This document shows, in pieces, positions 1 through 64,000 of a stretch of DNA of 64,000 nucleotides. The DNA is taken from positions 23,093-87,092 of the forward strand of contig JAAELU010000141.1 in assembly GCA_024226255.1 (NCBI GenBank), given 5' to 3'. Origin of the DNA: a bacterium. GTDB lineage: Bacteria; Actinomycetota; Acidimicrobiia; Spongiisociales; UBA5794. The notes under the pieces are model-generated. The model saw only the letters and a list, made by a program, of their open reading frames with translations. It was not told where the DNA came from and did not search any database. The position numbers and the translations under genes are program-made. How positions within the stretch are numbered: position 1 is the stretch's first letter; each line of letters opens with the position of its first letter.

Positions 1-7767: not shown

Positions 7768-9639
7768 TTGGGGGCTCTCGTGAGACGCTTGGTCGTGTCG
7801 TTCTTGCTGGCAACGACCGCGCTCATCGTCATCCCGGTGGCGGCCTTCGCCGACGCTCCGACGTGCCAGGGAGTGCCCGCAACCATCGTGGGTACCGACG
7901 GTGATGACAAGATCTACGGAACCGACGGGGATGACGTGATTGTCGGGCTCGGCGGCGACGACGAACTCTCGGGCAGGGGCGGCGATGACCTCATCTGCGG
8001 GGGCTCGGGAGACGACGAGCTCAAAGGCGGGAGCGGCAACGACACAATCAAGGGCGGCGGTGGCAGTGACGCCATCTACGGCCACGATGGCGACGACACC
8101 TTGCTCGGCGGATCTGGCCGAGACCATGTCACAGGCAACCAAGGCAGCGATGTGGTCAGCGGCAATCGATCTCGCGACACCCTCCAAGGAGGAGCCGGTG
8201 ACGACACGATGCGCGGCGGACCCGGCGCCGACCTGATCGGGGGCGGCTACCTCGACTCGGCAGCTTCCGGCAACGACCTCATATACGGCGGCTCCGGCCC
8301 CGACACGATCTGGGGAGGCGAAGGCAATGCCATCGTCTTCGGCGGCCGGGGTGAAGACCGTGTCTATGGCGAAACCGGCGACGACACCCTGAATGGCGGT
8401 CCGCATGACGATCTGCTCGTTGGAGGCGCCGGCATCGATGCGGCGGTGGGCGGCGGAGGCTCTGACGACTGCTCCGCCGAGACCATCGATTGCGAGAACT
8501 CGATTCCATCACTGGGCAACGTCGAGATCACCCTCGGTCATGAGTTCGTAACCCTCAAGGGCAGAGCCCACCATCACGACCCGCTCGGTGACATCGAGTA
8601 CGCCCTGAAGCGTGAAGAGTCTGGGCTGTGGGTGCAGCCCGACGGATCGATGGCCGCAGCCAAGGTGTGGCTGCCCACGACGCTCGACCCGCTCACGCAG
8701 TGGGATACCGATTGGTCGGCGTCGATCGAGCTGCGCCGGGGCCACTATCGGCTTTCGGTGCGGGCTATGGATGCCGACGGAGACAGGGACTACCTGCGAC
8801 CCCGGCCAACGTTCAGTGTCCGCCGATTCGGAATGGAGATTGGCCTCATCAAGGGAGGCACCGACCTCTTCACATACTTCGACATAGAAGTGCTCCCGGA
8901 TGGAACCCGGTTGGGCCGCGGCGACCGCGATGGGCGAGGCAATCCCATCCCAGCGAACGGATTTGGGCAGACCATCCGAATTCCCGGCGCCGCTCACGAC
9001 GGCTTCGACTCCATCGACTTTGTCGAAGTCGCTGTGCAGGACACCACCACTGGACTGTGGCTGCAGACTGACGGCGGATTCGGCTCGGCCGAGGCACGCC
9101 ACCCAGCCGATTGCCCGCAGTGTGACGAGGGCGGCTCGACCTCCTGGCTATTCGACGCCGAACTAGCCGATGGCGACTACCACTTGGTGGCCTACGGGAC
9201 GCGGTTCTTCCCCGCCACTCCGGACGTGGCCCAGATTGAATGGGACTTCGCCGCCGACGGCACAATCGACGAGATGCCGACGGTGACCGTCGACCAGCCG
9301 ATGGGGTCGGTGTTCCCGCCGGACGCCATCGCGTTCAGTGGAACCGCCACCGACAATTTCGGCGTCAACCGGGTCAGAGTCTCGATCCGCGACCGAGCCA
9401 CGGGCTTGTGGCTGCAGTCGCTCCACCTGCCGCTCAGGTGGGACGACTACAAACGCGCGTTCCCTGTTGAGTTGGCATCGCCTGACGAACCGATCACCAA
9501 CTGGTCAGTCGATGCGCTACGTGGTCGGCCGCTGGAGCTGCCACCGGGCAGCTACAACCTATCGGTTGCCGTGCACGACGGGGCGATGCATCGCGGCTCG
9601 ATCAACCCATGGCTCACCTTTGAAGTAGCAGATCCGTAG
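7768..9639 (+). CDS. secreted RTX-family calcium-binding repeat protein with three C-terminal repeats of about 100 aa of unknown fold
   Basis: Signal peptide LVVSFLLATTALIVIPVAAFADAP. More than 15 GGxGxDxL/I nonapeptide repeats (aa 40-230). C-terminal repeats are marked by GLW(V/L)Q.DG motifs. The start is TTG 7768 or GTG 7780. Confidence 0.8.
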   Translation: MGALVRRLVVSFLLATTALIVIPVAAFADAPTCQGVPATIVGTDGDDKIYGTDGDDVIVGLGGDDELSGRGGDDLICGGSGDDELKGGSGNDTIKGGGGSDAIYGHDGDDTLLGGSGRDHVTGNQGSDVVSGNRSRDTLQGGAGDDTMRGGPGADLIGGGYLDSAASGNDLIYGGSGPDTIWGGEGNAIVFGGRGEDRVYGETGDDTLNGGPHDDLLVGGAGIDAAVGGGGSDDCSAETIDCENSIPSLGNVEITLGHEFVTLKGRAHHHDPLGDIEYALKREESGLWVQPDGSMAAAKVWLPTTLDPLTQWDTDWSASIELRRGHYRLSVRAMDADGDRDYLRPRPTFSVRRFGMEIGLIKGGTDLFTYFDIEVLPDGTRLGRGDRDGRGNPIPANGFGQTIRIPGAAHDGFDSIDFVEVAVQDTTTGLWLQTDGGFGSAEARHPADCPQCDEGGSTSWLFDAELADGDYHLVAYGTRFFPATPDVAQIEWDFAADGTIDEMPTVTVDQPMGSVFPPDAIAFSGTATDNFGVNRVRVSIRDRATGLWLQSLHLPLRWDDYKRAFPVELASPDEPITNWSVDALRGRPLELPPGSYNLSVAVHDGAMHRGSINPWLTFEVADP

Positions 9640-9675
9640 AATCGCCGCACAAGCCGCCGGGCTGACCTCTGACTT

Positions 9676-9854
9676 CCGACGCCCACTCAATCCGAGCATC
9701 GACTCTCACGCCGTACGCGCCCCTACTGTCGCGTTTCCTTTGTCTGGTGTGCTGTCGTGTGATGTCCTTGAGCGGCTCGCGCCAGGGCAGATGTGAGTGT
9801 CCTTCCAAGCTGTGGTGGCTGGGGCGGAGAAGGTTCGATCCCAGCGGTGCCCAC
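9676..9854 (+). repeat. Copy b of the tRNA-Val-3'-end-terminated repeat
   Basis: The body 9688-9831 aligns to 7352-7488. The 3' end is ggttcgatcccagcggtgccca (9832-9854). A degenerate gacgcccac lies at the 5' side (9678-9686). Confidence 0.75.
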
Positions 9855-10008
9855 GAGCTGGCCAGCGGGCGTCGAGACTCAGCCAGTCGGGAGACGCGTC
9901 GTAGAACGCACCCGTCGAGTGCGCGGCCCGGACGGATGGGCCGCCCCCACCTCGCGTCCCCCGTTCCGTACGGTTGAGATGACGTTGGGCAAGCAATCGA
10001 GGTACGCC

Positions 10009-10149
10009 ATGAGCCACATTCGACGCCGAAGGCCAACAGTCCTGCTCCTGTCCGTCGTTTTGCTGTTTGCTGTTGCTAACCCAGCATTCGCAGCCCCGGT
10101 TCACGACCAGGGACAGATATTCGGGCCGCAACGTGTGGAGGGTGCCTGA
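10009..10149 (+). CDS. candidate 46-aa secreted peptide (signal peptide plus about 18-aa mature part)
   Basis: MSHIRRRRPTVLLLSVVLLFAVANPAFA|APVHDQGQIFGPQRVEGA. Weak RBS and GC3 only about 63%; speculative. Confidence 0.2.
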   Translation: MSHIRRRRPTVLLLSVVLLFAVANPAFAAPVHDQGQIFGPQRVEGA

Positions 10150-10628
10150 CGGTGTGCGGACAAGATTCAGCATCGACTGCCTCGACGTGGATGGAACCAA
10201 GCGACGATGACCGGTCATATCACGCGGTCGAACAAGGAACACGTGCCGGTTGGGATGCCAGTCTGGTTCAGAGTTGTGACAGGGGAAGATGCCGAACCCG
10301 ACGTCATGACGTGGTTGATCTACGAGAGCGACTCCCCAGACCAGTGGCCAACGGACTGCCACGACGAGACCGCCCCGCTCTTTGCTGATTTGCTGTTTCC
10401 GCTGATCTCAGGCTGGATGAAGGTCAGGGGGTGATGGCGATCCTGTGGGCCGGGCCGGGGATGACGGCCGACATGCGCCGGTGGCGGTGAGTTTTCGGTG
10501 CCTGCGCCACGCAGTTTGAGGCGGTTGATAACAAGCCGGTGCAAAAGTCGGCTGCTCGGTGCACTCGGATTGGTCCCCCACAAGGTCTGTAGACGGGGCG
10601 CATCGGTCTCGCTGCGGCCTCTCCTGGG

Positions 10629-11183
10629 TTAATCCACCCGCTCGATGGGGCCCGATGTTGTCAGTGTCTGGGTGTCGTCATTCCACGTCTGTGTGTAGGA
10701 CCACCGGAGTCCAGCGCAATTGCCTGTTCCGAGCATCACACCTTCGTAGGTGGCGGACCCGGCTAGGAGCTCAGCTTCGTATGAGGCACCCTCGGGTGGG
10801 TCCCATTCGCAGCTCCCACCGTATCCGCGGAGGTTTCCGGAGACTGCTGTCTTGTTGCCTGCGTCGTCGAGTTGATAGTTGATCTGCACGAGCCAGTTCT
10901 CGAAGAATGGATGTGTCCGAAAGCCGTATGCGGCGATGAATAGTCCGTCGCCACGATCCAAGAAGTCGCAGTTCTCCCACTCGATTGTTGTGTCGACTAG
11001 AAATGGCGCGAGAGGGTCTCCCGTCGTCGCTGAAGTTGTCTCGGAAGCTGTGGGGGGTGACACGGTTATGGAAGGGGCGGCTGTGGAGGCGAGCGTCGCG
11101 GTGGCCACCGAGGACGAGGTCGAATCCGCAGTGGCATCTTCCGCGCCTCCGCATGAGGTGACTATCAGTGCTGCTGCGGTCAT
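10629..11183 (-). CDS. putative lipoprotein (secreted, unknown function)
   Basis: MTAAALIVTSCGG lipobox followed by a Ser/Thr-rich linker and a Trp/Tyr-rich beta domain. The track start at 11246 adds 21 aa. Confidence 0.6.
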   Translation of the reverse strand: MTAAALIVTSCGGAEDATADSTSSSVATATLASTAAPSITVSPPTASETTSATTGDPLAPFLVDTTIEWENCDFLDRGDGLFIAAYGFRTHPFFENWLVQINYQLDDAGNKTAVSGNLRGYGGSCEWDPPEGASYEAELLAGSATYEGVMLGTGNCAGLRWSYTQTWNDDTQTLTTSGPIERVD

Positions 11184-11538
11184 TGCGGCAAATGAGTTTC
11201 GCACGTGCCTCCTTGCTCGACGTAGCCCAACTTGGCTGTACAGCAAGTAGGGACGGGCCCTTGATGACCGTGGGTCAGAACAGGCTGACTACTGGAGCCG
11301 AAACCGAGCTAAACGAGCGGTACTTGTGGAGCCGACAGTCAACCTCGTGATTCGCGGCCTGCAGCACGATGACGCCGTGGCGTGCGCCACGGCTACGGCA
11401 ATCGGCTCGCAGTCCGAGTGATTCAATGGGCGCGGCCACGACGTTGACTCGCGTCGGCGGCCAAACCGAGAGACTGGACAATGGCTCGTCGGACCCGACC
11501 AGGAGGCCCGGCCCGACGAGCGACATGTATGAGGACTC

Positions 11539-12396
11539 CTATCGACCTGGCGTCGGACCGCTGGCAGTCGGCACAACTGTCGGTGCCGCAATCGGTTCAG
11601 CAGCGATCGTGGGCACGCCGAGCGCCCATGAGCCGAGGCTTCGCGTGTTTCCCGTGGTACTCGATGTCACATAGAGGCTGGTGCCCCAGGGGTCGGCGAA
11701 ACCGCAGGAGTAGTCGGGCCCAGTCTGGGCGATGCATGTGAAGCCCACGTTCTTCGATTCCGTTTGATACAGGCAAAGGTTCCCCGTCGTCGCCTCCGGG
11801 GCTGCAGACGAGCCAGGGCACGCTGCCGTTGGCGAAGCGGCCGGGGCGAGTAGATGCACCATCGGAGCTGAAGCGAGTGTCACTCCAAACGAAATCCCAG
11901 CAGTTGACTCATCCCCTTCGCCGGTAGCCTCGTAGGACACATTGAAGGCGCCGCGAACCGTTGTTCCCGAGAAGTGATCGTGGTCGCTGGCGGCAAAGTC
12001 CGAGGAGTCCATGCCGTCGAGCAACTGGCTGTCGTCAACGGTCCCGTTCCTATCTGAGTCGTAGGCGCTCTTCTTCAGGAAGGCCCCGGCGCTCTTCCCG
12101 TCGAGTCTGTCCGCGTTCAGCTTGGCCACTTTTACAGACGAATTCACCTTGAAGGGGGCGTTTCCTGGCTCGACATCAAGTCGCAACGCGATACCGTCCT
12201 CCGAGGTATTGATGATTCTCAGATTCGACGACGTGACGTCTCCTGTCAGTCGAGTCGACGAATCGACGGCATTGGTTTGACCGAGCATCATCGCTGCCAC
12301 GGCGCTCGCCACGGCTGGACCCGCGGTCACAAGCATTGCCCCAACCAGTAACCCAACAACAGCGCTGCGGGCATTAAGCCATTTGGTCTTGGTCAT
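11539..12396 (-). CDS. secreted hypothetical protein
   Basis: Signal peptide MTKTKWLNARSAVVGLLVGAMLVTAGPAVASA; the remainder is Ser/Thr/Gly/Asp-rich with no recognised domain. Confidence 0.6.
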   Translation of the reverse strand: MTKTKWLNARSAVVGLLVGAMLVTAGPAVASAVAAMMLGQTNAVDSSTRLTGDVTSSNLRIINTSEDGIALRLDVEPGNAPFKVNSSVKVAKLNADRLDGKSAGAFLKKSAYDSDRNGTVDDSQLLDGMDSSDFAASDHDHFSGTTVRGAFNVSYEATGEGDESTAGISFGVTLASAPMVHLLAPAASPTAACPGSSAAPEATTGNLCLYQTESKNVGFTCIAQTGPDYSCGFADPWGTSLYVTSSTTGNTRSLGSWALGVPTIAAEPIAAPTVVPTASGPTPGR

Positions 12397-12439
12397 GTGG
12401 TCTCCCTCCCATGTTGTGGTTCAGCCTACGTAACCAACC

Positions 12440-12676
12440 ACACCATTTGCTCTGAAAGGGCCTGACCTCCGCCGCGCCAGCCGCTTAGATGCCACGGGAT
12501 TCTGTAGGTGCGCGTTTCTGTGACCTGTGACGTCATGAGACGTATCGGTGGACGAGTTGGCGCGTCTCGGCCTGCGGCGCGGATGAGGTTCGATCCCGAT
12601 AGCGCCTACCGCCGGGAGCGTTGATCCGGTCGCGTACACGTTTTGTGTGCGACCCCTGTGGTTTCCTGTGATGGGC
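12440..12676 (+). repeat. Copy c of the tRNA-Val-3'-end-terminated repeat, followed by the start of a second, truncated body
   Basis: Body about 12497-12586; att-like ggttcgatcccgatagcgcctacc at 12587-12610. Positions 12611-12676 again align to the first 65 bp of the body (agcgttg...gtgtgcg...gtttcct). Confidence 0.7.
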
Positions 12677-14509
12677 CTATCCACCACCGGTGTAGTGCGG
12701 TAAGCCGTGGAGCATGAAGATCCCTCTCACCGCATCGAGCTCGTCCGGGTGGTCTCGGGCAACACTGTCCACGACGAGGCTCGCAAGAATGTTTGTCTCG
12801 TAATTGCCCTTGTTGAGCGCAAGTGCGGTCGAAAAGGCAGTTGCCAATGCACGGTTAGCCTCCCGTGGGTTTGACCATGGCCCATCCCACAGTGCCGTGT
12901 GGAATGCCTGTACCAGCGGCGTCCCGATGACGTAGTCACTGGTTCCGCAGTCCCCGTCGAAAATGGCAAGTGACGATGACTTGAGATCGAAACTCGACGC
13001 TGGGACACCGTTAGCGATCGGATCGCCGGCCCCAAAGAAGCTGTACCTCGCGTCGTGCAACACCAAGGCCATGAAGATCTCAGCGATAGCTTCTTGGTAT
13101 CCGCGGCTGGCACAGCTCGTCAGGTCGAATCCTCCGCCGAGCCCGAGCATGGTCGGGTTCATATAGCCAAAAACGTATCCGGCCGCGTAATGACCGTACT
13201 CATGAAGGATGACTTCAGGTATCACCTTGCCTGCCGCCACAAAGAACCGAGCGCCATCCGAATCGAACGCCCGAAAGCAGCCGTCGGGATCGCCGGGCGT
13301 CAGCAAGCACGCCGTCCCAAATCCGCCTTGGTCACTCAGAACATTTGGACCGACGGGGTCAGGCGTATGGATCTGGTCACCGGTCCACCCCGACGGGGTG
13401 ATCCAAATGTGATCGATCGCGTAGCGGCGTGCAAGCATTGTCCAGAAATAGACGGTCTGACGCTCGATATCGGTCCCCGCGAAATTGGGCCGGCTAGCGC
13501 AGCTGCTGTCGAAGTGGACTAGATCCGAGTCCGCGGGATCGCCGCCCACTTCGTGAACCGCGAAGTCTGGTGGGTGCTCTGCGCTGTTGAACTCGAGACG
13601 GTACTCACAGCTATCACCTCGAATGACGCTGATGGGGACCACTTCGATCGGGAATGAGCCATCAGCATCGCGATACATCATTTGGGCGCAAGCCAATCGG
13701 TCTGTCTCATTGGCTGCGGTGTAGCGCGAGGTCGGCATCACCTCGGTCCATTCTGCGAAGTTAACGCCCCCACTGCCCCCAATGTCGTAGTTGGCCCCCC
13801 AGATGTAGCGCATCGGCTCACAGAGTCCCAGGTATTCGGAGCCGGGAAGATCGAATTCATATGAATCCGAAGAGCCAACCTGCGTTGCCGGCACCGATAT
13901 CTCAGTGCCTGCGTCCCGATCCGCGTACAGGACAAGGACCTCCGTAATCGCGGCCCCCTGCTCAGCGCCCGCCGCGGTCATTGTCACGTCCACGCCCACT
14001 TTGTAGGTGTGCCCGGCTCCGACCACATACGCGGTCTCCGGCGCAATCAAGCCGTCTGCAAGCACAACCCGGGTCGGCCCGGCAACAAACTCTACGGCGG
14101 GTTCGGAGCCGCCGACAACCAGACCCTCGCAGGCAACCAATACCAAACTCGCCGCGGTAACCAGCACCAACCCAGCCACCCAGCCACGAGTCCAGATTCC
14201 CAAGTACTTCACACCGGGATCCTTCCCACGCTGAGCAGGGAGCGAGACTCCCTGCCTCCACCGTTCATTCTCACCGACCGCGGCTTCTACCCGACGTGCA
14301 GTTCGGGGGTCCACCTCGGTGCTCGCCCGTCGTCCATCAACTTGTCGAGTTCTTGCCCCTTTCGTCACAGGTTTGGCCCGGATGGAAGTACCAGTTCTCG
14401 TTGTTGACCCTTGTGTCGTCCCACTCTCGGCATTCCTCTTGGGTATAGTCGTCGCCGCAGTACCTGCCCGTGCTGTCACAGGCTCCAAGAGAGCTACTGC
14501 AGCTCGCAC
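12677..14509 (-). CDS. secreted or membrane-anchored zinc metalloprotease (HExxH)
   Basis: VILHEYGHYAAGYVFGY zinc-binding motif; TM/signal segment WVAGLVLVTAASLVLVAC. The N-terminal roughly 100 aa of the track ORF are low-complexity, and the true start may be GTG near 14212. Confidence 0.6.
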   Translation of the reverse strand: MRAAVALLEPVTARAGTAATTIPKRNAESGTTQGSTTRTGTSIRAKPVTKGARTRQVDGRRASTEVDPRTARRVEAAVGENERWRQGVSLPAQRGKDPGVKYLGIWTRGWVAGLVLVTAASLVLVACEGLVVGGSEPAVEFVAGPTRVVLADGLIAPETAYVVGAGHTYKVGVDVTMTAAGAEQGAAITEVLVLYADRDAGTEISVPATQVGSSDSYEFDLPGSEYLGLCEPMRYIWGANYDIGGSGGVNFAEWTEVMPTSRYTAANETDRLACAQMMYRDADGSFPIEVVPISVIRGDSCEYRLEFNSAEHPPDFAVHEVGGDPADSDLVHFDSSCASRPNFAGTDIERQTVYFWTMLARRYAIDHIWITPSGWTGDQIHTPDPVGPNVLSDQGGFGTACLLTPGDPDGCFRAFDSDGARFFVAAGKVIPEVILHEYGHYAAGYVFGYMNPTMLGLGGGFDLTSCASRGYQEAIAEIFMALVLHDARYSFFGAGDPIANGVPASSFDLKSSSLAIFDGDCGTSDYVIGTPLVQAFHTALWDGPWSNPREANRALATAFSTALALNKGNYETNILASLVVDSVARDHPDELDAVRGIFMLHGLPHYTGGG

Positions 14510-14588
14510 ATCCGACGCTGAAGGTCAACGAAACCGCCAGGGCAAATCCCCAGCCGAGGCGTGAGTTTCTTCTCTTTGTCGAGCTCAA
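14337..14588 (-). CDS. candidate small Cys-rich lipoprotein (83 aa)
   Basis: AGGGAG-N6-TTG start at 14588. Lipobox LAVSLTFSVGC. Eight Cys in CASCSSSLGACDSTGRYCGDDYTQEECREW...QTCDERG. GC3 about 75%. Confidence 0.4.
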   Translation of the reverse strand: MSSTKRRNSRLGWGFALAVSLTFSVGCASCSSSLGACDSTGRYCGDDYTQEECREWDDTRVNNENWYFHPGQTCDERGKNSTS

Positions 14589-15044
14589 CCTGAGCTCCCT
14601 TCTATTCGACCGCGGCTGATCTAGGACGACGGCCGCAGTTGTTGTAGGTCTCTCCTGAGAGGCTCCAGTCCGCGCTAAGTCCGCCCCTGGGGTGGCTGTG
14701 ACGGTGACGCTGCGATCTTCCATGTCTGCTGGCGAGATCGGTCGAAGGCACCACGCCGTAGCTACTGAACACGAACGAAGTCGCAAGTCCCAAGGCCGGT
14801 GAGAGTCTCAACATGATGTGCCCTTCCCACCGAGTCGTGCGAAGCGCGCTGTCGCTCATCTCAAAGCGTACAGAACGGTTCTAGGGGGGAGGGGCAATAG
14901 ATGATCACGCCTTCAGCAGCTCTCGGCCACTTCGCCGTTGTGCAAACGTCTGCGTCAAACTGCGGCCAAAGCGGGTGTTGCTCGACGTAGGTGCCCGAGC
15001 CCAATATGGGAGCGGACCAGGCTTTGCACACAGGGAGATGAAAC

Positions 15045-15557
15045 GTGACCGACGGCATCACCGACCGACTTCAGGCACTCGAGGACCGAGCGGAGATCAC
15101 CCAGCTTGTGGCCCGGTACGGACCTGCGGTCGACGATCACGCTTTTGACGACCTGGCCGAGCTTTATACCCACGACGCGGTCTTCGATTCGGTTGGCGGA
15201 CGCATCGAAGGACGTGAGGCCGTCATCGACTACTACCGCGAACGTGGCGACGTGTACGGGGCCTCGTACCACTACCCGCATAGTGTCGAGATCCATCTCG
15301 ATGGCCCTGACCGTGCTCACGGTGTCGTCTGCGCCCACGCCGAACTCTCCATTGGCGGCGAGACCCACTGGGTGGCAGTGCGCTACCACGACACGTATCA
15401 CCGTGACGGAGGCGCCTGGCGCTTCCACGAACGCGACGTGAAGCTGTTGTACGTGCTCAACGGAGCCGATCTTGCGACCGGTTTAGGCGACCGGGCACGC
15501 GTCCGCTGGCCCGGCACCAACCCGGCGATCGCGACCCTCGGCTCAGATCTGGCCTGA
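15045..15557 (+). CDS. SnoaL-like / NTF2-fold protein
   Basis: GGGAGA RBS plus GTG 15045; 170 aa with NTF2-like pattern (ELYTHDAVFDSVGGRIEGREAVIDYY). Confidence 0.6.
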   Translation: MTDGITDRLQALEDRAEITQLVARYGPAVDDHAFDDLAELYTHDAVFDSVGGRIEGREAVIDYYRERGDVYGASYHYPHSVEIHLDGPDRAHGVVCAHAELSIGGETHWVAVRYHDTYHRDGGAWRFHERDVKLLYVLNGADLATGLGDRARVRWPGTNPAIATLGSDLA

Positions 15558-15651
15558 CAGGCCACGGTCCGGTTGCGGAGCCATCACTGCACGTGGAACC
15601 GCTGATCTGACCTAAGGTTCACTGATCGAACGTCACGTACTTCGAGTTGGG

Positions 15652-17181
15652 TTGATCGCCGGCCTTCTGATCCTGGCGGGGTGCACCGCCGAGCCTGAAG
15701 TGGCTGAAAGTGCTCTGGAGTCTTCGGCTCCTCCGGTCGACACATCACCGATGACGTCTGTCGACGACTCGGTAGCGACCGCACCGAGCACCACGGCGTC
15801 GGCGCCTGCAACGACGTTGGAACCGCCACCACCGAATGCTGGATGGATCGCAGAGGCGATCGGCGACGGCGTTGCATGGCAGCGCGTCGAGGATCTCGAG
15901 ACCGGTCCACTGGGTCAGTTTGCAGTCGTCGCCAGCCACACCTACGCCGATCGTCAAGTCCTCTACCGCGATGCAGACGGTCGCTGGAGTGTCGTCCACC
16001 AACCGCCTCAGCAGGCAGGACCCTCGATTTCGTCAGCGAGTGTCGCGGTTGGAGAAGGCACCGCCATCGTTCTGTTCAGTGGCGAGAAACAATCTGTGTC
16101 GGTGGCAACAACGCACGATGGGACCGACTGGACCGTGACGGCACCCGTCGGCATTCCTCGCTCAGCGCTGATCCGCGACGCGGTTGCGACCAACTGGGGA
16201 TACGTGGCTGTCGGAATGCCGAAAGCGGACCGGATTGGCACGATCTGGACATCGGAGGACGGTGCCACTTGGACTGAGGCCGAAACATGGAATCGGGCTG
16301 ACTTCTCCGTTGCCAAGCTTGCGACCTCAGGGGATACCGTCGTGGCGGTCGGAATGAGGGGAAGCGAGCTATTCGCCTGGGCATCTCCCGACGGAACGGA
16401 GTGGACCCGCAATCGAGTCGACCCACCTTTCCGTTTGCACGATCCGGGTATCGCGTGGGCAGACGGGCAGTTCGCAATCGTCGGCCTGGCGTCGGGGCGA
16501 GACCGGTTCTTCGACGGTCCTGTGGTTATGGCATCGGCCGACGGCTTCCAGTGGCAGTATCTCGACCTCGATCTGAGGCCTGAGCCGGCCATAGTTCCAT
16601 GGCTCTCGAGTGGACCGCAGTTGGCGACGGTGGGCGAGAAGCTGCGACCGGAGCGCCATCCCAACTTCTGCGTCCTCTTTGGATGTGGTGACCCAGAAAT
16701 GCGGGCCTACACCTTCGACGAGGGACGCTGGTGGGAGCGCCAGCTTCCACCAATGGAAAGCAACAGATGGGTTGCCCGGGCGACTCAGGTCGACGGCAAG
16801 CTCATCGTTCTGAATGAATCCGAGAGCGGTTTGCAGGCATGGATCGAGGGCCCCATGGTCCAGATCACCGCCGTTGGCGAACCAGACATCCCGGAGATTC
16901 CGTTCGAGTGGGTCGAGCGCGACTCTGACCCAGATCTCGAAATGGGTGTCAAATACGCAATGTACGTCGGCACCCATTGTGGGATCGATCACTTAGCCAA
17001 ATGGCATGGCGTGAACTGGCGGGTAGCCGATGGCTGGGTGTATCCGCAAGGCATCGACCCGTACAACGACACGTTCTGGGGAACAGTCGAGCTGGTGGCG
17101 GAGGATCGCATCGTGTTTCGAGTCCTTGGCGAGGTGTACGCCGAGTATTCCCCGAGTGATCGCGACTTCATCTGTGCCTGA
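15652..17181 (+). CDS. lipoprotein with BNR/Asp-box repeats (beta-propeller, sialidase-like fold)
   Basis: LLILAGCTAEP lipobox. Repeated S/T-x-D-G-x-x-W Asp-boxes (ADGRWSV, THDGTDWTV, SEDGATWTE, SPDGTEWTR, SADGFQWQY). Confidence 0.7.
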   Translation: MIAGLLILAGCTAEPEVAESALESSAPPVDTSPMTSVDDSVATAPSTTASAPATTLEPPPPNAGWIAEAIGDGVAWQRVEDLETGPLGQFAVVASHTYADRQVLYRDADGRWSVVHQPPQQAGPSISSASVAVGEGTAIVLFSGEKQSVSVATTHDGTDWTVTAPVGIPRSALIRDAVATNWGYVAVGMPKADRIGTIWTSEDGATWTEAETWNRADFSVAKLATSGDTVVAVGMRGSELFAWASPDGTEWTRNRVDPPFRLHDPGIAWADGQFAIVGLASGRDRFFDGPVVMASADGFQWQYLDLDLRPEPAIVPWLSSGPQLATVGEKLRPERHPNFCVLFGCGDPEMRAYTFDEGRWWERQLPPMESNRWVARATQVDGKLIVLNESESGLQAWIEGPMVQITAVGEPDIPEIPFEWVERDSDPDLEMGVKYAMYVGTHCGIDHLAKWHGVNWRVADGWVYPQGIDPYNDTFWGTVELVAEDRIVFRVLGEVYAEYSPSDRDFICA

Positions 17182-17258
17182 TGGCACGGCGGGATGATGA
17201 GTGGACCTGAAGATGAAGGCCCGCTCGGGCCCCCATCCTCAGGTCTCGACGCAGTGAA

Positions 17259-18227
17259 CTACAGGTTGTGGCGGAAGAAGTTCGCGGTGAGTCGCATCGC
17301 TAGCTTCGCCAGGGCCTGGTCGCCGAACACGTTGTAGATGTGGTCGGCGCCTTCGATGATCCGCAGATTGGCCGTCAGGCTCCCCGCATCGAGAATCATC
17401 TGGCGTGACCAGATTGGGTCGACCGTGGTGTCCTCCGAACCGGCGACGGCCAGCAACGGACCGTCGAACCCGGCGATGACATCTTGCGCGGCCGATGCGT
17501 CGAGCGCGTCGAACCATTCAGCCGCCAACTCGACCATTCTCCAACCGAGATCAATAACGACGGACCCATACTTCTGGGCGTAGTCATAATTGGAGCACTG
17601 GTAACAGGGCTCAAGATTCAGCGCCGCGTCATATGGTGAATCGAATTGCCACTCGAAGTTTGTACGACCGTTGGCCACCGCGCCGGACCAGCTCGCCAGA
17701 ACCTTGACCCGGTCGTCAGTGCCGGCAACCAGGGCGGCAACACGGGACCCGAAGCTGAATCCGAGTACGCCGAGCCGATCATCGTCGCTTTGGGGGCTGG
17801 CCTCGAGCCAATCGAGGGCGATCGATGAGTCGCCAACCATCCGGTCGAGACTCGGTTGCAGATCACCCTCGTCTGCCGCCGCAAAGTCGATCCGCAACGA
17901 TGCGTAGCCTCTGCGGGCGAGGTAGCGCGCCTCGCGCTTGTACATGTCGCCGACCTCATCCTTCGATGACCCGAAGCCGTGGAGCATCAAGACCGCGGGA
18001 TACTCGAGGTCGGCGCTCACGTTGTTGGGTACTGCGAAGGTGGCGGATATGACTCTGTCGCTGTCGGGAATCGCGATATCGACCGCGTACTCCACAAGGC
18101 GCCTATCGGCCATCCTCGCCGACTCTCCCGGTGCGGCAGACACAGCCGCAAGGCTGGCACCAACCAGCAATACGAACAGCATCGTGAGCAGCACCCCACG
18201 TCCAAGACCTCGTCCGCGAATCTTCAT
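17259..18227 (-). CDS. secreted alpha/beta hydrolase (dienelactone-hydrolase-like)
   Basis: Signal peptide MKIRGRGLGRGVLLTMLFVLLVGASLAAVSAAP; LMLHGFGSSKDE; nucleophile elbow GFSFGS. Confidence 0.7.
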   Translation of the reverse strand: MKIRGRGLGRGVLLTMLFVLLVGASLAAVSAAPGESARMADRRLVEYAVDIAIPDSDRVISATFAVPNNVSADLEYPAVLMLHGFGSSKDEVGDMYKREARYLARRGYASLRIDFAAADEGDLQPSLDRMVGDSSIALDWLEASPQSDDDRLGVLGFSFGSRVAALVAGTDDRVKVLASWSGAVANGRTNFEWQFDSPYDAALNLEPCYQCSNYDYAQKYGSVVIDLGWRMVELAAEWFDALDASAAQDVIAGFDGPLLAVAGSEDTTVDPIWSRQMILDAGSLTANLRIIEGADHIYNVFGDQALAKLAMRLTANFFRHNL

Positions 18228-18319
18228 CTGTGATCCTTCCCGTGCTCCGCCTCTTGTTGCTTCCAAACCTAGCGAACCTACAGCTACACAGAGTGGCCGA
18301 GCACAGCCGGGGTGGATCG

Positions 18320-19018
18320 TCAGCGGCTGTTGATTGGCACAAGCTCGATGTCGGGAGCTAGCGCCGCTCGGATCCGCGCGACAGCGTCCGAATGATGTGG
18401 TTCCACCTTGGTCAGCGCCAACATCAACCGGGCTCCGGAGGGAGCGTTGTGGCGGCCCCCGGCAGGGTGACCGACGACGGCGCCAACCGCTTCGGGAGTC
18501 ACTGCATCAGTGATTGAAAGACGGGTCAGCGCCGCCACCCGCTCTGGGCGATGGACGGTTTCGCCAATCGGTCTTGCGAGAGCGTCCGCTCCAACGACGA
18601 CGACCACGAGTGTCACCGACGTTGGGATCACCGGTTCGTGGTTCGCGGGAGCCTTGAATGGCTTGCCTCGTGATCCGTCGGCCTCGATAAGGACGGTCGC
18701 CCGTGTTGTAGCGGCCACAGCGTCGACCAGATCCGGGTCGACTCCGATGACTTTGGCCTTCTCGGCCCGGTGGAGCAGGTAGACCGGGCGCCCGGCTGCG
18801 AGCGCCGCCTCCACCTCGGCGGCTGTCTGACACACGGCGGCCCAGTCGGGAATCTGGTCGACGCCCATCTTGGTTGTGGTCGCCATGACGACAGATCGCC
18901 CAGCAGACGCCAGCTCTCGGCCGGTTTCGAGCACCAGAGTCGACTTGCCGCCGCCACCGACAAACGCGACAACGTCGCCACTCTGGATTCCAAGAAGGTC
19001 GACAAAGCTATTGGTCAT
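18320..19018 (-). CDS. YqeC-like P-loop accessory protein (selenium-dependent molybdenum hydroxylase system family)
   Basis: N-terminal Walker A VAFVGGGGKSTLVLETGREL. About 230 aa. ATGA overlap with the upstream XdhC-like gene. It is the last gene of the Mo-hydroxylase operon. Confidence 0.55.
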   Translation of the reverse strand: MTNSFVDLLGIQSGDVVAFVGGGGKSTLVLETGRELASAGRSVVMATTTKMGVDQIPDWAAVCQTAAEVEAALAAGRPVYLLHRAEKAKVIGVDPDLVDAVAATTRATVLIEADGSRGKPFKAPANHEPVIPTSVTLVVVVVGADALARPIGETVHRPERVAALTRLSITDAVTPEAVGAVVGHPAGGRHNAPSGARLMLALTKVEPHHSDAVARIRAALAPDIELVPINSR

Positions 19019-19809
19019 CTGCGGTTCAACCACACCAGGATGGCCTCGAGGACACCGGCGCCGACCAGTCGGGCCTTGTCCGAGATCTCGAAGCATGCTG
19101 ACCGTTCGGCCCGCGGGTCGACGTCAGCGATCTTGAGACCCTCGGTAGCCGGGAACCCATCGAGGATGAGGCCACGGACGACTCCTGCAATCCTCGACTC
19201 GACCGGCTCGGTACCGACCACGCCGAGGCGCTGGCCGGACTCGACGAGGTCGCCAATCGCTACCGACCACGTCACGGTTCCGGCGCCGGGGGAGCGGAGC
19301 ACACGTTGGGCAGTGGCGCCTCCAACGTCGCCGGGCACACCTGTGTCGGCGGCGGCCGGCCCGTCCCAGATGACCCTGCCGAGGGCGTGGCCGCGCATTG
19401 TCTCGACAACGGCGTCGCAGTCGACCGAGGCATTGAAGCCGGGCCCGAGAGCCACCACGAGCGGTGCTTGATCAACGGTGGTGTCGAGATTCCTTTTGGC
19501 CAGCCGGGCATCGACGACCACGGACTGGTTGAGGAGCGGCAGGTCGGCAGACACCATCACCGCGACGGCGCCGTCGACGGCAGCTGATCGCGCGTCGGCG
19601 ACTGATCCGGAGCGAACGCCGCGGATACCGTCAATGATGATCTCACCCTCGGCCACCACGCTGGCAAAGGAAACTGCCCGACGAATCGCCAGTGGCTGGG
19701 CGAGCTCGCATACGACAACCGGGAAGCCGGCCTGATGCAGGGTGTAGGCAGCTCCACTCGCCAGGTCACCGCCGCCGCGCACGACGACCAGCTCGTCGCC
19801 AAAGAGCAT
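19015..19809 (-). CDS. XdhC/CoxI-like Rossmann accessory protein (EF2563/YqeB-like)
   Basis: VVVRGGGDLASGAAYTLHQAGFPVVVCE dinucleotide-binding-like N-terminus; translationally coupled on both sides. Confidence 0.55.
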   Translation of the reverse strand: MLFGDELVVVRGGGDLASGAAYTLHQAGFPVVVCELAQPLAIRRAVSFASVVAEGEIIIDGIRGVRSGSVADARSAAVDGAVAVMVSADLPLLNQSVVVDARLAKRNLDTTVDQAPLVVALGPGFNASVDCDAVVETMRGHALGRVIWDGPAAADTGVPGDVGGATAQRVLRSPGAGTVTWSVAIGDLVESGQRLGVVGTEPVESRIAGVVRGLILDGFPATEGLKIADVDPRAERSACFEISDKARLVGAGVLEAILVWLNRR

Positions 19810-20609
19810 CAGGCCTCGTCCGACTCGGCGGTCCGGGTGACTCGGATGACTTCGGACAGGATGGAGACGGCGATCTCTTCGAGAGTTTCGGCGCCGATCT
19901 CGATTCCGATCGGCGCGTGAACCCGTTCGAGATCCGACTCGGATACGCCCGCCTCGAGTAGCTGGCCTCGTGTCGTCGCCCAGCGGCGTTCGCTGCCCAT
20001 CACTCCGATGTACCGGGCGGGTGTCGCCAGCAGCGGGGGAATCGCCGCAACGTCGATTCCGACATTTCGAGACACGATGACCACAGAGGTCTCGGCCGTG
20101 ATCGGGTGCGCCGCCAGCGTCTCGACAATCGATCCAGCGAGGCGCACACCAGCGTTTGGCATCTCATCTTCAGTCAACCGCTCCTCACGGTCATCGGTCG
20201 CCACGGTGGCATAGCCCAGCCAGTGGGCCAGGTCGACCACCGCCCGGCCTACGTGGCCGGCGCCGATGACAAACACCGTGTGTTGTGGCATATGGGGCTC
20301 CAAGTAGATCTGTACCTCTCCGCCGCAGACACCGGGATCACCACGATCCGGAGCCAGCAGGTTGTAGTCCAGCAGCTTCGTGCGCCCGGTGCGCAACGCG
20401 TCCTTGGCCTCCTCAACGACTCGGGACTCCATCTCGCCACCGCCCACAGTGCCAACGAGGCGTCCGTCGCCGAAGACCAGCATCTTGGTGCCGGCGCGCC
20501 GCGGGACGGAGCGTCGCGTGGCGACGACCGTCGCGAGCACAACGGGAGTTCCGTCGCCGATCGCGTCGATCAGCAGGCCGAGCAGCCGTTGGTCCTCGCC
20601 TGTATTCAC
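19809..20609 (-). CDS. xdhC: xanthine dehydrogenase accessory factor XdhC
   Basis: XdhC_CoxI N-domain (LATVVATRRSVPRRAGTKMLV...GTVGGGEME) and XdhC_C Rossmann (VFVIGAGHVGRAVVDLAHWLGYATVATD). Confidence 0.8.
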   Translation of the reverse strand: MNTGEDQRLLGLLIDAIGDGTPVVLATVVATRRSVPRRAGTKMLVFGDGRLVGTVGGGEMESRVVEEAKDALRTGRTKLLDYNLLAPDRGDPGVCGGEVQIYLEPHMPQHTVFVIGAGHVGRAVVDLAHWLGYATVATDDREERLTEDEMPNAGVRLAGSIVETLAAHPITAETSVVIVSRNVGIDVAAIPPLLATPARYIGVMGSERRWATTRGQLLEAGVSESDLERVHAPIGIEIGAETLEEIAVSILSEVIRVTRTAESDEA

Positions 20610-23513
20610 CTACTGCGCCTGCATTGCCCGCCACACCCGCTCGGGGGTGAATGGCAGGTTGTTGATGCGGGTTCCTGTGGCATCGGCAATCGCATTGCGG
20701 ATTGCCGGAGCAACTCCGTCCTTGGGGATCTCGGCAATGGCCTTGGCGCCGAAGGGGCCGCTCTTTTCCATTGTCTGCACCAGATAGGTGTCGATATGGG
20801 GCATTTCATCGGCGCGGTAGATCCAATAGGGGCCGAACCGTGCGTTGACCATCTTGCCGCTCTCGTCGTACGCCATTTCCTCGCAGTGGCCGTAGCCGAG
20901 AGCTTGGACCATGCCGCCCTCGACCTGTCCGGCGGCCGTCACAGGATTGATTGGCACACCACAGTCGACGGCCATGATCAGGGACTTCACGGTCACCTGG
21001 CCGGTGTCGATGTCGACTTCGACCTCGGCGAATTGAGCCGCGTACGGCGGGGGTGACTCCGAGCACACGTACGAGGCAACGCCCATGATCTGGTGTTGGT
21101 CTTGGCGGTGCAACGAGTGGAGAGCGATCTCTTCGAGCGTTACTGAGCGGCCGTCAACGGCCCACGCTCGCTTGTCGGCAAGCTCGATGGAACCTGGGTT
21201 CTCATCGAGCATCAGAGCGGCCCGGTCCACGATCAGCTTGCGAGCCTCTTCGGCGGCACGTTTGACGGCCATGCCCGATATGTAGGTCGTAGAGGACGCG
21301 TAGGCACCGACGTCGAACGGGGTCATGTCCGTATCGGCGGCGTACACGAGGATGTCCACGAGAGGCACCCCGAGTACCTCTGCGGCGATCTGCCCTAGGA
21401 CGGTGTCGGCTCCCGTGCCCAGGTCGGTGGCGCCCATCAAGAGATTGAACGATCCGTCGTCGTTGATCTTGATGCTGGCGGCACCCATGTCGAGACCGGG
21501 GATGGCGCTGCCGTGCATGCACATAGCGAAGCCCAAGCCCCGCCGGATGTTGGGCCGATCTGCGGGCGCCTTCCACTCAGGATCGAGTCGACGCTTCCAG
21601 CCGATCGCCCGCTCGCCCTGGGCAACACACTCTTCGAGGCCGCTCGACGTGATGACCGGGACGAAGCCGTCGTCTGGGGCGTCGCCTTCACCGAGCTGCG
21701 GGGCGATATCGATCGGGTCGCCGACTCCGGCCCAGTTGAGCCTGCGGAACTCGATCGACTCCATGCCGAGTTCGGCGGCGATGTCCTCCATGTGGGCTTC
21801 GAGAGCGAAGAGGGCCTGGGGCGCGCCGTAGCCACGGTATGCCCCCGGCACTGGAATGTTGGTGTAGGCGACCTTGCAGTCGAACCGCTTGTTGGGGCAG
21901 TTGTATGAGCTGAGGCCGCGCAGGCCGCTAACAGTCTGCACGGTCAGGCCATGGGTTCCATATGCGCCCGTGTTGGCCACGACCTGCATTTCCTGGGCGA
22001 CCAGCCTGCCGAGAGGATCGACGCCTGTTCGGTATGTGATCGTCTGCGGGTGCCGGGTTCGGCTGGAGACGAACTCCTCCTCACGGTTGAGCTCGAGTCG
22101 AACCGGCTGTCCCGTGGCCATCGTGAGATGTCCCACGACGTCTTCGATCAGCATCTCCTGTTTGGCGCCGAAGCCGCCGCCAATGCGCGGCTTGACGACG
22201 CGGATCTGCCTGACGGGCAGGCCGAGAAGCGGCGCCACCATCCGGCGGACGTGGAACGGGACTTGGGTCGAAGTCCGAATGACCATCCGTTCGTCGCTGT
22301 CCCAATATGCAATGGCGATGTGAGGTTCGATGGGGGTTTGTTGCACCTGGTGCACTCGAAAAGTCTGCTCGAACACTCGGCTGGCGCTCGCCAGTCCCTC
22401 CTCCACGTCGCCGTTGTGGGCATAGATGTGGTGCACGATGTTCCGGCCCGCATCGTGGGCACCGTCCATCTCATCCTCGTCGTGGATGACCGGGGCGCCA
22501 TCGGCGATGGCCTCGACCTCGTCGAATACCGCGGGAAGCACCTCGTATTCGACCTCGATGAGAGCGACCGCTTCCTCGGCGATCTCAATGGTGTCGGCAG
22601 CAACAGCGGCCACCCGGTCGCCAACGTGCCGGACTTTGCTGTCGAAGCTCACCTGGTCATACGGTTGAGGGTTCGGGAAAGTCTGTCCACCGGACGCATA
22701 CCGGACGCGAGCAACGTTCTCGTGATGAAGTACGGCTCTAACACCGGGCAAGGCTTGTGCCTTGGAGTCGTCGATGCTGACGATCCGGGCGTGAGCATGG
22801 GGGCTATACAACATCTTTGCGTAGAGCATCTGGCGCAATTCGATGTCATCGACGAACGCCGGATTGCCCTTCGCCAGCTTCACTGAGTCCACCTTGAACT
22901 CCGGCTTGCCGACCACAGCGGTGTCAGGCACCTCGGGGTTGGGGACGACCTTGGGGAACACCCCGGGGATCCCACCTGGGTCGGCGACACCCTCACCGCC
23001 CATGTCGTATGTGAGAGGTGGAACGATGGCCGTTTCGATGTCCGGGACCGATTCGCCACGAAGTGCGGCAGCGGCGCGTTGCACAGCCATCACCGGGCGC
23101 AGATAGCCGGTCTCGCGGTCGAGAATGCCGGCGAGCATGTCGCGGATCTCGGCCTCGCTCGGATCGGGATTGTGTTCCAGCAAAGCCTTGGTACCCAGGA
23201 TCGTTGCCGGTGTCGAGTAGCCAGACTGGATGGCACCGGTGGCCACAAACGCTTCCTGGATGGGATGCATGGTCATCTTGGGAGCCAGTGCCTCGATCGT
23301 TTCGATCGAGTGCCCTTCAGCCTGGGCGGCCAGCATCACCTGGGTGGAGACAAGCCGGCCGTCGACCAGCACGGCATCAGAACCGGTCTCGCCGGTTTCA
23401 GAACCGAAACGGACGCTGTAGTAACCCTCGCGGCGCAGCACGGTCAGCAAGGACTCGTGGGGCTCGCAGCTGACGAGGCGTCGATCGCCGTTGATTTCGA
23501 GCGTCACTTTCAT
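20610..23513 (-). CDS. xanthine dehydrogenase/aldehyde oxidase family molybdopterin-binding subunit with an N-terminal cysteine-less 2x[2Fe-2S]-homologous domain
   Basis: Moco-domain motifs RIGGGFGAKQEM, AYRGYGAPQALFALE and the GAKAIAEIPKDGVAPAIRNAIADATG catalytic-Glu region. The N-terminal 160 aa align to CoxS/XdhC-type ferredoxin, but every Cys is replaced: GSETGETGSDAV for GCxxGxCGAC, QSGYSTPA for QCGFCTPG, ILDRETGY for NLCRCTGY. Confidence 0.8.
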   Translation of the reverse strand: MKVTLEINGDRRLVSCEPHESLLTVLRREGYYSVRFGSETGETGSDAVLVDGRLVSTQVMLAAQAEGHSIETIEALAPKMTMHPIQEAFVATGAIQSGYSTPATILGTKALLEHNPDPSEAEIRDMLAGILDRETGYLRPVMAVQRAAAALRGESVPDIETAIVPPLTYDMGGEGVADPGGIPGVFPKVVPNPEVPDTAVVGKPEFKVDSVKLAKGNPAFVDDIELRQMLYAKMLYSPHAHARIVSIDDSKAQALPGVRAVLHHENVARVRYASGGQTFPNPQPYDQVSFDSKVRHVGDRVAAVAADTIEIAEEAVALIEVEYEVLPAVFDEVEAIADGAPVIHDEDEMDGAHDAGRNIVHHIYAHNGDVEEGLASASRVFEQTFRVHQVQQTPIEPHIAIAYWDSDERMVIRTSTQVPFHVRRMVAPLLGLPVRQIRVVKPRIGGGFGAKQEMLIEDVVGHLTMATGQPVRLELNREEEFVSSRTRHPQTITYRTGVDPLGRLVAQEMQVVANTGAYGTHGLTVQTVSGLRGLSSYNCPNKRFDCKVAYTNIPVPGAYRGYGAPQALFALEAHMEDIAAELGMESIEFRRLNWAGVGDPIDIAPQLGEGDAPDDGFVPVITSSGLEECVAQGERAIGWKRRLDPEWKAPADRPNIRRGLGFAMCMHGSAIPGLDMGAASIKINDDGSFNLLMGATDLGTGADTVLGQIAAEVLGVPLVDILVYAADTDMTPFDVGAYASSTTYISGMAVKRAAEEARKLIVDRAALMLDENPGSIELADKRAWAVDGRSVTLEEIALHSLHRQDQHQIMGVASYVCSESPPPYAAQFAEVEVDIDTGQVTVKSLIMAVDCGVPINPVTAAGQVEGGMVQALGYGHCEEMAYDESGKMVNARFGPYWIYRADEMPHIDTYLVQTMEKSGPFGAKAIAEIPKDGVAPAIRNAIADATGTRINNLPFTPERVWRAMQAQ

Positions 23514-24274
23514 GATGCACTCCCTTCGAGCTCCGACATAACGCGTGCGCCAAGTACGGACGCCAGGTGGCGTCGATATTCGGGCGTGCCCCGAAAGTCA
23601 CCCGGTGGATCGAGGTCACTGATACGGTCCAAATCGATAGTGATTGGCACTGGGGCCAGACCGGTGGCTGCCAGATTGACTTGGCCATCCTCGAGACGAC
23701 GTCCCACCACCAAGACAATGGGAGTGTCGGCAGGCGTTCTCGCAGTTCCTGCCGCGGCGCCTTGACCGCTCACATCGATCTCCACGCCGGTGATGATCTT
23801 GCCATCCAGCTCAGTTCGGTCCTCCAACAACTCACCAACTGCGATCCGCTCGTCACCTTGAGAAGTCGCGAGTGTGGCCACTGCGCCATAGGCCACGAGT
23901 CCCGCCAAAAAGCGGCTCTCCGGGTCGGCCGAGCCAACGGTGCCGCCGACGGTCGCCGCGTTGCGGAATGTATTGGGGGCTTCGCCATGAGCTAGGTCGC
24001 GCAGCACCGGCGGCGTCCACTCATGATCGACGACGTCCTGGAGAAGCGCAGTGGCACCAAAACGGAGGGCCGGCCCGTCGCGGTCGATCGAGTTCAAGCC
24101 GAGGCTCTGCAGATCGACCACTTCTTCGGGCAAGCTCTCCGGCCGGCCGTTGAGTACCGTCCCGCCTCCAAGGGGTGCGGTCGTAACCTCCGACCTGGCG
24201 AGCAATTCGAGGGCCTCCTCGATAGTCGCCGGTCGGTGGTATCTGCGGATCCTCGTCATCGGCCGTCCTTCCAA
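23510..24274 (-). CDS. molybdenum hydroxylase FAD-binding subunit (CoxM/XdhB-like)
   Basis: FAD_binding_5 pattern (PLGGGTVLNG, ATVGGTVGSADPESRF, GVEIDV). A 4-nt ATGA overlap with the Mo-subunit gene. Confidence 0.75.
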   Translation of the reverse strand: MEGRPMTRIRRYHRPATIEEALELLARSEVTTAPLGGGTVLNGRPESLPEEVVDLQSLGLNSIDRDGPALRFGATALLQDVVDHEWTPPVLRDLAHGEAPNTFRNAATVGGTVGSADPESRFLAGLVAYGAVATLATSQGDERIAVGELLEDRTELDGKIITGVEIDVSGQGAAAGTARTPADTPIVLVVGRRLEDGQVNLAATGLAPVPITIDLDRISDLDPPGDFRGTPEYRRHLASVLGARVMSELEGSAS

Positions 24275-24305
24275 TCACACTTGTGCAGCGTCGCCAGTTG
24301 CGATG

Positions 24306-24545
24306 CTACTGACGTGCGCTCCCGGAACGGAGCGCTGTGGCCATTCGTTTGCGAGCGATCAAAAACCACCATGCAGCACCAACGCCACCGGTCAGCAAGA
24401 CAACAAGGGCGATCGCCGCCTTGGATGGTCCTACGGATAGGAAGTCTGCTGCCGGCTTGCGAGCGATGTCGACGAACGCCAGCACCGGCAGAACGATCCC
24501 AAGCACGATCAGCCCGCCAAGCAAGAGCAACAAACCGCTGTCCAT
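24306..24545 (-). CDS. small two-TM membrane protein
   Basis: A 79-aa protein with two hydrophobic helices (LLLLLGGLIVLGIVLPVLAF, AIALVVLLTGGVGAAWWFLIA). Confidence 0.5.
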   Translation of the reverse strand: MDSGLLLLLGGLIVLGIVLPVLAFVDIARKPAADFLSVGPSKAAIALVVLLTGGVGAAWWFLIARKRMATALRSGSARQ

Positions 24546-24664
24546 AGCACCACGCTACACGCCGTAGCGAGCCGGCGAGCTCGGCCGGATCGGCTTGGAG
24601 GATCTTGTCATTTCGAGTGGGTGGCCTCAATGATTCTCGCCACAATGCCGATGAACTCTGAGGC

Positions 24665-25714
24665 ATGACTTCAGACTCAATTCATGAGCGACGTCACTAC
24701 GTCGTCAGATGGTCAATCGCGGGGGCACTCTTTGGTGCCTTCTTCCCGCTGGTTGCCTGGCGCCTCGCCGTCGCCGAATCCGGTTCGCTCACATTCAGTG
24801 AGCTTCACGCGCTGCATCCGACCATGTGGATCGTCGATCTGGTGCCGACTGTGCTCGGTCTGGCCGGGGTCGTGATCGGGGTTCTCTATGCCCGTCTGGC
24901 CCGGTCCAAGGCCCGAACCGAAACACACGCCCGCGAGATCGCGGCCAACTGGACTGCCGACCTCCATACCGCCAACCTCGAGCTGGTCGAGTCCCTCGAG
25001 TCGCGGAACGTCTTCTACGCCGCGGTCACTCACGAGCTGCGGTCACCTTTGGCCGCCATTGTCGGTTACACCGACATGGCGGAGGAGATCGCCACGGAGC
25101 CTCCCGAGCTGCCGGGCTATCTCGAGGAGATCTATGGGGCCGCCACAGCGATGCTCGGAATGGTGAACGACCTTCTCGATGCGGCCAAGCTCGATGCAGG
25201 CGGCATCTCCATCGAGATGACGCGTGTCTCCTGCAATGAGGCTGTCGAGGACGTGGTGGGCCGGCTGATACCGCTGGCGACGCACAAGGGCCTCGTTCTG
25301 CAGGCGTCATCGACCGACGAAGTGTTCTGCAGAGCAGATCCAGTTCGGCTGCGACAGGTCCTGACCAATCTCGTAGCCAATGCCATCAAGTTCTCCGAGT
25401 CGGGAGTCATCGAGATCACCCCAACCGACCCGGGCGGCCGGCCCACGGTCGAGGTCTCAGATCAAGGGCCCGGCATGACTTCAGATGAGCTCGAGGCGAT
25501 ATTCGGTGCGTTCGAGTCGGGCGAGAGCGGAAGGGCTCGCAGGGACAGCAGCGGCCTGGGCTTGGCAATCAGCCGCTCGCTGATGGACGCAATGGACGGC
25601 CAGATTTCTGCACACTCTGCGGGGCAGGGCGAGGGCTCGAGCTTCCGACTGCAACTACAGGCGTGTACCGGCGCACCCAACGAATCGCGCAAGGCCCTAC
25701 TGGCAACCGCGTAG
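24665..25714 (+). CDS. sensor histidine kinase (two N-terminal TM segments, HisKA, HATPase_c); no adjacent response regulator
   Basis: H-box YAAVTHELRSPLAAIVGY; N-box LTNLVANAIKFS; G-boxes DQGPGMT and GLGLAISRSLM. Confidence 0.8.
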   Translation: MTSDSIHERRHYVVRWSIAGALFGAFFPLVAWRLAVAESGSLTFSELHALHPTMWIVDLVPTVLGLAGVVIGVLYARLARSKARTETHAREIAANWTADLHTANLELVESLESRNVFYAAVTHELRSPLAAIVGYTDMAEEIATEPPELPGYLEEIYGAATAMLGMVNDLLDAAKLDAGGISIEMTRVSCNEAVEDVVGRLIPLATHKGLVLQASSTDEVFCRADPVRLRQVLTNLVANAIKFSESGVIEITPTDPGGRPTVEVSDQGPGMTSDELEAIFGAFESGESGRARRDSSGLGLAISRSLMDAMDGQISAHSAGQGEGSSFRLQLQACTGAPNESRKALLATA

Positions 25715-25718
25715 GCGC

Positions 25719-26285
25719 CTAGCGAATCGGAGCCACAGCACCCAGGATCGCGGCCAGCTTGTCCAGTGGTTGTCCGATCTGTACGTCGACCTCGATGGCG
25801 CTGCCATCGCTGAACACCACCGCAACCACCCTTCCCATCCCACGGCGTCGGATTTCACCGATCTTCACCTGGGAACGCTGCACGACCATGGTCGGGGGTT
25901 TGAACTGCAGACCATTTGAAGGGAACGTGTAGAACCTGGTGGCGGAGACCGCCATGATGCAGGGCTTTGCAGGAAAGTCCTCGACCATTCCCACCTGGGC
26001 TTCGATCTGTTCCTCCTGAGAGCGGTTCATGGCACGCTGACCAAGCCCAGGCAGGGCAGCCAATTTGAACATGCCGAGGCCGTAGGTCCCCTTGGGCTCA
26101 CACAGCACCGCGACCTCGAGAAGTTCACCTGCGTCGAGGTACTTGGCAACGCGCTTCCGAGTGCGCCTGGTGGTGTCGGGCATGATCGGTCTATCGGCAG
26201 GCCTGGTCCTCTGGAAAAGCAATGCCTGATGGATCCATCCGGTGTCCCAAATGAATTCGGGCCCTGATCGGGGCCGTAGAATCAA
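25719..26285 (-). CDS. hypothetical protein
   Basis: 188-aa ORF with no confidently recognised domain; the start is uncertain. Confidence 0.4.
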   Translation of the reverse strand: MILRPRSGPEFIWDTGWIHQALLFQRTRPADRPIMPDTTRRTRKRVAKYLDAGELLEVAVLCEPKGTYGLGMFKLAALPGLGQRAMNRSQEEQIEAQVGMVEDFPAKPCIMAVSATRFYTFPSNGLQFKPPTMVVQRSQVKIGEIRRRGMGRVVAVVFSDGSAIEVDVQIGQPLDKLAAILGAVAPIR

Positions 26286-26317
26286 GCTTCGTTCCGGCGA
26301 CGTCGGAGGAGCTGAAA

Positions 26318-28549
26318 ATGTTGGGCACGCCGCACCGGCCTACCGCACTTGCGGTGCTGACGAGTGGTGGAGACGCCGCCGGTATGAATGCTGCGGTTCG
26401 CGCCGTGGTGCGTTCAGGCCTTGACAAGGGTCTTGATGTTTTTGCCGTCAACGAGGGGTTTCGAGGGCTGGTCGAGGGCTCAATTCACGAAGTCGATTCG
26501 AGCGATGTCGGCGGGATTCTCCATCAGGGGGGGACTGTCCTCGGGACGGCACGGTGCGATGAATTCCGTGAACGCGATGGCCGACGTCGGGCTGCTCATC
26601 ATCTCATTGAGCGTGGCATCGACGCTCTGGTCGTCATCGGTGGAGATGGCAGCCTGACCGGTGCCAATGTGTTTCGGGAGGAGTGGCCTGAGCTACTCGA
26701 CGAACTGGTCGCGGCGGGTTCGATCGATCAGAGCCTGGCGGACGCTCATCGCAGACTGACTCTGGTCGGCCTGGTCGGCTCGATCGACAATGACATGTTC
26801 GGAACCGATATGACGATCGGGTCGGACACGGCCTTGCATCGGATAACTGAGGCCGTGGACGCGATTCACAGCACAGCGTCGAGTCACCAGCGGGCGTTTG
26901 TCATCGAGGTCATGGGTCGCAACTGTGGCTATCTGGCGCTCATGAGCGCAGTATCTGCGGGCGCCAATTGGGTCTTGATTCCCGAGCACCCGCCGGCAGG
27001 CGGCGACTGGGAGGAGGCCATGTGCGATGCGCTCCATGCCGGGCGGGAAATTGGACGCCGTCTCAACCTCGTCATAGTTGCCGAAGGAGCTCGCGACCGA
27101 AGCGGTAACCCGATTACCGCAGAGCAAGTCTCGAACGTACTCGCTGACCGGCTGAACGAGGACGTCCGAGTCACGAGCCTGGGGCATGTGCAGCGCGGGG
27201 GAGCGCCAAGCGCGTTCGATCGCTACCTGAGCACTGTCTTGGGTTACGCCGCGGTCGAACAAGTGGTGACTGCGCCGGGTGGCGATCCACAACTCATCGG
27301 CATCAGGGGCCACCAGATCACAAGTTCGTCCCTTGTTGACTGTGTCAACAAGACCCACGCCCTCGCCGATCTGATCAAGTCGAAGGACTACGAGTCGGCT
27401 ATGGACATGAGGGGTGGAAGCTTCAAGGAGTCGTTCCGGATGCTGCGAACGATGACCCGGGCTCATCCCCATGACCCCGTGCCCGGGCAGCGCCGCTTGC
27501 GCTTGGGGATCCTCCACGGCGGAGGGCCGGCCCCAGGGATGAACACCGCCGTCCGGGTCGCAGTTCGGTCTGGAATCGAGAGTGGCCACACAATGCTCGG
27601 AATCCGCAATGGATTTGAAGGTCTCGTCACCGGCGACATCGAAGAGATGGATTGGATGAGCGTCAACGCCTGGGTCGGCCGCGGCGGTGCCGAGCTAGGC
27701 ACCAACCGCTTCATGCCAGGCGAGGCCGACTTCGAACGTATCGCTGATCAGATCGCTGCCCACAAGATCGATGGGCTGCTGATGATCGGTGGATGGGCCG
27801 GCTACCAGGCTGCATTTGACATCCACTCGCGCAGAGATCAGTTACCAGCCTTGGCTCTTCCGATCGTGTGCCTCCCCGCATCAATCAACAACGATCTTCC
27901 CGGCTCTGAGCTGAGCGTCGGTGCCGACACCGCGCTCAACAGCATCGTGAAGGATGTCGACAAGATCAAACAATCCGCGGTGGCCAGCGGGAGGTGCTTC
28001 GTCGTTGAAGTAATGGGCCACGACTGTGGGTACCTTGCGCTGATGAGCGGCCTCGCCACCGGTGCCGAGCGTGTCTACCTCCCAGAGGAAGGGATCTGGC
28101 TAAGCGATCTGACGACGGACGTTGCCAATCTTGTCACGGGATTCGAGGGCGGCAAACGACTCGGGCTCGTGATCCGCAGCGAGCGGGCCGACGAGGTGTA
28201 CACGACGAGTTTCATCGAAGCCTTATTCGAACGCGAGGGGGGCGACCTGTTCGATGTGCGCGGCGCGATTCTCGGGCACGTGCAGCAGGGCGGAAACCCA
28301 TCGCCGTTTGATCGGATCCAGGCGACGCGCCTGGCATCGAAGAGTGTCGAGGAGCTCATTGAGCAGGCCGAGTCCGACGTACCCGTCAGTTCGTTCATCG
28401 GGTTGAAGCGTGGCAAGCCCAGGCTTACCCGCTTGGCCGAGTTCCCGGACCTCATGGAGTCAGACGTTCATCGCCCGCGCGAGCAGGGTTGGCTTGACCT
28501 GCGGCCCATCGCCAAGGTCATGGCACGTCCCAGCTTTCCGGAGTCATAG
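26318..28549 (+). CDS. pfk: tandem-duplicated 6-phosphofructokinase (two PFK domains fused, 743 aa)
   Basis: GGAGGAG RBS 7 nt before ATG. The N-half has AVLTSGGDAAGMNAAVRAVV plus GSIDNDMFGTDMTIG; the C-half has LGILHGGGPAPGMNTAVRVAV plus ASINNDLPGSELSVG. Confidence 0.85.
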   Translation: MLGTPHRPTALAVLTSGGDAAGMNAAVRAVVRSGLDKGLDVFAVNEGFRGLVEGSIHEVDSSDVGGILHQGGTVLGTARCDEFRERDGRRRAAHHLIERGIDALVVIGGDGSLTGANVFREEWPELLDELVAAGSIDQSLADAHRRLTLVGLVGSIDNDMFGTDMTIGSDTALHRITEAVDAIHSTASSHQRAFVIEVMGRNCGYLALMSAVSAGANWVLIPEHPPAGGDWEEAMCDALHAGREIGRRLNLVIVAEGARDRSGNPITAEQVSNVLADRLNEDVRVTSLGHVQRGGAPSAFDRYLSTVLGYAAVEQVVTAPGGDPQLIGIRGHQITSSSLVDCVNKTHALADLIKSKDYESAMDMRGGSFKESFRMLRTMTRAHPHDPVPGQRRLRLGILHGGGPAPGMNTAVRVAVRSGIESGHTMLGIRNGFEGLVTGDIEEMDWMSVNAWVGRGGAELGTNRFMPGEADFERIADQIAAHKIDGLLMIGGWAGYQAAFDIHSRRDQLPALALPIVCLPASINNDLPGSELSVGADTALNSIVKDVDKIKQSAVASGRCFVVEVMGHDCGYLALMSGLATGAERVYLPEEGIWLSDLTTDVANLVTGFEGGKRLGLVIRSERADEVYTTSFIEALFEREGGDLFDVRGAILGHVQQGGNPSPFDRIQATRLASKSVEELIEQAESDVPVSSFIGLKRGKPRLTRLAEFPDLMESDVHRPREQGWLDLRPIAKVMARPSFPES

Positions 28550-28558
28550 CGTCAGTCG

Positions 28559-29293
28559 CTAGTCGGCTGCCGCGGGAGCCGGTGTCAGGTGCTGGGCAAA
28601 CCAGGCGCCCGCCAACTCGGCAACTCGCTCCAATGCCCCGGGCTCCGCAAATAGGTGAGTGGCGCCTGGCACGATCTCCATCCGGACCGAAGCGCTCGCC
28701 ATCTTTGCCATGGCATCTCGATTCATTCCGATGACCGGCCCATCCTCGCTGCCCACGATCAGCAGAGTCGGCGAGGTGACTACGGCAAGCGTGGCACCGG
28801 CAAGGTCGGGTCTGCCCCCACGAGAGACAACCGCTCCAACGGCGTCACCGAGTTGGGCCGCGGCCGCCAAGGCTGCGGCGGCTCCTGTGCTGGCGCCGAA
28901 GTATCCGATCGGTACTTGCGGATTGTTCGTGTGGGATTTCACGAAGTCGGTGGCGACCAGCAGGCGGTTGGCGAGTAGGTGGATATCGAATCGGTGGTGG
29001 CGGGTGTACCGTTCTTCATGTTCTTCCTCGGCCGTGAGTAAATCCATGAGTAGCGTGCCCAACCCGCGGGCGCGGAGAGCGTCGGCAACCTCCCGATTCC
29101 GCGGACTATGGCGGCTGCTGCCACTGCCATGGGCGAATATCACGACCCCGACCGGTTGATCTGGAACGGTCAGTTCGCCGAGCAGTTCCTTTTCGCCGTA
29201 AGGGATTGAGACGATGTCGTTACCCATGTCCTCTCCAAACGCTGTGCGCTCACCAACAACGTATCCTGTGCGAGAAGCGCAACGTAGGGCCAA
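28559..29293 (-). CDS. dienelactone hydrolase family alpha/beta hydrolase
   Basis: VIFAHGSGSSRHSPRNREVADALRARGLGTLLMDLLT; convergent with pfk. Confidence 0.7.
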   Translation of the reverse strand: MALRCASRTGYVVGERTAFGEDMGNDIVSIPYGEKELLGELTVPDQPVGVVIFAHGSGSSRHSPRNREVADALRARGLGTLLMDLLTAEEEHEERYTRHHRFDIHLLANRLLVATDFVKSHTNNPQVPIGYFGASTGAAAALAAAAQLGDAVGAVVSRGGRPDLAGATLAVVTSPTLLIVGSEDGPVIGMNRDAMAKMASASVRMEIVPGATHLFAEPGALERVAELAGAWFAQHLTPAPAAAD

Positions 29294-29393
29294 ACGACAT
29301 CAACGTGACTAGCTTGCGATGGAACCGGACGAATGATCCTGCACACAGAGAGTGGTTGTGTCCTACAATGAGTGTGCAGAGGAGGAGGTACTA

Positions 29394-29693
29394 GTGGAGA
29401 CGACAAACGAGGGTTTCGAGGCCGTCGAGTTCCGGGAGCCGGCACTTCAGCCCGGTGAACGGTATACGGGTCCCACCGAAACATCGCTCGGGAGATTTGA
29501 CGTAGAGCAGGATGCGATTGGCGTCGCCCGTGAAGCATGGCAGGGGTTCCTCGCCAATCCGACCAAGGATGTGGCCTGGTGGCTCGTGCGCGCCCAAGGA
29601 GAAGAACTCGCCAGGTGGATCGCGGAGAGCCGCAGCGATGTCGAACGAGTACTCGATCTGACGACAAATCAGCTGGTAGCCGTCCGCCGCTAG
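29394..29693 (+). CDS. hypothetical protein (99 aa)
   Basis: AGGAGG-N5-GTG start. The upstream promoter-like TACAAT (29364-29369) is bracketed by the inverted repeat CTGCACAC (29339-46) / GTGTGCAG (29372-79). Confidence 0.5.
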   Translation: METTNEGFEAVEFREPALQPGERYTGPTETSLGRFDVEQDAIGVAREAWQGFLANPTKDVAWWLVRAQGEELARWIAESRSDVERVLDLTTNQLVAVRR

Positions 29694-29810
29694 GTCTGCC
29701 GCTCCCGCTAGATATCGCCCGGTATCTAGTCGCTATCCTTGCGGGTGAATGCCGATTGGCGATGCCCCCGGGCAGAGCCGCTCGTAATAACTACCCCAGA
29801 AGGAGCTGCT

Positions 29811-31583
29811 GTGGCCGCCGAAACCATTCCTCATAAGGTACTGCTCAACGGCCAGCGCTCACCAGGCAGTCCTGCCTACCACGTGCGCGAGGACGGCACC
29901 TGGAAGGCGACCTCGTGGGGGACATACTCCGAAGAGGTGCGTACCGCGGCCAAGGCCCTCATCGCCCTCGGTCTCGACGTCGGGCAACCGGTAGCAATCC
30001 TCGGATTCAACCGTCCTGAGTGGGTCATCTTCGATGTTGCCGCCATGGCGATCGGGGGAGTGCCGGCAGGGATCTACACCACCAACTCACCGGCCGAATG
30101 CCAATACATCATCGGCCATTCCGAGGCCCCCGTCGTGCTCCTCGAGAATGAAGAGCAGTGGCTCAAGATCAACGAGGTTCGGGCTGAGCTTCCCAACCTT
30201 CGTCATGTTGTGATGATGAAGGGCACCGAGATCGACGACGAGCTGGTCATGTCATGGGACGAGTTCATGGCGAAGGGCGCCGACGCGACCGACGACGATC
30301 TGCAGTCACGCCTGGACAGCCTCGAGATGGATCAGCTGGCAACACTGATCTACACATCCGGTACAACCGGTCCCCCCAAGGGTGTGATGCTGTCTCACGA
30401 CAACCTGGCGTGGACGGCCGGTCAGGTAGTGCAGATGTTCTCCGTGGTCAGCAGCGACACCACAGTCAGCTACCTGCCGCTCAGCCACATTGCAGAGCAG
30501 ATCTTTTCGATCCACGTGCCATCGACCGCAGGTGGCTCGGTGTATTACGCAGAGTCGATCGACAAGCTCGCCGACAATCTCGGAGAAGTGCAGCCCACGA
30601 TCTTGTTCGGTGTGCCCAGGGTGTGGGAACGATTCCACGCCGGGGTGGCCGCCAAGCTTGCCGAGGCCACCGGGGCCAAGGCGAAGATTGCCGACTGGGC
30701 ACTCGGTACGGTCTCCAAGGTCACGGCGCTGCGGTGTGAGGGCAAGGAACCGTCGGGCTTGCTGGCTGGTCAGTACGCGATCGCCAAGAAGCTGGTTATC
30801 GACAAAGTCAAGCCTGCGCTCGGCATGAAGAACGCACGGGTCCTTGGTGTCGGCGCGGCGCCGATTGCCGCCGAGGTGTTGGAGTTCTTCGGCAGCCTCG
30901 ATCTGATCATCCATGAGGTATACGGCCAGTCCGAGGACACTGGTCCGACCACAACGAACCGACCCGGCAAGGTCCACTTCGGCAGCGTCGGCCCCAACTT
31001 CCCGGGAGTCGACGTGATGATCGCCGACGATGGCGAAATCCTCGTCAAGGGTCGCAACGTCTTCCTCGGCTACTTCAAGGACGAAGCTGCCACCAAAGAG
31101 GCCCTGGTCGACGGAGTCCTGTATTCAGGGGACCTCGGCCAATTCGATGAGAACGGCATGCTGTGGATCACCGGTCGCAAGAAGGACATCATCATCACCG
31201 CCGGTGGCAAGAACGTCGCGCCGCAGCCGCTCGAGGGTGGCCTCAAGACTCACAGGCTGGTCAGTGAGGTCGTCGTGATCGGCGACCGCCGCAAGTTCCT
31301 CTCGGCACTGGTGACATTGGATGAGGACGTGGCCGCCGAGTTCTGTGCCGAGCACAACATCGCCGAGCCGCCGCACGAGTCCGAACAAGTGCGCAAAGAG
31401 GTCGAATCTGCCGTTGATGAGCTCAACAAGAACTTCGCCCGTGTTGAGCAGATCAAGAAGTTCACGGTGCTTGCCAGGCAGCTATCGATCGAAGGTGGCG
31501 AGTTGACCCCGACCTTGAAGGTCAAACGCAACCGAGTTGCGGAGCACTTCGCCACCGAAATCGACGCGATGTACGAGGACTAG
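29811..31583 (+). CDS. long-chain fatty-acid-CoA ligase (AMP-binding, FACL/FadD15-like)
   Basis: LIYTSGTTGPPKGVMLSHDNL AMP-binding motif; YGQSE; GDLGQFDENGMLWITGRKKD; GAAGG RBS before GTG 29811. Confidence 0.85.
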   Translation: MAAETIPHKVLLNGQRSPGSPAYHVREDGTWKATSWGTYSEEVRTAAKALIALGLDVGQPVAILGFNRPEWVIFDVAAMAIGGVPAGIYTTNSPAECQYIIGHSEAPVVLLENEEQWLKINEVRAELPNLRHVVMMKGTEIDDELVMSWDEFMAKGADATDDDLQSRLDSLEMDQLATLIYTSGTTGPPKGVMLSHDNLAWTAGQVVQMFSVVSSDTTVSYLPLSHIAEQIFSIHVPSTAGGSVYYAESIDKLADNLGEVQPTILFGVPRVWERFHAGVAAKLAEATGAKAKIADWALGTVSKVTALRCEGKEPSGLLAGQYAIAKKLVIDKVKPALGMKNARVLGVGAAPIAAEVLEFFGSLDLIIHEVYGQSEDTGPTTTNRPGKVHFGSVGPNFPGVDVMIADDGEILVKGRNVFLGYFKDEAATKEALVDGVLYSGDLGQFDENGMLWITGRKKDIIITAGGKNVAPQPLEGGLKTHRLVSEVVVIGDRRKFLSALVTLDEDVAAEFCAEHNIAEPPHESEQVRKEVESAVDELNKNFARVEQIKKFTVLARQLSIEGGELTPTLKVKRNRVAEHFATEIDAMYED

Positions 31584-31634
31584 AGGATTCCTCGAAACGT
31601 ACTCGAAGTCACCGGCCACGGTTAGCATCGCCTG

Positions 31635-32240
31635 ATGGAAACAAGTTCAAATGTCATCGAAATCAGCGATGTCGCGCTCAACCAGATAATCGAGCTGCGC
31701 AATGCTGAAACAATCCCGGGCCTTGCGCTAGGGCTCAGGGTCGCCGGTGTGGGGGCCAACGGGTTCGTCTACGAGACCGCGTTCGTGCGGCCCGAAGATG
31801 TCAATGAGGGCGACCACGTCGAAAAGCATGGCGACCTTCCGGTGGCAATCCCAACCACGAGTGTTGATCAGCTCAAAGGTTCGATTCTCGATATCACCGA
31901 GGCGGGCGGACTTGTCATTCGCAACCCGAATCCGGCTACGCCCCAGTTGACCACTGAAGGGGCGCCGATCGAGCTCACCGGGACCGTTGAGGAACGAATC
32001 ACTCAACTTCTCGAGGCACACATCAACCCGGCTATCGCCTCGCATGGTGGGTTCGTGAGACTGCTCGGGGTGGATGGCTCTGTCGCCCAACTCGAAATGG
32101 GTGGCGGCTGCCAAGGGTGTGGGCTTGCTGCGATGACCCTGCGTGACGGAATCGAGTCGGCGATCAAGCACAACATCCCGGAGATCGATGAGGTTGTGGA
32201 CTCCACCGATCACATGGCGGGCACGAACCCGTATTACTAA
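31635..32240 (+). CDS. NfuA-like Fe-S cluster carrier (A-type-like N-domain plus Nfu C-domain)
   Basis: C-terminal LEMGGGCQGCGLAAMTLRDGIE CxxC Nfu motif; the N-terminal HesB-like domain lacks Cys. Confidence 0.65.
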   Translation: METSSNVIEISDVALNQIIELRNAETIPGLALGLRVAGVGANGFVYETAFVRPEDVNEGDHVEKHGDLPVAIPTTSVDQLKGSILDITEAGGLVIRNPNPATPQLTTEGAPIELTGTVEERITQLLEAHINPAIASHGGFVRLLGVDGSVAQLEMGGGCQGCGLAAMTLRDGIESAIKHNIPEIDEVVDSTDHMAGTNPYY

Positions 32241-32410
32241 AGGACGCGCGGCTCGCGAGGGTTGGGCGTTGCTACCTGATACATGACGGAGTCGCCTCAA
32301 ACATGAACGCCCCCGAAGTGAATCGGGGGCGTTCACTCGTGGCTAGGGGCGGCGCTGTCGTGCAGCCGTGCGCGTGCGGGCCATTCGAAGGGCACCGACC
32401 CCGCCTCGAT

Positions 32411-33808
32411 CTATGCGGTTCGGGCTGCGCGGTCCTCGGCCGACTCGGAGCGGGTGCCGCCGTTGCGGGAGGCGCCGCGGATCGCGTTGGCTGCAGCCAG
32501 AGCGCTCCTTCCGGCCTCGTTGCCGATGCGAGGCAACTTCGCCGACCGTCGTGAGTAGTAGGAGCCCTTGCGGCCGCTCATACCCTCTCCATCGCTTGTC
32601 CCTCCGGAGGAGACCCCCGCTGCTACCGGCTCGCGCTCAGGCACGCTTGCAGGCTCTGCCGGGACGTCAGCCGCTTCCTCGTTTGTCGAGGCCGGCGTCA
32701 TTTCTGCTGTCGACTCATCCTCGGCCGGCGCTTCTTCCGGCACCTCGTCAACGGCGTTCTGCGTGATTGGTGCCTCGGTAGTCTGCGGGGCGTAGGCGGT
32801 TGCTTCGGCCTCAGCCTGAGCCATCGCCTCGGCAACAGCCTTCGCCTCGGCCATGGCTGCTTCCTCGGTTGTTTCGGCCTTGGCGACCTTCTCCGCCTTA
32901 TCTGCGATTGCCTCTACAGGGGCGTCGGCGGACGCTGCTGCCTTGCTGGCGGACTCGAGCTCGGCTGCCGCGGCCTCGGCCGCTTGCTGGATTAGCTCTG
33001 GCCGGACGCTGGGCCGAGCCTTGCGCGCCGGTGGCTCTGTGGCCGACTCAGCGGGAGCCGCGCCGGCAGGGGCTGGTGCTGTTGTGGCCGGAGGAGGCTG
33101 CGGAGGTGTCTCTGTCGCCGTCGGCGTCGGCATCTGGCCGATACCGCCGGTAGCGATCGCCCGTAGCTGGGCGTCGAGGTTGGCGGCCGTGGAGCGCAGC
33201 ACTTCGATCCGTGCCGACAGCTCCGCCTCTTCCGCGTCATAGTTGCTCCGCATTTCGACGAGCGCAGCCTCGTGAGCTGCGAGCAGGCTCGCCGTGTCGG
33301 TCTCCACCGAATTGATCATTTCGACTGCCTCACGACGGGCGGCATCCCGAGTTGCGTCGGCAGCCGCCTCAGCCTTGTCGGCGAGCTCCTTCGCTTCGTC
33401 GCGGGCCATGGTGCTGGTCTCCTCCGCCGACTGGCGAGCATCCGCAACAAGGCGGAATGCTTCCTTCTTCGCCTCGGCGAGGAGTTCGTCAGCCTGCTCC
33501 TTGGAGCGGCTGAGAGTCAGGTCAGCCTTCTCTTGGGAACGACTCAGGGTGGCGTCAGCGTCGCGCTGCGCGTTGACAAGCAGTTCTTCTTTGGTCTTGG
33601 TGGCGGCAACCAGGGTGAGATGAACGGCTTCTTCGCGGCTGTGGGCCTCGGCCAGGTCACGCTCGAGACCGACGTAACGCGCCTCGGCAGTAGCAATCCT
33701 CTCGGCGAGGGCGCGCTGGACTTGCTGCAGATGGGCCGCCACGGCGTTGGGGTCATACCCTCGTCGCACAACAGGGAAATCGGGCTGGCTCGGCTGGTTG
33801 TCTGGCAT
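32411..33808 (-). CDS. DivIVA-domain coiled-coil protein with an Ala/Glu/Pro-rich C-terminal extension
   Basis: N-terminal FPVVRRGYDPNAVAAHLQQV DivIVA motif; long heptad-rich coiled coil; low-complexity tail. Confidence 0.7.
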   Translation of the reverse strand: MPDNQPSQPDFPVVRRGYDPNAVAAHLQQVQRALAERIATAEARYVGLERDLAEAHSREEAVHLTLVAATKTKEELLVNAQRDADATLSRSQEKADLTLSRSKEQADELLAEAKKEAFRLVADARQSAEETSTMARDEAKELADKAEAAADATRDAARREAVEMINSVETDTASLLAAHEAALVEMRSNYDAEEAELSARIEVLRSTAANLDAQLRAIATGGIGQMPTPTATETPPQPPPATTAPAPAGAAPAESATEPPARKARPSVRPELIQQAAEAAAAELESASKAAASADAPVEAIADKAEKVAKAETTEEAAMAEAKAVAEAMAQAEAEATAYAPQTTEAPITQNAVDEVPEEAPAEDESTAEMTPASTNEEAADVPAEPASVPEREPVAAGVSSGGTSDGEGMSGRKGSYYSRRSAKLPRIGNEAGRSALAAANAIRGASRNGGTRSESAEDRAARTA

Positions 33809-33901
33809 CTGACCCTCTGACGTGGTGGTTCAGGCGTCCCCACACCTACCTGCCTATGCCCACGGTGAGTGTATCAGTAGTTACGCTCTGTGGTCAATGC
33901 C

Positions 33902-36298
33902 TTATTCCAAAAGACCTGCGTCGCTGACAAGGGTCAGCGTGTCGATCGTCTTCAGATGTTCGACGACCAGTCGCAGTTCTTCTGCGAAGGCTGTCCTCAG
34001 CTCGACTGTGTCGGGCGCCTGTTTGAACAGTTTTCGATTCTCGGCCAGCTGGATGGCCGCGGCAAACAGCACCTGCGACACCGATTCCGGGGTGTGGATG
34101 CGCCCCTGGAGGGAATACTGCATTCCTAGATCCATCGCACGTTTGCCCAATTCGTCTTTGTCGATCTGTGAGCTGTATGCGTCTGCCTCAATCAGGTCAC
34201 CGATTACGCGGTAGGCCTCCAAGAACGGCCGCAGGACAACGTGCGACAGGAAGGGCTGGAAGGAGCGGAGAACTGCGTCGACTTCGCCGGCCGCCAAGTG
34301 GTCGCGCCACTGGGGGTCGTGAAACATCAGCTCAGCACGTATTTGATCAGCGAACTCCTCGGTCGGAGCGAAGAAGAACTCGAACTTGAGTAGATCGCGC
34401 AATTCCAGCGCTTGCGCAATTACGGCTTCGAGTGAGCTGGCCCCGTTGGAGTTGCGCACGGCAATTACGGCCAGTTCGGTTATTGCGGCGCTAAGGAAGT
34501 GGTGGATGATTGTATTGCGGTAATACGCCGCTGCCAGATGTTGCTCCGGGCCGATCGCATAGACCGTGTCCGTCGCCCCTTCGAAGCGGGTAACCACACC
34601 ATGGTCGGTGAGGTTGTCGAGAGCCAGCTTGACGCGATCCGGATTCTCGAGATGGAGCTTCTCAGTCGTCGGCAGGTCACGCAGTCGCACGTATTCGAGG
34701 TACGGCTCGAGGACGCCCATGACTTCATCGAGCGTCAGGGAACGATTGTTCACGCTCAAAAGCGCCAGTGTTACGAGCGAGATGGGCGTGATTGGTGTGA
34801 CCTCGTTGATGCGGTTGGCAATCTCGAAGGCCAGCTTGGGCACCACCGGAGATCGATGATCCTCAGCGTCCTCCGGCATCTCAGGCTGCTCGGAGAGAAA
34901 CGAACTGAGGGCGAGCGGGGCTCCAAAGCGAAGATGGGCCCCGCCGTAGCGACGTCGCAAGGATCTGACGGTTCGAACCAGCCATCCGACACTCTCGCTC
35001 TGCTTGCGTCCGCCGGCCGCTTCGCCCGCGTAAGAGCCCACATCTTGGATCTGGTCGTATGCGATCGACACTGGGATGAAGATCACGTCATCAACCGAAC
35101 CGCGCGTTGCCGAGTCAACGACATACGCCAGCATCCCGAGTCGAGGTGCCCGTAGTTTGCCGGAGCGGGACCGGCCCCCCTCGAGGTACCACTCCAGAGG
35201 GAATCGTTTCTCGAGCAGGTAGTCGACGTACTCACGGAGCGCGAACTTGTACGGCTCGTTGTCCTTGAACTCACGCCGGATGAAGAACACACCGCTGCGT
35301 CGCAGCAGTGGCCCAATCGGGAAGAAGTTCATGTTGATCCCGCCGGCGGTGTGATTGGGTGGCAGCTCATTCTCGAACAGGACGTACTGCAGGAGCAGAT
35401 GGTCGAAATTCGATTTATGTGATGGGAGAAAGACCAACGGGTACTGCTGGCTCATGGTGTAGAGGGCGCGCAGTTCCTCGTCGTCGTAATTGATGTCGAC
35501 ATAGGCCTTTGTGATCAGCCAGTGGAAGCCTCCAGTGACCAGGTCGATCACGTATGGCGAGTGGGTCGCGGCGATCTCCTTCACGTAGCGGCGAACTCGG
35601 GTCGTCATCTGTTCGTACGAGACGCCGTTATGGGTCGCCAACGGAGTAACGCCGCGGGCGAAGCTGGGCCGCTCAATCAAAGACTCTGTCGGGAATTTGG
35701 GCACCTTGTATCTCGAGCCGCGCAGCTCCCGTTCAGCTCGTTCGAGTGCCAGCCACGCTCGCAGTGCGGTGAATTCGCCGAGACCGTTGCCGGCGAGGTG
35801 GCCACGCGGATCGGTCTCCCACAGCTCACGAAGATCGGCTGCCCGCCCTGTCTGGCCCATGACGATGCGCAGCCGTTCCGGATGCATCCGGTACGTCACA
35901 TGCTGGCGGAACGGATCGGGATCGCGGGGATCGCCGAAGATCAGCATGTCGCGCAGCCCGACGGTGCGCTTGCCGTCTCGTTTCGATGTCGGGAGCCATG
36001 CAACCCGGATCGGCACGAGAAGGGGGTTCTCGCCGGTGGCGGCGGTGAAAGCTTCGAGGCGACCGTCGAATCTGCGCCGTCGTCTGCGGCGGCGTGTCTG
36101 GGGCAATGTCGCCATCTGGACGTGCCCGGGCGAGATATCGGGAGGTCGATGGCGCTCGATCCATCCCTCGAGCACCTTGCGCTCCAAACCGCCGCTCTCC
36201 TCAATGAGGAAGACGATCGGTCCGTCGCCTTCAGGCCACAACGGCTCATCGATCAGGGCGAGACCTGTGTAGGCGGAGTCATGCTTCTGGGCGGTCAC
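33902..36298 (-). CDS. plsB: glycerol-3-phosphate acyltransferase PlsB
   Basis: HxxxxD acyltransferase motif SHKSNFDHLLL; FIRREF; EGGRSRSGKLRAPRLGML; about 800 aa, typical of PlsB. Confidence 0.85.
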   Translation of the reverse strand: MTAQKHDSAYTGLALIDEPLWPEGDGPIVFLIEESGGLERKVLEGWIERHRPPDISPGHVQMATLPQTRRRRRRRRFDGRLEAFTAATGENPLLVPIRVAWLPTSKRDGKRTVGLRDMLIFGDPRDPDPFRQHVTYRMHPERLRIVMGQTGRAADLRELWETDPRGHLAGNGLGEFTALRAWLALERAERELRGSRYKVPKFPTESLIERPSFARGVTPLATHNGVSYEQMTTRVRRYVKEIAATHSPYVIDLVTGGFHWLITKAYVDINYDDEELRALYTMSQQYPLVFLPSHKSNFDHLLLQYVLFENELPPNHTAGGINMNFFPIGPLLRRSGVFFIRREFKDNEPYKFALREYVDYLLEKRFPLEWYLEGGRSRSGKLRAPRLGMLAYVVDSATRGSVDDVIFIPVSIAYDQIQDVGSYAGEAAGGRKQSESVGWLVRTVRSLRRRYGGAHLRFGAPLALSSFLSEQPEMPEDAEDHRSPVVPKLAFEIANRINEVTPITPISLVTLALLSVNNRSLTLDEVMGVLEPYLEYVRLRDLPTTEKLHLENPDRVKLALDNLTDHGVVTRFEGATDTVYAIGPEQHLAAAYYRNTIIHHFLSAAITELAVIAVRNSNGASSLEAVIAQALELRDLLKFEFFFAPTEEFADQIRAELMFHDPQWRDHLAAGEVDAVLRSFQPFLSHVVLRPFLEAYRVIGDLIEADAYSSQIDKDELGKRAMDLGMQYSLQGRIHTPESVSQVLFAAAIQLAENRKLFKQAPDTVELRTAFAEELRLVVEHLKTIDTLTLVSDAGLLE

Positions 36299-36340
36299 GG
36301 GAGTGATTGTAAATGGACCCGATGTGAGAATGTGCGAGGC

Positions 36341-36470
36341 CAGTTGTCAGTTACCAGTTGTCAGTTACCAGTTGTCAGTTACCAGTTGTCAGTTATCAGT
36401 TGTCGGTCGCCAGTTGCCGGCTACCGGTTACAAGATTTCGACTGGTAACTGATAACTGGCAACTCATAAC
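36341..36470. repeat. Tandem 14-bp repeat (CAGTTGT CAGTTAC, about 6 units) followed by an inverted copy, giving a large imperfect hairpin, 43-170 bp upstream of the plsB start
   Basis: cagttgtcagttac is repeated contiguously at 36341-36424 with decay in the last two units. 36441-36470 is the reverse complement of about two units. Confidence 0.85.
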
Positions 36471-36543
36471 TCTCTGACTCTGGCATGGCGCGAATGAGGC
36501 CCGGCACAACCGGGCCTCATCTTCATTGATGTGAGTTGTTGTG

Positions 36544-36786
36544 TCAGTCGCCGCCGAGGAGGCCACCGAGGGCGTCCTTGGCCTTGTCGAGAAGGCCGCC
36601 GCCATCGTCATCGCCGTCATCGCCGCCATCGTCATCGCCACCGCCGAGCAGCTTGCTGACCTGATCGCCGAGAGGCCCGGGGAGCTTGTCACCGAGGAAG
36701 TCCGCTACTCCGGATACGACCGACTTGATCTGATCGACACCGAGTCCCGTCTTTTCCTGAAGTTGCTTGATCAGTTCGTCCACCAT
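36544..36786 (-). CDS. small acidic Gly/Asp-rich protein (80 aa)
   Basis: MVDELIKQLQEKTGLGVDQIKSVVSGVADFLGDKLPG... followed by GGGDDDGGDDGDDDGGG. Codon usage is coding-like; the antisense ORF 36541-36822 is rejected. Confidence 0.55.
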   Translation of the reverse strand: MVDELIKQLQEKTGLGVDQIKSVVSGVADFLGDKLPGPLGDQVSKLLGGGDDDGGDDGDDDGGGLLDKAKDALGGLLGGD

Positions 36787-36845
36787 GCCTCCTGTAACTG
36801 GCTGGAATCACCGCCATTGTAAAGGAAGGAACTGGATCGGATTCC

Positions 36846-36880
36846 AAGTAGGCAAGTAGCAAGTAGCCAGTAGCAAGTAC
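36846..36880. repeat. Tandem 7/8-bp repeat (CAAGTAG)n upstream of the small acidic protein gene
   Basis: caagtag-g-caagtag-caagtag-c-cagtag-caagtac. Confidence 0.7.
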
Positions 36881-36956
36881 CGCCACATCGGGAGGTTCGA
36901 CATGCGCCGTAGTGCGTCTTGCGGTTGCCCTCGCGCTCGCTTCCCGAGGTTCTTGT

Positions 36957-36990
36957 TACGGGATACGTGATACGGGATACGTGATACGAG
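36957..36990. repeat. Tandem 14-bp repeat (TACGGGATACGTGA) x2.4
   Basis: tacgggatacgtga tacgggatacgtga tacgag. Confidence 0.7.
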
Positions 36991-37339
36991 TCCAAGGGGA
37001 AGCTCGTCGATCGCCCAATTGCCGCCTAACCGCGGCTCCAACTAGTTCGTGTTGGCTGACAACGGAATGCGGCGGGGTGCGGCCGGCAATGCGGATGACC
37101 AAGCTGGCCGGGCCGGAGCTTCTTCCGGTCCGAAGAGCTCAGCGAGGCTGAGGCCGCGACCCAAGTCGTGCCGGCAGCGTTCTTCGCAACGCCGGTATGG
37201 ATCTCTTACCACTTCGTAGTTCTGTGCGACCATGTATTACTAGTCGGCACTAGACACCTAACTAGTAAGCACTTTGCGTGGTTTTTCGCGTTCTTGAATC
37301 TTGCCTATTCATCCTCGATGAGGCCTTCCACTACTGACA

Positions 37340-38518
37340 GTGGTGAGTTATGTTCAGCCGATGAAGTCCTCGCCTTTCAAGCCTTTGGCGCTCGGATTGG
37401 TTGTGCTGGCAACGATGCTCGGGGCACCCCAACCGGAAGCTTCCGCGGCGGGAGCACCAGCTTGGTATGCCAAACCGTCCGTGACCGGTGATCTACGAAC
37501 GATCGATGTCGCTCTTGGCGATTCCCTGCAAGCTGCGTTCGATGCCGCTCTGCCGGGTGACACGATCCTGCTGGCGCCGGGTCGGCATGAGATTCAGGGC
37601 AACCTGGTCCTTCGCAATTCAGGCACGCCAGAGGCGTGGATCAGGATCACATCGCCGTCTGGGGGGAACCGCGCCGTGATCGATCTCAATGGCAGCGGTG
37701 AGTTCCGCATTTCCGGGTCGTACGTGCAGTTGCGCCGGGTGAGGATCCGACACGGTGGTGGCAACAATCTGCACATTGCCCCCGAGGCTTCGGACCAAAC
37801 CCACGTCATAGTCAGCCGAGTGAACATTCGAGCGCTCGAGTGGGGTCCCGGAGCCGCCATCAAGATCAATCGAAACGGCGTTCACGACGTGCGGCGCATC
37901 TATCTCATCGACAACGACGTCTCGGAGGCGCTGTCCAACGCCGTGATCGATGGCGTCGGCGTTCGTAAGGTCGTCGTGCGATCCAACCGGATCCATGACA
38001 ATGCAGTTGGTAGCCACGGCATCTTCTTCAAGGGCGGCTCGTCGAAGATCCTCATCGAGCGCAACGAGGTCTACGGGATTCGGCAGAATGCCGCCGTCCA
38101 GCTCGGCGGCAATACCGGCCCCAACTTCTTCGATCCGCTGTGGCCGCAATGGGAGGGTGTTGGTCAGGTGGTGCGCAACAACCATGTCTTTGACTTCGAT
38201 GACTCGGCGTTCGAGATTCGTGGAGTGCTCCGGGGCAAGATCTACAGGAACACTGTGGAGACTCAGTCGAGCTTCGCGATCTTCCGGCTGCAATGTGGCG
38301 AGGTGGCTGGCGGAGGTGGAACTTCAGGCAACGAAGCGATCGTCATCCGTGACAACACGATCGAGGCAACCGGTGACCCCCAGTATGCCCGCAATGACTG
38401 CGGCCCGGTTGACATCCGGTTTGCCCGCCAGACGTGGATCGGAACGTTCCACAACTCTGGAAGTGCCGGTCCCGACGTACCGACGTTCCCGTTGCCGAGC
38501 GATACGGTGATTCCCTAG
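37340..38518 (+). CDS. secreted right-handed parallel beta-helix repeat protein (pectate-lyase/NosD-like)
   Basis: Signal peptide MKSSPFKPLALGLVVLATMLGAPQPEASAAG; repeated beta-helix rungs (HIAPEASDQTHVIVSRVNI, VVVRSNRIHDNAVGSHGIFF, ILIERNEVYG). The start may be ATG 37361. Confidence 0.65.
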   Translation: MVSYVQPMKSSPFKPLALGLVVLATMLGAPQPEASAAGAPAWYAKPSVTGDLRTIDVALGDSLQAAFDAALPGDTILLAPGRHEIQGNLVLRNSGTPEAWIRITSPSGGNRAVIDLNGSGEFRISGSYVQLRRVRIRHGGGNNLHIAPEASDQTHVIVSRVNIRALEWGPGAAIKINRNGVHDVRRIYLIDNDVSEALSNAVIDGVGVRKVVVRSNRIHDNAVGSHGIFFKGGSSKILIERNEVYGIRQNAAVQLGGNTGPNFFDPLWPQWEGVGQVVRNNHVFDFDDSAFEIRGVLRGKIYRNTVETQSSFAIFRLQCGEVAGGGGTSGNEAIVIRDNTIEATGDPQYARNDCGPVDIRFARQTWIGTFHNSGSAGPDVPTFPLPSDTVIP

Positions 38519-38544
38519 GGAAGACGCCGCATCGCAAGACTGCT

Positions 38545-38943
38545 TCAACCCCAGCCCAACTCGTGGAGGCGTTCATCGCCGATTCCCAGATGGTGGGCCA
38601 TCTCGTGAAGGACGGTTTTGCGGATCTGTATGGCGAGTTGGGCGGGACTGCGGGCGAATCGCAGGTGTTCCTCACGAAAGATGCTGATTCGGTCGGGAGA
38701 TGTCGCGTAATAGCTCATTCCACGGTCCTTCAGCATCACCCCTTCGTAGAGGCCCAACAGCCGATGGCCGTGTTCGGCTTGGGTGGGAGTTGGTCGATCC
38801 TGGACCACTACGTGGAGGTTGTCGATGCGCTCGACGACCCATTCGGGCAGTTCAGCAAGCACGTCATCGACGATACGTTCGAACGCGGCGAGGTCTCCCC
38901 GCAAAGCGAGCTCGCCGTCATTCGCAGCTGGGGCGGTGTCCAC
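38545..38943 (-). CDS. zincin-like metallopeptidase family protein (Zincin_1/DUF1025-like)
   Basis: C-terminal TVLHEMAHHLGIGDERLHELG HExxH motif; about 130 aa. Confidence 0.6.
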   Translation of the reverse strand: MDTAPAANDGELALRGDLAAFERIVDDVLAELPEWVVERIDNLHVVVQDRPTPTQAEHGHRLLGLYEGVMLKDRGMSYYATSPDRISIFREEHLRFARSPAQLAIQIRKTVLHEMAHHLGIGDERLHELGWG

Positions 38944-39028
38944 GACACGAGGTTAGAGGTGGCGCCGGTCATAACCGACAGTCGTCGATCGCAGAAGGGG
39001 AGTGATCCCGAGCTAGTTTGCGGCAATC

Positions 39029-39766
39029 GTGAGCGAGGGCACCTACATCGTGACAGGAGCTTCGTCCGGCATCGGACGAGCCGTCGCTGCCAATATCGCG
39101 CGGCGCGGCCATCGTGTTGTCGCGGTGGCCAGATCGGAGGGTCCTCTCACTGCCCTGGCGTCGCAATGCGGTCCCCATGTCTCGGTGGTTCCCGCGGATG
39201 TGGCCAGCGAGGAGGGTATTGCTGCGGTGGTCGATGCCGTTCGCGACACAGCAGTGATTGCCGGAGTTGTACACGGGGCGGCTTCGCTGGTGCCGCTAGA
39301 GGTCTATGCGGATGTAGATCCCAGCGAGCTGGTCGGCCACTTCGCGGTGCACGTTGCCGCTCCGATCGCCCTCTGCCAAGCAGTGGCGAAGGGCCACGTC
39401 GTGGAGCGGATGCTCTTCATTGACAGCTACTCGGCCTCAACCCCGCGGGCGGGATGGCCCGCGTATTCGATAGTCAAGGCTGCGGCGCAGATGGCGGCGC
39501 GCAGCGCGGTGGTTGAAGGGGCGGCATCGCATGTGATCAGGGTCTTCCCGGGGGCAGTCAATACCCCGATCGTGGATGCCGTCTTGGCGTCCGACACGCC
39601 GACCGCCGCGGAGTTCTCTGCGATGCTCGATCGAGGGGAATTCGCCCAGCCGGCAGAAGCGGCCGAGTTCATTGCAGGCGTTTTGATCAGCGCTTCCGAT
39701 GACCTGCTGGAGACACGAGAGGCCTGGGACTACAGCAATCCTGAGGACCGTGCGGCCGTTTTCTAA
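39029..39766 (+). CDS. SDR family oxidoreductase
   Basis: YIVTGASSGIGRAVAANIARRGHRVVAV Rossmann motif; a YxxxK region around YSIVKAA. Confidence 0.75.
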   Translation: MSEGTYIVTGASSGIGRAVAANIARRGHRVVAVARSEGPLTALASQCGPHVSVVPADVASEEGIAAVVDAVRDTAVIAGVVHGAASLVPLEVYADVDPSELVGHFAVHVAAPIALCQAVAKGHVVERMLFIDSYSASTPRAGWPAYSIVKAAAQMAARSAVVEGAASHVIRVFPGAVNTPIVDAVLASDTPTAAEFSAMLDRGEFAQPAEAAEFIAGVLISASDDLLETREAWDYSNPEDRAAVF

Positions 39767-40434
39767 CCGCCACCGTCGGTGAAGTCCACCTGATTCGCTA
39801 TCGACGCTGAGGCGACGCGGTCCGAGAGCCGCTGGCCCACTGTGTCGTCAGACACTGGTACGACTTTGGGGGCCGCGGGCTTCTTGGCCGCGGTCTTGGC
39901 CGCCGAAGCCTTGGTGGCGGCTGTCTTGGGCTTGGCGGCTGTCGGTGCCTTGGAAGCTTGGGGCTTCTTCGCAGCTGGCTTCTTGGCCGGCGGCTTGTTG
40001 GCGGTCGAGCCGATGGCCTCTTCCACGCCGGCACCAGCTGCCCTGGAGACGGACATGTCGATGACTGTGTCCGGATCAACGGAGGGCTGGCCCGGGGCGG
40101 ACTCGTCTTTTGCGGTCTGAATCGCTTCGCCGTCGGGATCGGCTGCGGCGGTGTCTGCCGCCGGGGCGAGTTCGATCAACTCATCAGCGGCTTCGCCGCG
40201 TGTCGCAGCTCCGTCGCGGATCGTCTCGTGAGCGACCTGAAGGCGCCGGTTGAGATCTTCAATCGTGTCCCACGCAATCGCGAGCTCTCGCTCCATCGGG
40301 GCATCCGCCCGGCTCTGCGAAAGCCGCTTGTTGATGCGGAGCGCTTTGGCCTGGGATACGCCATAACCGATGCCCCCGCCGGCAACTGCGGCGAGGAGGA
40401 TCCAAAACACGATTTCTGATGCTGCGTAAAACAT
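39763..40434 (-). CDS. membrane-anchored protein with coiled coil and a Lys/Ala/Pro-rich (PAKKPAAKKP) histone-H1-like tail
   Basis: N-terminal TM IVFWILLAAVAGGGIGYGV; repeats KPPAKKPAAKKPQASKAPTAAKPKTAATKASAAKTAAKKPAAPK. Confidence 0.55.
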   Translation of the reverse strand: MFYAASEIVFWILLAAVAGGGIGYGVSQAKALRINKRLSQSRADAPMERELAIAWDTIEDLNRRLQVAHETIRDGAATRGEAADELIELAPAADTAAADPDGEAIQTAKDESAPGQPSVDPDTVIDMSVSRAAGAGVEEAIGSTANKPPAKKPAAKKPQASKAPTAAKPKTAATKASAAKTAAKKPAAPKVVPVSDDTVGQRLSDRVASASIANQVDFTDGGG

Positions 40435-40441
40435 AACTTCC

Positions 40442-41782
40442 CTACTGATCGGCAGGTGTCAGCTGGAACCGGAGAAGTTCTCCTTCTCCCGCGGCTGCCC
40501 CCGCTGACACTCGACTTGGGTCGATTCCAAGGCGGACGAGGTGGGCCCCAATTGCTTCGGCTCTTCCCTGCGCTAGTTCGTCGGGATCGACGCTCCCTTC
40601 TCGCTCCTCGGCATGAACTTCGATCGAGATGTTGAGGTTGGGGTCCGCCTCGAGGAAGGCGACGAGCACAGTCGCCAGCTCGGCCACCTGAGCTGTCGGC
40701 TTCAGTTTGTTGCCCGTGAACGCCTTGCCGCCGGACATGTTGCCGCCAATCCCGGTGCCGTCGGAGCGAAGCGTCCACTGTTCCCCAGAACTCAGGACGG
40801 TGACGATCTCGGGAACTCTCCACAGCATGTAGGTGTCGGCTGTGCCCTCGCTCAATTGGAGCTTGCCGGTGACTTCGAGTTCCTCACCTCCGCGGACTAC
40901 GGCCAACGCGATCGGCTTCCGAACGTCGGCGTTGGCGACGGTTCCTTCTATCGACACGGTGCTGTCACCCGGAGATATGATTTGGAAGTGAGGCAGCTCC
41001 AACGGTGATACGACCACGTTGTTCTTAATGGCGACGTCAGGGCCAAGCGCCTCAGCCAGGCGAGCCACCGCGGCATCAGCCGCGGCCTCATCAACAGCTC
41101 CGCCGGTCAGTGTGGCCCCATCGGCGTCGAGAGTCAGATGGGCGTCGATCAACATTGTGAGAATGGGAACGGTGCCGGGGGCATCTCCCAGCCACGAATG
41201 CGCTACCACTGATCCGTCCACCCCGATCTGATTGCCAACGTTGTCCCCCCAGAAGTCTTCGCTGGCATCGGCCAGAGCACGAATTGTGCCGGCGGCCGGG
41301 ACCGTTCCCCGTAGCGCCAGCCGGCCCGCACGAACCGTCATAGTCAGCACGGCGCCGGGCTCGGGTGGGGTTGTTGTCGTCGAGGCGACCGGGGGAGTCG
41401 TCGGCGAGACGATGTTGCCGGAGCCTTCGACCCATGTGACCTTGGCGACTCCGCCCATTGCGGCGAGAGCGTTCACTGCACCGTTTTGCTCGTTGGTGGA
41501 GAGGTTGGAGACGATGGTGGCTTGGCGGCCGGTAAACGTGATCTCTTCAATTCGATAACCGGCGTCTGTCAGGGCCTCACGGCTCGCCGATTCGAGACTG
41601 CGCTCTTCAGCTCTAATGCCCCAAGGTATTGCCAGCAAAATGATGGCGCCGAGCGCGACAAACCAGGGCCACTGCTTGCGCAGCGCGGGCCAGCTCTCCC
41701 AGTTACGTGGTCGCGCCTCTTCGAGGCGCTGCCGGATTTCCTCCATACGCCGTGTTCTTCGGCAGGAAATCAGGAGGACCAA
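40442..41782 (-). CDS. OmpA/MotB-family peptidoglycan-associated membrane protein
   Basis: N-terminal TM WPWFVALGAIILLAIPW; C-terminal OmpA-like module NISIEVHAEEREGSVDPDELAQGRAEAIGAHLVRLGIDPSRVSA. Confidence 0.6.
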   Translation of the reverse strand: MVLLISCRRTRRMEEIRQRLEEARPRNWESWPALRKQWPWFVALGAIILLAIPWGIRAEERSLESASREALTDAGYRIEEITFTGRQATIVSNLSTNEQNGAVNALAAMGGVAKVTWVEGSGNIVSPTTPPVASTTTTPPEPGAVLTMTVRAGRLALRGTVPAAGTIRALADASEDFWGDNVGNQIGVDGSVVAHSWLGDAPGTVPILTMLIDAHLTLDADGATLTGGAVDEAAADAAVARLAEALGPDVAIKNNVVVSPLELPHFQIISPGDSTVSIEGTVANADVRKPIALAVVRGGEELEVTGKLQLSEGTADTYMLWRVPEIVTVLSSGEQWTLRSDGTGIGGNMSGGKAFTGNKLKPTAQVAELATVLVAFLEADPNLNISIEVHAEEREGSVDPDELAQGRAEAIGAHLVRLGIDPSRVSAGAAAGEGELLRFQLTPADQ

Positions 41783-41803
41783 AGGCCTGATCCACCGAAA
41801 TGT

Positions 41804-42442
41804 CTAGAGGGTGACGAGCGCCAAGATGAGGAGGGTCTGCCCGGCGTGATAAGTAATCATCGTGATCAGTCTTCCGTTGGCGATTGGGCTGACAAATCGA
41901 TTCCAACCCAATGTGGCATCGGATCCATAGAAGAGGGCCGCTCCGGCTGTGGCGATTGCGTTTGTCGTCGCCGCGGCAGACACGACCATCGCTGAGATGA
42001 CGGTCATGTACAGAGCGACCGGTAACTGGAGGCGAGAGTCCTGGGTGTTTGCTCCGTTCAAGATACGTTTGCCCAGGACGGCGAATGCGATGAGCGCTGC
42101 GCCGAGAGCGACTATCGCGGGAGCCAGGCTGAAACCAGCCAGCACGAGTCCGACGACGTATGCGACATGAGCTGCCAGGAAGGACGCCAGCCCGGCGATG
42201 AACTGGTCGGGCTCCAGCATCAGGAAGACGTCACCGGCCAGGCTGAGGACAAGAGCCAGGATGAACCAGGCCCGTGTCGAAGTTGCTGCGGTGTCTATTG
42301 ACAGCGCCACGCGGATGAGCAAGAGCATTGTGAGTGGCTTGGTGACGAGTAATACAGGTCGTCGAGTTGTGGCGACCGACCACCAATGGATGAGAGCCGA
42401 AACTGCCGTGAGCACTAGGAAGATGACAGCCGTGGCGTTCAT
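41804..42442 (-). CDS. YhhN-family (lysoplasmalogenase-like) integral membrane protein
   Basis: A 212-aa protein with 7-8 predicted TM helices and YhhN-like spacing (family-level call). Confidence 0.45.
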   Translation of the reverse strand: MNATAVIFLVLTAVSALIHWWSVATTRRPVLLVTKPLTMLLLIRVALSIDTAATSTRAWFILALVLSLAGDVFLMLEPDQFIAGLASFLAAHVAYVVGLVLAGFSLAPAIVALGAALIAFAVLGKRILNGANTQDSRLQLPVALYMTVISAMVVSAAATTNAIATAGAALFYGSDATLGWNRFVSPIANGRLITMITYHAGQTLLILALVTL

Positions 42443-42495
42443 GCCCGAACGCTAGCGGGCCGGTCCCGGCCCACTGCTACGATTGCGGCTCGAAC

Positions 42496-42569
42496 GGGCG
42501 CTTAGCTCAGCGGAAGAGCGCTGCCTTCACACGGCAGAGGTCACTGGTTCGAACCCAGTAGCGCCCACC
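42496..42569 (+). tRNA. tRNA-Val (anticodon CAC)
   Basis: gggcgcttagctcagcggaagagcgctgccttCACacggcagaggtcactggttcgaacccagtagcgcccacc. Confidence 0.9.
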
Positions 42570-42803
42570 GATCCAGAAACGTATGCGTGGCTCGTTTTCT
42601 CAATGCTGTCAAAGGGTGTCGGGTAGTGCCCGGTTGGACGATCTCTTAGCCGCGGATAGTCCCCGATCACCTGAGATATGCGAGTGCTGCGGACACCATG
42701 CGGACACCAGGTACGTGAGGCGAAACCGTGAGGTCCTGAGAGGGTGTCTTCATGTGCGGGCCCGGGATGCGCGCCACCATGGGTTTCTCCGATTTGGCAA
42801 TGG

Positions 42804-43655
42804 CTAGGCCGACATTGGCTCGGCAGAGGCCAAGGTGGCGATCTGGTCGATGACCTCAGATGCCCGGAGCACGCCGTTGTGCCCGTGGCCCTGTGTGCTC
42901 ACGAGCCCTGCATCCCAACGGTTGGCCAGCAGCTTCGCGTGTTCAATCGGTACCATGTCATCATCAACATCGTGGATGAGCATTGTGCTGTCGGGGACGT
43001 TCATGTCGAGTATCCCGGCTGGAATCCGCTCCCATATGTCCTCGCCAAACCTGTTGTCCATCGATTGCTCAACAGCCTTTGTGACCACCGGCCGAAGCCG
43101 CAGGGTCGCCGCGAAGGTTTCGAGAACTCGACGGGGCCGTAGCTCGGGGGCCAGCAGCACGAGCCTGTCGGCTCTGAGCGAACCTTGCATCGCCACGGAT
43201 GTGGCCATTGCTCCCACTGAGTGTGCGACGACGATGTCGACCTTGCCAAGCGCGTTTCCAGTGATCTCGATGGCGTCCGCCATCTCGAGGGGGTTAGTGG
43301 AACGTCCGGCCTCGATGCCGTGGGCTGGGAGGTCGATGACCACACATCGGTAGCCTTCCTCTGTGAGCCGCAAGGCGATCCGGCGGTATTGTCGCGACGA
43401 CCCGGCCCATCCGTGGATCAGGAGAGCCGTCCGCGAACCATCACCTATCTCATACCCGTGGACCACTGATCCAGCCGACTCGAAGGTGATCCTCCGTGCC
43501 CCCGGTGGAATCTGCGGTGACCGAGGTCGAGCGAGCGGGAACGGCGTGAACCACAGATATGTGGCGATACGCCCTGCAAGCTTTGGGGCAACAAACGAGA
43601 GGGCTCCGAGGCCGACGCTTGTCGTCTTCTGCGCTACCGCCTCTCTTCGACTCAT
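42804..43655 (-). CDS. alpha/beta hydrolase
   Basis: LLIHGWAGSSRQY; nucleophile elbow VVAHSVGAMA; ATGA coupling to an upstream small ORF. Confidence 0.7.
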   Translation of the reverse strand: MSRREAVAQKTTSVGLGALSFVAPKLAGRIATYLWFTPFPLARPRSPQIPPGARRITFESAGSVVHGYEIGDGSRTALLIHGWAGSSRQYRRIALRLTEEGYRCVVIDLPAHGIEAGRSTNPLEMADAIEITGNALGKVDIVVAHSVGAMATSVAMQGSLRADRLVLLAPELRPRRVLETFAATLRLRPVVTKAVEQSMDNRFGEDIWERIPAGILDMNVPDSTMLIHDVDDDMVPIEHAKLLANRWDAGLVSTQGHGHNGVLRASEVIDQIATLASAEPMSA

Positions 43656-43837
43656 GCGACCCTCTTGACCTGAGGTCGGTCTTCTTGGGTCAACCGGGCG
43701 GGCTCTGCGATCGGACCAACGCCGTAGTTGAGATCGGCGATGACCTCTTCGGGCGAGAGGTCGAGTTCAAACCCATCGAGATTGATCGCGATCCTTCCTT
43801 TTGCACCCTGTCGGTCTCGGTTTCTGAGCTTCTGCAA
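43652..43837 (-). CDS. candidate small protein (61 aa) co-transcribed with the hydrolase
   Basis: GGAGGAG RBS 2 nt before ATG 43837 (a very short spacer, atypical); MLQKLRNRDRQGAKGRIAINLDGFELDLSPEEVIADLNYGV...; the stop overlaps the hydrolase ATG. Confidence 0.35.
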   Translation of the reverse strand: MQKLRNRDRQGAKGRIAINLDGFELDLSPEEVIADLNYGVGPIAEPARLTQEDRPQVKRVA

Positions 43838-43850
43838 CATGGCTCCTCCA

Positions 43851-43902
43851 TAGTGAGTTGCGATACACAACTCACTATTGCACAGTCCGTTGCAAAGTGC
43901 AA
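43851..43902. promoter_or_regulatory. Operator-like palindromes in the divergent promoter region between the small-ORF/hydrolase operon and the HxlR regulator gene
   Basis: TAGTGAGTTG-cgataca-CAACTCACTA (a perfect 10-bp inverted repeat, 43851-43877) and TTGCAC-N13-GTGCAA (43878-43902). Confidence 0.55.
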
Positions 43903-43923
43903 CCCACTAAGATATGATGATGG

Positions 43924-44440
43924 CATGGCATCGACAGAGTTGAGCGAAACGGGCACCAACCGCTACGACATTTTCGACTGCTCCGTGGCGCGGACACTCG
44001 AACACGTCGGAGAGCGATGGACATTCATGGTCCTACGAGACGCGTTCTACGGCATCCGCCGTTTCGACGACTTCCAAGCCAGTCTCGGCGTCGCGAGAAA
44101 CATCCTGACCAAACGTCTCGCCAAGCTCGTGGACGCCGGGATCATGCGCAAGGAGCCCTACCAGGAGCATCCGACCCGGTACGAGTACGTGCTAACTGAG
44201 AAAGGGCGGGATCTTGTGCCGGTCCTCACCTCCCTTCTCGCATGGGGCGACAAGTGGGAGACGGAGAACGAGCCGCCGGTGCGACTAATCCACACCACCT
44301 GTAAGAACGTGATGCACAGCCAGGCCGTCTGCTCCGAATGCGGCGACGAGATCAACGCCTTCAATCTGCACCTGGACCCAGTCCCCCAGATCGTGATCGA
44401 ACGGGTCGTCAAAGCGAAGCTGGCAGCCCACACGACCTAA
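43924..44440 (+). CDS. HxlR-family (MarR-like) transcriptional regulator with a Cys-containing C-terminal extension
   Basis: CSVARTLEHVGERWTFMVLRDAFYGIRRFDDFQASLGVARNILTKRLAKLVDAGIMRK HxlR helix-turn-helix; C-terminal CKNVMHSQAVCSECGDE. Confidence 0.7.
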
Positions 44441-44449
44441 CCGCGGGCT

Positions 44450-44490
44450 CTGGTTTGGGCTTGATAGGTTCGAACCCAGTAGCGCCCACC
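44450..44490 (+). repeat. Tail-only copy of the repeat: a 24-bp direct repeat of the tRNA-Val(CAC) 3' end (ggttcgaacccagtagcgcccacc, 44467-44490)
   Basis: Identical to 42546-42569. The preceding ctggtttgggcttgata resembles the repeat-body terminus (ggttgctggcgcggataa). Confidence 0.8.
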
Positions 44491-44673
44491 AGAGGCATCG
44501 TTGCAGGGCAACGGGACCGGTCGAAGAAGCAGCCAGTCCGTCTGACATTCCCCAACGAGCCGAACTACGGTGACCTGTGGGTGCGACGACTCGTCACCCA
44601 CATGTACGAGCACCTTGGCCAGGTGATCGCGATCGTGCCTCCCTGCAGCCGCTGACCGACCGATCGGAAGATT

Positions 44674-45261
44674 ATGAGCATGTCCGACTACACACCGACC
44701 TTCTTCCCCGGACCCGCCGACTTCCGAGCGTGGCTCGACGAGCACCACGCGACGATCGACCACCTTTGGGTGGGCTATTACAAGAAGGCGACGAACAAGC
44801 CGTCCGTGACCTGGGAAGACACGGTCGCTGAAGCGCTGTGCTACGGATGGATCGACGGGATCCGGAGGTCTCGCGACGACGAGAGTTACATGGTGCGCTT
44901 CACACCTCGCAAATCGAGGAGCGTCTGGAGCCAAAGAAATATCGACCTCGTCGAACGGCTCACCTCGGAAGGCCGCATGAAAGCTGAGGGTCTCGCTGCC
45001 TTCGCCTTTAAGGATGTGCACCCAGACAGTGGGTACGCGACAGCGAAGTTCGACGGAGCGTTGACGGACCAGATGATCTCCCGATTCAAGGCGACCACGG
45101 GCGCATGGGAGTTCTACCAAGAGCAACCGCCCGGCTACCGCCGGCAAACGGCACGTTGGGTGATGAGCGCGAAGCGTGAGGAGACTCGAGAGCGGCGGCT
45201 GGCGACGCTGGTCGACGACTCGGGGAACCGACGGCGCATCAAGCAGCTTCGTAGGGGCTGA
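44674..45261 (+). CDS. YdeI/OmpD-associated family protein (DUF1801-like)
   Basis: 195 aa, containing HLWVGYYKKATNKPSVTWEDTVAEALCYGWIDGIRR and a C-terminal REETRERRLATLV; family-level assignment. Confidence 0.5.
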   Translation: MSMSDYTPTFFPGPADFRAWLDEHHATIDHLWVGYYKKATNKPSVTWEDTVAEALCYGWIDGIRRSRDDESYMVRFTPRKSRSVWSQRNIDLVERLTSEGRMKAEGLAAFAFKDVHPDSGYATAKFDGALTDQMISRFKATTGAWEFYQEQPPGYRRQTARWVMSAKREETRERRLATLVDDSGNRRRIKQLRRG

Positions 45262-45437
45262 AGGTGGCAGTTGGCGGGACGTCGTTGCCAACTAGATGGG
45301 CGATACGACTGATCTGGAGGCAGACCAACACGAGCCCGACCGGCCTGGACCTGCCCGCAGGTTCCTCAAACGACGCCGCGGCAAGCTGCCGAGTGTCGGG
45401 TGGGGCTAGGCTCGGATACGGCGACTGGAGGGTTCTG

Positions 45438-47330
45438 GTGAACGACGTATTCGTCTGCCACGCATCTGAAGATCGGTCTTTCGCCGAGGCGGCTGTGGCG
45501 GCGCTCGAGGCCCGCGGGATTCGGTGCTGGATCGCCCCGCGAGACGTTCCTCCCGGTTCGGACTATGCGGGGGCCATCCTGTCGGGGATCAGCACTAGCC
45601 GAGTATTGCTCCTCATCTTCTCCCACTGGTCGAACGAGTCGCCGCACGTGCCCCGGGAAGTGGAGCGGGCAGTCAATCGGAAAATGCCAATAGTCCCGTT
45701 CCGTTTGGATGAGGTCGCTCCGAGCGGCCCCCTCGAGTATTTCATCAGCGGTGCCCAATGGTTTGATGCCGCCTCGGGCAGCCCCGATGACCACCTCCCG
45801 GCTCTGGTCGACGCAGTCAGGCGGCTGGTATCCCCCGCAGCCACGCCAGCCCCCGTGGCCGAGCGGGAGGACTTCAGCCGCGAAGTGCGCGAGCAACTGG
45901 AGACGCTGGTCTTGCGGTACGGCACCGAGTTGGCCGGTGACGCGCGCCGGCTGCAAGCGGTGCTCCGTGACATGGTTGGAGAACATCCAGCCGAGATTTC
46001 GGCGCTGGTCACTGCAGCGGAGGAAGGGGTGCCGGAGATGTTGCTGCACTCCTCGGACCCAGGAGCCTCGGCCACCCGGGAACGCCTGGCCCGCCGCTTG
46101 AAGGAAAGGCGTGCGCTCGGCATGGAGGCGGCGGAGTGGGCGGTAGCGTCGTGGGCACGTGCCCTCCGGATCCCACCGTCCCCTTCTCAGCCGCCGCTGG
46201 ACCTCGGGGAGACGAAGCCGGCCTCCGCCGCCGAACCAGAGAAGACCCGTCCCGTGGAGATAGACGAGAGTCTCACGCCCGCCGTGTCATCGGGCCAACC
46301 AGCGGCTCCGCCCGTGCCGCCGGCGAAAGAGGTCCCCCGAGCAAGTGCCGAGCCGGCGCAGGCGGCACCGTCAACCCCGCCGCAACCCCGGGTAGCGCAA
46401 TCGCCGCCGCGTCCCGACGGGCGTCCCGCCTGGATCTATGCGCTGCTTGCCGTGATCGGCGTCGCGCTCGTTGTTGGAGCCGTCGTTCTGTTCTCCGGGG
46501 ATGAGGCGACCGGTCCGGCAGCGACCGATGTCACCACCACCACCGGAGTCACGACCAGCGGGCTCGGCACTACGCCGAGCACGCTCACTCCGACCGCACT
46601 ATCGGCTGACTCCGAACGAATCGTTGCCCGTGGGCAGGTACGGATCGGCGTTCGGGACAACCCCTTGCCGCCCCTCACAACCTTCGAGGCGGATCTCTCG
46701 CAGGAGGTTGTCTCGCGTCTGTTCGGCGACATCGCCGTGGAGTTGGTGCCGGTCGCCGTCCTGGACCGCTTCGCCGTTCTCGAGGCTGGTGATGTCGACT
46801 TCCTGATCCGTTTGACGACCCACACCACGAGCCGGGAGGAGCTGGCGTCGTTCACCAGCCCATACTTCCTCGATGGATTGGCGTTCGCATTTGGGCCGGA
46901 CCGCGGGATCTCCTCGATCAGCGGTCTGGCCGGTCTGACGATCGGAGTGTTTGACGGAACAAGCACGGAACTGGAGGTCCGGCAGGCCTTGGAGGGGAAT
47001 GGAGTGGGTGCAACGATCGTCGGATTCGACGACACCGACGCCGTATCCAATGCTCTCGTAGCCGGCGAAGTCGACGCCATTGGCGTGTATTGGGCGCAGG
47101 CTCTCAACTACGTAGAGACCCTCGGTGTCGACGCATTCCTCTACACGCTGCTAGAGCCGCTCACAGTCGTGGTGTCACTTGAGAACCCCGGCTTGCGCGA
47201 CGATCTCGACCGGGTCTTGCGGGAAATGGTGGCCGACGGGACCTGGCGACAACTGTATGAACTCCGGTTCGTGGAACCGCCGCCCTGGAGCGAGGATGAG
47301 ATGTCGACCTTCCCGCCGGTCGACCGATGA
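45438..47330 (+). CDS. TIR-domain single-pass membrane protein with a C-terminal extracytoplasmic solute-binding (SBP_bac_3-like) domain
   Basis: GGAGGG-N5-GTG start. TIR_2 pattern VFVCHASEDRSFAEAAVAALEARGIRCWIAPRDVPPGSDYAGAILSGISTSRVLLLIFSHWSNESPHVPREVERAV. A helical middle region, a Pro-rich linker, TM WIYALLAVIGVALVVGAVVLF, then an SBP_bac_3-like domain (FLIRLTTHTTSREELASFTSPYF, LTIGVFDGTSTE, VAGEVDAIGVY). Confidence 0.75.
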   Translation: MNDVFVCHASEDRSFAEAAVAALEARGIRCWIAPRDVPPGSDYAGAILSGISTSRVLLLIFSHWSNESPHVPREVERAVNRKMPIVPFRLDEVAPSGPLEYFISGAQWFDAASGSPDDHLPALVDAVRRLVSPAATPAPVAEREDFSREVREQLETLVLRYGTELAGDARRLQAVLRDMVGEHPAEISALVTAAEEGVPEMLLHSSDPGASATRERLARRLKERRALGMEAAEWAVASWARALRIPPSPSQPPLDLGETKPASAAEPEKTRPVEIDESLTPAVSSGQPAAPPVPPAKEVPRASAEPAQAAPSTPPQPRVAQSPPRPDGRPAWIYALLAVIGVALVVGAVVLFSGDEATGPAATDVTTTTGVTTSGLGTTPSTLTPTALSADSERIVARGQVRIGVRDNPLPPLTTFEADLSQEVVSRLFGDIAVELVPVAVLDRFAVLEAGDVDFLIRLTTHTTSREELASFTSPYFLDGLAFAFGPDRGISSISGLAGLTIGVFDGTSTELEVRQALEGNGVGATIVGFDDTDAVSNALVAGEVDAIGVYWAQALNYVETLGVDAFLYTLLEPLTVVVSLENPGLRDDLDRVLREMVADGTWRQLYELRFVEPPPWSEDEMSTFPPVDR

Positions 47331-47715
47331 TTCTCCGCCGGCTGGATTCGGGCGGGCCCTGTGGCGGACTCGCGATGCCTGGGCTCCGCTCGGAGGTGCA
47401 GTCGTGAATAACCGCAAATCGTCCTTGGGTGAGCCGAGAGACGCCTGAGCGCGCCGGAGCGCTAGAGCCCGGAAGGCGGGAATCGGCTTCGGCACAACTG
47501 GCGTATCCAGGCCGTCCGTAGAAATCGAGCCGGAAGGAGATCGGCACGCAGACCCGTCGGGGGCGACGCCATTTCGGGCGCTGCTATGTTCCGAGACCTT
47601 CTCAGTGGCGCCCACAAATGTCAGCCTGCTGGAGCTGGTCAAGGAGCGCGCTCACTACGACAGCAGCTCGGTGATGCAATAGCGGACCGGAAGTCAGCCA
47701 TAGTGGGGATGACAA

Positions 47716-48540
47716 ATGGCAACCCGACGAAGGCGAAGACTCTTGGGCGTGGTGGGAGCGTTAGCTCTGTTGCTGCTCGCGGTGGCCGGCCTATGGGCGG
47801 GCCAGCGTCGACTGATCTACTTTCCGGATGGCGATACTCCGTCTCTCGATCTGGTGGGGCCCGGCTGGGTGGAGGTGTCGTACGCCACTTCGGACGACCT
47901 CACGCTCACGGCCTGGTATCACGCCCCGAACCCCGGCCGCCCGATCGTGATTGTTCTCAACGGCAATGCGGGCAACAGGGGCGATCGGGCCGCGCTGGGC
48001 CGAGGTCTGAACGCCGCCGGTTTCGGAGTGCTACTCACTGACTACCGCGCGTATGGAGGTAATCGCGGGAACCCCACGGAGGACGGACTGGCTCTCGACG
48101 CGCGGGCTGCTGTGGGCTTTGTCGCGGAGCGGACATCGGGTAGTCCACTCGTCTACTTCGGCGAATCACTCGGCGCCGCGGTCGCCGTCGAACTGGCGGT
48201 CACTCACCCGCCGGCTGCGCTCGTGCTCCGTTCGCCATTCACCTCACTGGCCGACATGGGACACGTTCACTACCCGTGGTTACCCGTCGGGCTTCTTCTC
48301 AAAGATCGGTATCCGTCGCACGAGCGCATGGAATCGGTTCATGCTCCAACTCTCGTCATCGCCGGCGCGGCCGACTCCATCGTGCCCATCGAGCAGAGTC
48401 GGGAGATCTATGCGGCTGCTCCCGAGCCGAAGCACTTCATGATGATCCCCGGTGCCGACCACAACGATCCCGAGTTGGGGCACGGTGCGAGCATGATCGA
48501 CACCGTCACGGCATTCATTGCCCGGTCAGTAGCGGACTAG
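47716..48540 (+). CDS. alpha/beta hydrolase (membrane-anchored)
   Basis: N-terminal TM LLGVVGALALLLLAVAGLWA; nucleophile elbow YFGESLGAAVAV; a C-terminal Asp/His region. Confidence 0.65.
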   Translation: MATRRRRRLLGVVGALALLLLAVAGLWAGQRRLIYFPDGDTPSLDLVGPGWVEVSYATSDDLTLTAWYHAPNPGRPIVIVLNGNAGNRGDRAALGRGLNAAGFGVLLTDYRAYGGNRGNPTEDGLALDARAAVGFVAERTSGSPLVYFGESLGAAVAVELAVTHPPAALVLRSPFTSLADMGHVHYPWLPVGLLLKDRYPSHERMESVHAPTLVIAGAADSIVPIEQSREIYAAAPEPKHFMMIPGADHNDPELGHGASMIDTVTAFIARSVAD

Positions 48541-48727
48541 CCGGCAGCCAAACGGGGCACCACGCCCGCGCAGTCAGAAACGCATCTGTCGGTCGTTTCG
48601 TCAACCCTGACGATCCCGAAGGCTGGATTGGAACCACCGTACCTCGAATGTCGCAAGGGCGGCTATCTGCTGCCGCTGCCGGATCGGACCGAGTGAAATG
48701 GCAAGGACACGTACCAACGAGGGAACG

Positions 48728-49957
48728 ATGCTTTCCAGCAAGTTCACAATCGGAGTTGTAGCTTGTGCACTCTTGGCGATCGCATGTGGTGGCGCCGGCA
48801 CGAGTACGATCGTGTTGCCCGGAGAGGCGGAGCCGCCCGCACTCTCAGACACGTCGGATGGTGCGGCGCCACCCGCCCAACCTCTCTTCCCTGAGGGCCC
48901 CTCGGCTCTGCGCGAATTCGGCTCGGACCAGTTCCCGACGCCCCTGGTCGAGCTGTCGGACATCATCGCGGGCGGGCCACCCCCTGACGGCATCCCACCG
49001 ATCGACGATCCCGTTTTTGTCGGCGTTGCCGAGAGAGTGGATTCCTATCGGGACAACGCTCCGGTCGTTGCGCTCGAGATCAACGGCGACGCGAGGGCGT
49101 ACCCGGTTGCTGTCATGATCTGGCACGAGATCGTCAACGACACGGTCGGTGGAGTACCGGTCACCGTCACATACTGTCCGCTCTGCAACTCGGCGGTCAC
49201 CTACGGACGAGTGATCGACGGCACGGAGACCACCTTCGGGACGTCGGGTCTGCTGTTGGCCTCGGCGCTTGTCATGTACGACCGGGCAACCGAATCATTG
49301 TGGACCCACTTCGACGGACGGGCCGTCGTCGGCGTGCTGACCGGCACGCCACTGGATGTGTACGGATCTCCGTTGATGGCGTGGCGCGATTTCCGGACCA
49401 ACTATCCACATGGGCTCGTGCTCGACGAGACCAAGACGGGCCACAGCCGTGACTACGGCCGCAATCCCTACTTCGAGTATGACGATCCCGACACCCGGCC
49501 GTTCTTGTACTTCGGCGATGTCGATTCCAGAGCGCGAGCGAAGGAAAGAGTTGTGGGCGTGGCATTCGAAGGCGTGGACGTGGCATACAGTCTTCAGTCG
49601 CTCAGGGGAGAGGGACCCGCCGTCACTCCGGTCATCGTCGGGGGATCCGAGCTGGTGGTGCTCTGGGTGCCGGGTCAGGCCAGCGCGCTCCACGGTCCAA
49701 GCGTGCAGTACGGCCGCGACGTCGGCAGCGTTGGCGTGTTCGAGCCAATCGTCGCCGGCCGGCGACTGACGCTGGCGGCCGATGGCGACGGTTTCGTCGA
49801 CGCCGAGACCGGCACACGGTGGTCGATCACCGGCGCGGGCGTGTCGGGACCGCTCTCGGGGGACCAACTGCCACACATTCCGCATTTCGACACGTTCTGG
49901 TTCGCCTGGTCGACCTATCGCCCGGGCTCGGAGCTCGTGGGAGCGGTTGGCGAATAG
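48728..49957 (+). CDS. DUF3179-domain lipoprotein
   Basis: Lipobox GVVACALLAIACGG; DUF3179 hallmarks DGIPPIDDPVFV, AYPVAVMIWHEIVND, VTYCPLCNSAVTYG. Confidence 0.65.
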   Translation: MLSSKFTIGVVACALLAIACGGAGTSTIVLPGEAEPPALSDTSDGAAPPAQPLFPEGPSALREFGSDQFPTPLVELSDIIAGGPPPDGIPPIDDPVFVGVAERVDSYRDNAPVVALEINGDARAYPVAVMIWHEIVNDTVGGVPVTVTYCPLCNSAVTYGRVIDGTETTFGTSGLLLASALVMYDRATESLWTHFDGRAVVGVLTGTPLDVYGSPLMAWRDFRTNYPHGLVLDETKTGHSRDYGRNPYFEYDDPDTRPFLYFGDVDSRARAKERVVGVAFEGVDVAYSLQSLRGEGPAVTPVIVGGSELVVLWVPGQASALHGPSVQYGRDVGSVGVFEPIVAGRRLTLAADGDGFVDAETGTRWSITGAGVSGPLSGDQLPHIPHFDTFWFAWSTYRPGSELVGAVGE

Positions 49958-50261
49958 CCGTCGCCGGGTTCTCGTGGAGACAGTCTTCCTCCCAGCCACT
50001 GGAGCCTCCGAACTGTGCTGGATCCAAGGCATCGACCCCAGAGATGGGACCGCCGCGAAACTAGGGAAGCCGCTGATCGTCGACGCCGCATTGGTACGGC
50101 TGAGCGCGATTCCTGGCGCACGTGCCTTCCCAAGCCATTAGAGACCTTCGGCTCTACACGCATTAGAAGGCATATGTAGGAATAGGGCCAAACACAGAGC
50201 CATTCTTGCAGCAGGATCCGTTCCTGCGGGTCGCGCTGCCCGTATAGAAAGGACTGCTCGC

Positions 50262-50510
50262 ATGACTCTGGCGGACGACACAAGCGTGTCTTTGACATTG
50301 GATCTGAAGGGCATGCTCTGCCCGATGCCGGTCGTCGAGATTTCGAGGGCGATCAAGCAAGTTGAAGTTGGCCAGATAGTCGAGGCTACGGCAACGGATC
50401 CTGGAGTGATGGCCGACATCCCGGCGTGGTGCCACAGCACAGGCAACACTCTCATGGCGTTGGAAAAGGCGGAGTCTCACTTCGTCTTCAGGGTCCGGCG
50501 CGACGCTTGA
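50262..50510 (+). CDS. tusA: TusA-family sulfurtransferase
   Basis: DLKGMLCPMPVVEISRAIKQVEVGQIVEATATDPG (CPxP active-site motif). Confidence 0.75.
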   Translation: MTLADDTSVSLTLDLKGMLCPMPVVEISRAIKQVEVGQIVEATATDPGVMADIPAWCHSTGNTLMALEKAESHFVFRVRRDA

Positions 50511-50525
50511 CCTGGATGGCAATGT

Positions 50526-51173
50526 ATGACATTCGATTCCGCTCTGCACTTCGTTGAGTTCGAGCTCCAGATCATTGCCCTGACTTGGATGGCCCTGCTC
50601 TACACCATCAAGGCAGTTCAGTTATCCAGATTGCCGATGCCCTGGGAGCAGGGTCCCGCTAGAGGCAGCCGAGCCGCCGGTTCGGCGCGCTCATACCTCG
50701 GGATCTTCGTTCCGCAGAGCCGGGAGAGCTCGCGGCTCCACCCATGGCGCTGGGTCGAATTCGGCGCGTACCATGTCGGGGCGGCGGTGGCGATCCTCAT
50801 CACGTTCACCTTGCCATTTGCTCCCGGCCTCATGACGCGTGCCGTTTCGATCGTGTGTGCCGTTTTGATCGCGCCGGCGTTGCTGGTCGGCTTCGCCAAG
50901 ATCTACAGACGCCTGGCGCAGCCGGACCTGCGCTTCATCAGCTCGCTGGACGATCACGTGTCACTGATCACGCTGCAGTCGTTCTTCCTCACTGCGGTGA
51001 TGGTCTTGCTGTTCGACACTCCCGGCTGGCGCATGGCCTACTTCCTGGTGGTGGCGGCATTCCTGTTCTACGTACCGTTCTCGAAGATCAGCCACTACGT
51101 CTACTACGGGTTCTCTCACTTCCTGACCGGAAGCCGCTACGGCTGGCGGGGCGTGACACCGGGGAGGACGTGA
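50526..51173 (+). CDS. NarI/DsrM/HdrE-like heme-b membrane anchor
   Basis: Five TM helices with conserved His (HFVEFEL, AYHVGAAV, SLDDHVSLI, SKISHYVYYGFSHF). Lies immediately upstream of, and overlaps, the HdrD-like gene. Confidence 0.55.
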   Translation: MTFDSALHFVEFELQIIALTWMALLYTIKAVQLSRLPMPWEQGPARGSRAAGSARSYLGIFVPQSRESSRLHPWRWVEFGAYHVGAAVAILITFTLPFAPGLMTRAVSIVCAVLIAPALLVGFAKIYRRLAQPDLRFISSLDDHVSLITLQSFFLTAVMVLLFDTPGWRMAYFLVVAAFLFYVPFSKISHYVYYGFSHFLTGSRYGWRGVTPGRT

Positions 51174-51174
51174 C

Positions 51175-52494
51175 ATGACGAGCGACATCGAAGTCCCGAT
51201 CACTGACCGGGCCAAGGAGGAGCTGGAGAAGCGGTTCAACCGGTTGGTGGGTGTATCGGCAACGAACCTGTGCACACACTGCGGATGGTGCATCGACTCA
51301 TGTCACGTCTACCTGGCCACGGGCGATGTTCGTCTGTCCCCGGTCGGCAAGGCGGACCTCATTCGGCGCCATTACAAGCGCTCGCACGACTGGATGTCCA
51401 AGGTGTTTCCGCGTTGGACCGGGGCGAAATCGGAGATCACCGAGAACGAGTTCGACGACTGGCTCGAGGCCGCCTTCCAGGCCTGCACACTCTGTGAGCG
51501 TTGTGTCGTCAACTGCCCAATGGGTGTCGAGACGCCGCAGCTGCTGGCGGCAGCGCGCGGCACTCTGACGGCCATTGGCAAGGCTCCCGAGATCCTGGAT
51601 CAGCTCGCCAACGCTGCGATTGCGCGGGAGGAATTCCTGGACAGCTTCTCTGAGTACTTCCTCGACCAGATCACCGTGCTCGAGGCTGAAGTCCGGGAGA
51701 AGCTGGACGACCCGACGGCGCGGATCCCGGTGAATGAACCGGCGGAGATTCTCTACGTGCCGCTGTCCGGGGCGCACACGATCGTCCCCCAGGCGATCAT
51801 CTTCAACGCGGTTGGTGCCTCATGGTCGCTGTCAATGTTCGAAGCCTCCAACTATGCGATGTTCCTCGGTGATACGGCCCGGGCCAAGAAGATTGCGATG
51901 CGAGTCATCAATGAGGCTGAGCGCCTCGGGGTGAAGGAACTCGTCATCTCCGAGTGTGGCCATGCATATACAGCCTTCCGTTGGGAGGCGCCTAAGTGGT
52001 TCGGAGGCCCGCTGCCCTTCAAGGTGCGCAGCATCGTTGAGGTGCTCGATGAGTACGTGGCCGAGGGCCGACTGCCGATAGATCCGAGCATCAACTCGGA
52101 GCCACTCACCTATCACGACCCGTGCAACCTGGGTCGCAAGGGTGGGGTCTTTGACGAACCGCGCCGGGTAATCGAGGCGGCGTCGACAGACTTTCGTGAG
52201 ATGACGCCCACCAAGGCCCAGAACTTCTGTTGCGGTGGAGGTGGTGGCCTCGTGGCTCAGCTCGACTGGCGCGACCAGCGGATCGCCTTCGGCGGCCCCA
52301 AAGCAGACCAGATTGCCGAGACCGGAGCCACCCGGGTCATCACGTCGTGTGACAACTGCCGCCACCAGATAAACGAGCTAGGCGACAGCTACGGCCTCGG
52401 TTTGTCCGAGGTTGTGTCTGTATCCGAGCTGCTCGTGGATGCACTCCTCGCAGCTCGTCAGCCGGTACAACAACTTGCCAAGGAGGAAATGTGA
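51175..52494 (+). CDS. HdrD/DsrK/GlpC-like Fe-S protein (2x[4Fe-4S] plus two CCG domains)
   Basis: CTHCGWCIDSCHV and CTLCERCVVNCPM ferredoxin motifs; Cys-rich CCG motifs YHDPCNLGRKGG and QNFCCGGGGG. Confidence 0.7.
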   Translation: MTSDIEVPITDRAKEELEKRFNRLVGVSATNLCTHCGWCIDSCHVYLATGDVRLSPVGKADLIRRHYKRSHDWMSKVFPRWTGAKSEITENEFDDWLEAAFQACTLCERCVVNCPMGVETPQLLAAARGTLTAIGKAPEILDQLANAAIAREEFLDSFSEYFLDQITVLEAEVREKLDDPTARIPVNEPAEILYVPLSGAHTIVPQAIIFNAVGASWSLSMFEASNYAMFLGDTARAKKIAMRVINEAERLGVKELVISECGHAYTAFRWEAPKWFGGPLPFKVRSIVEVLDEYVAEGRLPIDPSINSEPLTYHDPCNLGRKGGVFDEPRRVIEAASTDFREMTPTKAQNFCCGGGGGLVAQLDWRDQRIAFGGPKADQIAETGATRVITSCDNCRHQINELGDSYGLGLSEVVSVSELLVDALLAARQPVQQLAKEEM

Positions 52495-53009
52495 GCGATG
52501 ACGACGGTCGCAGGAAGATGGCGTTGATCGCCTCTCAGGGAACCCTCGATTGGGCCTATCCGCCCTACATCCTGGCGTCCACAGGGGCCGCGATGGATTG
52601 GGATGTGCGGATCTTCCACACCTTCTACGGCCTGACACTTCTCAAGAAGAAGCTCAAGGCGAAGGTAGCGCCATACGGCAATCCTGCGATGCCCATGAAG
52701 ATGCCCTTCGGACCGCAGGGGTTCCAGTCGATCGAATGGCCGATCCCCAACATCGTCCAGACCAACGTTCCGGGCTTCAATCGCCTGGCGACGGTGCTGA
52801 TGAAGCGCACTTTCAAGAAGAAGGGCGTCCAGTCGGTCGAAGCCATGCGCGACATGTCCCTGGAATTAGGTGCCACCCTCATTGGGTGTCAGATGACGAT
52901 GGACGTATTCGGCTTTGATCTCGAGGAATTCATTCCCGGAGTCGAGATCGCCGGTGCGGCCGCCTTCCTTGCGTTCGCCGCCGACGCCGACATTCAGTTG
53001 TTCGTCTAG
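52491..53009 (+). CDS. DsrE/DsrF-like family protein
   Basis: LIASQGTLDWAYPPYILASTGAAMDWDVRIFHTFYGLTLL; ATGA-type overlap with the HdrD-like gene. Confidence 0.5.
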   Translation: MSDDDGRRKMALIASQGTLDWAYPPYILASTGAAMDWDVRIFHTFYGLTLLKKKLKAKVAPYGNPAMPMKMPFGPQGFQSIEWPIPNIVQTNVPGFNRLATVLMKRTFKKKGVQSVEAMRDMSLELGATLIGCQMTMDVFGFDLEEFIPGVEIAGAAAFLAFAADADIQLFV

Positions 53010-53054
53010 GGAGGACTTGACGCGGCAGGCGCCGTGCGATGGAGGCCGCCGGCA

Positions 53055-53214
53055 ATAGGCGGTCAGGAAGTCGTGCCGCAATTGCGCGTGCCGCGTTTCT
53101 TCTGCGACGTGAAGTCATTTGAACTCTCTGGGCGGCCCTTTCCGGTGGTCTGGTGGCGTCTGCGGTGGCACCGTTTGGTTGCGCGGATAAGGCTCGAGCC
53201 CAGTAGCGCCGACC
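53055..53214 (+). repeat. Copy d of the tRNA-Val-3'-end-terminated repeat (degenerate)
   Basis: Body features ...gcgtgccgcgtttcttctg..., tgaactctctgggcggc, tggtggcg and gcgcggataagg; the 3' end is ggctcgagcccagtagcgccgacc (53191-53214). Confidence 0.65.
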
Positions 53215-53233
53215 TAGATAGCCGAGCGTCGGC

Positions 53234-54028
53234 TCACGATCCCTGGCGTCGGACTGCCTGTGCGTCGACCCAGCCCGACAGACCACTGGCAGGATCGGTC
53301 AGATGGGCCCAGCCACTGTCCTCCCGCTCGAGTTGGTACCACTGCGCCGGCTCGGCGGAGCCGATCACGGCGTCCGTATTCTCCAGGCCGTACATCGGGG
53401 TGGGTTGCTCGACGAACACCCATTCGGGTTGCGCTACTGGTGACTTTGGAGGGGCTGGTGCGGCCGCGGCCCGTTCGACGGTTGGGGGTGCCGGGGCCTT
53501 GGCCTTCTTGTGGCTCGAAACAGGCTGGGCCACCTCTGTATCCACGGCCGGGGCGGCGGGCACGTCGGGAAGCGGCACGGGAGCTGGGCGTGATGCAATC
53601 CAAGCCTCCTCAGCCCGCATTTCCTCTTCGACGCTGTCGAGCATCGTGGCGCCGGCTCGTGCCAGGAGGCGCGTTGCCTGGACGGCAGCGGCAAGGGTTC
53701 CGGCAGTTGTGGTTGCGCCGTCCAGCCACAGTCGAGCAGTGATCTCCTTTTGGTCCTCAGCGGCGTCGAATTCAGCCAGGTCAGCCCGGCCGAGGAGCAG
53801 TCCGTCGAGAGCAAAGCGGACCCGACTGTCGACCTGGTCCGATGGCCCCGACGGCCAGCGCGCCGGCGACGAGGCAACCAATCGAATCGCTGGTCCGTCG
53901 ATGATGATCCCGACGCGGTCGCCATCGATTGACGCCTCGTAGCGGAGCGGATCGGCCGTCTTCGAGACGCTGAGCGGTCCGAATCCCGTGTCGACGAGTG
54001 CCTCGAGTAGGTCGGTTGTCATCGCCAT
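53234..54028 (-). CDS. YbjN-like N-domain plus Pro-rich linker plus bacterial SH3-like C-domain protein
   Basis: 264 aa; the C-terminal region WVFVEQPTPMYGLENTDAVIGSAEPAQWYQLEREDSGWAHLTDPASGLSGWVDAQAV resembles SH3b. Confidence 0.45.
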   Translation of the reverse strand: MAMTTDLLEALVDTGFGPLSVSKTADPLRYEASIDGDRVGIIIDGPAIRLVASSPARWPSGPSDQVDSRVRFALDGLLLGRADLAEFDAAEDQKEITARLWLDGATTTAGTLAAAVQATRLLARAGATMLDSVEEEMRAEEAWIASRPAPVPLPDVPAAPAVDTEVAQPVSSHKKAKAPAPPTVERAAAAPAPPKSPVAQPEWVFVEQPTPMYGLENTDAVIGSAEPAQWYQLEREDSGWAHLTDPASGLSGWVDAQAVRRQGS

Positions 54029-55857
54029 GTTCTGATCTCCTCAATCGGAAGAGCCCGGCCGGCTCTGTTGGCAGCTGTTTTGAAGACGCTGAGGTCTGAG
54101 GGGGGTTGCAGACCTTCGACGCCAGCGTTCACACACTCGCTGTAGACACCATGCAGTTCCCGGAGTCGTTGGGCGACGTCGTTGTTGAACAGCTCCCGCA
54201 ACCGGTGGATCTCGCTGTTGATGTAAGGCGACCGTGTGTCCAACCAGCCCCGCATCTGCCGGGTCTTGCCCACCAGCACATGATGGAAGTCCTCGGGTTT
54301 CATGACTTCGGAGCCGAGCGACAGAACAATGCTGGTGACGCCCATCGCAACGGCCACGGGCCAAGAGATCGCCACGCCGGCCACGGTGAACAGCACACCG
54401 GAAACCGACAGCGCCGCGGCGCTGGTCTGCCCGCCGACGAACCACGATGACGGATCCCGGCCCTCCAGGTCGGCGATCGCCCGGTCGAAGCCGGCTTTCG
54501 TTGCTGCCAGGTCACCCTCTCGGTCCAACCATTTCTGCAGATCGGCGACAACATCCCACGCCACTCGTTCGGCGGCACGAACATCGGCCGGGTAGGTTGA
54601 ACATCCTTGGCTTGCTTCGCGCTGTTCCCTGATGTCCCGCCGCCGCGGCTCGACGATTCGCTCGGGAACTCGGCCGCCGCGTCCGGCACCTGCGCGGGCA
54701 GCCTGCCTGGCCGAGGCGAGTAGATTGCCGGCGTCTAGAGGGATCATCTCGGCACCACAGGCTGAGGCACGGCGGTTGTAGGCGCTGATCTTCCGGTTGA
54801 GCACCTCGAGCCGGGCCGCTCGCCGGTCGCTCAGTTGCCGGGAGAAGCTGTCCCATCGAGCCTGTTCTCCCTCGGCGGCGTCGATCCGAGCGATTCCTTC
54901 GCCGCGCGCCCGCAAGATGTGGCTGCGGCTGCGGTACCCGCCGACCGCGGCGCGGCTTCCATACGCGCTGTAAACGCCCCCAAGGACCCCGACGCCGCGC
55001 ATCGCCGTGCCGAACCTCGTGATCTTGCCACCAGCGCCCGCCGCAGCCGCCAGGTCGTCCGTCGTCTGGCCCGTGAGGCGGGCTCCCTGGATCATCTCGT
55101 CTGCCGACCCTGCGAGTGCCTCAGCCTCGCGTGCCAGCTTTGCAGCCTGGAACTCCGTCTCCAGGGCACCCTTGTACATCCGCGCCCACTTGTCGTAGCC
55201 GGGGTCGGTCATGGGAGGCGGCGAATCCAACAACCGACGCAACGTCTCTCCCGCCGCCTTGCGGCCCTCGGCGATCGCTCGAAGCGAGTCGGCACGCGCC
55301 GCCCGGGCGAATCCCTGCTGAGCTCGCGCCGCCGCAGCCGGCGAAAGCACACCGGTCGCCCGCGCCAGATTGGGTTCGCGGAACCTGTCGTAGGTAGCGG
55401 TTCCAATTCCGGTCAGGTCTCCGTGCGGTACCGAGGCGCCCGGAGTGGTCCCGCTCGTTGGATCTCCAAACGCGTTCTGGCCGGCACCGATCCATTCGTC
55501 GAGGTTGTTGGCCATTCGATTCGCTCCCTCGATGGTGCCTTGGAGCTCGGCCAGGTACGCAAACTCGTCGTGAACGGCATCGAGGAGTCCGTTGAGCGCC
55601 TCGAGGCACTCGGGCGAGAGTTCATTGCGCTGGCCGGTTGTAGGATCAACGGCCCCCGTGGGGCTCGACGGGATCAATCCGGTGGCGGCGGCAGCCGCAA
55701 TGATGGCCCCGGCGACGGCGGCCCCGCCGCCAACCGTCCAGGCGGTGTTCGAGCAATCGGTTGGGCTCGAGCAATCGTCGGCAACGGCCGCTCCAGTGCC
55801 GATAACCAAGAAAACGCCTACGAATGCCAGTAGCCACCAAACCCGGCGGGTCACCAC
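54019..55857 (-). CDS. large hypothetical membrane protein (612 aa) with an N-terminal signal-anchor and a second hydrophobic hairpin near the C-terminus
   Basis: GAGGGGAG RBS plus GTG 55857. TM WWLLAFVGVFLVIGTGAAVA; later ALSVSGVLFTVAGVAISWPVAVAMGVTSIVLSL. The 168-aa N-terminal extension in the track is rejected. Confidence 0.5.
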   Translation of the reverse strand: MVTRRVWWLLAFVGVFLVIGTGAAVADDCSSPTDCSNTAWTVGGGAAVAGAIIAAAAATGLIPSSPTGAVDPTTGQRNELSPECLEALNGLLDAVHDEFAYLAELQGTIEGANRMANNLDEWIGAGQNAFGDPTSGTTPGASVPHGDLTGIGTATYDRFREPNLARATGVLSPAAAARAQQGFARAARADSLRAIAEGRKAAGETLRRLLDSPPPMTDPGYDKWARMYKGALETEFQAAKLAREAEALAGSADEMIQGARLTGQTTDDLAAAAGAGGKITRFGTAMRGVGVLGGVYSAYGSRAAVGGYRSRSHILRARGEGIARIDAAEGEQARWDSFSRQLSDRRAARLEVLNRKISAYNRRASACGAEMIPLDAGNLLASARQAARAGAGRGGRVPERIVEPRRRDIREQREASQGCSTYPADVRAAERVAWDVVADLQKWLDREGDLAATKAGFDRAIADLEGRDPSSWFVGGQTSAAALSVSGVLFTVAGVAISWPVAVAMGVTSIVLSLGSEVMKPEDFHHVLVGKTRQMRGWLDTRSPYINSEIHRLRELFNNDVAQRLRELHGVYSECVNAGVEGLQPPSDLSVFKTAANRAGRALPIEEIRTWR

Positions 55858-56520
55858 AAACTCCCCTCGTAGCTCGGGCGGGTCAACCTTAGGGGTGAAC
55901 CACCCGGATCGGCCATGAGCCACTGCCGAGCGAGCAAACCCAGGACGATGCCGTAGAAGAGGTGGCCAACCAGCGAGACGGAGATGAACGCCACGTCGGT
56001 CTGGCTGATACCGGTGTAACGAGGGGTGACCATGATGGTGGCACTCTCGAGTACGAGCGCCCAGAGCACCGCCCATCGAGCCCGAGCAGCCCCGGCGATG
56101 AGAGCGAACATCACAGCGAACGACAGGCCGTTCCAGAAGTGATATCCCCATCCGGCGACGATGGCTGCCGTCTGATCTGGTGTTGTCGACAACATGAGGG
56201 CACCGAAGTTGGGATGAGCGCGGAAGGGATCGAACGATGCCGGAGTTGCCCACGCAACGACGAGCCGGCTGAGGTCGTAGACCGCAGTCCCTGCAGCGCC
56301 GGCCACGACTCCCACCCACATACGCCGGACCACGTCGCGGCGGTTGACCCGGTTGGCCCATGCCCCCATGGCGACGACGGCGACCGTTGCGGGCAGGGCG
56401 AAGAACGACAGCGTGAACGGCATCGCGATCACGTCGTACACATCCAGCAAGAGGGCGACGATGCCTGATGCGGCCCCTAGCGCCCCCAGGATCCTCAGCA
56501 GTCGGTCACTCGGGCGTGTA
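55851..56520 (-). CDS. hypothetical polytopic membrane protein (about 6 TM)
   Basis: Hydrophobic throughout (ILGALGAASGIVALLL, FTLSFFALPATVAVVAMGAW, AVLWALVLESATIMV, VAFISVSLVGHLFYGIVLGLL). The start is undetermined, as no ATG/GTG/TTG lies before the first TM. Confidence 0.4.
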
Positions 56521-56596
56521 GGAGGTGGCTCCTGGGGCGGAGCCGAACTCGTACTCCTGTGTCGCGAAGGAGGTGGCGAGTCCGGGCTTGGCCCGT

Positions 56597-57274
56597 TCAT
56601 CGGTCGAAGCGCGGCTCGGTGGCAGCGTCCGATGAGGCAGTGGAGGGCCGATGCGCCAATAGGAAGACAGCCACCGTCGACAATGCAGTACCGACGGGGA
56701 TCAGCAGTGTGCGGTCGGCGACCGGAGCCGGCGACGAGGTCTCGCCACCGAAGAACGCGATTAGGTCGAGGGGGGCCCCGTGAATGAACAAGAATGTGAT
56801 CAGCACCGGTGCCGCTACGACCAGCCCGAGTTGAACGGCGCGAGGAATCGTCTCCTCCCTCCACTCAAACCAGCTGCTGAGGGATTGTTCCAGTTGCTCA
56901 CGCCGGTTGGCGAGCACGAGGGCCGTAACGATCGGAACGGCCATCGTCGCCATAGCCATCGCCGAGGATTGGGTGCCGCTCCACCGAGCCATGTAGACGA
57001 CAGCCAGCGGAACGCCGACCGCGAGCGGCTTGCGATACTGGCTCGGAATCCCGGTTGCGTTGCCGAGCTTCGTAAGAACCGGGCCCACCACCCGGCGCAG
57101 CAGAATCGGCACCAAGCCCACTGCAACCCCGATGAGAGCAACCGCAGGTTCTCCCTTGAGCAGGAAGTCGAAGTAGCCGCCCAGAAGAACCAGCGCGACC
57201 AGTGGCCATGCGCCTCGGGCGTTCGCCTTGATCTCCTCGGGCGATACCTCGGCGGATGAGATCTCCCTACTCAT
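56597..57274 (-). CDS. hypothetical polytopic membrane protein
   Basis: 225 aa with 6 hydrophobic segments; the first gene of a minus-strand operon 57274-53234. Confidence 0.5.
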   Translation of the reverse strand: MSREISSAEVSPEEIKANARGAWPLVALVLLGGYFDFLLKGEPAVALIGVAVGLVPILLRRVVGPVLTKLGNATGIPSQYRKPLAVGVPLAVVYMARWSGTQSSAMAMATMAVPIVTALVLANRREQLEQSLSSWFEWREETIPRAVQLGLVVAAPVLITFLFIHGAPLDLIAFFGGETSSPAPVADRTLLIPVGTALSTVAVFLLAHRPSTASSDAATEPRFDR

Positions 57275-57466
57275 TTCGGCAGCCTACTTGACGAGTCGCC
57301 TGGATTCCTGGGTCGGCGGCGGGAGTGATTGCACTCGTGGCAACGTTTCCGGTGCGGTTCCGGCTCGCCACTCCCACTGCCGTGGCTTCGGGCATTCGCC
57401 AGATGGCCCGCCAGCGAGACCAGGGTCCCCGCCGCTACGATGCCGCCGCGCCTATTCGAGGATCTC

Positions 57467-59896
57467 ATGATTTCTGAGACACAGGTTGTAGTCATCGGTG
57501 GCGGTGTCGTCGGGTGTTCGATTCTGTACCACCTGACCAAAGCGGGATGGACCGACGTCGTCTTGCTCGAACGCAAGGAACTGACCGCCGGCTCGACCTG
57601 GCACGCCGCGGGCGGCATGCACACTCTGAACCACGATCCGGATGTGGCCAAGCTCCAGCAATACACCGTCGAGCTCTACAAGGACATCGAGAAGATCTCC
57701 GGCCAGGATTGCGGAATCCATCTCACCGGGGGACTCCTTCTTGCCGACACGGAGGAGCGGATGGACTGGCTGCGGATGGCCCACGCTCGTGGACGCTACC
57801 TCGGCATGGACACCGAGCTCATCTCGATAGCCGAAGCCAAGGAAATGTTCCCGCTGCTGGACGAGTCGTATTTTGTGGGGGCCATGTATGACGTTTACGA
57901 GGGTCACGTCGACCCGTCGGGCGTCACCCACGCCTACGCCAAAGCGGCGCAGAAGGCAGGGGCGACGATCTACAAGCAGACCATGGTCGAGGCGCTGTCG
58001 CAGCGAGCGGACAAGACCTGGGACGTGCGCACGAACCAGGGCGACATCCACACCGAACATGTGGTGAATGCCGGTGGATTGTGGGCCCGCGAGGTCGGCA
58101 GGATGGCCGGCCTGGAACTGCCAATCCTGGCTATGGAGCATATGTACCTGCTCACCGAACCGATGCAGGAGGTCGCCGACTTTCGCGCCTCCACCGGCAA
58201 GGAGCTTCCAGGAGTGATGGACTTCGGTGGTGAGCTGTATCTGCGCGAAGAGCAAGGCGGAATGCTCATGGGCACCTACGAACAAGCGGGTGTGCCCTGG
58301 TCTCCTCACCACACGCCTTGGAGTTTCGGCAGTGAACTACTCACCCCTGATATGGAGCGTATCGCCCCTTCACTCGAGGTCGGCTTCGCCCATTACCCCG
58401 CGTTCGAAGGCGCCGGGATCTCAAGAGTGATCAACGGCCCGTTCACATTCGCCCCCGATGGGAACCCTTGCATCGGTCCCGTCAAGGGACTCCCCAACTA
58501 CTGGGCGGCCGTCGGAATCATGGCGGGGCTGAGTCAGGGCGGCGGCGTCGGCCTGGCGCTGGCCAACTGGATCACCGAGGGCGATCCGGGCATGGACATC
58601 TGGGCGATGGACATCGCCCGTTTCGGTGACTGGGCCACCATGGCGTACACCAACGCCAAAGTGCGCGAGAACTACTCGCGGCGTTTCCGGATCACCTTCC
58701 CCAATGAGGAGTTGCCCGCGGGCCGGCCCTTGAACACAACTGCTCTCTATGACCGGCTGAGCGAGCACAACGCGGTGTGGGGCGCCTCATATGGCCTGGA
58801 ACATCCGCTTTGGTTCCAGGACCATGGCAAGGAACCAATCGAAGACGTCACGTTCCGCAGATCGAACCGGTTCAACCCGGTCGCGGCGGAGGTGAGGGCC
58901 GTTCGCGAGAGCGTCGGCCTCTCGGAGATCTCGGCCTTCGCCAAATATGATGTGACGGGTCCGGGTGCCGCCGACTGGCTAGGACGTGTTCTGGCCAACC
59001 GGGTTCCCGACGAGGGTCGGCTGAATCTCAACCCGATGCTCAACCACCGGGGCAAGCTCATCGGCGACTTCACCGTCGCCAACCTGGGAGGCGGTGACTT
59101 CCGAGTGTTCGGATCCGGCGTGGCAGAGACCACTCACATGAGATGGTTCCTCGAGAACCTCCCGGCCGATGGCAGTGTGCGGATAAGGGCACTGGGCCAG
59201 CAGTTGGCCGGAATCAGCATCGCCGGTCCCAACTCGCGAACACTGCTCGCCGATCTTGTGACTGAAGACGTCGGGGCCGAGTCGTTCCGCTTCATGGACA
59301 TCCGCAAGATGGATCTGGGAATGATCCCGGCGCTGGTGGGTCGACTCACCTACACCGGCGACCTCGGATATGAGATCTGGGTGGGTCCTGAGAACCTGCG
59401 CGGGCTTTTTGACCTCCTCATGGATGCAGGAGCGGTCTACGACATACGGCCCTTCGGGTTCAGGGCGCTCGACTCGATGCGATTCGACAAGAACTTCGGC
59501 TGTTGGGCGCTCGAATTCCGGCCTATATACGGTCCGGCAGAGGCGGGCCTGGATCGGTTTGTCAATCTGGCCAAAGGCCCTTTCATCGGACGAGAGGCTG
59601 TGCTCGCCGAGAAGGAGCAAGGTCCGGAGCGCCGCCTGGTGGCATTCGTTGTGGACGCGGATGATGCCGACGTCAGTGGTGACGAACCAATCTGGCACAA
59701 CAACGAGGTCGTCGGCTGGGTGACCTCGGGCGCCTACGCCCACTGGTCGGAGGCCTCGATGGCCCTCGGATATGTCCCGGCTGCTCTAGCCGGGGAGACC
59801 AGCGGCTTTGAGATCGAAGTGATCGGCAACCGGAGAGAATCCACCATCCAGCCCACCCCTCTCTTCGACCCCCAACGCCTCCGCATGAAGGGCTAG
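57467..59896 (+). CDS. dimethylglycine/sarcosine dehydrogenase family protein (FAD DAO domain plus GcvT aminomethyltransferase-like C-domain)
   Basis: MISETQVVVIGGGVVGCSILYHL FAD motif plus HAAGGMH; a C-terminal GCV_T fold (MRFDKNFGCWALEFRP, GREAVL). The track start at 57329 is rejected. Confidence 0.8.
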   Translation: MISETQVVVIGGGVVGCSILYHLTKAGWTDVVLLERKELTAGSTWHAAGGMHTLNHDPDVAKLQQYTVELYKDIEKISGQDCGIHLTGGLLLADTEERMDWLRMAHARGRYLGMDTELISIAEAKEMFPLLDESYFVGAMYDVYEGHVDPSGVTHAYAKAAQKAGATIYKQTMVEALSQRADKTWDVRTNQGDIHTEHVVNAGGLWAREVGRMAGLELPILAMEHMYLLTEPMQEVADFRASTGKELPGVMDFGGELYLREEQGGMLMGTYEQAGVPWSPHHTPWSFGSELLTPDMERIAPSLEVGFAHYPAFEGAGISRVINGPFTFAPDGNPCIGPVKGLPNYWAAVGIMAGLSQGGGVGLALANWITEGDPGMDIWAMDIARFGDWATMAYTNAKVRENYSRRFRITFPNEELPAGRPLNTTALYDRLSEHNAVWGASYGLEHPLWFQDHGKEPIEDVTFRRSNRFNPVAAEVRAVRESVGLSEISAFAKYDVTGPGAADWLGRVLANRVPDEGRLNLNPMLNHRGKLIGDFTVANLGGGDFRVFGSGVAETTHMRWFLENLPADGSVRIRALGQQLAGISIAGPNSRTLLADLVTEDVGAESFRFMDIRKMDLGMIPALVGRLTYTGDLGYEIWVGPENLRGLFDLLMDAGAVYDIRPFGFRALDSMRFDKNFGCWALEFRPIYGPAEAGLDRFVNLAKGPFIGREAVLAEKEQGPERRLVAFVVDADDADVSGDEPIWHNNEVVGWVTSGAYAHWSEASMALGYVPAALAGETSGFEIEVIGNRRESTIQPTPLFDPQRLRMKG

Positions 59897-60000
59897 CAAC
59901 GTATCAGTATCGCCGTCCTCGGAGGCATGGCACATGAAGACGAGATGTCGCAATCCCACCCTGCTGTGCCACCCAAGCTGGCCGCGGTCGACTCCGGCCC

Positions 60001-62328
60001 CTAGCGCGCCACCATCACAGTGAATTCTGCGAAGCCGGAGCCGGATGAGTTCTCGCGGCCTTCGAGGAGGAGCCGGACCGAACGGCCCGCGACTTTGGGC
60101 AGGACGAGGACGTCGGGATCGGGCGTGCCCGGGAGTTCGACGAACTCCTCGAATACGATCTCCCCGTCGGCGTCGATCACCTGGATCGTGACGGCCGCGA
60201 AGCCGTGGTTGGTACGGCGGCTGACTGTCGAGTTCTGAGCATTGGAGACCATGACTACCTCTCCGATGTAGTCGTCTTGGGTACCGGTCCACTGGAAGGT
60301 GGAGTAGGTCCCGTCGCCGCTCGATGAGATCCACGATGTTGTTATGTCGCCGTCAGTGGCCTTGCTGGCTGCGAACGAACCGCACAGGCGCGACGATGCA
60401 GTCACGGTGCCCTCATCGGTGGCGTCATGGTCGGCGACGACCACCGTGGTGGTAGTCGTGCTGGTCGTGGTGGAGGTGCTGGTGGTAGTCGGGGCGGTGG
60501 TGGTCGTAGTGGATGAGGTCGTGCTCGTCGTCGCGGCAGTTATGTCATCGGAGTCGGCCGAGGTGTCCGAGCCGATGGTCCTGACGAATGCCAGTCCAGT
60601 AGCGATGTCCTGCAACACGAACTGAGTGAGCGGCTCCTCGCACGGTTCGAGTTCGACTATGGCTGCCGGGTCGAAGGCGGGCCAGGCGATACCGACGAAC
60701 GTCGGGCTCGGCACCGGTACCGGTAGTGTGAGCGGACTGCCGGACGCGCACCGTACGCGGGGCTCTGCGGTCGCTCCTACCAGGACCGCGGTTCCCTGCT
60801 CTAGCAGAGCCTGCCGGGAAACCACGCGGCCGTTGTCGAGAACATGTGTGGTGACTCGCACGTCCCGGGTCAGGTGCATCGGCGTCAGGCCGGCGACGAA
60901 GGCGGCGATATCTTGGAGAGCGATGCCCTGCGCATCAGCCCAGACTTGCGAGAGCGCCGTGTCCCCATTCAGCTCGTCGAGGAGAATGCTGCTGTTGCAA
61001 CCGGCGCTCCCACGGTCGGCTGCATAGATCAGCTCATCCGAGCCCTTCACCAATGCTACCTCGGAGGCGCCCTCTGAGTGGAGGGTGGTTGTCGGGCCTT
61101 CCATCGCGTGGGTTTCTCCCATCGCCAGCAGGCTGGCCGTGAATACGTGCTCGATCGCGCCCGCCGCTTCCAGGTAGACGTTGTCGGAGGCAAAGGACAC
61201 AGCATCCTTCGAGCCCTGATTGGCAATCCACGCCGCGACGCCACCTACCAGAACGGCTACAAAAGCAGCACCACCGACGAATGCGGCAACCTTGTTGCGC
61301 GTGCCGCCGTTCTTCCCCCGGCTCTGCTGAATGGGCGTCGGTGAGGGTTGGGGCCTTTCCTCTGCCCTGACGGTGTCCGGGAGTGGTGGTTGTGGCGGTG
61401 GTGTTTCGCCGGTGGCGGCCACGGTGTCCTGGGGCGGTGGTTGAGGTGGTGGTTGTGGTTGGACTGGCGGTGTTTCGCCGGTGGCGGCCACAGTCTCCTG
61501 GAGTGGTGGTTGTGGTTCTGGTTCGACTGGTGGTGTTTCGCCGGTGGCGGCCACGGTGTCCGGAAGTTCATCGGCGGCGGCTGGGGGCGGCTGCGGCGCG
61601 GCCGCTTGCTCCATCCCAAGCGCATAGACCCAAGCACCAACCGCCCAGCGTGAGGCATCCTCGGCCAGCGCCCGGTTCTGTTGCAGGCGACGGACGAGAC
61701 GTTCTGTGAGCTCCGGGGTCAGCCCTTGCGACGATTGACGGAGGGCGGCACCGACCCCCTCCTCGGCACCTGCAAAGAGTGCCGCCACCTCGGCGCGGTG
61801 GTCTCCGGCGACGTCCCGCAGCAGAGCTCGCACCCGGCGGGGATCGTCGGTGAGCTCGGGACCGTATCGGTCGACCAGATCGCGCAGGGTTTCCCTCGTA
61901 GCCTGACGGGCATCCTCTCCGGCTTCCCCGTAGATCCGCAAGCGAATGATCTTTGCCAGCTCGACAACATGCTCCTCGGTTGTGAGGTAGGTGGCGTCGA
62001 GCCATTGGGCACTGCTGATGAAGTACTCGAGCGATGCCGACGGCTCGACGTGTTCGATGCGGAAGGGGATGATGTCAATGCCCCGGGACACAGCTCGCTC
62101 AACCTCGCGACTTACATGCGGCGACGCGTTCGAGAAGTTGGAAAACACCAGGACGAGGGCCTTGGCGCCTGAAATACCGGCCACGATCGCCTGGGCGTAG
62201 TCGGCCCCCGGCATGACATCGCGCGGCGCCACCCAGCAGGTGATTCCGCCTTGCTCGAGGCCGGCCACCACCGCATCGGCGATCGCTCGATCCTCCGAGG
62301 CATGGCAGACGAATATCTCACGCGCCAC
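60001..62328 (-). CDS. TIR-domain single-pass membrane protein (paralog of 45438-47330) with a different ectodomain: unknown domain, Thr-rich linker and a discoidin/F5-8-type-C-like C-terminal domain
   Basis: MAREIFVCHASEDRAIADAVVAGLEQGGITCWVAPRDVMPGADYAQAIVAGISGAKALVLVFSNFSNASPHVSREVERAV TIR_2 pattern. The middle helical region is homologous to the first TIR protein. PPQP repeats; TM VAAFVGGAAFVAVLVGGVAAWIA; TTSTTSSTTTTT linker; a C-terminal beta-sandwich-like region ...DGDITTSWISSSGDG... Confidence 0.75.
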   Translation of the reverse strand: MAREIFVCHASEDRAIADAVVAGLEQGGITCWVAPRDVMPGADYAQAIVAGISGAKALVLVFSNFSNASPHVSREVERAVSRGIDIIPFRIEHVEPSASLEYFISSAQWLDATYLTTEEHVVELAKIIRLRIYGEAGEDARQATRETLRDLVDRYGPELTDDPRRVRALLRDVAGDHRAEVAALFAGAEEGVGAALRQSSQGLTPELTERLVRRLQQNRALAEDASRWAVGAWVYALGMEQAAAPQPPPAAADELPDTVAATGETPPVEPEPQPPLQETVAATGETPPVQPQPPPQPPPQDTVAATGETPPPQPPLPDTVRAEERPQPSPTPIQQSRGKNGGTRNKVAAFVGGAAFVAVLVGGVAAWIANQGSKDAVSFASDNVYLEAAGAIEHVFTASLLAMGETHAMEGPTTTLHSEGASEVALVKGSDELIYAADRGSAGCNSSILLDELNGDTALSQVWADAQGIALQDIAAFVAGLTPMHLTRDVRVTTHVLDNGRVVSRQALLEQGTAVLVGATAEPRVRCASGSPLTLPVPVPSPTFVGIAWPAFDPAAIVELEPCEEPLTQFVLQDIATGLAFVRTIGSDTSADSDDITAATTSTTSSTTTTTAPTTTSTSTTTSTTTTTVVVADHDATDEGTVTASSRLCGSFAASKATDGDITTSWISSSGDGTYSTFQWTGTQDDYIGEVVMVSNAQNSTVSRRTNHGFAAVTIQVIDADGEIVFEEFVELPGTPDPDVLVLPKVAGRSVRLLLEGRENSSGSGFAEFTVMVAR

Positions 62329-62402
62329 GGGCTCTCCCGCCCTCTCGGTGACCCAACACTAGGCTTTCTGGCGGTCGAATGGCCGCAGAGCCTGGCTGTG
62401 CC

Positions 62403-63413
62403 TCAAGCTCGGGCACGCGAGACCCGCCAACCCGTGTGCTCCTCTGAAACGGCTGCCTCGGCAGTGTCCACAAACGTTGCCCACTCGTCCTCGTCCTCGA
62501 TCGGCTCCAGGATCGATTCCATTGCCAGGAGCTCGTGGGCAGTGTTCGCGTATGCACGGGCCTGCCGGTCGTATCGCCTGACCCCTGTCCACATCGTGAT
62601 CAATGCCGCCACGAAGCCGGCAACTCCGAGGATGTTGACACCGAAGGAGCCCAAGCCCTGGAGCAGGCCGAAGAGAATCGCCACCGCGCTGGCGAGCACG
62701 AACATCGCGTCCCAGAAACGAGCCAGGTGTTCGTTGGTACGGGCGCGGTCTGAGTACCACGATGCCTGATCGTCCACGCGGCCGGTTGCGTACGCCGCCT
62801 TACGCTGCTCTAGCCCGGTATGGCGTAACTGCCGCATCGCCGGTGTGATCTGGTAGTGAGCGCCACGGGTGGGGGGCGTATGCAGGCTGCCGAGTTCGGC
62901 GAGCAGCTCCCACAGGCGGGCGTTGAAGAGTTGATCCGCCTCCTTGTCGGTGCCTTCTTGCAGAGCGAACGGAACACCGCCTACGGAGTATCGCCACGAC
63001 AGACTCTTGACCGATTCGGCCGCCAGCCGCGCGTCGTACCACGATGCTTCCAGGCTGGACAGCCGTGAATAGACCCGCAACGCCGCGACGGCGAGGAAGG
63101 CTCCTACCCCCACAATGGCAATCTGGTCGACCCCGGTGGCGGCAGCCGCCGTACCTGAGGTGACGCCGATCAGCAGCAGGACGACCTGCGCCTTGATGAC
63201 GCCGAAGAACATGGTGCGTGAGCTGATCGATTCCTTGTCCGCGGCCTGGAAGAGGGCGGGCAAGTCGGAATGCTCCAGCACCATCTCATGGGCTCGTGTG
63301 GGATCCTCCAATCGAACCGTGCCTCCCGCCGCTTTCGTTCCCGTCCACGCTAGTGCTCCGATGGCGGCGGTCGTCGCGGAACTGCGTTTTGGGCTACCGG
63401 CGCTTGAGGACAT
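62403..63413 (-). CDS. tandem 2TM SLATT-like (SLATT_1 plus SLATT_3 / DUF4231-like) membrane protein
   Basis: Two repeats of a TM hairpin plus amphipathic helix with W..RY signatures: FFGVIKAQVVLLLIGV...IAIVGVGAFLAVAALRVYSRLSSLEASWYDARLAAESVKSLSWRY, then FWDAMFVLASAVAILFGLL...ILGVAGFVAALITMWTGVRRYDRQARAYANTAHEL. The start is uncertain (20-nt overlap with the cyclase gene). Confidence 0.5.
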   Translation of the reverse strand: MSSSAGSPKRSSATTAAIGALAWTGTKAAGGTVRLEDPTRAHEMVLEHSDLPALFQAADKESISSRTMFFGVIKAQVVLLLIGVTSGTAAAATGVDQIAIVGVGAFLAVAALRVYSRLSSLEASWYDARLAAESVKSLSWRYSVGGVPFALQEGTDKEADQLFNARLWELLAELGSLHTPPTRGAHYQITPAMRQLRHTGLEQRKAAYATGRVDDQASWYSDRARTNEHLARFWDAMFVLASAVAILFGLLQGLGSFGVNILGVAGFVAALITMWTGVRRYDRQARAYANTAHELLAMESILEPIEDEDEWATFVDTAEAAVSEEHTGWRVSRARA

Positions 63414-63984
63414 ACATGGGGAAGGCGCCGTAGTCCTTGGCGGTGTCGATATGACCTACGTACTCGGGAATCATGCCGGGAACCGGGTCGAGTGCCAAGA
63501 GCGCGGCGGACGAAGCTGTCATGTAGACCTCGCCGGGCGGCGTCCGCGGCTCGATGCGGGCGGTTCGGATCACATGGGTGCCGAAGAACGAAGGCTCCCG
63601 CCTGATCGGGTCCGTTCCCGCATACACGGGCCCGGCGTGTACACCTATGCGCAATCCCATTTCGGGCAAGTCCAACCTGTTGAGGTCGAGTGCGCCGAAT
63701 GTCCGCTGCATCGCCAGCGCCCCGCTGGTGGCTGCGCTGACCGTCCGATATACGAGATAGAGCCCGTCTCCCCAGCTGTTGCGATAGAGCACGTCGTCAC
63801 CAGACGCGTCGATGGAGTCTGCAAGCGCTCCCATCACCGACTCAAAGAAGGTCGGTATCTGTCGCTCATCCAGAGTGCTGAAACCGTGAAAATCGGCAAA
63901 TACCATCGCTCGGAGGTCCCGGGGTGGACCCGCAGAATCCGCCACACGATTGGCCGGGATGTCCGGGTGGCTGCAGGGAACCAC
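63394..63984 (-). CDS. stand-alone class III nucleotidyl cyclase (adenylate/guanylate-cyclase catalytic domain); the 5' end may extend beyond the window
   Basis: CHD motifs MVFADFHGFSTL (metal Asp), SWGDGLYLVY (second Asp), LRIGVHAGPVYAG and GTHVIRTARIE (transition-state Arg). The canonical base-specifying Lys and Asn positions are substituted. The frame is open upstream of GTG 63984 to the sequence end. Confidence 0.7.
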   Translation of the reverse strand: MVPCSHPDIPANRVADSAGPPRDLRAMVFADFHGFSTLDERQIPTFFESVMGALADSIDASGDDVLYRNSWGDGLYLVYRTVSAATSGALAMQRTFGALDLNRLDLPEMGLRIGVHAGPVYAGTDPIRREPSFFGTHVIRTARIEPRTPPGEVYMTASSAALLALDPVPGMIPEYVGHIDTAKDYGAFPMYVLKRR

Positions 63985-64000
63985 CTCAGTCGCCCGTCCT

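Follow-up and report, generated by a model that had tools for sequence, protein, structure and literature searches.

To our knowledge, wherever the electron path of a xanthine oxidase family enzyme is understood, two [2Fe-2S] clusters link the molybdenum cofactor (Moco) either to FAD or to a partner outside the enzyme; an FAD-binding subunit or domain is absent from some members. The aldehyde oxidoreductase MOP of D. gigas (1sij/1vlb) is a single chain that joins an N-terminal two-ferredoxin module to the Moco domains; it binds both clusters and has no FAD subunit. 4-Hydroxybenzoyl-CoA reductase, which also runs in the direction of reductive dehydroxylation, has additional rather than fewer relay centers, with two [2Fe-2S] clusters in a separate gamma subunit and an extra [4Fe-4S] cluster in its FAD subunit.

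In E. coli K-12, XdhD (YgfN, b2881) together with YgfM (b2880) and NADH was reported in 2025 to convert urate to 2,8-dioxopurine (PMC12507026), and in that year XdhD became the entry enzyme of gut-bacterial urate degradation, of relevance to gout. XdhD co-purifies with a protein of ~30 kDa, taken as YgfM, and its residue E606 is proposed to orient urate (PMC12507026). The conversion was followed by end-point LC-MS at 10 μM enzyme, and no rates are given (PMC12507026); this assay does not prove catalytic transfer from NADH to Mo. XdhD is Cys-less at all eight cluster-ligand columns. It is still annotated as "Fe-S binding" in databases, and our literature search found no paper mentioning the missing cysteines. 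The 2,8-dioxopurine dehydrogenase (DOPDH, XdhAC) of Clostridium sporogenes, which is selenium dependent and needs SelD, was assayed with an artificial donor and showed no NAD(H) dependence (bioRxiv 10.1101/2025.04.24.650524).

Here, we analyze a 64,000-nt stretch of DNA (the window; JAAELU010000141.1, positions 23,093 to 87,092 of the forward strand, assembly GCA_024226255.1) from a bacterium of the GTDB lineage Bacteria; Actinomycetota; Acidimicrobiia; Spongiisociales; UBA5794. It encodes an enzyme in which the flavin subunit is kept and the Mo site is intact, while the clusters that would connect them cannot exist. E. coli XdhD shares this arrangement, and its electron step is directly testable in E. 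coli.

Gene organization and the molybdenum-binding subunit

Five translationally coupled genes encode, in order, the FAD subunit, the Mo subunit, XdhC, YqeB, and YqeC (Table 1). The stop codon of the FAD-subunit gene overlaps the start of the Mo gene as ATGA, a GTG start for XdhC follows immediately upon the Mo gene stop, the YqeB gene overlaps that of XdhC by one base, and the YqeB stop and YqeC start again overlap as ATGA. The ATG of the FAD-subunit gene is preceded by a ribosome binding site (GGAAGGA); mechanical ORF calling placed the starts of the FAD-subunit and YqeC genes at TTG 24274 and at 19096, respectively.

Table 1. Features of the operon and of the Mo subunit (positions in the window)
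Feature	Position	Strand	Details
YgfM-like FAD-binding medium subunit	23510..24259	(-)	249 aa from ATG 24259; PF00941
Mo-binding large subunit, fused pseudo-[2Fe-2S] N-terminus	20610..23513	(-)	967 aa
Plant-type ferredoxin subdomain relic, residues 1-75	23289..23513	(-)	Site 1, cluster site near FAD
Site 1 ligand columns		(-)	S38 23400-23402; T43 23385-23387; D46 23376-23378; Q58 23340-23342
Fer2_2 four-helix subdomain relic, residues 76-150	23064..23288	(-)	Site 2, cluster site near Moco
Site 2 ligand columns		(-)	S97 23223-23225; S100 23214-23216; D132 23118-23120; E134 23112-23114
a/b-hammerhead and two Moco-binding domains, residues 201-967	20613..22913	(-)	
Motifs of the Moco part		(-)	GGGFGAK, residues 445-451; AYRGYGAPQ, residues 558-566; LGEG with E609 (21687-21689); catalytic E928 in FGAKAIAEI (20730-20732)
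XdhC/CoxI-family Moco insertion chaperone	19809..20609	(-)	266 aa; PF02625, PF13478
YqeB-type selenium-dependent molybdenum hydroxylase maturation protein	19015..19809	(-)	264 aa; TIGR03309
YqeC-type selenium cofactor biosynthesis protein	18320..19018	(-)	~232 aa from ATG 19018; TIGR03172, PF19842

The original prediction, that an FAD subunit is co-transcribed and that the operon has no separate Fe-S subunit, agrees with this arrangement and with a six-frame HMM search of the whole 64 kb using a two-[2Fe-2S]-domain profile, whose sole match was the Mo-subunit ORF itself. Of the 56 ORFs from a simple longest-ORF screen, 50 were scanned with Pfam, and no further Fer2/Fer2_2 protein was found among them. 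SelD and the genes of the 2,8-dioxopurine pathway (ssnA, ygfK, hyuA, and ygeW/X/Y) were likewise not found within the window.

The Moco part of the large subunit scored far above Pfam cutoffs (MoCoBD_1, PF02738, 264.6 bits; MoCoBD_2, PF20256, 242.4 bits; hammerhead, PF01315, 103.9 bits) and had 45 PDB relatives at an E value of ≤1e-20, the best sequence match being the 4-hydroxybenzoyl-CoA reductase of Thauera aromatica (1rm6; E = 1.2e-103). E928 falls in the column of the Glu in the HCR, NDH, and CODH structures, and E609 aligns with E606 of E. coli XdhD within an LGEG motif that is absent from E. coli XdhA. By its Moco domains, catalytic Glu, and GGGFG loop, the subunit belongs to the xanthine oxidase/molybdenum hydroxylase family, and the Moco part is intact, as originally proposed. 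An AlphaFold2 (AF2) model of the subunit (pLDDT, 80.8; pTM, 0.84) had D. gigas MOP (1sij) as its best PDB fold match (TMq, 0.73), and the two proteins share the single-chain fusion and sequence similarity (E = 2e-81). A MOP-type aldehyde oxidoreductase was nevertheless rejected, as the NF045668 score was 426.8 against a cutoff of 1100, the cysteines are absent, and an FAD subunit is present.

The medium subunit carries PF00941 (FAD_binding_5; 70.6 bits) with both GGGT and TVGGT motifs, as expected of the FAD-binding subunit of the family, and contains no cysteine. For the maturation proteins, matches were to PF02625 (86 bits) and PF13478 (122 bits) in XdhC, TIGR03309 (305.6 bits; cutoff, 220) in YqeB, and TIGR03172 (161 bits; cutoff, 73.05) and PF19842 (133.7 bits) in YqeC. 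YqeB and YqeC are markers of selenium-dependent Mo hydroxylases, and the enzyme encoded here is probably selenium dependent.

The former cluster-binding domain

Residues 1 to 151 of the Mo subunit align without gaps to the [2Fe-2S] subunit 4zoh_C (E = 1.2e-29), and residues 1 to 75 do so also to 8uem_C, 3hrd_D, and 1ffu_A. The N-terminus further aligns to CoxS/CutS, to the small subunits of nicotinate dehydrogenase and quinoline oxidoreductase, and to the N-terminus of D. gigas MOP. Pfam detected Fer2_2 (PF01799) at 65.7 bits against a cutoff of 30.3, while Fer2 (PF00111) was not detected in the Mo subunit. Judged by these alignments, the first ~150 residues evidently derive from the module that carries two [2Fe-2S] clusters in the xanthine oxidase family, in line with the homology to CoxS/XdhA-type domains claimed at the outset.

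With E. coli XdhC as a control that has Cys at all eight ligand columns, the alignment placed no Cys at any of them in this protein: the columns hold S38, T43, D46, and Q58 at site 1 and S97, S100, D132, and E134 at site 2, with QSGYSTPA in place of QCGxCTPG and LDRETGY in place of LCRCTGY. The loss of all eight cysteines had been predicted correctly, but the fourth position is Q58 rather than T57. C16, the sole Cys in residues 1 to 160, lies outside the ligand columns. Because no ligand column holds Cys, the N-terminus cannot bind two [2Fe-2S] clusters, and the protein departs in this respect from the eight-Cys arrangement of the family despite its homologous fold and sequence.

The N-terminus is still a conserved, folded domain. 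In the AF2 model, its pLDDT is about 87 to 94 except in the former ligand loops. Among 80 species-level orthologs from Acidimicrobiia and Chloroflexota, each examined with its locus, mean pairwise identity was 71% for the N-terminal domain versus 78% for the Moco part, and 52 of its 150 positions were at least 97% conserved. This identity and the confident fold support the structural role that the original prediction had offered as one option. Whether orthologs share the Cys-less state had been posed as a check; they do, in all 80 species-level orthologs and in all 120 close homologs.

Relatives and the eight-cysteine sister clade

The locus resembles E. coli XdhD/YgfM in several respects. In both, a gene for an FAD subunit of ~255 aa overlaps that of a ~960-aa subunit combining pseudo-FeS and Moco parts, the LGEG Glu is present, and YqeB, YqeC, and XdhC-type maturation genes are associated. 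The best NCBIfam models were TIGR03313 (XdhD/YgfN) for the Mo subunit and TIGR03312 for the medium subunit, yet both scores fell below their cutoffs (703.1 versus 1101.9 bits and 68.6 versus 241.5 bits). Identity to XdhD is 37% end to end, about the same as to XdhA-type models, and identity to YgfM is 26% over the full length. Features that place the pair with XdhD/YgfM are the fused Cys-less module, the short FAD partner encoded immediately upstream, and the (L/I)GEG Glu. The systems differ in that XdhC and YqeB are separate genes here and one 541-aa protein in E. coli, that the maturation genes lie inside the operon here, and that the pathway genes, present in E. coli, are missing from the window. 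Since E. coli XdhD is Cys-less too, the trait is a family-level one and not unique to this locus. C. sporogenes DOPDH is likewise associated with YqeB/YqeC and proposed to catalyze the same reaction (bioRxiv 10.1101/2025.04.24.650524), but its cofactor complement is the opposite of that found here.

The 80 orthologous loci commonly include the maturation genes (XdhC in 68, YqeB in 66, and YqeC in 56). Their other neighbors encode 8-oxoguanine deaminase (22 loci), SsnA-like proteins (16), MocA (13), hydantoinase (10), YgfK (9; in L068, TIGR03315 at 918 bits versus a cutoff of 835), and, more rarely, SelD (6, next to the module; TIGR00476 at 362 and 338 bits) and YgeW-like proteins (5). With a canonical XDH in up to 16 loci, these neighbors, each occurring in a subset of the loci, make up the E. 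coli set of ygfK-ssnA-ygfM-xdhD, xdhABC, and hyuA.

In a neighbor-joining bootstrap tree, the query clade joined an eight-Cys clade (P0121) with a support of 92, and the E. coli XdhD clade lay elsewhere in the same 100%-supported superclade; a clade uniting the query with E. coli XdhD and leaving out the Cys-containing enzymes was thereby rejected. Because the neighbor of the query clade has all eight Cys and E. coli XdhD branches separately, at least two losses of the Fe-S ligands took place, and a third clade has lost half of them. On phylogenetic grounds, the loss in the query and E. coli XdhD clades is thus convergent. Identity of the query N-terminal domain is 48.7% to P0121 versus 32% to E. 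coli XdhD, and the residues that took the place of the cysteines are not the same (S,T,D,Q/S,S,D,E here versus D,A,D,S/S,N,S,D in E. coli XdhD).

The sister clade, comprising the uncharacterized P0121 of Chloroflexota and about 115 relatives, contains the nearest sequences outside the query clade (55 to 58% identity to the query) and has in common with it the fused architecture, the LGEG motif, and the overlap of the medium-subunit gene with the start. Unlike the query, its members have all eight Cys and a detectable PF00111, but in their medium subunit the N-terminal ~65 residues are missing, as are both GG flavin motifs, and only PF03450 is detected. YqeB/YqeC were not adjacent in the two loci read. 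This clade has lost the FAD-binding half of the medium subunit rather than the Fe-S ligands. Together, the independent losses constitute natural controls: forms with eight, four, or no ligand Cys, in which the FAD motifs are either kept or missing.

Electron transfer and competing explanations

We favor, at a probability of about 60%, an XdhD-type purine Mo hydroxylase, probably selenium dependent, in which the former Fe-S domain survives as a cofactor-free scaffold. Most likely, the enzyme would interconvert urate and 2,8-dioxopurine; with TIGR03313 below its cutoff and an identity to XdhD of only 37%, the substrate identity rests on the context of relatives and one motif. The scaffold would pack on the Moco domains and dock the FAD subunit, with D132 and E134 replacing the cysteines that lie next to the pterin in canonical enzymes. 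Chemistry would take place at the Mo-MCD center (E928 and E609), matured by the co-transcribed XdhC, YqeB, and YqeC. Reducing equivalents from NAD(P)H may enter at the FAD of the medium subunit and pass on to Mo with no relay in between, through slow long-range transfer or along another route, which would be the bypass of Fe-S that the original prediction listed as an option; these two steps, modeled on the E. coli homolog only, are the weakest of the proposal. Distances in bovine XDH are 14.7, 12.4, and 7.8 Å, from which we take the FAD-to-pterin gap of a canonical arrangement without clusters to be roughly 20 to 25 Å. By the Moser-Dutton rule, such a gap would allow only about 0.01 to 0.6 transfers per second, a low rate for an enzyme of catabolism.

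A possible, though rather unlikely, alternative is that the wire is dispensable because the active site itself, or an external partner docking close to Moco, regenerates the Mo center. One version is a ping-pong cycle, in which a purine or another donor would be hydroxylated (Mo(VI) to Mo(IV)) and urate then dehydroxylated, for a net transhydroxylation, with FAD vestigial or otherwise used. Redox cycles confined to the Mo site are known from xanthine oxidase, as in xanthine-driven nitrite reduction, and the DMSO reductase family includes a transhydroxylase. Besides the repeated loss of Fe-S ligands and the sister clade without the FAD-binding half, this alternative draws on four Anaerolineae orthologs (L072, L075, L078, and L080) that have lost both FAD motifs and on one locus (L067) without a medium subunit, all with intact Moco sites, from which we argue that the FAD route is not obligatory. 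Three of the four (L075, L078, and L080) still adjoin SsnA. Up to 16 of the 80 orthologous loci also encode a second, canonical XDH that comes with an Fe-S subunit of its own; in this scheme, that enzyme would be the source or the sink of the partner purine. Against it, the FAD motifs are retained in 66 of 74 ortholog partner subunits, implying selection for flavin binding, and no second substrate has been identified. E. coli XdhD-YgfM also formed product with NADH as the sole added reductant (PMC12507026), and E. coli mutant data are consistent with a simple urate reductase.

The same observations allow a broader reading, which we hold only tentatively and consider unlikely: a lineage whose only obligatory redox center is Moco and whose FAD/FeS II/FeS I/Mo wire is decaying piecemeal. 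The proposed cause would be a two-substrate Mo(VI)/Mo(IV) cycle (a purine transhydroxylase) or electrons from an undiscovered partner. If true, the textbook need for clusters would not hold for the XdhD superclade, the E. coli enzyme included.

It is improbable that site 2 (S97, S100, D132, and E134) holds another metal or an unconventional cluster that relays electrons or stabilizes the pterin. Its hard O-donor ligands could bind Mg, Ca, or Fe; S97 and D132 are found in all 80 orthologs and E134 in 79, and conservation reaches at least 97% in the QSGY and LDRETGY motifs around them. Position 100, however, is Ala in ~10% of orthologs, and the E. coli clade has S/N/S-or-I/D, hence no ligand set in common with the query. 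Non-Cys ligation, another option of the original prediction, is excluded at site 1 because many orthologs have Ala at ligand positions 38 and 46 (site 1 overall: S/A, T, A/D/S, and D/E/Q), and it is weakly conceivable at site 2 only, where the gap to FAD would remain. Nor do we know of a [2Fe-2S] cluster that is held entirely without Cys and His, which also counts against such a site.

Very improbable is a catalytically dead or non-redox paralog with a purine-binding, regulatory, or structural function. Loss of redox cofactors is common in pseudoenzymes, and the rest of the pathway is missing from the window. Yet the catalytic Glu and Moco motifs are invariant in all 80 orthologs (GGGFG(A/V/S)K and FGAKA(I/V)AEI; AYRGYGAPQ was also counted as invariant, and LGEG is present in 77), the Mo gene is translationally coupled to three genes dedicated to Moco/Se maturation, and the homolog in E. 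coli, Cys-less as well, has activity and is needed to degrade urate in vivo. Sequencing or frameshift errors and a missed canonical Fe-S subunit gene are refuted as explanations, since the ORF is uninterrupted, the Cys-less state recurs in 80 independent genomes, and the six-frame search found no second Fe-S-type domain in the 64 kb; an identical protein (P0001) is present in a public assembly, and nothing was found in favor of an artifact.

The original prediction had missed both the XdhD/YgfM-type system with its YqeB/YqeC selenium-cofactor maturation genes and the Cys-less E. coli K-12 XdhD with its published biochemical function (PMC12507026). Thousands of metagenomic proteins are called Fe-S proteins or "selenate reductase subunits," an annotation that needs correcting.

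A two-cluster domain without cysteine ligands

Pfam analysis of the Mo subunit returned MoCoBD_1, MoCoBD_2, the a/b hammerhead, and an N-terminal Fer2_2 domain (65.7 bits). Residues 1 to 151 aligned without gaps to 4zoh_C, a [2Fe-2S] subunit from a Sulfolobus-type enzyme (E 1.2e-29), with matches just as good to CoxS/CutS, to nicotinate dehydrogenase, to quinoline oxidoreductase, and to the N terminus of D. gigas MOP. In a MAFFT alignment where the canonical E. coli XdhC Fe-S subunit, used as a control, showed Cys in 8/8 ligand columns, the query carried S38, T43, D46, and Q58 at site 1 (near FAD) and S97, S100, D132, and E134 at site 2 (near Moco), with codons checked; the sole Cys in its first 160 residues was C16. 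The gapless 4zoh_C alignment and the MAFFT columns confirmed two points of the original prediction, the domain's homology to the two-cluster module and its lack of thiolate ligands. The fourth substitution, however, had been given as T57, and the aligned column is Q58.

The Cys-less state, which the original prediction had proposed to check in other genomes, was found in 120/120 of the closest database homologs (75 to 100% identity). A species-level scan, using one genome per species, returned 355 relatives, and the best 80 of these, from Acidimicrobiia and Chloroflexota MAGs (68 to 87% identity), were used as orthologs; all 80 were Cys-less, with S/A, T, A/D/S, D/E/Q, S, S/A, D, and E at the eight columns. 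Mean pairwise identity among these orthologs was 71% for the N-terminal domain versus 78% for the Moco part, and 52 of 150 domain positions were conserved at 97% or more, including the TGETG loop, QSGY, and LDRETGY. An AlphaFold2 model of the query (pLDDT 80.8, pTM 0.84) folded the N-terminal domain confidently, except near the former ligand loops, and its best PDB match was D. gigas MOP, a fused FeS-Moco enzyme (TMq 0.73). By conservation and predicted fold, the domain is not decaying.

Ligation by residues other than Cys, a possibility raised in the original prediction, is excluded at site 1, where ligand positions are taken by Ala, and is unlikely at site 2. There, the invariant D132 and near-invariant E134 (79/80) occupy the positions of the CxC cysteines, which adjoin the pterin in canonical XDH/MOP structures. 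A compensating Cys cluster elsewhere was rejected: the FAD subunit has no Cys, and only C546, C629, and C877 are invariant among the seven Cys that the Mo subunit holds outside the N terminus, all three being found also in the eight-Cys sister clade (the Chloroflexota P0121 clade). An aromatic hopping chain was rejected as well, the domain having no new invariant Tyr or Trp relative to the E. coli canonical XdhC (Y137; Phe at 99); Tyr/Trp potentials also lie far above what a low-potential chain could use. Local degeneration, as in a pseudogene, was ruled out: 80/80 orthologs are Cys-less, and the domain is conserved.

The operon and its surroundings

The FAD subunit, Mo subunit, XdhC-type chaperone, YqeB, and YqeC are encoded by five translationally coupled genes. 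Genes for YqeB and YqeC serve as markers for selenium-dependent molybdenum hydroxylases (PMC2276186; PMC11448449). Among NCBIfam models, TIGR03313 scored best for the Mo subunit and TIGR03312 for the FAD subunit; they represent the E. coli XdhD(YgfN)/YgfM families, and both matches fell below curated cutoffs. The query retains an intact Moco part, with GGGFGAK, AYRGYGAPQ, and the catalytic Glu, E928 (FGAKAIAE928I), which falls in the same alignment column as its counterparts in 4-hydroxybenzoyl-CoA reductase, nicotinate dehydrogenase, and CO dehydrogenase. Both the Mo site and the maturation genes are intact in this operon. A hidden or frameshifted Fe-S subunit was rejected, since a six-frame two-[2Fe-2S] profile search of the whole 64 kb matched the query ORF only; the claim that the operon has no separate Fe-S subunit was thereby upheld.

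Features of the window and of related loci, with positions
Feature	Position	Strand	Remarks
tRNA cluster	7050-7348	+	Gly(GCC), Cys(GCA), Val(GAC)
RTX calcium-binding repeat protein	7768-9639	+	623 aa; after tRNA cluster
YqeC	18320-19018	-	TIGR03172, 161 bits vs cutoff 73
YqeB	19015-19809	-	TIGR03309, 305.6 bits vs cutoff 220
XdhC-type chaperone	19809-20609	-	GTG start right after Mo gene stop
Mo subunit (query)	20610-23513	-	967 residues
FAD subunit	23510-24259	-	249 aa; ATGA overlap with Mo gene
Small ORF	24306-24545	-	79 aa; two predicted hydrophobic helices (MDSGLLLLLGGLIVLGIVLPVLAF...); immediately upstream of FAD gene
Phosphofructokinase, tandem-duplicated	26318-28549	+	743 aa; eukaryote-type TIGR02478, 936.5 bits vs cutoff 708.4
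Putative cluster with two TIR-domain proteins	45264-47330; 60001-62328; 62403-63413; 63394-63984	+; -; -; -	
HdrD-like protein, then DsrE/DsrF-like protein	51175-53009	+	HdrD-like: 4Fe-4S dicluster and CCG domain
E. coli K-12 XdhD	L001:25317-28187		
8-oxoguanine deaminase (example)	L057:7862-9889		
Sister-clade medium subunits	L088:9253-10011; L089:9348-10004		
P0124, fused relative	L090:1479-4310		
P0124 partner	L090:670-1482		FAD_binding_5 subunit; second motif TVAG

Six-frame searches and Pfam scans of the 64-kb window revealed no YgfK, SsnA, HyuA, YgeW/X/Y, YqeA, MocA, or SelD homolog. Rfam matches in the window were limited to four tRNAs, with no riboswitch or other RNA hinting at a substrate, and a promoter/terminator scan found nothing exceeding shuffled expectation. 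The HdrD-like protein, the only clear Fe-S protein of the window, lies ~27 kb from the operon on the opposite strand and is unrelated to it. The eukaryote-type phosphofructokinase is unusual in an apparent Acidimicrobiia genome. One of the TIR proteins is fused to a solute-binding domain and the other to DUF6777. A two-TM effector protein of SLATT_3/SLATT_1 type and a nucleotide cyclase-like gene lie alongside, and the group as a whole resembles a cluster for defence or signalling.

Relatives, ligand losses and substrate

E. coli K-12 XdhD (b2881), which shares 37% identity with the query over its full length, likewise lacks Cys at 8/8 columns (D, A, D, S at site 1; S, N, S, D at site 2) and has none in its first 160 residues. 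No XdhD structure was found in the PDB by sequence or structure comparison. Among representatives clustered at 50% identity, most fused relatives retain all eight Cys, but the query clade does not, nor do the E. coli clade (E. coli XdhD, P0135, P0176) and P0124. The last of these has lost the first-cluster ligands only (D, G, D, G) and retains the four second-cluster Cys, in QCGYCTPA and LCRCTGY, making it an apparent intermediate form. A neighbor-joining tree (370 gap-free Moco-domain columns, 100 bootstraps; the only tree method used, with weak deep nodes) placed the eight-Cys P0121 clade as sister to the query clade (support 92) and the E. coli XdhD clade (support 100) apart, beside the eight-Cys P0132 (support 64), within a superclade of 100% support that holds both Cys-less clades. 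All eight Cys of P0121 were confirmed by MAFFT, and 115/120 of a sample of its clade had Cys at the correctly scored ligand columns, the first motif being absent from the alignment in the other 5. For the N-terminal domain alone, identity to the query is 48.7% in P0121 and 39% in canonical E. coli XdhC, falling to 32% in E. coli XdhD. The tree and these identities agree, and two complete losses of the Fe-S ligands and one partial loss are the parsimonious reading; a single loss in a common ancestor with E. coli XdhD was rejected on both counts, with the caveat of the weak deep nodes.

The genomic context of the relatives was surveyed in the 80 orthologous loci (best 80 of 355 relatives). The conserved module comprised the FAD subunit (75/80), Mo subunit (80/80), XdhC (68/80), YqeB (66/80), and YqeC (56/80). 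Divergently upstream of it, 22/80 loci encode an 8-oxoguanine deaminase (NF006055, 675 bits vs cutoff 532), the product of which is urate; this gene is often joined by a complete canonical XDH (pucD/pucE/FAD) and MocA. Other neighbors were an SsnA-like amidohydrolase (16/80), a second XDH, of the canonical pucD/pucE type and including a separate Fe-S subunit (up to 16/80), MocA (13/80), D-hydantoinase (10/80), YgfK (9/80; the L068 copy, adjoining SsnA, scores 918.6 bits against TIGR03315, cutoff 835.3), SelD (6/80; TIGR00476, 362 bits), and a YgeW-like carbamoyltransferase (5/80). The E. coli set consists of ygfK-ssnA-ygfM-xdhD with xdhABC, hyuA, ygeWXY, yqeABC, and mocA.

An (L/I)GEG insertion that E. 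coli XdhA and the other outgroups lack is shared by the E. coli clade, the query, and the sister clade of the query. Its Glu, E609 in the query, corresponds to E606 of E. coli XdhD, which has been proposed to orient urate (Li et al. 2025, PMC12507026). This Glu and the gene context of relatives assign the query to the XdhD-like superclade and favor urate/2,8-dioxopurine, at slightly better than even odds, as the most likely substrate pair; the basis is the relatives' context and one motif, not the window itself.

Electron transfer and mosaic cofactor loss

In the query clade, (A/G)GGT and T(V/I)GG of the medium subunit are retained in 66/74 members. Both FAD motifs are destroyed in four Anaerolineae orthologs (L072, L075, L078, L080), and L067 has no medium subunit at its locus; the Moco motifs of all five are intact, and an SsnA-like gene directly follows the module of L075, L078, and L080. 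The medium subunit of the eight-Cys sister clade, sometimes fused to the Mo protein (1165 to 1270 aa; P0308, P0311, P0317, P0336), is missing both GG motifs together with ~65 residues at its N terminus and matches PF03450 only. It resembles a pseudo-flavoprotein, mirroring the pseudo-ferredoxin of the query.

Such mosaic loss of FeS and FAD favors a rival reading, in which the active-site Mo is recycled by another substrate or a partner. We consider this the less likely reading, as the FAD motifs are conserved in most members and E. coli XdhD formed product with NADH: urate and NADH yielded 2,8-dioxopurine by LC-MS in an end-point assay (10 µM enzyme, 1 mM substrates) reported without rates (Li et al. 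2025, PMC12507026). In the same study, a ~30-kDa protein, taken as YgfM, co-purified with tagged XdhD, and xdhD deletion led to urate accumulation. Clostridium DOPDH, which catalyzes the same step, is selenium-dependent and, in contrast, is described by its authors as having Fe-S-binding domains and no FAD domain (bioRxiv 10.1101/2025.04.24.650524). Some C. difficile Mo-hydroxylase loci are without FeS or FAD subunit genes (Johnstone and Self, PMC11448449).

We infer instead that the N-terminal domain probably serves as a cofactor-free scaffold between the Moco domains and the FAD subunit. Distances in bovine XDH are 14.7 Å for Mo-FeS I, 12.4 Å for FeS I-FeS II, and 7.8 Å for FeS II-flavin; because the clusters are absent here, these values would roughly suggest a relay-less flavin-to-pterin gap of ~20 to 25 Å. 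Taking a near-zero driving force and about 0.7 eV of reorganisation energy, the Moser-Dutton expression would give a rate across it of very roughly 0.01 to 0.6 per second, which would be enough for detectable product in the end-point assay of PMC12507026.

The family and the E. coli function are already known. The missing Fe-S ligands have no mention in the openly searchable literature, though a remark in Xi et al. 2000, UniProt, or EcoCyc is possible, and the words "cysteine" and "2Fe-2S" have zero occurrences in PMC12507026. Neither the convergence in two clades nor the sister clade's reciprocal loss of FAD was found in that literature. Current annotation of XdhD/TIGR03313 as Fe-S binding contradicts the absent ligands: RefSeq labels XdhD "molybdopterin-binding subunit and Fe-S binding subunit". 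NCBIfam TIGR03313 is also still named Fe-S binding, and the JGI name for the whole metagenomic family is "putative selenate reductase molybdopterin-binding subunit".

Follow-up and report, generated by a model that had tools for sequence, protein, structure and literature searches.

Four tandem arrays of heptameric units cluster in a stretch of 650 bp upstream of plsB in the window, the 64-kb stretch of DNA from an uncultured Acidimicrobiia genome (a short-read MAG) that was analyzed here. Probably, these arrays are heptanucleotide simple-sequence repeats (SSRs) of the known "long SSR" class that have grown by slippage and exert at most graded effects in cis. The locus is a new example of this known, still unexplained class of heptamer repeats and no new system. 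Three arrays and an inverted copy of one of them had been reported in a preliminary description, and all were located at these sites by Tandem Repeats Finder and a search for inverted repeats. All four arrays, inverted arm included, are built head-to-tail, have periods of 7 and 14 in Tandem Repeats Finder and are given here without strand.

Array 1, the long arm of a foldback, occupies positions 36340-36424 as determined with Tandem Repeats Finder, a repeat search and the sequence itself. Tandem Repeats Finder delimited it to 36340-36416 with a period of 14, 92% matches, a score of 126 and 5.5 copies, slightly fewer than the six initially counted. The core consists of four perfect copies of CCAGTTGTCAGTTA (36340-36395), followed by about two decayed 14-mers up to about position 36424; on the minus strand, which is the plsB-sense strand, 36340-36395 reads (CAACTGG TAACTGA) x4. 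The inverted arm (36441-36471; Tandem Repeats Finder, inverted-repeat search, folds) comprises 4.4 heptamers with the sequence ACTGGTA ACTGATA ACTGGCA ACTCATA ACT, and these 31 nt are 87% complementary to several registers of array 1. Both arms, which are unequal with 12 units versus 4.4, are joined by a spacer or loop at 36425-36440 (sequence, inverted repeats, fold), again without strand. A hairpin with a stem of about 30 bp had been described 43-170 bp upstream of plsB; the span has to be corrected to 42-173 bp upstream of the plsB start. The predicted folding energy of the foldback was -58.2 kcal/mol (z = -6.5) as RNA and -28.4 kcal/mol (z = -5.6) as DNA. An Rfam search at the gathering score returned no family, and the sole Rfam match at E ≤ 1 was a chance microRNA hairpin.

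Array 2 (36845-36879) was identified by Tandem Repeats Finder as CAAGTAG x4.9 with 89% matches, one indel and a score of 54; its minus strand reads GTACTTG CTACTGG CTACTTG CTACTTG C CTACTTG. Its true period is 7 and the 14-nt superperiod is weak. Array 3 (36957-36988), identified by the same program as TACGGGATACGTGA x2.3, consists of (TACGGGA TACGTGA) x2.3 with 100% matches and a score of 64; its units on the minus strand are GTATCCC and GTATCAC. The G+C content of the arrays ranges from 0.39 to 0.50 as compared to 0.63 for the window, in line with the earlier statement that they are AT-richer.

The window was subjected to 50 first-order Markov shuffles and the best period-7/14 score was taken from them; it did not exceed 51, with a mean of 35. 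With a score of 126, array 1 is hence far beyond chance. Arrays 2 and 3, scoring 54 and 64, individually exceed the shuffle maximum of 51 marginally, and both are located less than 650 bp from array 1. This small excess, together with the short-read MAG from which the window derives, could be taken to mean that the arrays arose by chance or as an artefact during assembly. We consider such an origin next to negligible in view of the score of array 1, the clustering of four arrays, each of them shorter than a typical sequencing read, and the presence of the same kind of array in independent assemblies of relatives and in hundreds of other contigs.

No further period-7 array with at least three copies was found elsewhere in the 64-kb window. 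The 7-mers had also been proposed as targets for a search of the remaining genome; carried out within the window, this search returned scattered singletons outside the arrays and no second occurrence of the array 1 14-mer. About 20 other spacers of at least 150 bp in the window are free of such arrays, and the clustering of four arrays within 650 bp is an observation that counts against slippage as their origin.

The gene plsB (33902-36298, minus strand) encodes glycerol-3-phosphate 1-O-acyltransferase as shown by NCBIfam NF002886 (764.7 bits versus a cutoff of 721), and its product is 100% identical to protein P0001. A putative -10 hexamer TACAAT, recognized by conservation (36306-36311, minus strand), precedes the GTG start by exactly 7 nt. 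The arrangement TACAAT/TACACT, 7 nt and GTG/ATG is kept in the window and in loci L001, L002/L003, L004, L005 and L127-130, which suggests that the plsB mRNA is leaderless. Array 1 starts 28 nt upstream of this putative -10 hexamer. It would lie upstream of the putative -35 position and not in the core promoter, a correction to the earlier description. With a leaderless transcript, array 1 would also be outside the plsB mRNA.

In most of the clade, plsB adjoins a gene for a small acidic Gly/Asp-rich protein (36544-36786, minus strand; 80 aa, pI 4.05) for which no Pfam or NCBIfam family was found. The sequence upstream of this gene contains a ribosome-binding site GGAGG (36788-36792, minus strand) and a putative -10 hexamer TACAAT (36816-36821, minus strand), which is kept as TACAAT, TAGAAT or TAGTAT in the window, L001, L002, L131 and L252; L252 is nearly identical throughout the block between the -35 position and the start codon. 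Array 2 lies immediately next to the expected -35 hexamer (36839-36844), and array 3 is located 135 nt upstream of the putative -10 hexamer. A consensus promoter scan found nothing, so both promoter assignments derive from conservation only. A G+C-rich hairpin of 11 bp (36494-36520, minus strand; sequence, fold) without a U-tract is located 24 nt past the stop codon of the small gene. It is probably the terminator of this gene; L002 and L252 also have a hairpin at this place. Upstream, the spacer containing arrays 2 and 3 is bounded by an unannotated ORF of 63 aa (37042-37233, minus strand), which showed 76-86% amino acid identity in eight clade loci by tblastn and is absent from the protein collection searched. 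An ORF of 49 aa running through array 1 (36303-36452, plus strand) was not considered coding.

These positions bear on the initial suggestion that the arrays constitute a slipped-strand contingency (phase-variation) switch for one of two genes, plsB or that of the small protein. The contingency loci known so far serve mainly to control genes for surface components or restriction-modification systems in host-adapted bacteria; plsB is a housekeeping gene of phospholipid synthesis. Four perfect 14-mers should indeed be prone to slippage, relatives differ in copy number and sequence, and heptamer precedents exist in promoters and 5' UTRs (PMC12721329; bioRxiv 10.1101/2021.05.14.444153). However, none of the arrays lies in a coding region or in a putative -35/-10 spacer; arrays 1 and 2 are located upstream of the putative -35 positions, array 3 is even more distant, the repeat units are imperfect, and array 1 would not be part of the apparently leaderless plsB mRNA. 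We regard a switch of this kind as very improbable, and on/off switching by the arrays is unlikely in any case.

Copy number, which the preliminary description had put forward for comparison among related strains, was not identical. Seven relatives with 72-81% PlsB identity (L001, L002, L004, L005, L126, L127 and L131) lack these three arrays, and L252 carries different short versions. L252 is a closer relative with 78-86% DNA identity in this region, represented by a short contig without plsB. Short, diverged runs of heptamers are present in it where array 2 and the short arm of array 1 lie in the window, and array 3 is missing. The run at the array 2 site reads GTACTTC GTACTTG ATACTTG ATACCCG; the TACTTG core of array 2 is kept there beside the nearly invariant promoter block, a retention which could reflect constraint. 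Array 3 sits in about 150 bp missing from L252, L001 and L002, and array 1 with its inverted arm makes the locus about 130 bp longer than in L001 and L002. Units of the GTATC type also occur in arrays of L004, L126 and L131. In the sister loci L126 and L131 (89% PlsB identity), arrays occupy corresponding sites but differ in unit and copy number. Other clade members possess related heptamer arrays at other intergenic sites, which indicates fast turnover. Three heptamer families recur at non-orthologous sites of the clade, namely GTATCNN, CTACTKG/TACTTGA and CAGTTRY.

The arrays were compared to known repeat systems. MIRU units measure 40-100 bp and are found between genes of operons. MIRU-VNTRs are also intergenic, actinobacterial tandem repeats with variable copy number, but the unit here is 7 or 14 bp, and MIRU-VNTRs were therefore rejected; of the earlier proposal that the arrays are of VNTR type, the part concerning simple-sequence repeats which differ between related genomes holds, and the family does not. 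SARP sites consist of heptamers every 11 nt on one helix face, overlapping the -35 region; operators of this type were rejected because the heptamers in the window are contiguous with a 7-nt period. REPs are palindromic units of 20-40 nt spread by a dedicated transposase, and no REP-type family was seen in the window. Like the foldback described here, REP/BIME and REPIN elements are intergenic hairpin-forming inverted pairs, often past gene 3' ends (PMC3116915), whereas the arrays of the window are tandem 7-mers. G-quadruplex heptamers of the GGGNATC type (PMC4692102), which comprise at least four consecutive G-tracts, were rejected as well, with two GGG tracts in array 3 and none in arrays 1 and 2. 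The same applies to replication iterons: the neighbours are ordinary chromosomal genes, no replication gene is among them and cumulative GC skew shows no turn between 34000 and 39500.

The closest agreement was found with long heptanucleotide SSRs. According to Mrazek 2007, as reported in PMC4679880 and PMC4692102, heptanucleotides are the most abundant among the long simple repeats, a class over-represented in many bacterial genomes, and a slippage bias of the polymerase was put forward as their cause; these two papers also describe such repeats as commoner in free-living bacteria of high G+C content including Actinobacteria. Position preferences of heptamer repeats are known (PMC4692102), and Acidimicrobiia are not named in this cited literature (PMC4679880, PMC4692102). 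Long heptanucleotide SSRs likewise consist of head-to-tail 7-nt units, are intergenic and occur with several unrelated units per genome; they are scattered genome-wide, whereas the window contains one cluster in 64 kb. As in this class, whose units measure 5-11 nt, the arrays have a tandem unit (7 nt), are longer than expected by chance, arrays 2 and 3 marginally so, and differ in presence or copy number between related genomes, as found by comparison across species of the clade.

A more specific likeness exists to the TAACTGA direct repeats of marine Beggiatoaceae, Cyanobacteria and Bacteroidetes (MacGregor 2015, PMC4679880). Array 1 contains exact TAACTGA alternating with the related CAACTGG, as in the "split" sets of PMC4679880, and is also oriented "forward" towards the downstream gene. 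The TAACTGA repeats end about 1 nt before the start codon and overlap the ribosome-binding region, whereas array 1 ends 42 nt before the plsB GTG, and a translational role is not supported since the putative promoter lies in between. Furthermore, just one inverted repeat was reported in the genome of BOGUAY (Beggiatoaceae), whereas array 1 has an inverted partner, and the hosts belong to other phyla. Many TAACTGA sets are dispersed over a genome in that class; the available 64 kb contain one such locus. Cyanobacterial heptanucleotides likewise include several heptamer families in both orientations near promoters and start codons, as described for Nostoc with a modest effect on promoter activity for recO (bioRxiv 10.1101/2022.06.06.494920) and for the tandem STRR heptanucleotides of Calothrix, which are mentioned in PMC4692102. 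The host lineage differs, the density in the window is far lower, and the units are different from those of the window arrays.

Two systems provide examples of graded effects. In Haemophilus influenzae, the (ATCTTTC)n repeat of hmw1A forms one arm of a 5'-UTR hairpin processed by RNase III, and repeat number tunes expression gradually (PMC12721329). Array 1 is also one arm of a long, here predicted, hairpin, whose other arm is itself a heptamer array. The hmw1A repeat is transcribed in the 5' UTR, whereas the conserved -10 hexamer of plsB lies downstream of array 1, which would consequently be transcribed only by read-through. The TTTTGAT heptads of Vibrio cholerae ctxAB vary in copy number among strains, their copy number is linked to promoter activity, and they are known binding sites of ToxT, ToxR and H-NS (bioRxiv 10.1101/2021.05.14.444153). 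They form tandem heptamers in an AT-rich promoter, as does array 2 at the -35 position; their sequences are unrelated to the window arrays, for which no binder is known.

Additionally, metagenomic and viral contigs were surveyed as two independent samples by pattern scans for CAGTTNN arrays. At least 120 loci were obtained from each, those of the metagenomic sample amounting to 723 kb. The metagenomic loci contained 334 period-7 arrays as compared to 19 arrays of period 6 and 25 of period 8, and 189 of these 334 were not the array searched for. In the viral loci, 491 period-7 arrays were opposed to 64 of period 6 and 42 of period 8. Among neighbouring arrays, 40 of 94 metagenomic and 57 of 118 viral cases were related inverted pairs, i.e. 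foldbacks (about 40-50%). The polarity of CAGTT-core foldbacks was strongly biased with 25:3 in metagenomic and 30:2 in viral loci, 55:5 together. Based on crude gene calls, the AACTG-forward orientation was preferred upstream of gene starts (43:15 metagenomic, 35:28 viral), which agrees with PMC4679880. Unit variants were mirrored across both arms in some of the foldbacks listed, for example in L038 and L050, as judged by eye. Outside crude ORF calls, 84% of the arrays were found, and divergent spacers were depleted. Orthologous pairs, from which copy-number change could have been measured directly, were sought among the metagenomic loci (at least 120), and none of these had flanks in common. 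The folding energies of the foldbacks showed no bias between the sense and the antisense strand (11 versus 12), and selection at the RNA level was rejected for this reason.

The extra 130 bp relative to L001 and L002 and the 31-nt arms with their 87% complementarity could indicate that array 1 and its inverted arm are a mobile foldback or MITE-like element with heptamer terminal inverted repeats, which was inserted upstream of plsB. Such arrays are abundant in viral contigs, and a similar foldback (78.6% over 112 bp) exists in L123 in an unrelated, phage-like context. However, the flanks contain no target-site duplication, no second copy was found in the 64-kb window or the clade loci, no transposase is associated, the arms differ in length, and the loop sequences are unrelated between loci. 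The heptamer-like sequence at the short-arm site of L252 furthermore points to growth in place. A mobile element is thus quite improbable. A BLAST search of the whole spacer against phage records gave no match. It was also considered whether arrays 2 and 3 could be what is left of an old foldback with arms that have diverged. This candidate was rejected: the units match at 5 of 7 positions when inverted, which by estimate would occur by chance in about 9% of cases, and the two arrays form no joint hairpin (z = -0.1). In order and orientation they resemble both arms of the L131 foldback, which is suggestive only.

Alternatively, the heptamers may serve as iterated targets of at least one protein that binds DNA or RNA in a sequence-specific manner, as part of a lineage-wide regulatory or architectural network, as MacGregor proposed for the TAACTGA repeats (PMC4679880). 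Upstream of promoters or start codons, head-to-head arrays would then recruit protein filaments or dimers in opposite orientations. Related heptamer families at several non-orthologous clade sites, the foldback polarity in both sets of contigs, the AACTG-forward bias before gene starts and the TACTTG core kept in L252 are consistent with this proposal, as is the position of arrays 1 and 2, which lie directly at -35 positions, comparable to the ToxT/H-NS heptads of ctxAB (bioRxiv 10.1101/2021.05.14.444153). Nevertheless, three different heptamers within 650 bp would demand several proteins or a loosely specific one, a 7-nt spacing places successive sites on different helix faces, most relatives lack the arrays despite conserved promoters, and a candidate binding protein is not known. 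Moreover, with one cluster in 64 kb no network is visible in the window. On balance, binding sites appear a doubtful explanation.

We favor the reading as slippage-grown long SSRs, according to which the arrays would have grown by slipped-strand mispairing in a 7-nt register within spacer DNA that is specific to the lineage. After the emergence of two unit variants, growth would have proceeded in a 14-nt register and given a higher-order repeat, with its four perfect copies on one side and the decayed ones on the other. Together with its inverted arm, array 1 would represent a foldback of a widespread kind, (CAGTTNN)n / (NNAACTG)n, whose second arm probably originated by inverted duplication. 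The arrays would fill the slack DNA that separates the end of a gene from the core promoter of the gene that follows; array 1 would do so at -42 to -173 of the probably leaderless plsB, past the 3' hairpin of the small gene. Their effect, if any, would be graded, length-dependent and in cis, exerted by an AT-rich upstream tract beside the -35 position. In addition, the foldback hairpin would stop, or be cleaved in, read-through transcripts of the small gene and thereby insulate the leaderless plsB start. Selection acting on the arrays for such a graded role appears less likely than not; failing that, a bias towards slippage by 7 nt would have produced them as tolerated by-products.

Two observations are not accounted for by slippage alone: the repeated appearance of a small set of heptamer families at non-orthologous sites of the clade, and the 55:5 polarity of CAGTT-core foldbacks. 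It is conceivable, albeit unlikely, that head-to-head foldbacks of the form (CAGTTNN)n - loop - (NNAACTG)n are a distinct, widespread intergenic element of bacteria and phages, which would be maintained in a directional manner, by a dedicated protein that binds or processes it or by a mechanism of copying, and not by neutral slippage. The observations behind such an element are the fixed polarity in 55 of 60 scored CAGTT-core pairs, the unit variants that look mirrored across the arms of some of the listed pairs, as judged by eye, and the lineage-specific heptamer families. The foldback upstream of plsB would in that case be the first example noted in Acidimicrobiia, and the GTATCNN, TACTTGA and CAGTTRY arrays of the clade would be local families of the element.

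Heptamer repeats have been known since 2007 as the commonest longer simple repeats in many bacteria. The locus analyzed here adds an example from an uncultured marine-type Acidimicrobiia lineage together with its geometry relative to two conserved putative promoters, and comparative evidence at this locus indicates fast array turnover. The survey is of greater use than the locus itself, as it reveals a great abundance of arrays of this kind in contigs of metagenomic and viral origin. Should a protein or a mechanism of copying be behind the CAGTT/AACTG polarity, this polarity would provide a handle on the question why the unit is seven nucleotides long. For the biology of plsB, probably little follows from the arrays, at most an upstream context that can be tuned.

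Tandem Repeats Finder (TRF) was used for array detection and reported four arrays near plsB, which are heptanucleotide simple repeats and in part belong to the TAACTGA type. Array 1 (36340-36416) has a period of 14 with 5.5 copies, 92% matches and a score of 126; its inverted partner (36441-36471) comprises 4.4 heptamers. Array 2 (36845-36879) consists of 4.9 copies of CAAGTAG and array 3 (36957-36988) of 2.3 perfect copies of TACGGGATACGTGA. Three arrays and an inverted copy forming a hairpin, as given in the preliminary description, were thus recovered by TRF and by predicted RNA and DNA folds; the 14-mer repeat of array 1 was likewise found, but with 5.5 instead of six copies. The 14-mers 1-4 of array 1 are identical, and decay is seen in the units closest to the inverted arm. 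This arm of 31 nt showed 87% complementarity to several array 1 registers, and the predicted folding energies of the region are -58.2 kcal/mol (RNA; z = -6.5) and -28.4 kcal/mol (DNA; z = -5.6). In line with the earlier description, the arrays are AT-rich (39-50% G+C vs 63% for the window).

When the window was shuffled 50 times, no period-7/14 score exceeded 51, so that array 1 with its 126 is far outside chance expectation. Arrays 2 and 3 individually barely exceed the shuffle best, and both are located within 650 bp of array 1. An origin of the arrays by chance or artefact is hardly credible. A search for the 7-mers elsewhere had been proposed; in the 64 kb window they occur outside the arrays as ordinary singletons, and no further period-7 array with at least three copies was detected.

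The window belongs to an uncultured MAG (record MCP3973565.1) whose nearest relatives are Acidimicrobiia/Acidimicrobiaceae MAGs. The gene order on the minus strand is Zincin_1, an oppositely oriented beta-helix gene, a conserved 63-aa ORF, a gene encoding an acidic, Gly/Asp-rich 80-aa protein (pI 4.05), plsB (NCBIfam NF002886, 764.7 bits) and a DivIVA-like gene. In six lineages (the window at 36296-36311, and the related-clade loci L001, L002, L004, L005, and L127), TACAAT or TACACT is located exactly 7 nt 5' of the GTG or ATG start of plsB, and no conserved Shine-Dalgarno or ribosome-binding site precedes plsB in these six. The plsB mRNA hence appears to be leaderless, which we infer from conservation because a consensus promoter scan gave no match. 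Array 1 and its inverted arm would then extend from -42 to -173, just past the -35 position. Upstream of them, a G+C-rich hairpin of 11 bp (36494-36520) follows the small gene. L126 and L131 instead carry a conserved 13-bp hairpin shortly upstream of TTATGCT.

A TACAAT/TAGAAT box (36816-36821) is conserved upstream of the small gene, which also possesses a GGAGG site. The first base of array 2 adjoins the expected -35 hexamer of this gene; another 77 bp upstream comes array 3, which in turn is preceded by the 63-aa ORF. In the small-gene 5' leader, GCCAGTTACAGG (36791-36802) adjoins the GGAGG site and contains CAGTTAC, a heptamer of array 1, oriented as in the short arm; hence, it is complementary to the long-arm units. 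This leader sequence is identical in L252 and is not found in L001 and L002; its match to array 1 may be a coincidence.

The comparison with relatives suggested earlier was carried out. Seven loci with a PlsB identity of 72-81% to the window (L001, L002, L004, L005, L126, L127, and L131) have kept the genes and the -10 boxes and lack arrays 1-3; the two array-bearing spacers measure about 130 bp and 180 bp less in L001 and L002 than in the window. The closest relative found for this region, L252 (78-86% DNA identity), is a contig of 2.6 kb that does not extend to plsB. At the array 2 site it carries a brief run of diverged heptamers (GTACTTC GTACTTG ATACTTG ATACCCG), split by TRF into two of 2.3-2.4 copies each, and at the site of the array 1 short arm a period-7 run of 2.9 copies; array 3 and about 150 bp surrounding it are missing, and this is also where the contig stops. 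The sisters L126 and L131 (89% PlsB identity to each other) have their array sites in common and differ in unit sequence and copy number. The arrays therefore arise, change and vanish quickly. A slipped-strand on/off switch, as had been considered, was not supported and is very improbable; the likeness to MIRU loci was rejected in favor of heptanucleotide simple repeats.

Further clade members have heptamer arrays in intergenic spacers other than these two, and the arrays tend to adjoin gene 3' ends. Foldbacks, i.e. neighboring inverted arrays able to pair, directly follow the beta-helix gene in L126 (CGTATCT x4 / GATACCG x3) and L131 (GGTATCC... / CTACTGG...), in L004 and L126 arrays come directly after the terminator of the DivIVA gene, and L131 has a 14-nt-period run between the small gene and plsB. 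The beta-helix gene itself (37340-38518, plus strand), flanked by Zincin_1 and the 63-aa ORF, encodes a right-handed, Pel9A-like protein; it is present in most clade members and absent from L001 and L005, and heptamer arrays come after its 3' end in L004, L126, and L131, but not in the window.

Public metagenome contigs and viral contigs were scanned with CAGTTNN x4, each yielding at least 120 loci; such arrays abound in both. The metagenome matches listed (723 kb, contigs of 21-70% G+C) contained 334 period-7 arrays of at least three copies, whereas periods 6 and 8 were represented by 19 and 25; 189 of the 334 were other than the array searched for. For the viral matches listed, the numbers were 491, 64, and 42. 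Of the neighboring array pairs among the matches listed, 40/94 (metagenome) and 57/118 (viral) were related inverted pairs, separated by a median of about 20 nt. In some of these, e.g. L038 and L050, one arm visibly mirrors the unit variants of the other. A mobile foldback as the source of array 1 and its inverted arm is improbable. According to crude gene calls on the matches listed, 84% of the arrays are non-coding, divergent spacers are depleted, and AACTG-forward is favored upstream of gene starts (43:15 metagenome, 35:28 viral). Many listed foldbacks span the entire intergenic spacer, 3-13 nt from each flanking gene. One much like array 1 (L123, 2857-2954; AGTTATC x4.4, then AACTGAC x8.7) occupies the full spacer between two genes whose own neighbors resemble phage structural genes, and stops 8 nt short of the next start codon.

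Among the scored CAGTT/AACTG foldbacks listed, the CAGTT arm came first in 55/60 (25/28 metagenome, 30/32 viral), and the window foldback has the same polarity. Listed foldbacks with other cores showed no polarity when scored by the T-rich arm, and sense and antisense RNA stability showed no bias (11 vs 12). This polarity would suit iterated protein-binding sites, the main rival reading, as would the recurrence in the clade of the unit families GTATCNN, CTACTKG/TACTTGA and CAGTTRY, which exceeds the expectation from independent slippage, albeit with weak statistics. However, a single locus has three different units and most relatives lack the arrays, and we regard binding sites as unlikely. 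Identities as SARP operators and as G-quadruplex repeats were rejected.

Among long simple repeats, heptanucleotides are the most common, above all in bacteria that are free-living and high in G+C, Actinobacteria included, and a 7-nt polymerase-slippage bias was proposed as the cause (Mrazek and colleagues 2007, as summarised in PMC4679880 and PMC4692102). In Beggiatoaceae, Cyanobacteria, and Bacteroidetes, MacGregor reported direct repeats of TAACTGA between genes, mainly forward with a start codon immediately downstream (PMC4679880). Array 1 reads TAACTGA alternating with CAACTGG on the plsB-sense strand. GGGAATC-type heptamers have position preferences alike (Rehm et al., PMC4692102). Functional precedents are few: Nostoc heptamers alter recO promoter activity (bioRxiv 10.1101/2022.06.06.494920), ctxAB TTTTGAT heptads, differing in number among strains, are bound by ToxT and H-NS (bioRxiv 10.1101/2021.05.14.444153), and hmw1A (ATCTTTC)n forms one arm of a 5'-UTR hairpin cut by RNase III (PMC12721329). 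We found no earlier report of heptanucleotide simple repeats in the lineage of the window.

Further conserved elements are located nearby. The DivIVA-like gene (stop codon at 32411) is immediately followed by a block of roughly 70 nt (32300-32410, minus strand) with 84-96% identity in 7/7 clade loci, far over the intergenic background. RNAalifold predicted a long hairpin whose apex (about 40 nt) is invariant and whose basal stem includes four pairs with both partners changed; it is followed by a covarying terminator hairpin. Rfam gave no match at E ≤ 1, and the block is a candidate for a conserved 3'-UTR element or small RNA. The 63-aa ORF (37042-37233, minus strand; MVAQNYEVVRDPYRRCEERCRHDLGRGLSLAELFG...) has 76-86% identity in eight clade loci, matches no Pfam or NCBIfam family, and its exact sequence is absent from the protein collection. 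The inverted repeat TTACTAGT-N16-ACTAGTAA (37237-37268) preceding it, recognisable in relatives too, looks like an operator.

We propose that the arrays would have grown by slippage, first in a 7-nt and later in a 14-nt register, in unconstrained spacer DNA between a terminator and the following core promoter, and that the second arm of array 1 would derive from inverted duplication. The effect, if any, may be that of a length-variable AT-rich tract upstream and of a hairpin which stops read-through transcripts or is cut in them, shielding the leaderless plsB start. This proposal as a whole is fairly probable; within it, selection for a role is possible rather than probable. The locus itself gives no opening as to why 7-mers dominate, but the polarity of the surveyed foldbacks might.

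Follow-up and report, generated by a model that had tools for sequence, protein, structure and literature searches.

Our analysis supports the view that a 1.9-kb gene cassette lying between an intact tRNA-Val(CAC) gene and a 24-nt copy of the 3' end of that gene is the scar of a site-specific integration. The sequence analysed is a 64-kb contig portion (64,000 nucleotides, here called the window) of a metagenome-assembled genome (MAG). It is probable that the two copies of the 24-mer are the attL/attR pair left by an integrase-type integration, and that the islet between them is a fossil cell of a tandem array formed by one family of elements. The islet is best read as a decayed, cargo-only remnant that resembles a cis-mobilizable element.

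The 24-mer GGTTCGAACCCAGTAGCGCCCACC occurs exactly, and in direct orientation, at the end of the tRNA gene and again behind the cassette; as the earlier note on this DNA had it, the repeat is perfect, and ARAGORN and Rfam agree on the tRNA. No match of this kind arose in dinucleotide shuffles. Because the bases flanking the two copies differ on both sides (T/A upstream and G/A downstream), the repeat is exactly 24 nt long. It starts in the T-loop region of the tRNA, the commonest crossover sublocation among tDNA islands (PMC4383910). The right junction of the islet recurs in an independent assembly (L013) of a 99-100% identical strain and is therefore not an assembly artefact. The coordinates of all features are collected in Table 1.

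Table 1. Features of the tRNA-Val(CAC) islet and of the arrays at the two tRNA-Val genes (positions in the window).
Feature	Position	Strand	Evidence or remark
tRNA-Val(GAC) and "empty" ~163-nt unit (left arm, right arm and 24-nt fragment 7489-7512 with 1 mismatch)	7274..7512	+	
Second unit of the GAC array, with att fragment 9832-9855 (4 mismatches)	9679..9855	+	nhmmer E = 1.3e-19
Third fragment of the GAC array, 12587-12610 (3 mismatches)	12587..12653	+	Follows GCGCGGATGA, precedes left-arm sequence GGGAGCGTTGATCCGGTCGC
tRNA-Val(CAC), intact	42496..42569	+	ARAGORN; Rfam tRNA, 68.8 bits
Proximal att core (attL), last 24 nt of tRNA-Val(CAC)	42546-42569	+	24-mer search
Left non-cassette spacer, 156 bp	42570..42725	.	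blastn; nhmmer
Alpha/beta-fold hydrolase, 283 aa, cargo	42804..43655	-	Pfam Abhydrolase_6/1, Hydrolase_4
Conserved 62-aa ORF	43652..43840	-	Alignment of four orthologs
Divergent promoter/operator region with two palindromes	43841..43924	.	Repeat search; conservation
Palindrome 1, ATAGTGAGTTG-N7-CAACTCACTAT	43850-43878 (arms 43850-43860/43868-43878)		Perfect 11-nt arms; repeat search
Palindrome 2, GTTGCAAAGTGCAAC	43889-43903		
HxlR/DUF24-type winged-helix regulator, 171 aa, with C-terminal Cys-rich extension	43925..44440	+	Pfam HxlR, 1e-22
Vestigial right (P-type) arm	44441..44466	+	nhmmer; local alignment
Distal att core (attR), perfect copy of the last 24 nt of tRNA-Val(CAC)	44467..44490	+	24-mer search; also in independent assembly L013
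Second islet of the CAC array: YdeI/OmdA, TIR-SBP_bac_3, second hydrolase, DUF3179, unassigned ORF, CCG/4Fe-4S, DsrE	44491..53190	.	Pfam
Degenerate att core, 21/24 match	53191..53214	+	Followed by left-arm start TAGATAGCCGAGCG at 53215-53228

The cargo is a self-contained stress-type module made up of the genes that the earlier note had listed, a hydrolase, a small protein and an HxlR regulator, with palindromes between them as predicted operators. The 62-aa ORF, whose stop codon overlaps the start of the hydrolase gene (ATGA), shares the core INLDGFELxLSPEEVIADLNFGVGPI...RVA with its orthologs (four aligned, from four genomes) and matched nothing in Pfam or NCBIfam. About 60 metagenome homologs of the hydrolase show 80-86% identity; plasmid matches to it are only about 30% identical. 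The regulator belongs to the HxlR/DUF24 family (80.2 bits for PF01638, cut-off 20.8), in keeping with the divergent operon and the two conserved palindromes, and it scores 61.5 and 35.6 bits against the NCBIfam redox regulators RrpB and RrpA, below their curated cut-offs of 175 and 185. Orthologs that are 84-86% identical stand beside the same hydrolase in the homologous cassettes L014 and L017, and both palindromes are kept in these two and in L015. As far as the sequence allows a prediction, the regulator probably acts as a repressor that binds both palindromes, near a promoter-like site at 43890-43918, and controls the divergent operon of the 62-aa ORF and the hydrolase. In codon usage and GC content the cargo cannot be told apart from core genes, and a foreign composition of the islet was dropped as an argument.

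Neither the islet (Pfam and NCBIfam) nor any sizeable ORF of the window gave a match to a recombinase domain, which agrees with the statement in the earlier note that no integrase is left; each of the three ORFs in the islet is a non-recombinase by assignment or by conservation. A 610-aa ORF beside the junction at 12.6 kb was considered as a recombinase and rejected: its HExxH motif points to a metalloprotease instead, although the ORF has no Pfam match. Likewise, reading 44491-44655 as the truncated C terminus of a DinB-family protein found no support in Pfam, NCBIfam or the PDB. Searches of IMG/VR with arm and core patterns returned nothing real (13 matches to a 16-mer were due to chance and had no nhmmer support), and no phage or plasmid record carries the arms, so the intact parent element was not identified among these records. 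Nor did viral contigs, phages, plasmids or the metagenome search yield an autonomous relative of the islet.

The window holds five 3' fragments of tRNA-Val, all on the forward strand, at 7489, 9832, 12587, 44467 and 53191. All five begin at the identical position of the tRNA, and each is preceded by the non-tRNA motif GCGGATAAGG or TTGATAGG, the latter at the islet (the motif may also be written GCGGA(T/G)(A/G)A or TTGATA). The integration at a tRNA 3' end that the earlier note had claimed is supported by a cognate direct fragment, a start in the T-loop and a family-specific non-tRNA context repeated at five fragments. Most of the fragments sit in a unit of about 163 nt, composed of a left arm, a right arm and the core, with full-length homology among 7349-7512, 9679-9855 and 53060-53214 of the window and the metagenome contigs L023 and L024; the unit is found in unrelated metagenome contigs as well. 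An nhmmer match to the unit in contig L004 is spurious and lies inside a protease gene. In the array behind tRNA-Val(GAC), an RTX/Ig-domain gene (7768-9639, Pfam) precedes the second unit. In the CAC array, the tRNA-proximal islet is followed by an older one of 8.7 kb, also devoid of a recombinase, which closes with a well-preserved right arm of ~120 nt (53072-53190), homologous to 7372-7488 and to L023 and L024. The order right arm, core, left arm, as expected for tandem arrays, is seen at the internal junctions 53117-53240 and 12560-12653 and at the end of L024. The core of each unit matches the local isoacceptor, GAC or CAC. Outward from the tRNA the cores carry 0 and then 3 mismatches in the CAC array and 1, then 4 and 3 in the GAC array; the fewest mismatches nearest the tRNA in both arrays fit the entry of newer elements at the tRNA, as described for the islands of Prochlorococcus (bioRxiv 10.1101/2020.12.28.424599). 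Because the five fragments share the context of the unit, both tRNA-Val genes are seen to head tandem arrays of small islets, a modestly interesting context of an otherwise ordinary feature. That the islet is one member of such arrays had been missed in the earlier note.

The islet itself has lost the left arm and nearly all of the right arm. Its left spacer is not common to the homologous cassettes, since blastn homology to L014, L015 and L017 begins only at 42726-42784, and an nhmmer search with the unit model found no match to the family left arm in it; the spacer contains a tandem 11-nt repeat (TGCGGACACCA twice, 42688-42709) followed by GCGAAAC. On the right, the remnant GGTTTGGGCTTGATA resembles the family consensus GTTTGGGCGGATAA that is found before every other fragment. 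The unit model scores 19.8 bits at 44453-44489, compared with 14.1 bits at the 3' end of the tRNA itself, and an unanchored local alignment test of the remnant is weakly significant (p = 0.016). About 15-25 nt of arm are thus recognizable on the right and none on the left, whereas the family arms are clear at the four other fragments.

Among four relatives examined by synteny anchored on the GPAT gene, only the contig of L029 crosses the tRNA; those of L025, L026/L027 and L028 end at or before YhhN. L029 (GPAT 78% identical) has the gene order of the window between 29.8 and 42.5 kb, YhhN included, and its tRNA-Val(CAC) has an identical 3' end. The homology of L029 to the window ends just past the tRNA, where an intrinsic terminator is followed by an unrelated gene of 1219 aa; neither the cassette nor a second 24-mer is present in the ~4 kb examined. 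A similar terminator follows the displaced fragment in L023. The earlier note had named, as contrary to integration, a 24-mer fragment conserved in all relatives with the same genes, and L029 has neither. It had also proposed looking for an empty site: L029 does have the tRNA without the islet, but it does not share the right flank of the window and hence represents an alternative occupancy. A strict empty site, with the tRNA joined to the flank at 44491, was not found among the relatives examined, and the only close strain, L013, is also occupied. Exact-protein look-ups placed YhhN and YdeI only on contigs of 1.4-2 kb from one assembly, that of the occupied strain, and a search of GTDB genomes with the left flank gave YhhN relatives of at most 51% identity, with no tRNA nearby. 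YdeI was discarded as an anchor for the right flank; its 80-90% homologs are scattered over MAGs labelled as many different phyla, in unrelated contexts, none of them beside a tRNA, which makes it useless for synteny. The empty site as reconstructed folds to a cloverleaf inside a leader/trailer stem, a marginal result (p about 0.02) that other positions surpass in score.

At least three other genomic contexts, none of them close to a tRNA or att core, contain the three-gene cassette, with a DNA identity of 83-86%. The homology does not run to the att sites; it breaks off some 20-80 bp beyond the stop codon of the hydrolase on one side and at that of HxlR on the other. Because the same cassette thus occurs at non-tRNA loci, this particular cargo may or may not have arrived by the integration that made the repeat. 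It is these copies, together with the break of homology in L029, that lead us to read the islet as a decayed cargo-only remnant.

The following course of events would account for the observations. Integrase-type recombination would have joined the segment of tRNA-Val(CAC) from the T-loop to the 3' end with an identical core on an incoming element; the core copy borne by the element would have kept the tRNA intact, while the second copy would have come to mark the far end. Repeated integrations of one element family with conserved arms next to the core may have built both arrays. The islet (42570-44490) would then be the tRNA-proximal and, with no mismatch in its core, probably the youngest cell, followed by the 8.7-kb islet that reaches to the 21/24 copy at 53191, and the fragments at 7489, 9832 and 12587 would mark a parallel array behind tRNA-Val(GAC). 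In its present form the islet would be a fossil, having no recombinase, no left arm and some 15-25 nt of right arm; it could move only if an integrase encoded elsewhere recognized the bare core, or through homologous recombination.

A possible but rather unlikely alternative is that the two att cores are older than the cargo, as ends of an "empty" unit or of an earlier islet behind the tRNA, and that the HxlR-hydrolase cassette later replaced the interior by homologous or illegitimate recombination, not by an integrase. Such a replacement would not conflict with an att origin of the repeat and differs only in the route by which the cargo arrived. It could draw on the cargo-free units of arms and core at 7349-7512 and 9679-9855 and in L023/L024, on the att-less copies of the cassette whose homology stops near the gene ends, and on the missing or truncated arms of the islet. 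The alleles of L013 and the window also speak for it: they differ by 16 mismatches in the first 126 nt (inside HxlR) and by none in the next 1315 nt, a mosaic that looks like a recombination breakpoint within the cassette, although it could come from a chimeric metagenome assembly. Against the replacement, the two cores of the islet match perfectly (24/24), which suggests that they recombined recently, whereas the older cores of the arrays are degenerate, and no structure on the donor side was found that would explain so precise a replacement of the arms.

Readings that dispense with an att site fare much worse. That the fragment and its upstream ~140 nt function as a structured RNA or as a regulatory element, a kind of tRNA-like 3' module, with the repeat of the islet a by-product of its spread, is very improbable. 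The unit is conserved across genomes, and in its consensus fold the TGGGCGGC block pairs with the 3' end of the core, but RNAalifold gives no covariation support (covariation term +4.72, with the key helix invariant), Rfam has no match, ATAAGG and CCAGT are not complementary and so cannot form a T-arm, and at the islet the unit is almost entirely missing. A tandem duplication of tRNA-Val with 5' decay of the second copy and insertion of a cassette in between, without any mobile element, is largely refuted and has a slightly smaller chance still. The conserved block TGGGCGGCTCG of the right arm can indeed pair with the 3' acceptor strand as a tRNA 5' end would, and L024 has tandem copies of the unit. 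However, the tRNA identity of all five fragments breaks at one base, upstream of which different genomes share non-tRNA sequence; the middle of the supposed pseudo-tRNA has no similarity to a tRNA and is about 11 nt too long; ARAGORN and Rfam call no tRNA in the units; and units stand behind both GAC and CAC isoacceptors with a core that matches the local tRNA. Finally, an artefact might be suspected in a contig from a MAG, since repeats can lead to false joins, yet the shuffles, the identical junction in the independent assembly and the four further fragments in the same context leave a chance or artefactual repeat a negligible probability.

Several known systems resemble the tRNA-Val arrays in part. 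Islands of the Islander/TIGER type (Hudson, Lau & Williams 2015, PMC4383910) are likewise marked at their ends by an intact tRNA and, on the same replicon, a displaced 3' fragment of that tRNA in direct orientation, most commonly have their crossover in the T-stem/T-loop, and can form tandem arrays at one tDNA. Unlike the islet, they are required to contain an integrase of the tyrosine-recombinase type; moreover, the islet, at 1.9 kb, is far below typical island size and its arms are nearly erased. The cis-mobilizable elements (CIMEs) of the Streptococcus ICE/IME families, with their site-specific accretion (PMC5704250; ICEberg 2.0, PMC6323972), lie between attL and attR and carry no modules for recombination or conjugation, as is true of the islet; they are thought to arise by deletion in an integrated element, and sit in tandem with related elements (PMC5704250). 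The islet differs in having no known autonomous relative, an uncultured Acidimicrobiia-like actinobacterium as host and tRNA-Val as target. In the tycheposon islands of Prochlorococcus (Hackl et al., bioRxiv 10.1101/2020.12.28.424599), successive elements with niche-adaptive cargo are stacked beside a tRNA and separated only by partial tRNA copies, an arrangement found at both tRNA-Val genes; new arrivals push older ones outward, leaving degenerate remnants and scattered partial tRNAs. Tycheposons are, however, defined by their own tRNA-targeting tyrosine or large serine recombinase and a replication module, and neither was found in the islet or elsewhere in the window; they belong to another lineage with other att arms, and in the tRNA-Val arrays even units that are "empty", with arms only, occur repeatedly. 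Integron cassette arrays, too, consist of serial small units of one to a few genes, recombinase-free and each ending in a repeat that resembles a recombination site, but no IntI with an adjacent attI platform was found at the tRNA-Val arrays, and the repeats are direct copies of the tRNA 3' end with conserved flanks and no supported conserved hairpin, not the imperfect palindromes of attC.

It is conceivable, if improbable, that the tRNA-Val genes anchor an integron-like system in which integrase-less cassettes of 0 to 9 kb, the "empty" 163-nt units included, are inserted, shuffled and stacked through a dedicated recombinase encoded elsewhere, with the arm unit as a portable recombination site. 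If so, the conservation of the unit across metagenomes and at both isoacceptors would reflect an active family of trans-mobilized miniature elements and not independent decay.

By itself the islet is a textbook case of an integration scar, with a cargo that is small and of the stress-response type. As a clean example from uncultured Acidimicrobiia-like actinobacteria, a group for which no integrative element was identified in the collections and limited literature searched, it extends a known kind of genome plasticity to a little-studied lineage. At least five fragments with conserved arms, arm-only units shared by different metagenomes and cassette alleles that vary between near-identical strains single out both tRNA-Val genes as turnover hot spots, and the ~163-nt unit provides a sequence handle for tracing the parent element and its integrase in complete genomes.

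The tRNA-Val(CAC) gene is followed by a cassette that is closed by a second, exact copy of the last 24 nt of the tRNA (GGTTCGAACCCAGTAGCGCCCACC), which bears out the earlier description of an islet bounded by this gene and a perfect direct repeat. The repeat begins with the final two bases of the 5' T-stem strand and extends to where the acceptor stem ends, and because the bases outside the two copies disagree on the left and on the right, its length is exactly 24 nt. The 24-mer has no match in dinucleotide shuffles, even with three mismatches permitted; the shuffles and an independent assembly exclude chance and misassembly as sources of the repeat.

Features of the tRNA-Val(CAC) islet, the two tRNA-Val arrays and related contigs (window coordinates unless a contig is named; mismatches are relative to the tRNA heading the array)
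Feature	Position	Strand	Remarks
tRNA-Val(CAC)	42496-42569	+	called by ARAGORN and Rfam; exact 24-mer at 42546-42569
tRNA-Val fragment	7489-7512	+	1 mismatch
tRNA-Val fragment	9832	+	4 mismatches
tRNA-Val fragment	12587	+	3 mismatches
tRNA-Val fragment	44467-44490	+	0 mismatches
tRNA-Val fragment	53191-53214	+	3 mismatches
GAC array	tRNA 7274-7348		tRNA; "empty" unit; core 7489; RTX/Ig-domain gene and second unit; core 9832; three ORFs without assignment; core 12587; left-arm sequence
CAC array			tRNA; 1.9-kb islet; core 44467; 8.7-kb islet; core 53191; left-arm start
8.7-kb islet cargo			YdeI, TIR-SBP protein, hydrolase, DUF3179, CCG/Fe-S protein, DsrE
"Empty" units	7349-7512; 9679-9855; L023 793-957; L024 1330-1494		two arms and tRNA-Val 3' core only
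Alpha/beta hydrolase, 283 aa	42804-43655	-	
Small ORF, redefined to 62 aa	43652-43840	-	stop overlaps hydrolase start
Palindrome, perfect 11-nt arms	43850-43878		divergent intergenic region
Palindrome GTTGCAAAGTGCAAC	43889-43903		divergent intergenic region
HxlR regulator, 171 aa	43925-44440	+	
Inverted repeat, 24 nt	42460-42483 / 44497-44520		upstream of tRNA / downstream of distal core
TIR, SLATT and cyclase loci	45264-47330; 60001-62328; 62403-63413; 63394-63984		
GACAC(A/C) motif loci	42688-42727; L023 ~686-730; L024 ~1157-1200; L029 ~4030-3995		L029 locus on - strand
L014 cassette			flanked by BTAD regulator and MarR gene
L015/L016 cassette			without HxlR
L017/L018 cassette			flanked by leuA and alcohol dehydrogenase

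A direct scan of the window recovered five tRNA-Val fragments, all on the same strand. Two of them, besides the islet copy, were returned by a mismatch-tolerant search with the 24-mer, and a profile built from the sequence around the fragments added matches at 9679-9855 and 12576-12609. In all five, identity with the tRNA opens at one identical base. The sequence just before it is GCGGA(T/G)(A/G)A (at the islet, TTGATA), never the GGTCACT of the tRNA itself. A unit of about 163 nt encloses four of the five fragments and reads, from the tRNA side, ...ATAGCCGAGCGTTG..., GTGCGG, TTTGGGCGGCTCG, GCGGATAAGG, core; it aligns in full length at 7349-7512, 9679-9855 and 53060-53214. A metagenome scan with the pattern GATA(N)GG-core returned three contigs (L022 and L023, which overlap, and L024), whose copies of the unit show 70 to 85% identity. 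L024 carries the unit in tandem, and L023 has a second arm plus core 3 kb onward. Internal junctions (53117-53240, 12560-12653, and the end of L024) consist of right arm, core, and left arm, the order expected for tandem integration of one element family. In classical integration, what was the native tRNA 3' end, along with its trailer, ends up beyond the insert (PMC4383910); the L023 fragment at 931-955 matches this picture, since after it comes an intrinsic terminator, AACCCCTGGTAGAGGGGGTT, resembling the one directly after the intact tRNA-Val(CAC) of the relative L029.

Tandem tRNA duplication followed by decay is contradicted by the common start of all fragments, by the non-tRNA sequence upstream of them that is common across genomes, and by the presence of units behind both isoacceptors, with each core matching the local tRNA. 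Among the rejected ALTERNATIVES is a structured-RNA role of the unit, which has neither covariation support nor an Rfam match. The best-conserved arm block, TGGGCGGCTCG (7428-7440, 53130-53140, and equivalents), is complementary to the 3' acceptor strand of the core, AGCGCCCA, and thus mimics the tRNA 5' end.

In both arrays the core nearest the tRNA is the least diverged (0 and then 3 mismatches behind CAC; 1 and then 4 and 3 behind GAC), which agrees with new elements entering at the tRNA and displacing older ones outward, as in Prochlorococcus islands (10.1101/2020.12.28.424599). ORFs past the second GAC-array core (9700-14900) have a GC3 of 0.64 to 0.69, versus about 0.73, and no Pfam assignment, consistent with this stretch of the array being foreign. 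Among them, next to the 12.6-kb junction, is a 610-aa protein whose HExxH motif suggests a putative metalloprotease. Two TIR-domain proteins are encoded in the window, one fused to a periplasmic solute-binding domain and the other to DUF6777, and one of the genes lies inside the 8.7-kb islet; together with a SLATT_3/SLATT_1 two-TM effector protein and a nucleotide cyclase fragment, this content looks like anti-phage defence or signalling. At four loci near tRNA-Val or tRNA-fragment junctions, two GACAC(A/C) copies, 11 nt apart from start to start, are followed 11 to 17 nt on by GCGAA(A)C; this pattern, spotted by eye alone, could represent a candidate promoter/operator or the arm-type sites at which a protein of a second element family binds.

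The cargo proved to be the small protein, alpha/beta hydrolase, and HxlR-type regulator named in the earlier note, with the boundaries of the small ORF redefined. Four orthologs of this ORF share a conserved core, so that judging by its sequence it is real. The palindromes that had been reported between the genes number two in the divergent region, and both are kept in orthologous cassettes. The module looks like a DUF24/HxlR-type sensor predicted to control a divergent two-gene operon via the two palindromes. Weak similarity, below the cut-off, to the redox regulators RrpA/RrpB and knowledge of the family hint at an electrophile or oxidant as a candidate signal.

In codon usage and GC content the islet genes do not stand out. 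Hydrolase homologs of 80 to 86% identity are abundant, and the cassette (HxlR, divergent 62-aa ORF, and hydrolase) is present elsewhere at 83 to 86% DNA identity, with no tRNA or core near the copies in L014, L015/L016, and L017/L018. Just past HxlR, L014 has a 76-bp piece (4441-4516) that is 93% identical to the hydrolase interior (window 43219-43294), a putative trace of a former tandem or rearranged cassette copy. A hydrolase of 75% identity and a GPAT of 64% identity, inferred to share one genome, hint at stronger conservation of the cassette than of a core enzyme, a comparison that is not a proper test of transfer.

The host is an uncultured Acidimicrobiia-like actinobacterium. In a near-identical strain (GCA_024449835.1; flanks 99 to 100% identical), the site is occupied: its contig L013 has the right junction of the islet, and L001, the left-flank contig, ends within the tRNA. 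L013 mismatches window 44097-44222, inside HxlR, at 16 of its first 126 nt, and is then mismatch-free for 1,315 nt, through the core and YdeI into the beginning of the TIR gene. Either homologous recombination, breaking within HxlR, exchanged the cassette allele, or this short contig is chimeric. Relatives with 75 to 81% identical GPAT retain the order AMP-ligase, NifU, DivIVA, GPAT ... OmpA-like, YhhN; their contigs L025 to L028 end at or before YhhN, and only L029 crosses the site. Homology of L029 to the window extends from 29.8 kb to 42.49 kb, ending just past the tRNA, whose 3' 24-mer is identical and is followed by the terminator and an unrelated 1,219-aa gene. In the about 4 kb available past the tRNA, L029 has neither cassette nor second core; the case that the earlier note named as contrary to integration, repeat and cargo conserved in all relatives, thus does not hold. 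The search for an empty tRNA-Val(CAC) site proposed there gave no strict case: because the right flank of the window was nowhere found joined to a tRNA, L029 represents alternative occupancy. YdeI/OmdA in that flank (44674-45261) has thousands of widely distributed homologs. Copies 80 to 90% identical occur in MAGs carrying the labels of many phyla, with no tRNA beside them in the loci examined; at 78 to 90% identity, the labels include Myxococcota, Acidobacteriota, Planctomycetota, and Acidimicrobiia. This unusually high cross-phylum conservation suggests frequent horizontal transfer.

Our analysis supports the proposed integration reading of the repeat, with caveats on how the cargo arrived and on the missing strict empty site. 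The repeat is probably an attL/attR pair, which an integrase would have produced by recombination within the T-loop/acceptor segment of tRNA-Val(CAC); the recombining element would belong to the family recognised by its arms at the other four fragments, and the present islet would be a cargo-only fossil. The rebuilt empty site (42445-42569 joined to 44491-44535) folds into a cloverleaf within a long leader/trailer stem (-78.9 kcal/mol), in which the 79% complementary inverted repeat pairs around the cloverleaf. With 1.9% of random trailers equal or better (p about 0.02) and other nearby positions scoring higher, this modelled stem may lend weak support to integration. It is possible, though less likely, that the HxlR-hydrolase module did not arrive with the integration but took over, at a later time, the inside of a slot bounded by att sites; as to the origin of the repeat, the two are not mutually exclusive. 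Cassette homology stops at 42726-42784, some 20 to 80 bp beyond the hydrolase stop, and at 44442, at the HxlR stop, so that the outer 156 bp (left) and 24 bp (right) belong to the site rather than to the cassette. The left stretch does not resemble the family left arm, and the right 26 bp retain GGTTTGGGCTTGATA, versus GTTTGGGCGGATAA in the family (a gain of 5.7 bits with the profile; unanchored alignment test, p = 0.016).

As had been noted, no integrase remains: Pfam/NCBIfam domain scans of the islet ORFs detected no recombinase domain, and by Pfam essentially all sizeable ORFs of the 64-kb window are devoid of integrase, resolvase, and transposase. Phage, plasmid, and IMG/VR collections yielded no match to the arm unit. 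The islet works like a tDNA-integrated island (PMC4383910), but these by definition require an integrase, which it lacks. It has the structure of a cis-mobilizable element (CIME; PMC5704250, PMC6323972) and does not qualify as an integron. Both tRNA-Val arrays are similar to tycheposon-built islands (10.1101/2020.12.28.424599), but are without the recombinase and replication modules that define tycheposons. What goes beyond these known kinds is the recurrent "empty" 163-nt unit, which different metagenomes have in common and which follows the GAC as well as the CAC isoacceptor. Independent deletions are unlikely to yield one and the same arm-only unit, and these units may therefore be miniature non-autonomous elements; their recurrence also leaves room for an actively trans-mobilized miniature cassette system, improbable as we consider it.

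Follow-up and report, generated by a model that had tools for sequence, protein, structure and literature searches.

A central question in prokaryotic immunity is how bacterial TIR proteins become active and, to our knowledge, every case characterised so far (Thoeris ThsB, TIR-STING, TIR-SAVED, PycTIR, SpbK, and others) responds to a cue in the cytoplasm. A gene in a 64,000-nucleotide stretch of acidimicrobial DNA (the window) raises the question of whether a TIR domain might instead be governed from outside the cell. A preliminary description, made from the sequence alone, had read its product as a TIR domain joined through one transmembrane (TM) helix to a periplasmic-type binding domain. 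We ask here whether this fusion is real, which way it sits in the membrane, what each part is likely to do, and how widely such proteins are distributed.

The gene and its cytoplasmic TIR domain

The gene (45438..47330, + strand) is a complete coding sequence for a receptor-like TIR-TM-SBP protein of 630 amino acids plus stop, as seen in the list of open reading frames, in the translation, and in full-length homologues. The stop-free frame extends from 45264 to 47330 (+), and GTG 45438 is the start first proposed. This start is well founded: a Shine-Dalgarno-like GGAGGG (45427..45432, +), read directly in the sequence, precedes the GTG by 5 nt, the start positions of homologues coincide with it (MSDVFVCHAS / VLVSDVFVCHAS), and the upstream neighbour gene stops at 45261, 3 nt before the frame opens. 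Three homologues have the same architecture at full length; one from an NCBI metagenome (P0001) is 96% identical to the 630-residue protein, and two from separate JGI metagenomes (P0002 and P0003) are 61% identical. Identity to P0002 and P0003 is 60–79% in the folded domains and 33–44% in the linkers and TM helix. The pN/pS ratio against P0001 is 0.53, which, coming from 43 differences only, is weakly compatible with purifying selection.

The preliminary description had itself named a wrong start codon and a fusion by mis-assembly as grounds for doubt; a frameshift could likewise have made a chimera, and the source is indeed an uncultured-type genome with 58 codons open upstream of the proposed start. 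However, the identical full-length architecture recurs in three independent assemblies and so is neither a product of chance nor an assembly artefact, the proposed start carries its Shine-Dalgarno sequence, and the upstream extension abuts the neighbour gene and is without counterpart in the homologues. We reject the artefact explanation as exceedingly improbable. The TIR-TM-SBP fusion is real and conserved, and Pfam, the AlphaFold2 model and the homologues together confirm the arrangement as first described. The domain order also stands, with Pfam, the translation and AlphaFold2 agreeing on TIR, helical module, Pro-rich linker, one TM helix and SBP_bac_3.

The cytoplasmic TIR domain occupies aa 1-133 (45438..45836, +). 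The Pfam TIR_2 profile (PF13676) matches aa 4-118 over profile positions 1-116 of 122 with 79 bits (cut-off 28, E 5.3e-22), which bears out its original assignment to TIR_2, and the TIR profile PF01582 matches with an E-value of 7e-7; the motifs quoted in support of the first reading (FVCHASEDR, CWIAPRDVPPG, FTSPYF, LAGLTIGV and GEVDA) are all present in the translation. The AlphaFold2 model of the domain has pLDDT values above 90 and a beta-alpha-beta pattern (E4-7, H10-25, E30-32, H43-53, E56-61, H70-80, E85-89, H116-131), and as modelled it conforms to a flavodoxin-like alternating beta-alpha fold. Its nearest solved sequences in a search of the PDB are all TIRs (PdTIR 3h16, MAL, Hydra TRR-2 and oyster TIR-STING), with matches that span the N-terminal half only and not the region around E74.

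Two motifs characterise this TIR. The clade signature CWIAPRDVPPG, a Box-2-like BB-loop motif at aa 30-40 (45525..45557, +), aligns with the RDxxPG of animal TIRs, and in 83 family members the C, W, I, A, P, R and G of CWIAPRDxxPG are invariant. The second surrounds E74, the putative catalytic glutamate (codon 45657..45659, +; in S68-P-H-V-P-R-E74), which is invariant in two family alignments (A1 and A2), is kept in the close homologues P0001-P0003 and, with its flanking S-x-x-V-x-R-E-V-E-R-A, is invariant or nearly so in the same 83 members, drawn from many phyla. We take E74 to be in register with the glutamate of the S-x-W-C-x-x-E of NADase TIRs (SARM1 E642; plant TIR SxWCxxE). By this conservation the TIR appears to be of the enzyme type, with a catalytic-type Glu, and it is a putative NADase.

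The TIR could in principle be a non-enzymatic adaptor, that is, a protein–protein interaction module as in TLR/MyD88 that recruits a cytoplasmic protein, with NAD+ not involved. Many genomes encode several paralogues, which could heteromerise as such an adaptor might. This reading is nevertheless improbable, given that the putative catalytic Glu and its flanking motif are invariant across 83 diverse members, and the scaffold-type TIRs known to us generally lack that Glu. Moreover, no conserved partner gene was seen around the target gene or around its relatives P0005 and P0006, whose neighbourhoods consist of unrelated housekeeping genes.

Membrane passage and the SBP ectodomain

The TIR is followed by a cytoplasmic all-alpha module of about 100 residues (aa 145-245; 45870..46172, +), confidently folded in the AlphaFold2 model between aa 148 and 242. 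It is without known relative and constitutes a new domain family; a search of viral structures (BFVD) returned no relatives at E≤0.001. Next is a Pro/Ala-rich cytoplasmic tether (aa 246-329; 46173..46424, +), predicted to be disordered (pLDDT 35-44) and 38% identical to its counterparts in P0002 and P0003. The single TM helix (aa 330-353; 46425..46496, +) coincides with a model helix at 332-352 and has the highest Kyte-Doolittle 19-mer mean in the protein (2.87), ahead of a segment inside the SBP fold (1.75). An extracytoplasmic Thr/Gly-rich stalk (aa 354-389; 46497..46604, +), evident in the translation, leads to the C-terminal domain. Model confidence falls below a pLDDT of 50 at aa 255-330 and 354-382, and thus on both sides of the membrane.

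Arginines (R318, R325 and R329) flank the helix on its N-terminal side and acidic residues (D355, E356 and D364) on its C-terminal side, a distribution that fits a single-pass N-in/C-out topology. The same SBP subfamily also occurs on Hanks-type kinases, as their ectodomain, and in a lipoprotein, which likewise argues that the SBP domain is extracytoplasmic. These two lines make the topology a strong inference from the sequence, in accord with the orientation initially proposed, and with the domain order they support the comparison, also made at the outset, with a receptor in which the Toll-like order is inverted so that the TIR is N-terminal.

The ectodomain is a class F Venus-flytrap domain of the SBP_bac_3 family (aa 390-623; 46605..47306, +) with a subfamily-specific tail, PPPWSEDEMSTFPPVDR; the assignment draws on Pfam, PDB matches, Foldseek, and two alignments (A6 and A7). 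Pfam SBP_bac_3 (PF00497) matches aa 416-608 with 51.3 bits (cut-off 26.4, E 1.3e-13). The AlphaFold2 model of aa 390-623 is a two-lobed alpha/beta structure with low-confidence stretches at aa 472-480 and 556-573, and Foldseek places it with amino-acid-binding proteins (AncCDT-1, ArgBP, and Glu/Cys binding proteins) with probability 1.00 and an E-value of 1.5e-12, at TM-scores to solved SBPs of only about 0.5. In the PDB, phmmer finds AncQR (1.2e-15), PEB1a, and Mycobacterium tuberculosis GlnH (3e-10). By contrast, NCBIfam models for transporter SBPs all score far below their cut-offs.

The preliminary description had called this an amino-acid/solute-binding domain. The SBP_bac_3 fold is borne out by the Pfam and Foldseek results; amino-acid binding is not supported. 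T461 and R466, the Thr and Arg that canonically bind the carboxylate, are kept, and the Asp of VDAxxxD is replaced by Y551, at a position that we take to be that of the alpha-ammonium binder in GlnBP (D157) and HisJ (D161). The equivalent residue is F, N, N, G and S in five further aligned ectodomains that are linked to a TIR or to the helical module, and D in the kinase-linked and lipoprotein relatives aligned. With the canonical alpha-amino-binding Asp lost, an amino-acid ligand is doubtful, and the ectodomain may, from these substitutions, have no small-molecule ligand.

The ectodomains of two Pkinase-TM-SBP proteins (P0095 and P0149) belong to the same SBP subfamily (38-40% identity, with a shared PPPWT..EM..PPVDR tail), as does the lipoprotein P0214. 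The TM and SBP part also resembles that of mycobacterial StpK7 in NCBIfam (E 2.8e-5), a match that at 22.8 bits against a cut-off of 900 is far sub-threshold. A word-indexed protein search returned one protein when queried with just the ectodomain and two when queried with a helical-module profile (P0214, P0215 and P0216), and a metagenome scan with an ectodomain pattern found three loci, all encoding TM-anchored SBPs without an output domain and too few to estimate how often TIRs and kinases are fused to it. Two further proteins combine TIR, TM and SBP_bac_3: P0129, which has a TIR of a different clade and a coiled coil, and P0020, which is without the helical module. On these sequences, the TIR-TM-SBP_bac_3 combination arose independently at least three times.

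SBP_bac_3 proteins are classically receptors of ABC transporters, and some relatives of this ectodomain have no more than an N-terminal TM anchor or a lipobox (L085, L086 and P0214), so the protein might be a membrane-tethered uptake SBP or a chemosensory accessory that passes its solute to a transporter encoded elsewhere, the TIR being an unrelated or regulatory appendage. Several observations make this very unlikely. No ABC permease or ATPase genes lie among the ten flanking open reading frames (40445-53939; about 5 kb upstream and 6.5 kb downstream), and the 630-residue protein has no signal peptide or lipobox, its one membrane segment being a TM helix that lies internally, behind 329 cytoplasmic residues. 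These absences, with the sub-cut-off NCBIfam scores, lead us to reject the protein as an ABC-transporter substrate-binding component. The GlnH/HisJ/ArtJ-class ABC binding proteins share its fold and family and the conserved carboxylate-binding Arg, whereas here the domain is fused to a TM helix and a cytoplasmic part rather than secreted or lipidated, is encoded away from transporter genes, and has Tyr in place of the ligand-binding Asp. The recurrence of the TIR fusion on three occasions and the presence of the same ectodomain on kinases point to signalling rather than transport.

Distribution and genomic context

We define the class to which the protein belongs by three features: an N-terminal TIR carrying the motifs CWIAPRDxxPG and SxxVxREVERA, a single TM helix after it, and an extracytoplasmic region at the C-terminus. 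The protein has both motifs and the single helix. A genome scan gave at least 596 pattern matches, and 572 of the matches listed were confirmed as relatives of the TIR clade. An N-terminal TIR with a single TM helix and a C-terminal domain is encoded by about 73 of 88 open reading frames at the best 80 of the matched loci plus L001. Of 174 database proteins that start with a CWIAPRD TIR, 114 have exactly one TM helix downstream of it and then a C-terminal domain. The C-terminal domains include TPR, Sel1, FGE-sulfatase, YARHG, PQQ_2 propeller, DUF6777, DUF1080, PknH_C, LCCL, and trypsin/PDZ. The nearest relatives among the matches listed are in Acidimicrobiia (L002 and L003). Tandem arrays of paralogues with differing ectodomains occur at five loci, with four members at L070, three at L015, and two each at L002, L076 and L084.

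The number of scan matches makes it probable that the members of the class run into the hundreds, spread over phyla of both bacteria and archaea. The TIR clade is very widespread in these sequences, the TIR-TM-ectodomain architecture is that of most of its members, and the SBP_bac_3 version alone is rare. The earlier view that an extracellular-ligand-gated TIR is unusual holds for the literature searched, in which we found no paper describing one in bacteria, and fails for sequence space, where the architecture is common by the counts above. We regard these receptor-like bacterial TIR proteins as a large class that seems not to have been described before.

The neighbours of the gene encode YdeI/OmdA, HxlR and DUF3179 proteins and alpha/beta hydrolases, and no Thoeris-type effector (SIR2-SLOG, Macro-TM, SLATT or other) is found among the flanking open reading frames (40445-53939). 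A paralogue with the same helical module, a DUF6777 ectodomain, and 57% identity in the TIR is encoded 13 kb away (60001-62328, -), which the preliminary description had not taken in. Immediately upstream of the paralogue are a SLATT_3+SLATT_1 gene (62403-63413) and a Guanylate_cyc gene (63394-63984), and the three form a cyclase-SLATT-TIR operon that, by analogy, is a type VII Thoeris-like arrangement. Thoeris types I-XI have been described, and type VII, a validated configuration, consists of a TIR and a SLATT effector with a cADPR signal (preprint 10.64898/2025.12.03.692087). SLATT genes also adjoin clade members at three other loci (L023, L076 and L019).

This context suggests, tentatively, that the protein is a surface sentinel of Thoeris-like immunity. 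Its ectodomain would sense not a nutrient but an envelope event, such as damage to the cell wall, the adsorption of a phage or a phage-encoded protein, or would act as a phage-receptor decoy, and a cADPR-type signal made by the clustered TIRs would pass to the SLATT pore effector 15 kb away. Multiple ThsB genes feed one effector in Thoeris, and TIR sensors with different ectodomains, SBP here and DUF6777 in the paralogue, could do likewise. The position of the paralogue, the SLATT genes elsewhere, the signal used by type VII, the tandem arrays with differing ectodomains, and the absence of the canonical amino-acid-binding Asp from all TIR-linked SBPs aligned are consistent with such a role, as is an ectodomain repertoire that includes lectin-fold and DGR-associated FGE-sulfatase domains, which have been proposed to bind invaders (Kaur et al. 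2021). We nonetheless think it unlikely for this protein. The target gene has no effector neighbour and lies among housekeeping-type genes, PADLOC gives only weak, generic TIR matches (ThsB models, E 2.5e-6, aa 2-60), and a SLATT neighbour is present at only about 4 of about 80 loci (best of the matches listed, by phmmer with one query). The link to phage is hypothetical, and signalling in trans across 15 kb would be speculative. At similarly long odds stands the more general proposal that a large prokaryotic family of cell-surface pattern or ligand receptors signals through a cytoplasmic enzymatic TIR as a mirror image of Toll-like receptors, the SBP and DUF6777 receptors here feeding a cADPR-type signal to the SLATT pore effector for Thoeris-like immunity or cell-fate control triggered from outside by phage adsorption or another extracellular cue.

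Proposed proximity coupling and comparison with known systems

The best explanation, to which we give a probability of about one half, is that the protein is a one-component transmembrane sensor, N-in/C-out, with an enzyme-type TIR inside, an SBP domain outside, and coupling by proximity. Its parts would act in order: TIR, helical domain, disordered tether of about 85 residues, TM helix, Thr-rich stalk, and Venus-flytrap SBP. Flexible stretches on both sides of the membrane would leave the ectodomain unable to push a rigid conformational change through it, and a folded helical module on a long disordered tether argues for activation of the clustering type. Most likely, the ectodomains would dimerise or cluster when they bind a ligand or partner and so draw the tethered TIR-helical modules into contact. 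Self-association gives TIR domains a composite active site, and the assembled TIRs would then cleave NAD+, with either its depletion or an ADP-ribose-derived signal, possibly of the cADPR type, as the result. Clustering as the trigger, the kind of ligand, and the signal produced downstream are inferred elements of this scheme. The protein is one member of a large, lineage-spanning family built from one TIR clade, one TM helix, and interchangeable ectodomains, a parallel to the bacterial Ser/Thr receptor kinases.

Described Thoeris ThsB proteins have a TIR_2-type domain with a conserved Glu, in this protein at the putative catalytic position, and the paralogue in the window adjoins SLATT as in type VII; they are, however, soluble and cytoplasmic with an adjacent effector, whereas this TIR is membrane-tethered, bears an extracytoplasmic domain, and is without an adjacent effector. 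Hanks-type kinases with SBP_bac_3 (P0095 and P0149; the StpK7/MSMEG_1200 type, NF052427) have the same topology, with an N-terminal output domain, one TM helix, and a C-terminal ectodomain, and the ectodomain families YARHG, PQQ propeller, FGE-sulfatase and PknH_C are common to receptor kinases and the TIR-TM class. They differ in that a kinase takes the place of the TIR and the novel helical module, and in that kinase-linked SBPs keep the Asp. SBP-type domains serve signalling elsewhere: M. tuberculosis GlnH signals to PknG via GlnX, and the sensor histidine kinases BvgS and EvgS have periplasmic SBP-type sensors. In these two the ectodomain is N-terminal, the helical linkers are rigid, and the output is a histidine kinase. 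The present protein resembles BvgS and EvgS in carrying an SBP-type sensor on a transmembrane signalling protein and differs in its flexible tethers and TIR output.

Animal Toll-like and IL-1 receptors likewise cross the membrane once, bind outside the cell and carry their TIR in the cytoplasm, their Box 1 and Box 2 (RDxxPG) are similar to the motifs found here, and activation by induced proximity is a likely shared logic. The polarity is inverted, however, in that the TIR is N-terminal (type II) and the ectodomain is an SBP rather than LRR or Ig. The order N-terminal LRR, TM helix and C-terminal TIR of the type I Toll-like receptors is thus reversed, the protein is not a member of that family, and nothing that we found points to a shared ancestry of the architecture as a whole. 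With its catalytic-type Glu the TIR is, unlike those of Toll-like receptors, probably an enzyme and not only a scaffold.

The gene is a clean example of an enzyme-type TIR joined by one TM helix to one of a set of exchangeable ectodomains, many of them common to receptor kinases, and the class that it represents may signal from the cell surface. The conserved helical module, as a new domain family, is itself worth characterising. If clustering does activate the TIR, then NAD+-derived signalling in bacteria would extend to external cues, the protein would provide a tractable bacterial model of proximity-induced activation, with a soluble SBP ectodomain suited to ligand screening, and the debate on the evolutionary origin of receptor-TIR logic would be sharpened.

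The gene and its domain organisation

The gene lies at 45438–47330 (+) in a frame that is open from 45264 to 47330, and encodes a protein of 630 aa. GGAGGG at 45427–45432 precedes the GTG at 45438 with a spacer of 5 nt, and the homologues begin at the equivalent residue, as expected if this GTG, proposed in the preliminary description, is the start. Because the upstream YdeI/OmdA family gene stops at 45261, the 58 in-frame codons upstream of the GTG (45264–45437) are most likely non-coding. This open stretch begins 3 nt past the YdeI/OmdA stop; automatic gene calling could place the start too far upstream.

Both Pfam families match above their cut-offs, TIR_2 at aa 4–118 (79 bits against 28, E 5.3e-22) and SBP_bac_3 at aa 416–608 (51.3 bits against 26.4, E 1.3e-13), and on these scores the protein is classed as a bona fide member of each. 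A single hydrophobic segment (aa 330–353, Kyte-Doolittle mean 2.87) lies between them, flanked N-terminally by Arg residues and C-terminally by Asp/Glu. The TIR–TM–SBP_bac_3 order described earlier is thus upheld, and all of the motifs quoted for it are present in the translation. Sub-threshold NCBIfam matches are to Lys/Arg/Orn, Asp/Glu and cystine binding proteins, and the TM and ectodomain part of the mycobacterial kinase StpK7 gives a weak match that is far below threshold (E 2.8e-5, 22.8 bits against a cut-off of 900).

An AlphaFold2 model built from a 24-sequence alignment predicts a TIR domain (pLDDT >90), a helical region (aa 148–242, pLDDT 70–92), a Pro/Ala-rich segment (aa 255–330, pLDDT <50), a TM helix (aa 332–352), a Thr-rich segment (aa 354–382, pLDDT <50) and a two-lobed alpha/beta ectodomain (aa 390–623). 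The helical module of ~100 aa (aa 145–245, window 45870–46172; pLDDT 93) is predicted to be a confidently folding domain; it matches no Pfam family and has no structural relative in the PDB or among viral structures. The module has the signature RRVxALLRDxxGExRxEIxALxxAAEEGV ... WAVxxWAxAL and is present at loci L002 and L003 too, and without a TIR domain in P0086 (module–TM–SBP) and in two small proteins, P0215 and P0216.

The full-length architecture is repeated in P0001 (96% identity, an NCBI metagenome contig) and in P0002 and P0003 (61% identity, two JGI metagenomes). The three folded domains are 60–79% identical to those of P0002 and P0003, against just 33–44% for the linkers and TM helix, a pattern of the kind expected for a functional multidomain protein. 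Judged by these homologues the fusion is real and conserved, and the alternative that it is an artefact can hardly be credited at all.

Ectodomain and TIR domain

In a Foldseek search of the PDB the ectodomain groups with polar amino-acid binding proteins (probability 1.00, best E 1.5e-12), and the solved structures nearest in sequence are AncQR (1e-15), PEB1a and M. tuberculosis GlnH (3e-10). It falls in a distinct SBP_bac_3 subfamily, recognisable by the tail PPPWTxxEMLxxPPVDR and by core motifs that are conserved among its members (RIGV..., NTTHTxSRE, YFLDG, DGTWQ). The tail, in the wider form PPPW(T/S)xxEMxxxPPV(D/N)R, is a conserved C-terminal extension past the Pfam match (aa 607–630, window 47256–47327), modelled as a short helix whose very end has low confidence; it is also present in P0095, P0149, P0129, P0214, L085 and L086. 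Members of the subfamily occur as a lipoprotein (P0214, lipobox LIAGC), with just a short N-terminal TM anchor (L085, L086), as the ectodomain of Pkinase–TM–SBP receptors (P0095, P0149), after the helical module without a TIR (P0086), and after a coiled coil and a TIR of a different clade (P0129). P0020 is a third, independent TIR–TM–SBP_bac_3 fusion, with a more canonical SBP. Because the fusion is convergent, these sequences argue that linking an SBP sensor with a TIR serves a function.

Alignment with AncQR, an arginine- and glutamine-binding reference, shows that the carboxylate-binding Thr and Arg are kept (T461, R466). In GlnBP and HisJ the Asp of VDAxxxD binds the alpha-ammonium group of the ligand; here it is replaced by Y551 (window ~47088–47090), which makes a free alpha-amino acid a doubtful ligand. 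In the ectodomain alignment (A7) the position is F, N, N, G and S in the other five TIR- or helical-module-linked ectodomains, so that all six of them, which come from three separate fusion events, lack the Asp; both kinase-linked proteins (P0095, P0149) and the lipoprotein P0214 have D there. This distribution suggests a systematic change of ligand, or loss of small-ligand binding, in the TIR- and module-linked ectodomains.

An 83-sequence family alignment of the TIR domain shows no variation at the C, W, I, A, P, R and G of the BB-loop motif or at S63, S69 and E75 (E74 in the target), and very little in the REVERA that flanks the Glu. The S68-x-x-x-x-x-E74 spacing presumably corresponds to the S-x-W-C-x-x-E motif, which supplies the catalytic Glu of SARM1, plant TIRs and bacterial NADase TIRs; no residue-level sequence alignment to characterised TIR enzymes reached the E74 region. 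The N-terminal half, including RDxxPG, is most like animal TIRs (oyster TIR-STING, Hydra TRR-2, MAL, IL-18RAP), and a TIR that acts as a non-enzymatic adaptor is one possible reading. Of the two indications we give more weight to the invariant Glu, and so infer a TIR of the enzyme type, which leaves the adaptor quite improbable. Across the clade of related CWIAPRDxxPG TIRs this half (RDxxPG Box-2, window 45525–45557) is nearer in sequence to animal TIRs than to most solved bacterial TIRs, PdTIR (3h16) being the sole one that scores comparably; PDB matches are 6wt6, 4w8h, 3ub2 and 7fch.

A receptor-like TIR class

Among the matches listed from a HMMER search of 1.84 billion cluster representatives, only the P0001 cluster spans the whole protein; more than 1,100 clusters match at E≤1e-30, the top 150 overwhelmingly through the N-terminal TIR. 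A scan of one genome per species gave at least 596 pattern matches, with at least 572 confirmed relatives of this TIR (signature CWIAPRDV / LEYFIS), in Acidimicrobiia, Chloroflexota, Acidobacteriota, Planctomycetota, Verrucomicrobiota, Gemmatimonadota, Proteobacteria, Bacillota and Armatimonadota, and in the archaeal Methanomicrobiales, Bathyarchaeia and Thermoplasmatota. The two closest loci among the matches listed are Acidimicrobiia MAGs with 43% identity (aa 1/2–273/352); the match covers the cytoplasmic part and in L002 extends to the TM helix.

ORFs were read at the best 80 of the at least 596 matches and at L001, the P0001 contig. About 73 of these 88 ORFs have an N-terminal TIR, a single strongly hydrophobic helix 150–340 residues in, and a C-terminal region of 100–800 residues; of 174 database proteins carrying the motif at the N-terminus, one TM helix follows it in 114 and several follow in 12. 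Because this organisation predominates in both sets, the protein is best classified within a large class of receptor-like TIR proteins, as the member that bears an SBP. C-terminal domains in the class include TPR, Sel1, ankyrin, FGE-sulfatase, YARHG, PknH_C, LCCL, trypsin/PDZ and BioY, and in the Acidimicrobiia sub-family with the helical module DUF6777, PQQ_2 propellers and DUF1080 / 3-keto-disaccharide-hydrolase repeats. The genes are often tandem or clustered paralogues with differing C-terminal domains (four in L070, three in L015, two each in L002, L076 and L084), resembling a diversified receptor repertoire.

The architecture had been called unusual; by these counts a TIR–TM–ectodomain protein is not, and the word holds for its description in the open-access full-text literature searched, where we found no paper on the class, although earlier mention elsewhere is possible. 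Prokaryotic TIRs that span the membrane receive no mention in a survey of TIR diversity from 2020, and Kaur et al. 2021 note fusions of TIR and of kinase domains to lectin-fold domains (NPCBM and FGS). The class of TIR-output transmembrane receptors and the helical module appear undescribed, whereas the domains and the receptor principle are already known. The protein would work like receptor Ser/Thr kinases with the same ectodomain, with a TIR in place of the kinase; its logic is like that of an inverted Toll-like receptor, but it is not one.

Genomic context and proposed signalling

Eight of the ten flanking ORFs (40.4–53.9 kb) have Pfam matches: OmpA-like, YhhN, two alpha/beta hydrolases, HxlR, YdeI/OmdA, DUF3179 and CCG/4Fe-4S. 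None of the ten encodes part of an ABC transporter, a defence protein or a potential effector. With no transporter genes nearby and the Asp lost, the functional class of ABC-transporter SBPs is ruled out, and an SBP that serves transport from its tether is highly improbable. Thoeris as defined is likewise ruled out, since no effector adjoins the gene; PADLOC gives weak generic TIR matches only. The neighbourhoods of the relatives P0005 and P0006 are unrelated, with a second TIR gene after P0006. The OmpA-family C-terminal domain gene (40442–41782, –) lies ~3.7 kb upstream, and another OmpA-family gene (L002 7093–8244, –) sits between two TIR paralogues, which may be coincidence.

A paralogue at 60001–62328 (–) shares with the target its TIR (57% identical) and its helical module (49%), and continues with a TM helix and an ectodomain of the DUF6777 family. 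It lies 75 nt downstream of a gene for a two-TM SLATT_3+SLATT_1/DUF4231 effector (62403–63413, –), which overlaps by 20 nt a gene for a 196-aa class III nucleotide cyclase (Guanylate_cyc; 63394–63984, –), and the three form an apparent operon (60001–63984, –). Clade members in L023, L076 and L019 likewise have SLATT/DUF4231 genes beside them. The TIR+SLATT configuration is shared with the experimentally validated type VII Thoeris, in which canonical cADPR made by the TIR activates the SLATT effector (preprint 10.64898/2025.12.03.692087). The additional cyclase recalls Pycsar and Pucsar, known cyclase-plus-TM/TIR systems, but the effectors differ; judged by its genes, the operon has the look of a hybrid cassette of the defence type whose TIR is a membrane receptor.

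The sequence and model show a TIR and helical module on a disordered tether of ~85 aa, followed by one TM helix, a disordered stalk of ~35 aa and a Venus-flytrap domain, the TIR side being most probably cytoplasmic and the Venus-flytrap domain extracytoplasmic. Because flexible segments lie on either side of the TM helix, a signal would cross the membrane only through altered proximity or a shift in oligomeric state. Association of ectodomains induced by a ligand or partner would concentrate the TIR–helical modules, the helical module perhaps serving as an oligomerisation or autoinhibitory element. Since TIRs become active on self-association, the clustered domains would either cleave NAD+ or produce a signal derived from ADPR. 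The outcome may be growth arrest through NAD+ depletion, or signalling to an effector such as the SLATT protein of the same genome. We give this model as a whole a probability of about 0.5; a version in which the protein is an immune surface sentinel feeding the SLATT effector is tentative and rather unlikely. For specialists, the interest would lie mainly in the receptor-like TIR class and its link to SLATT, and less in this single protein.
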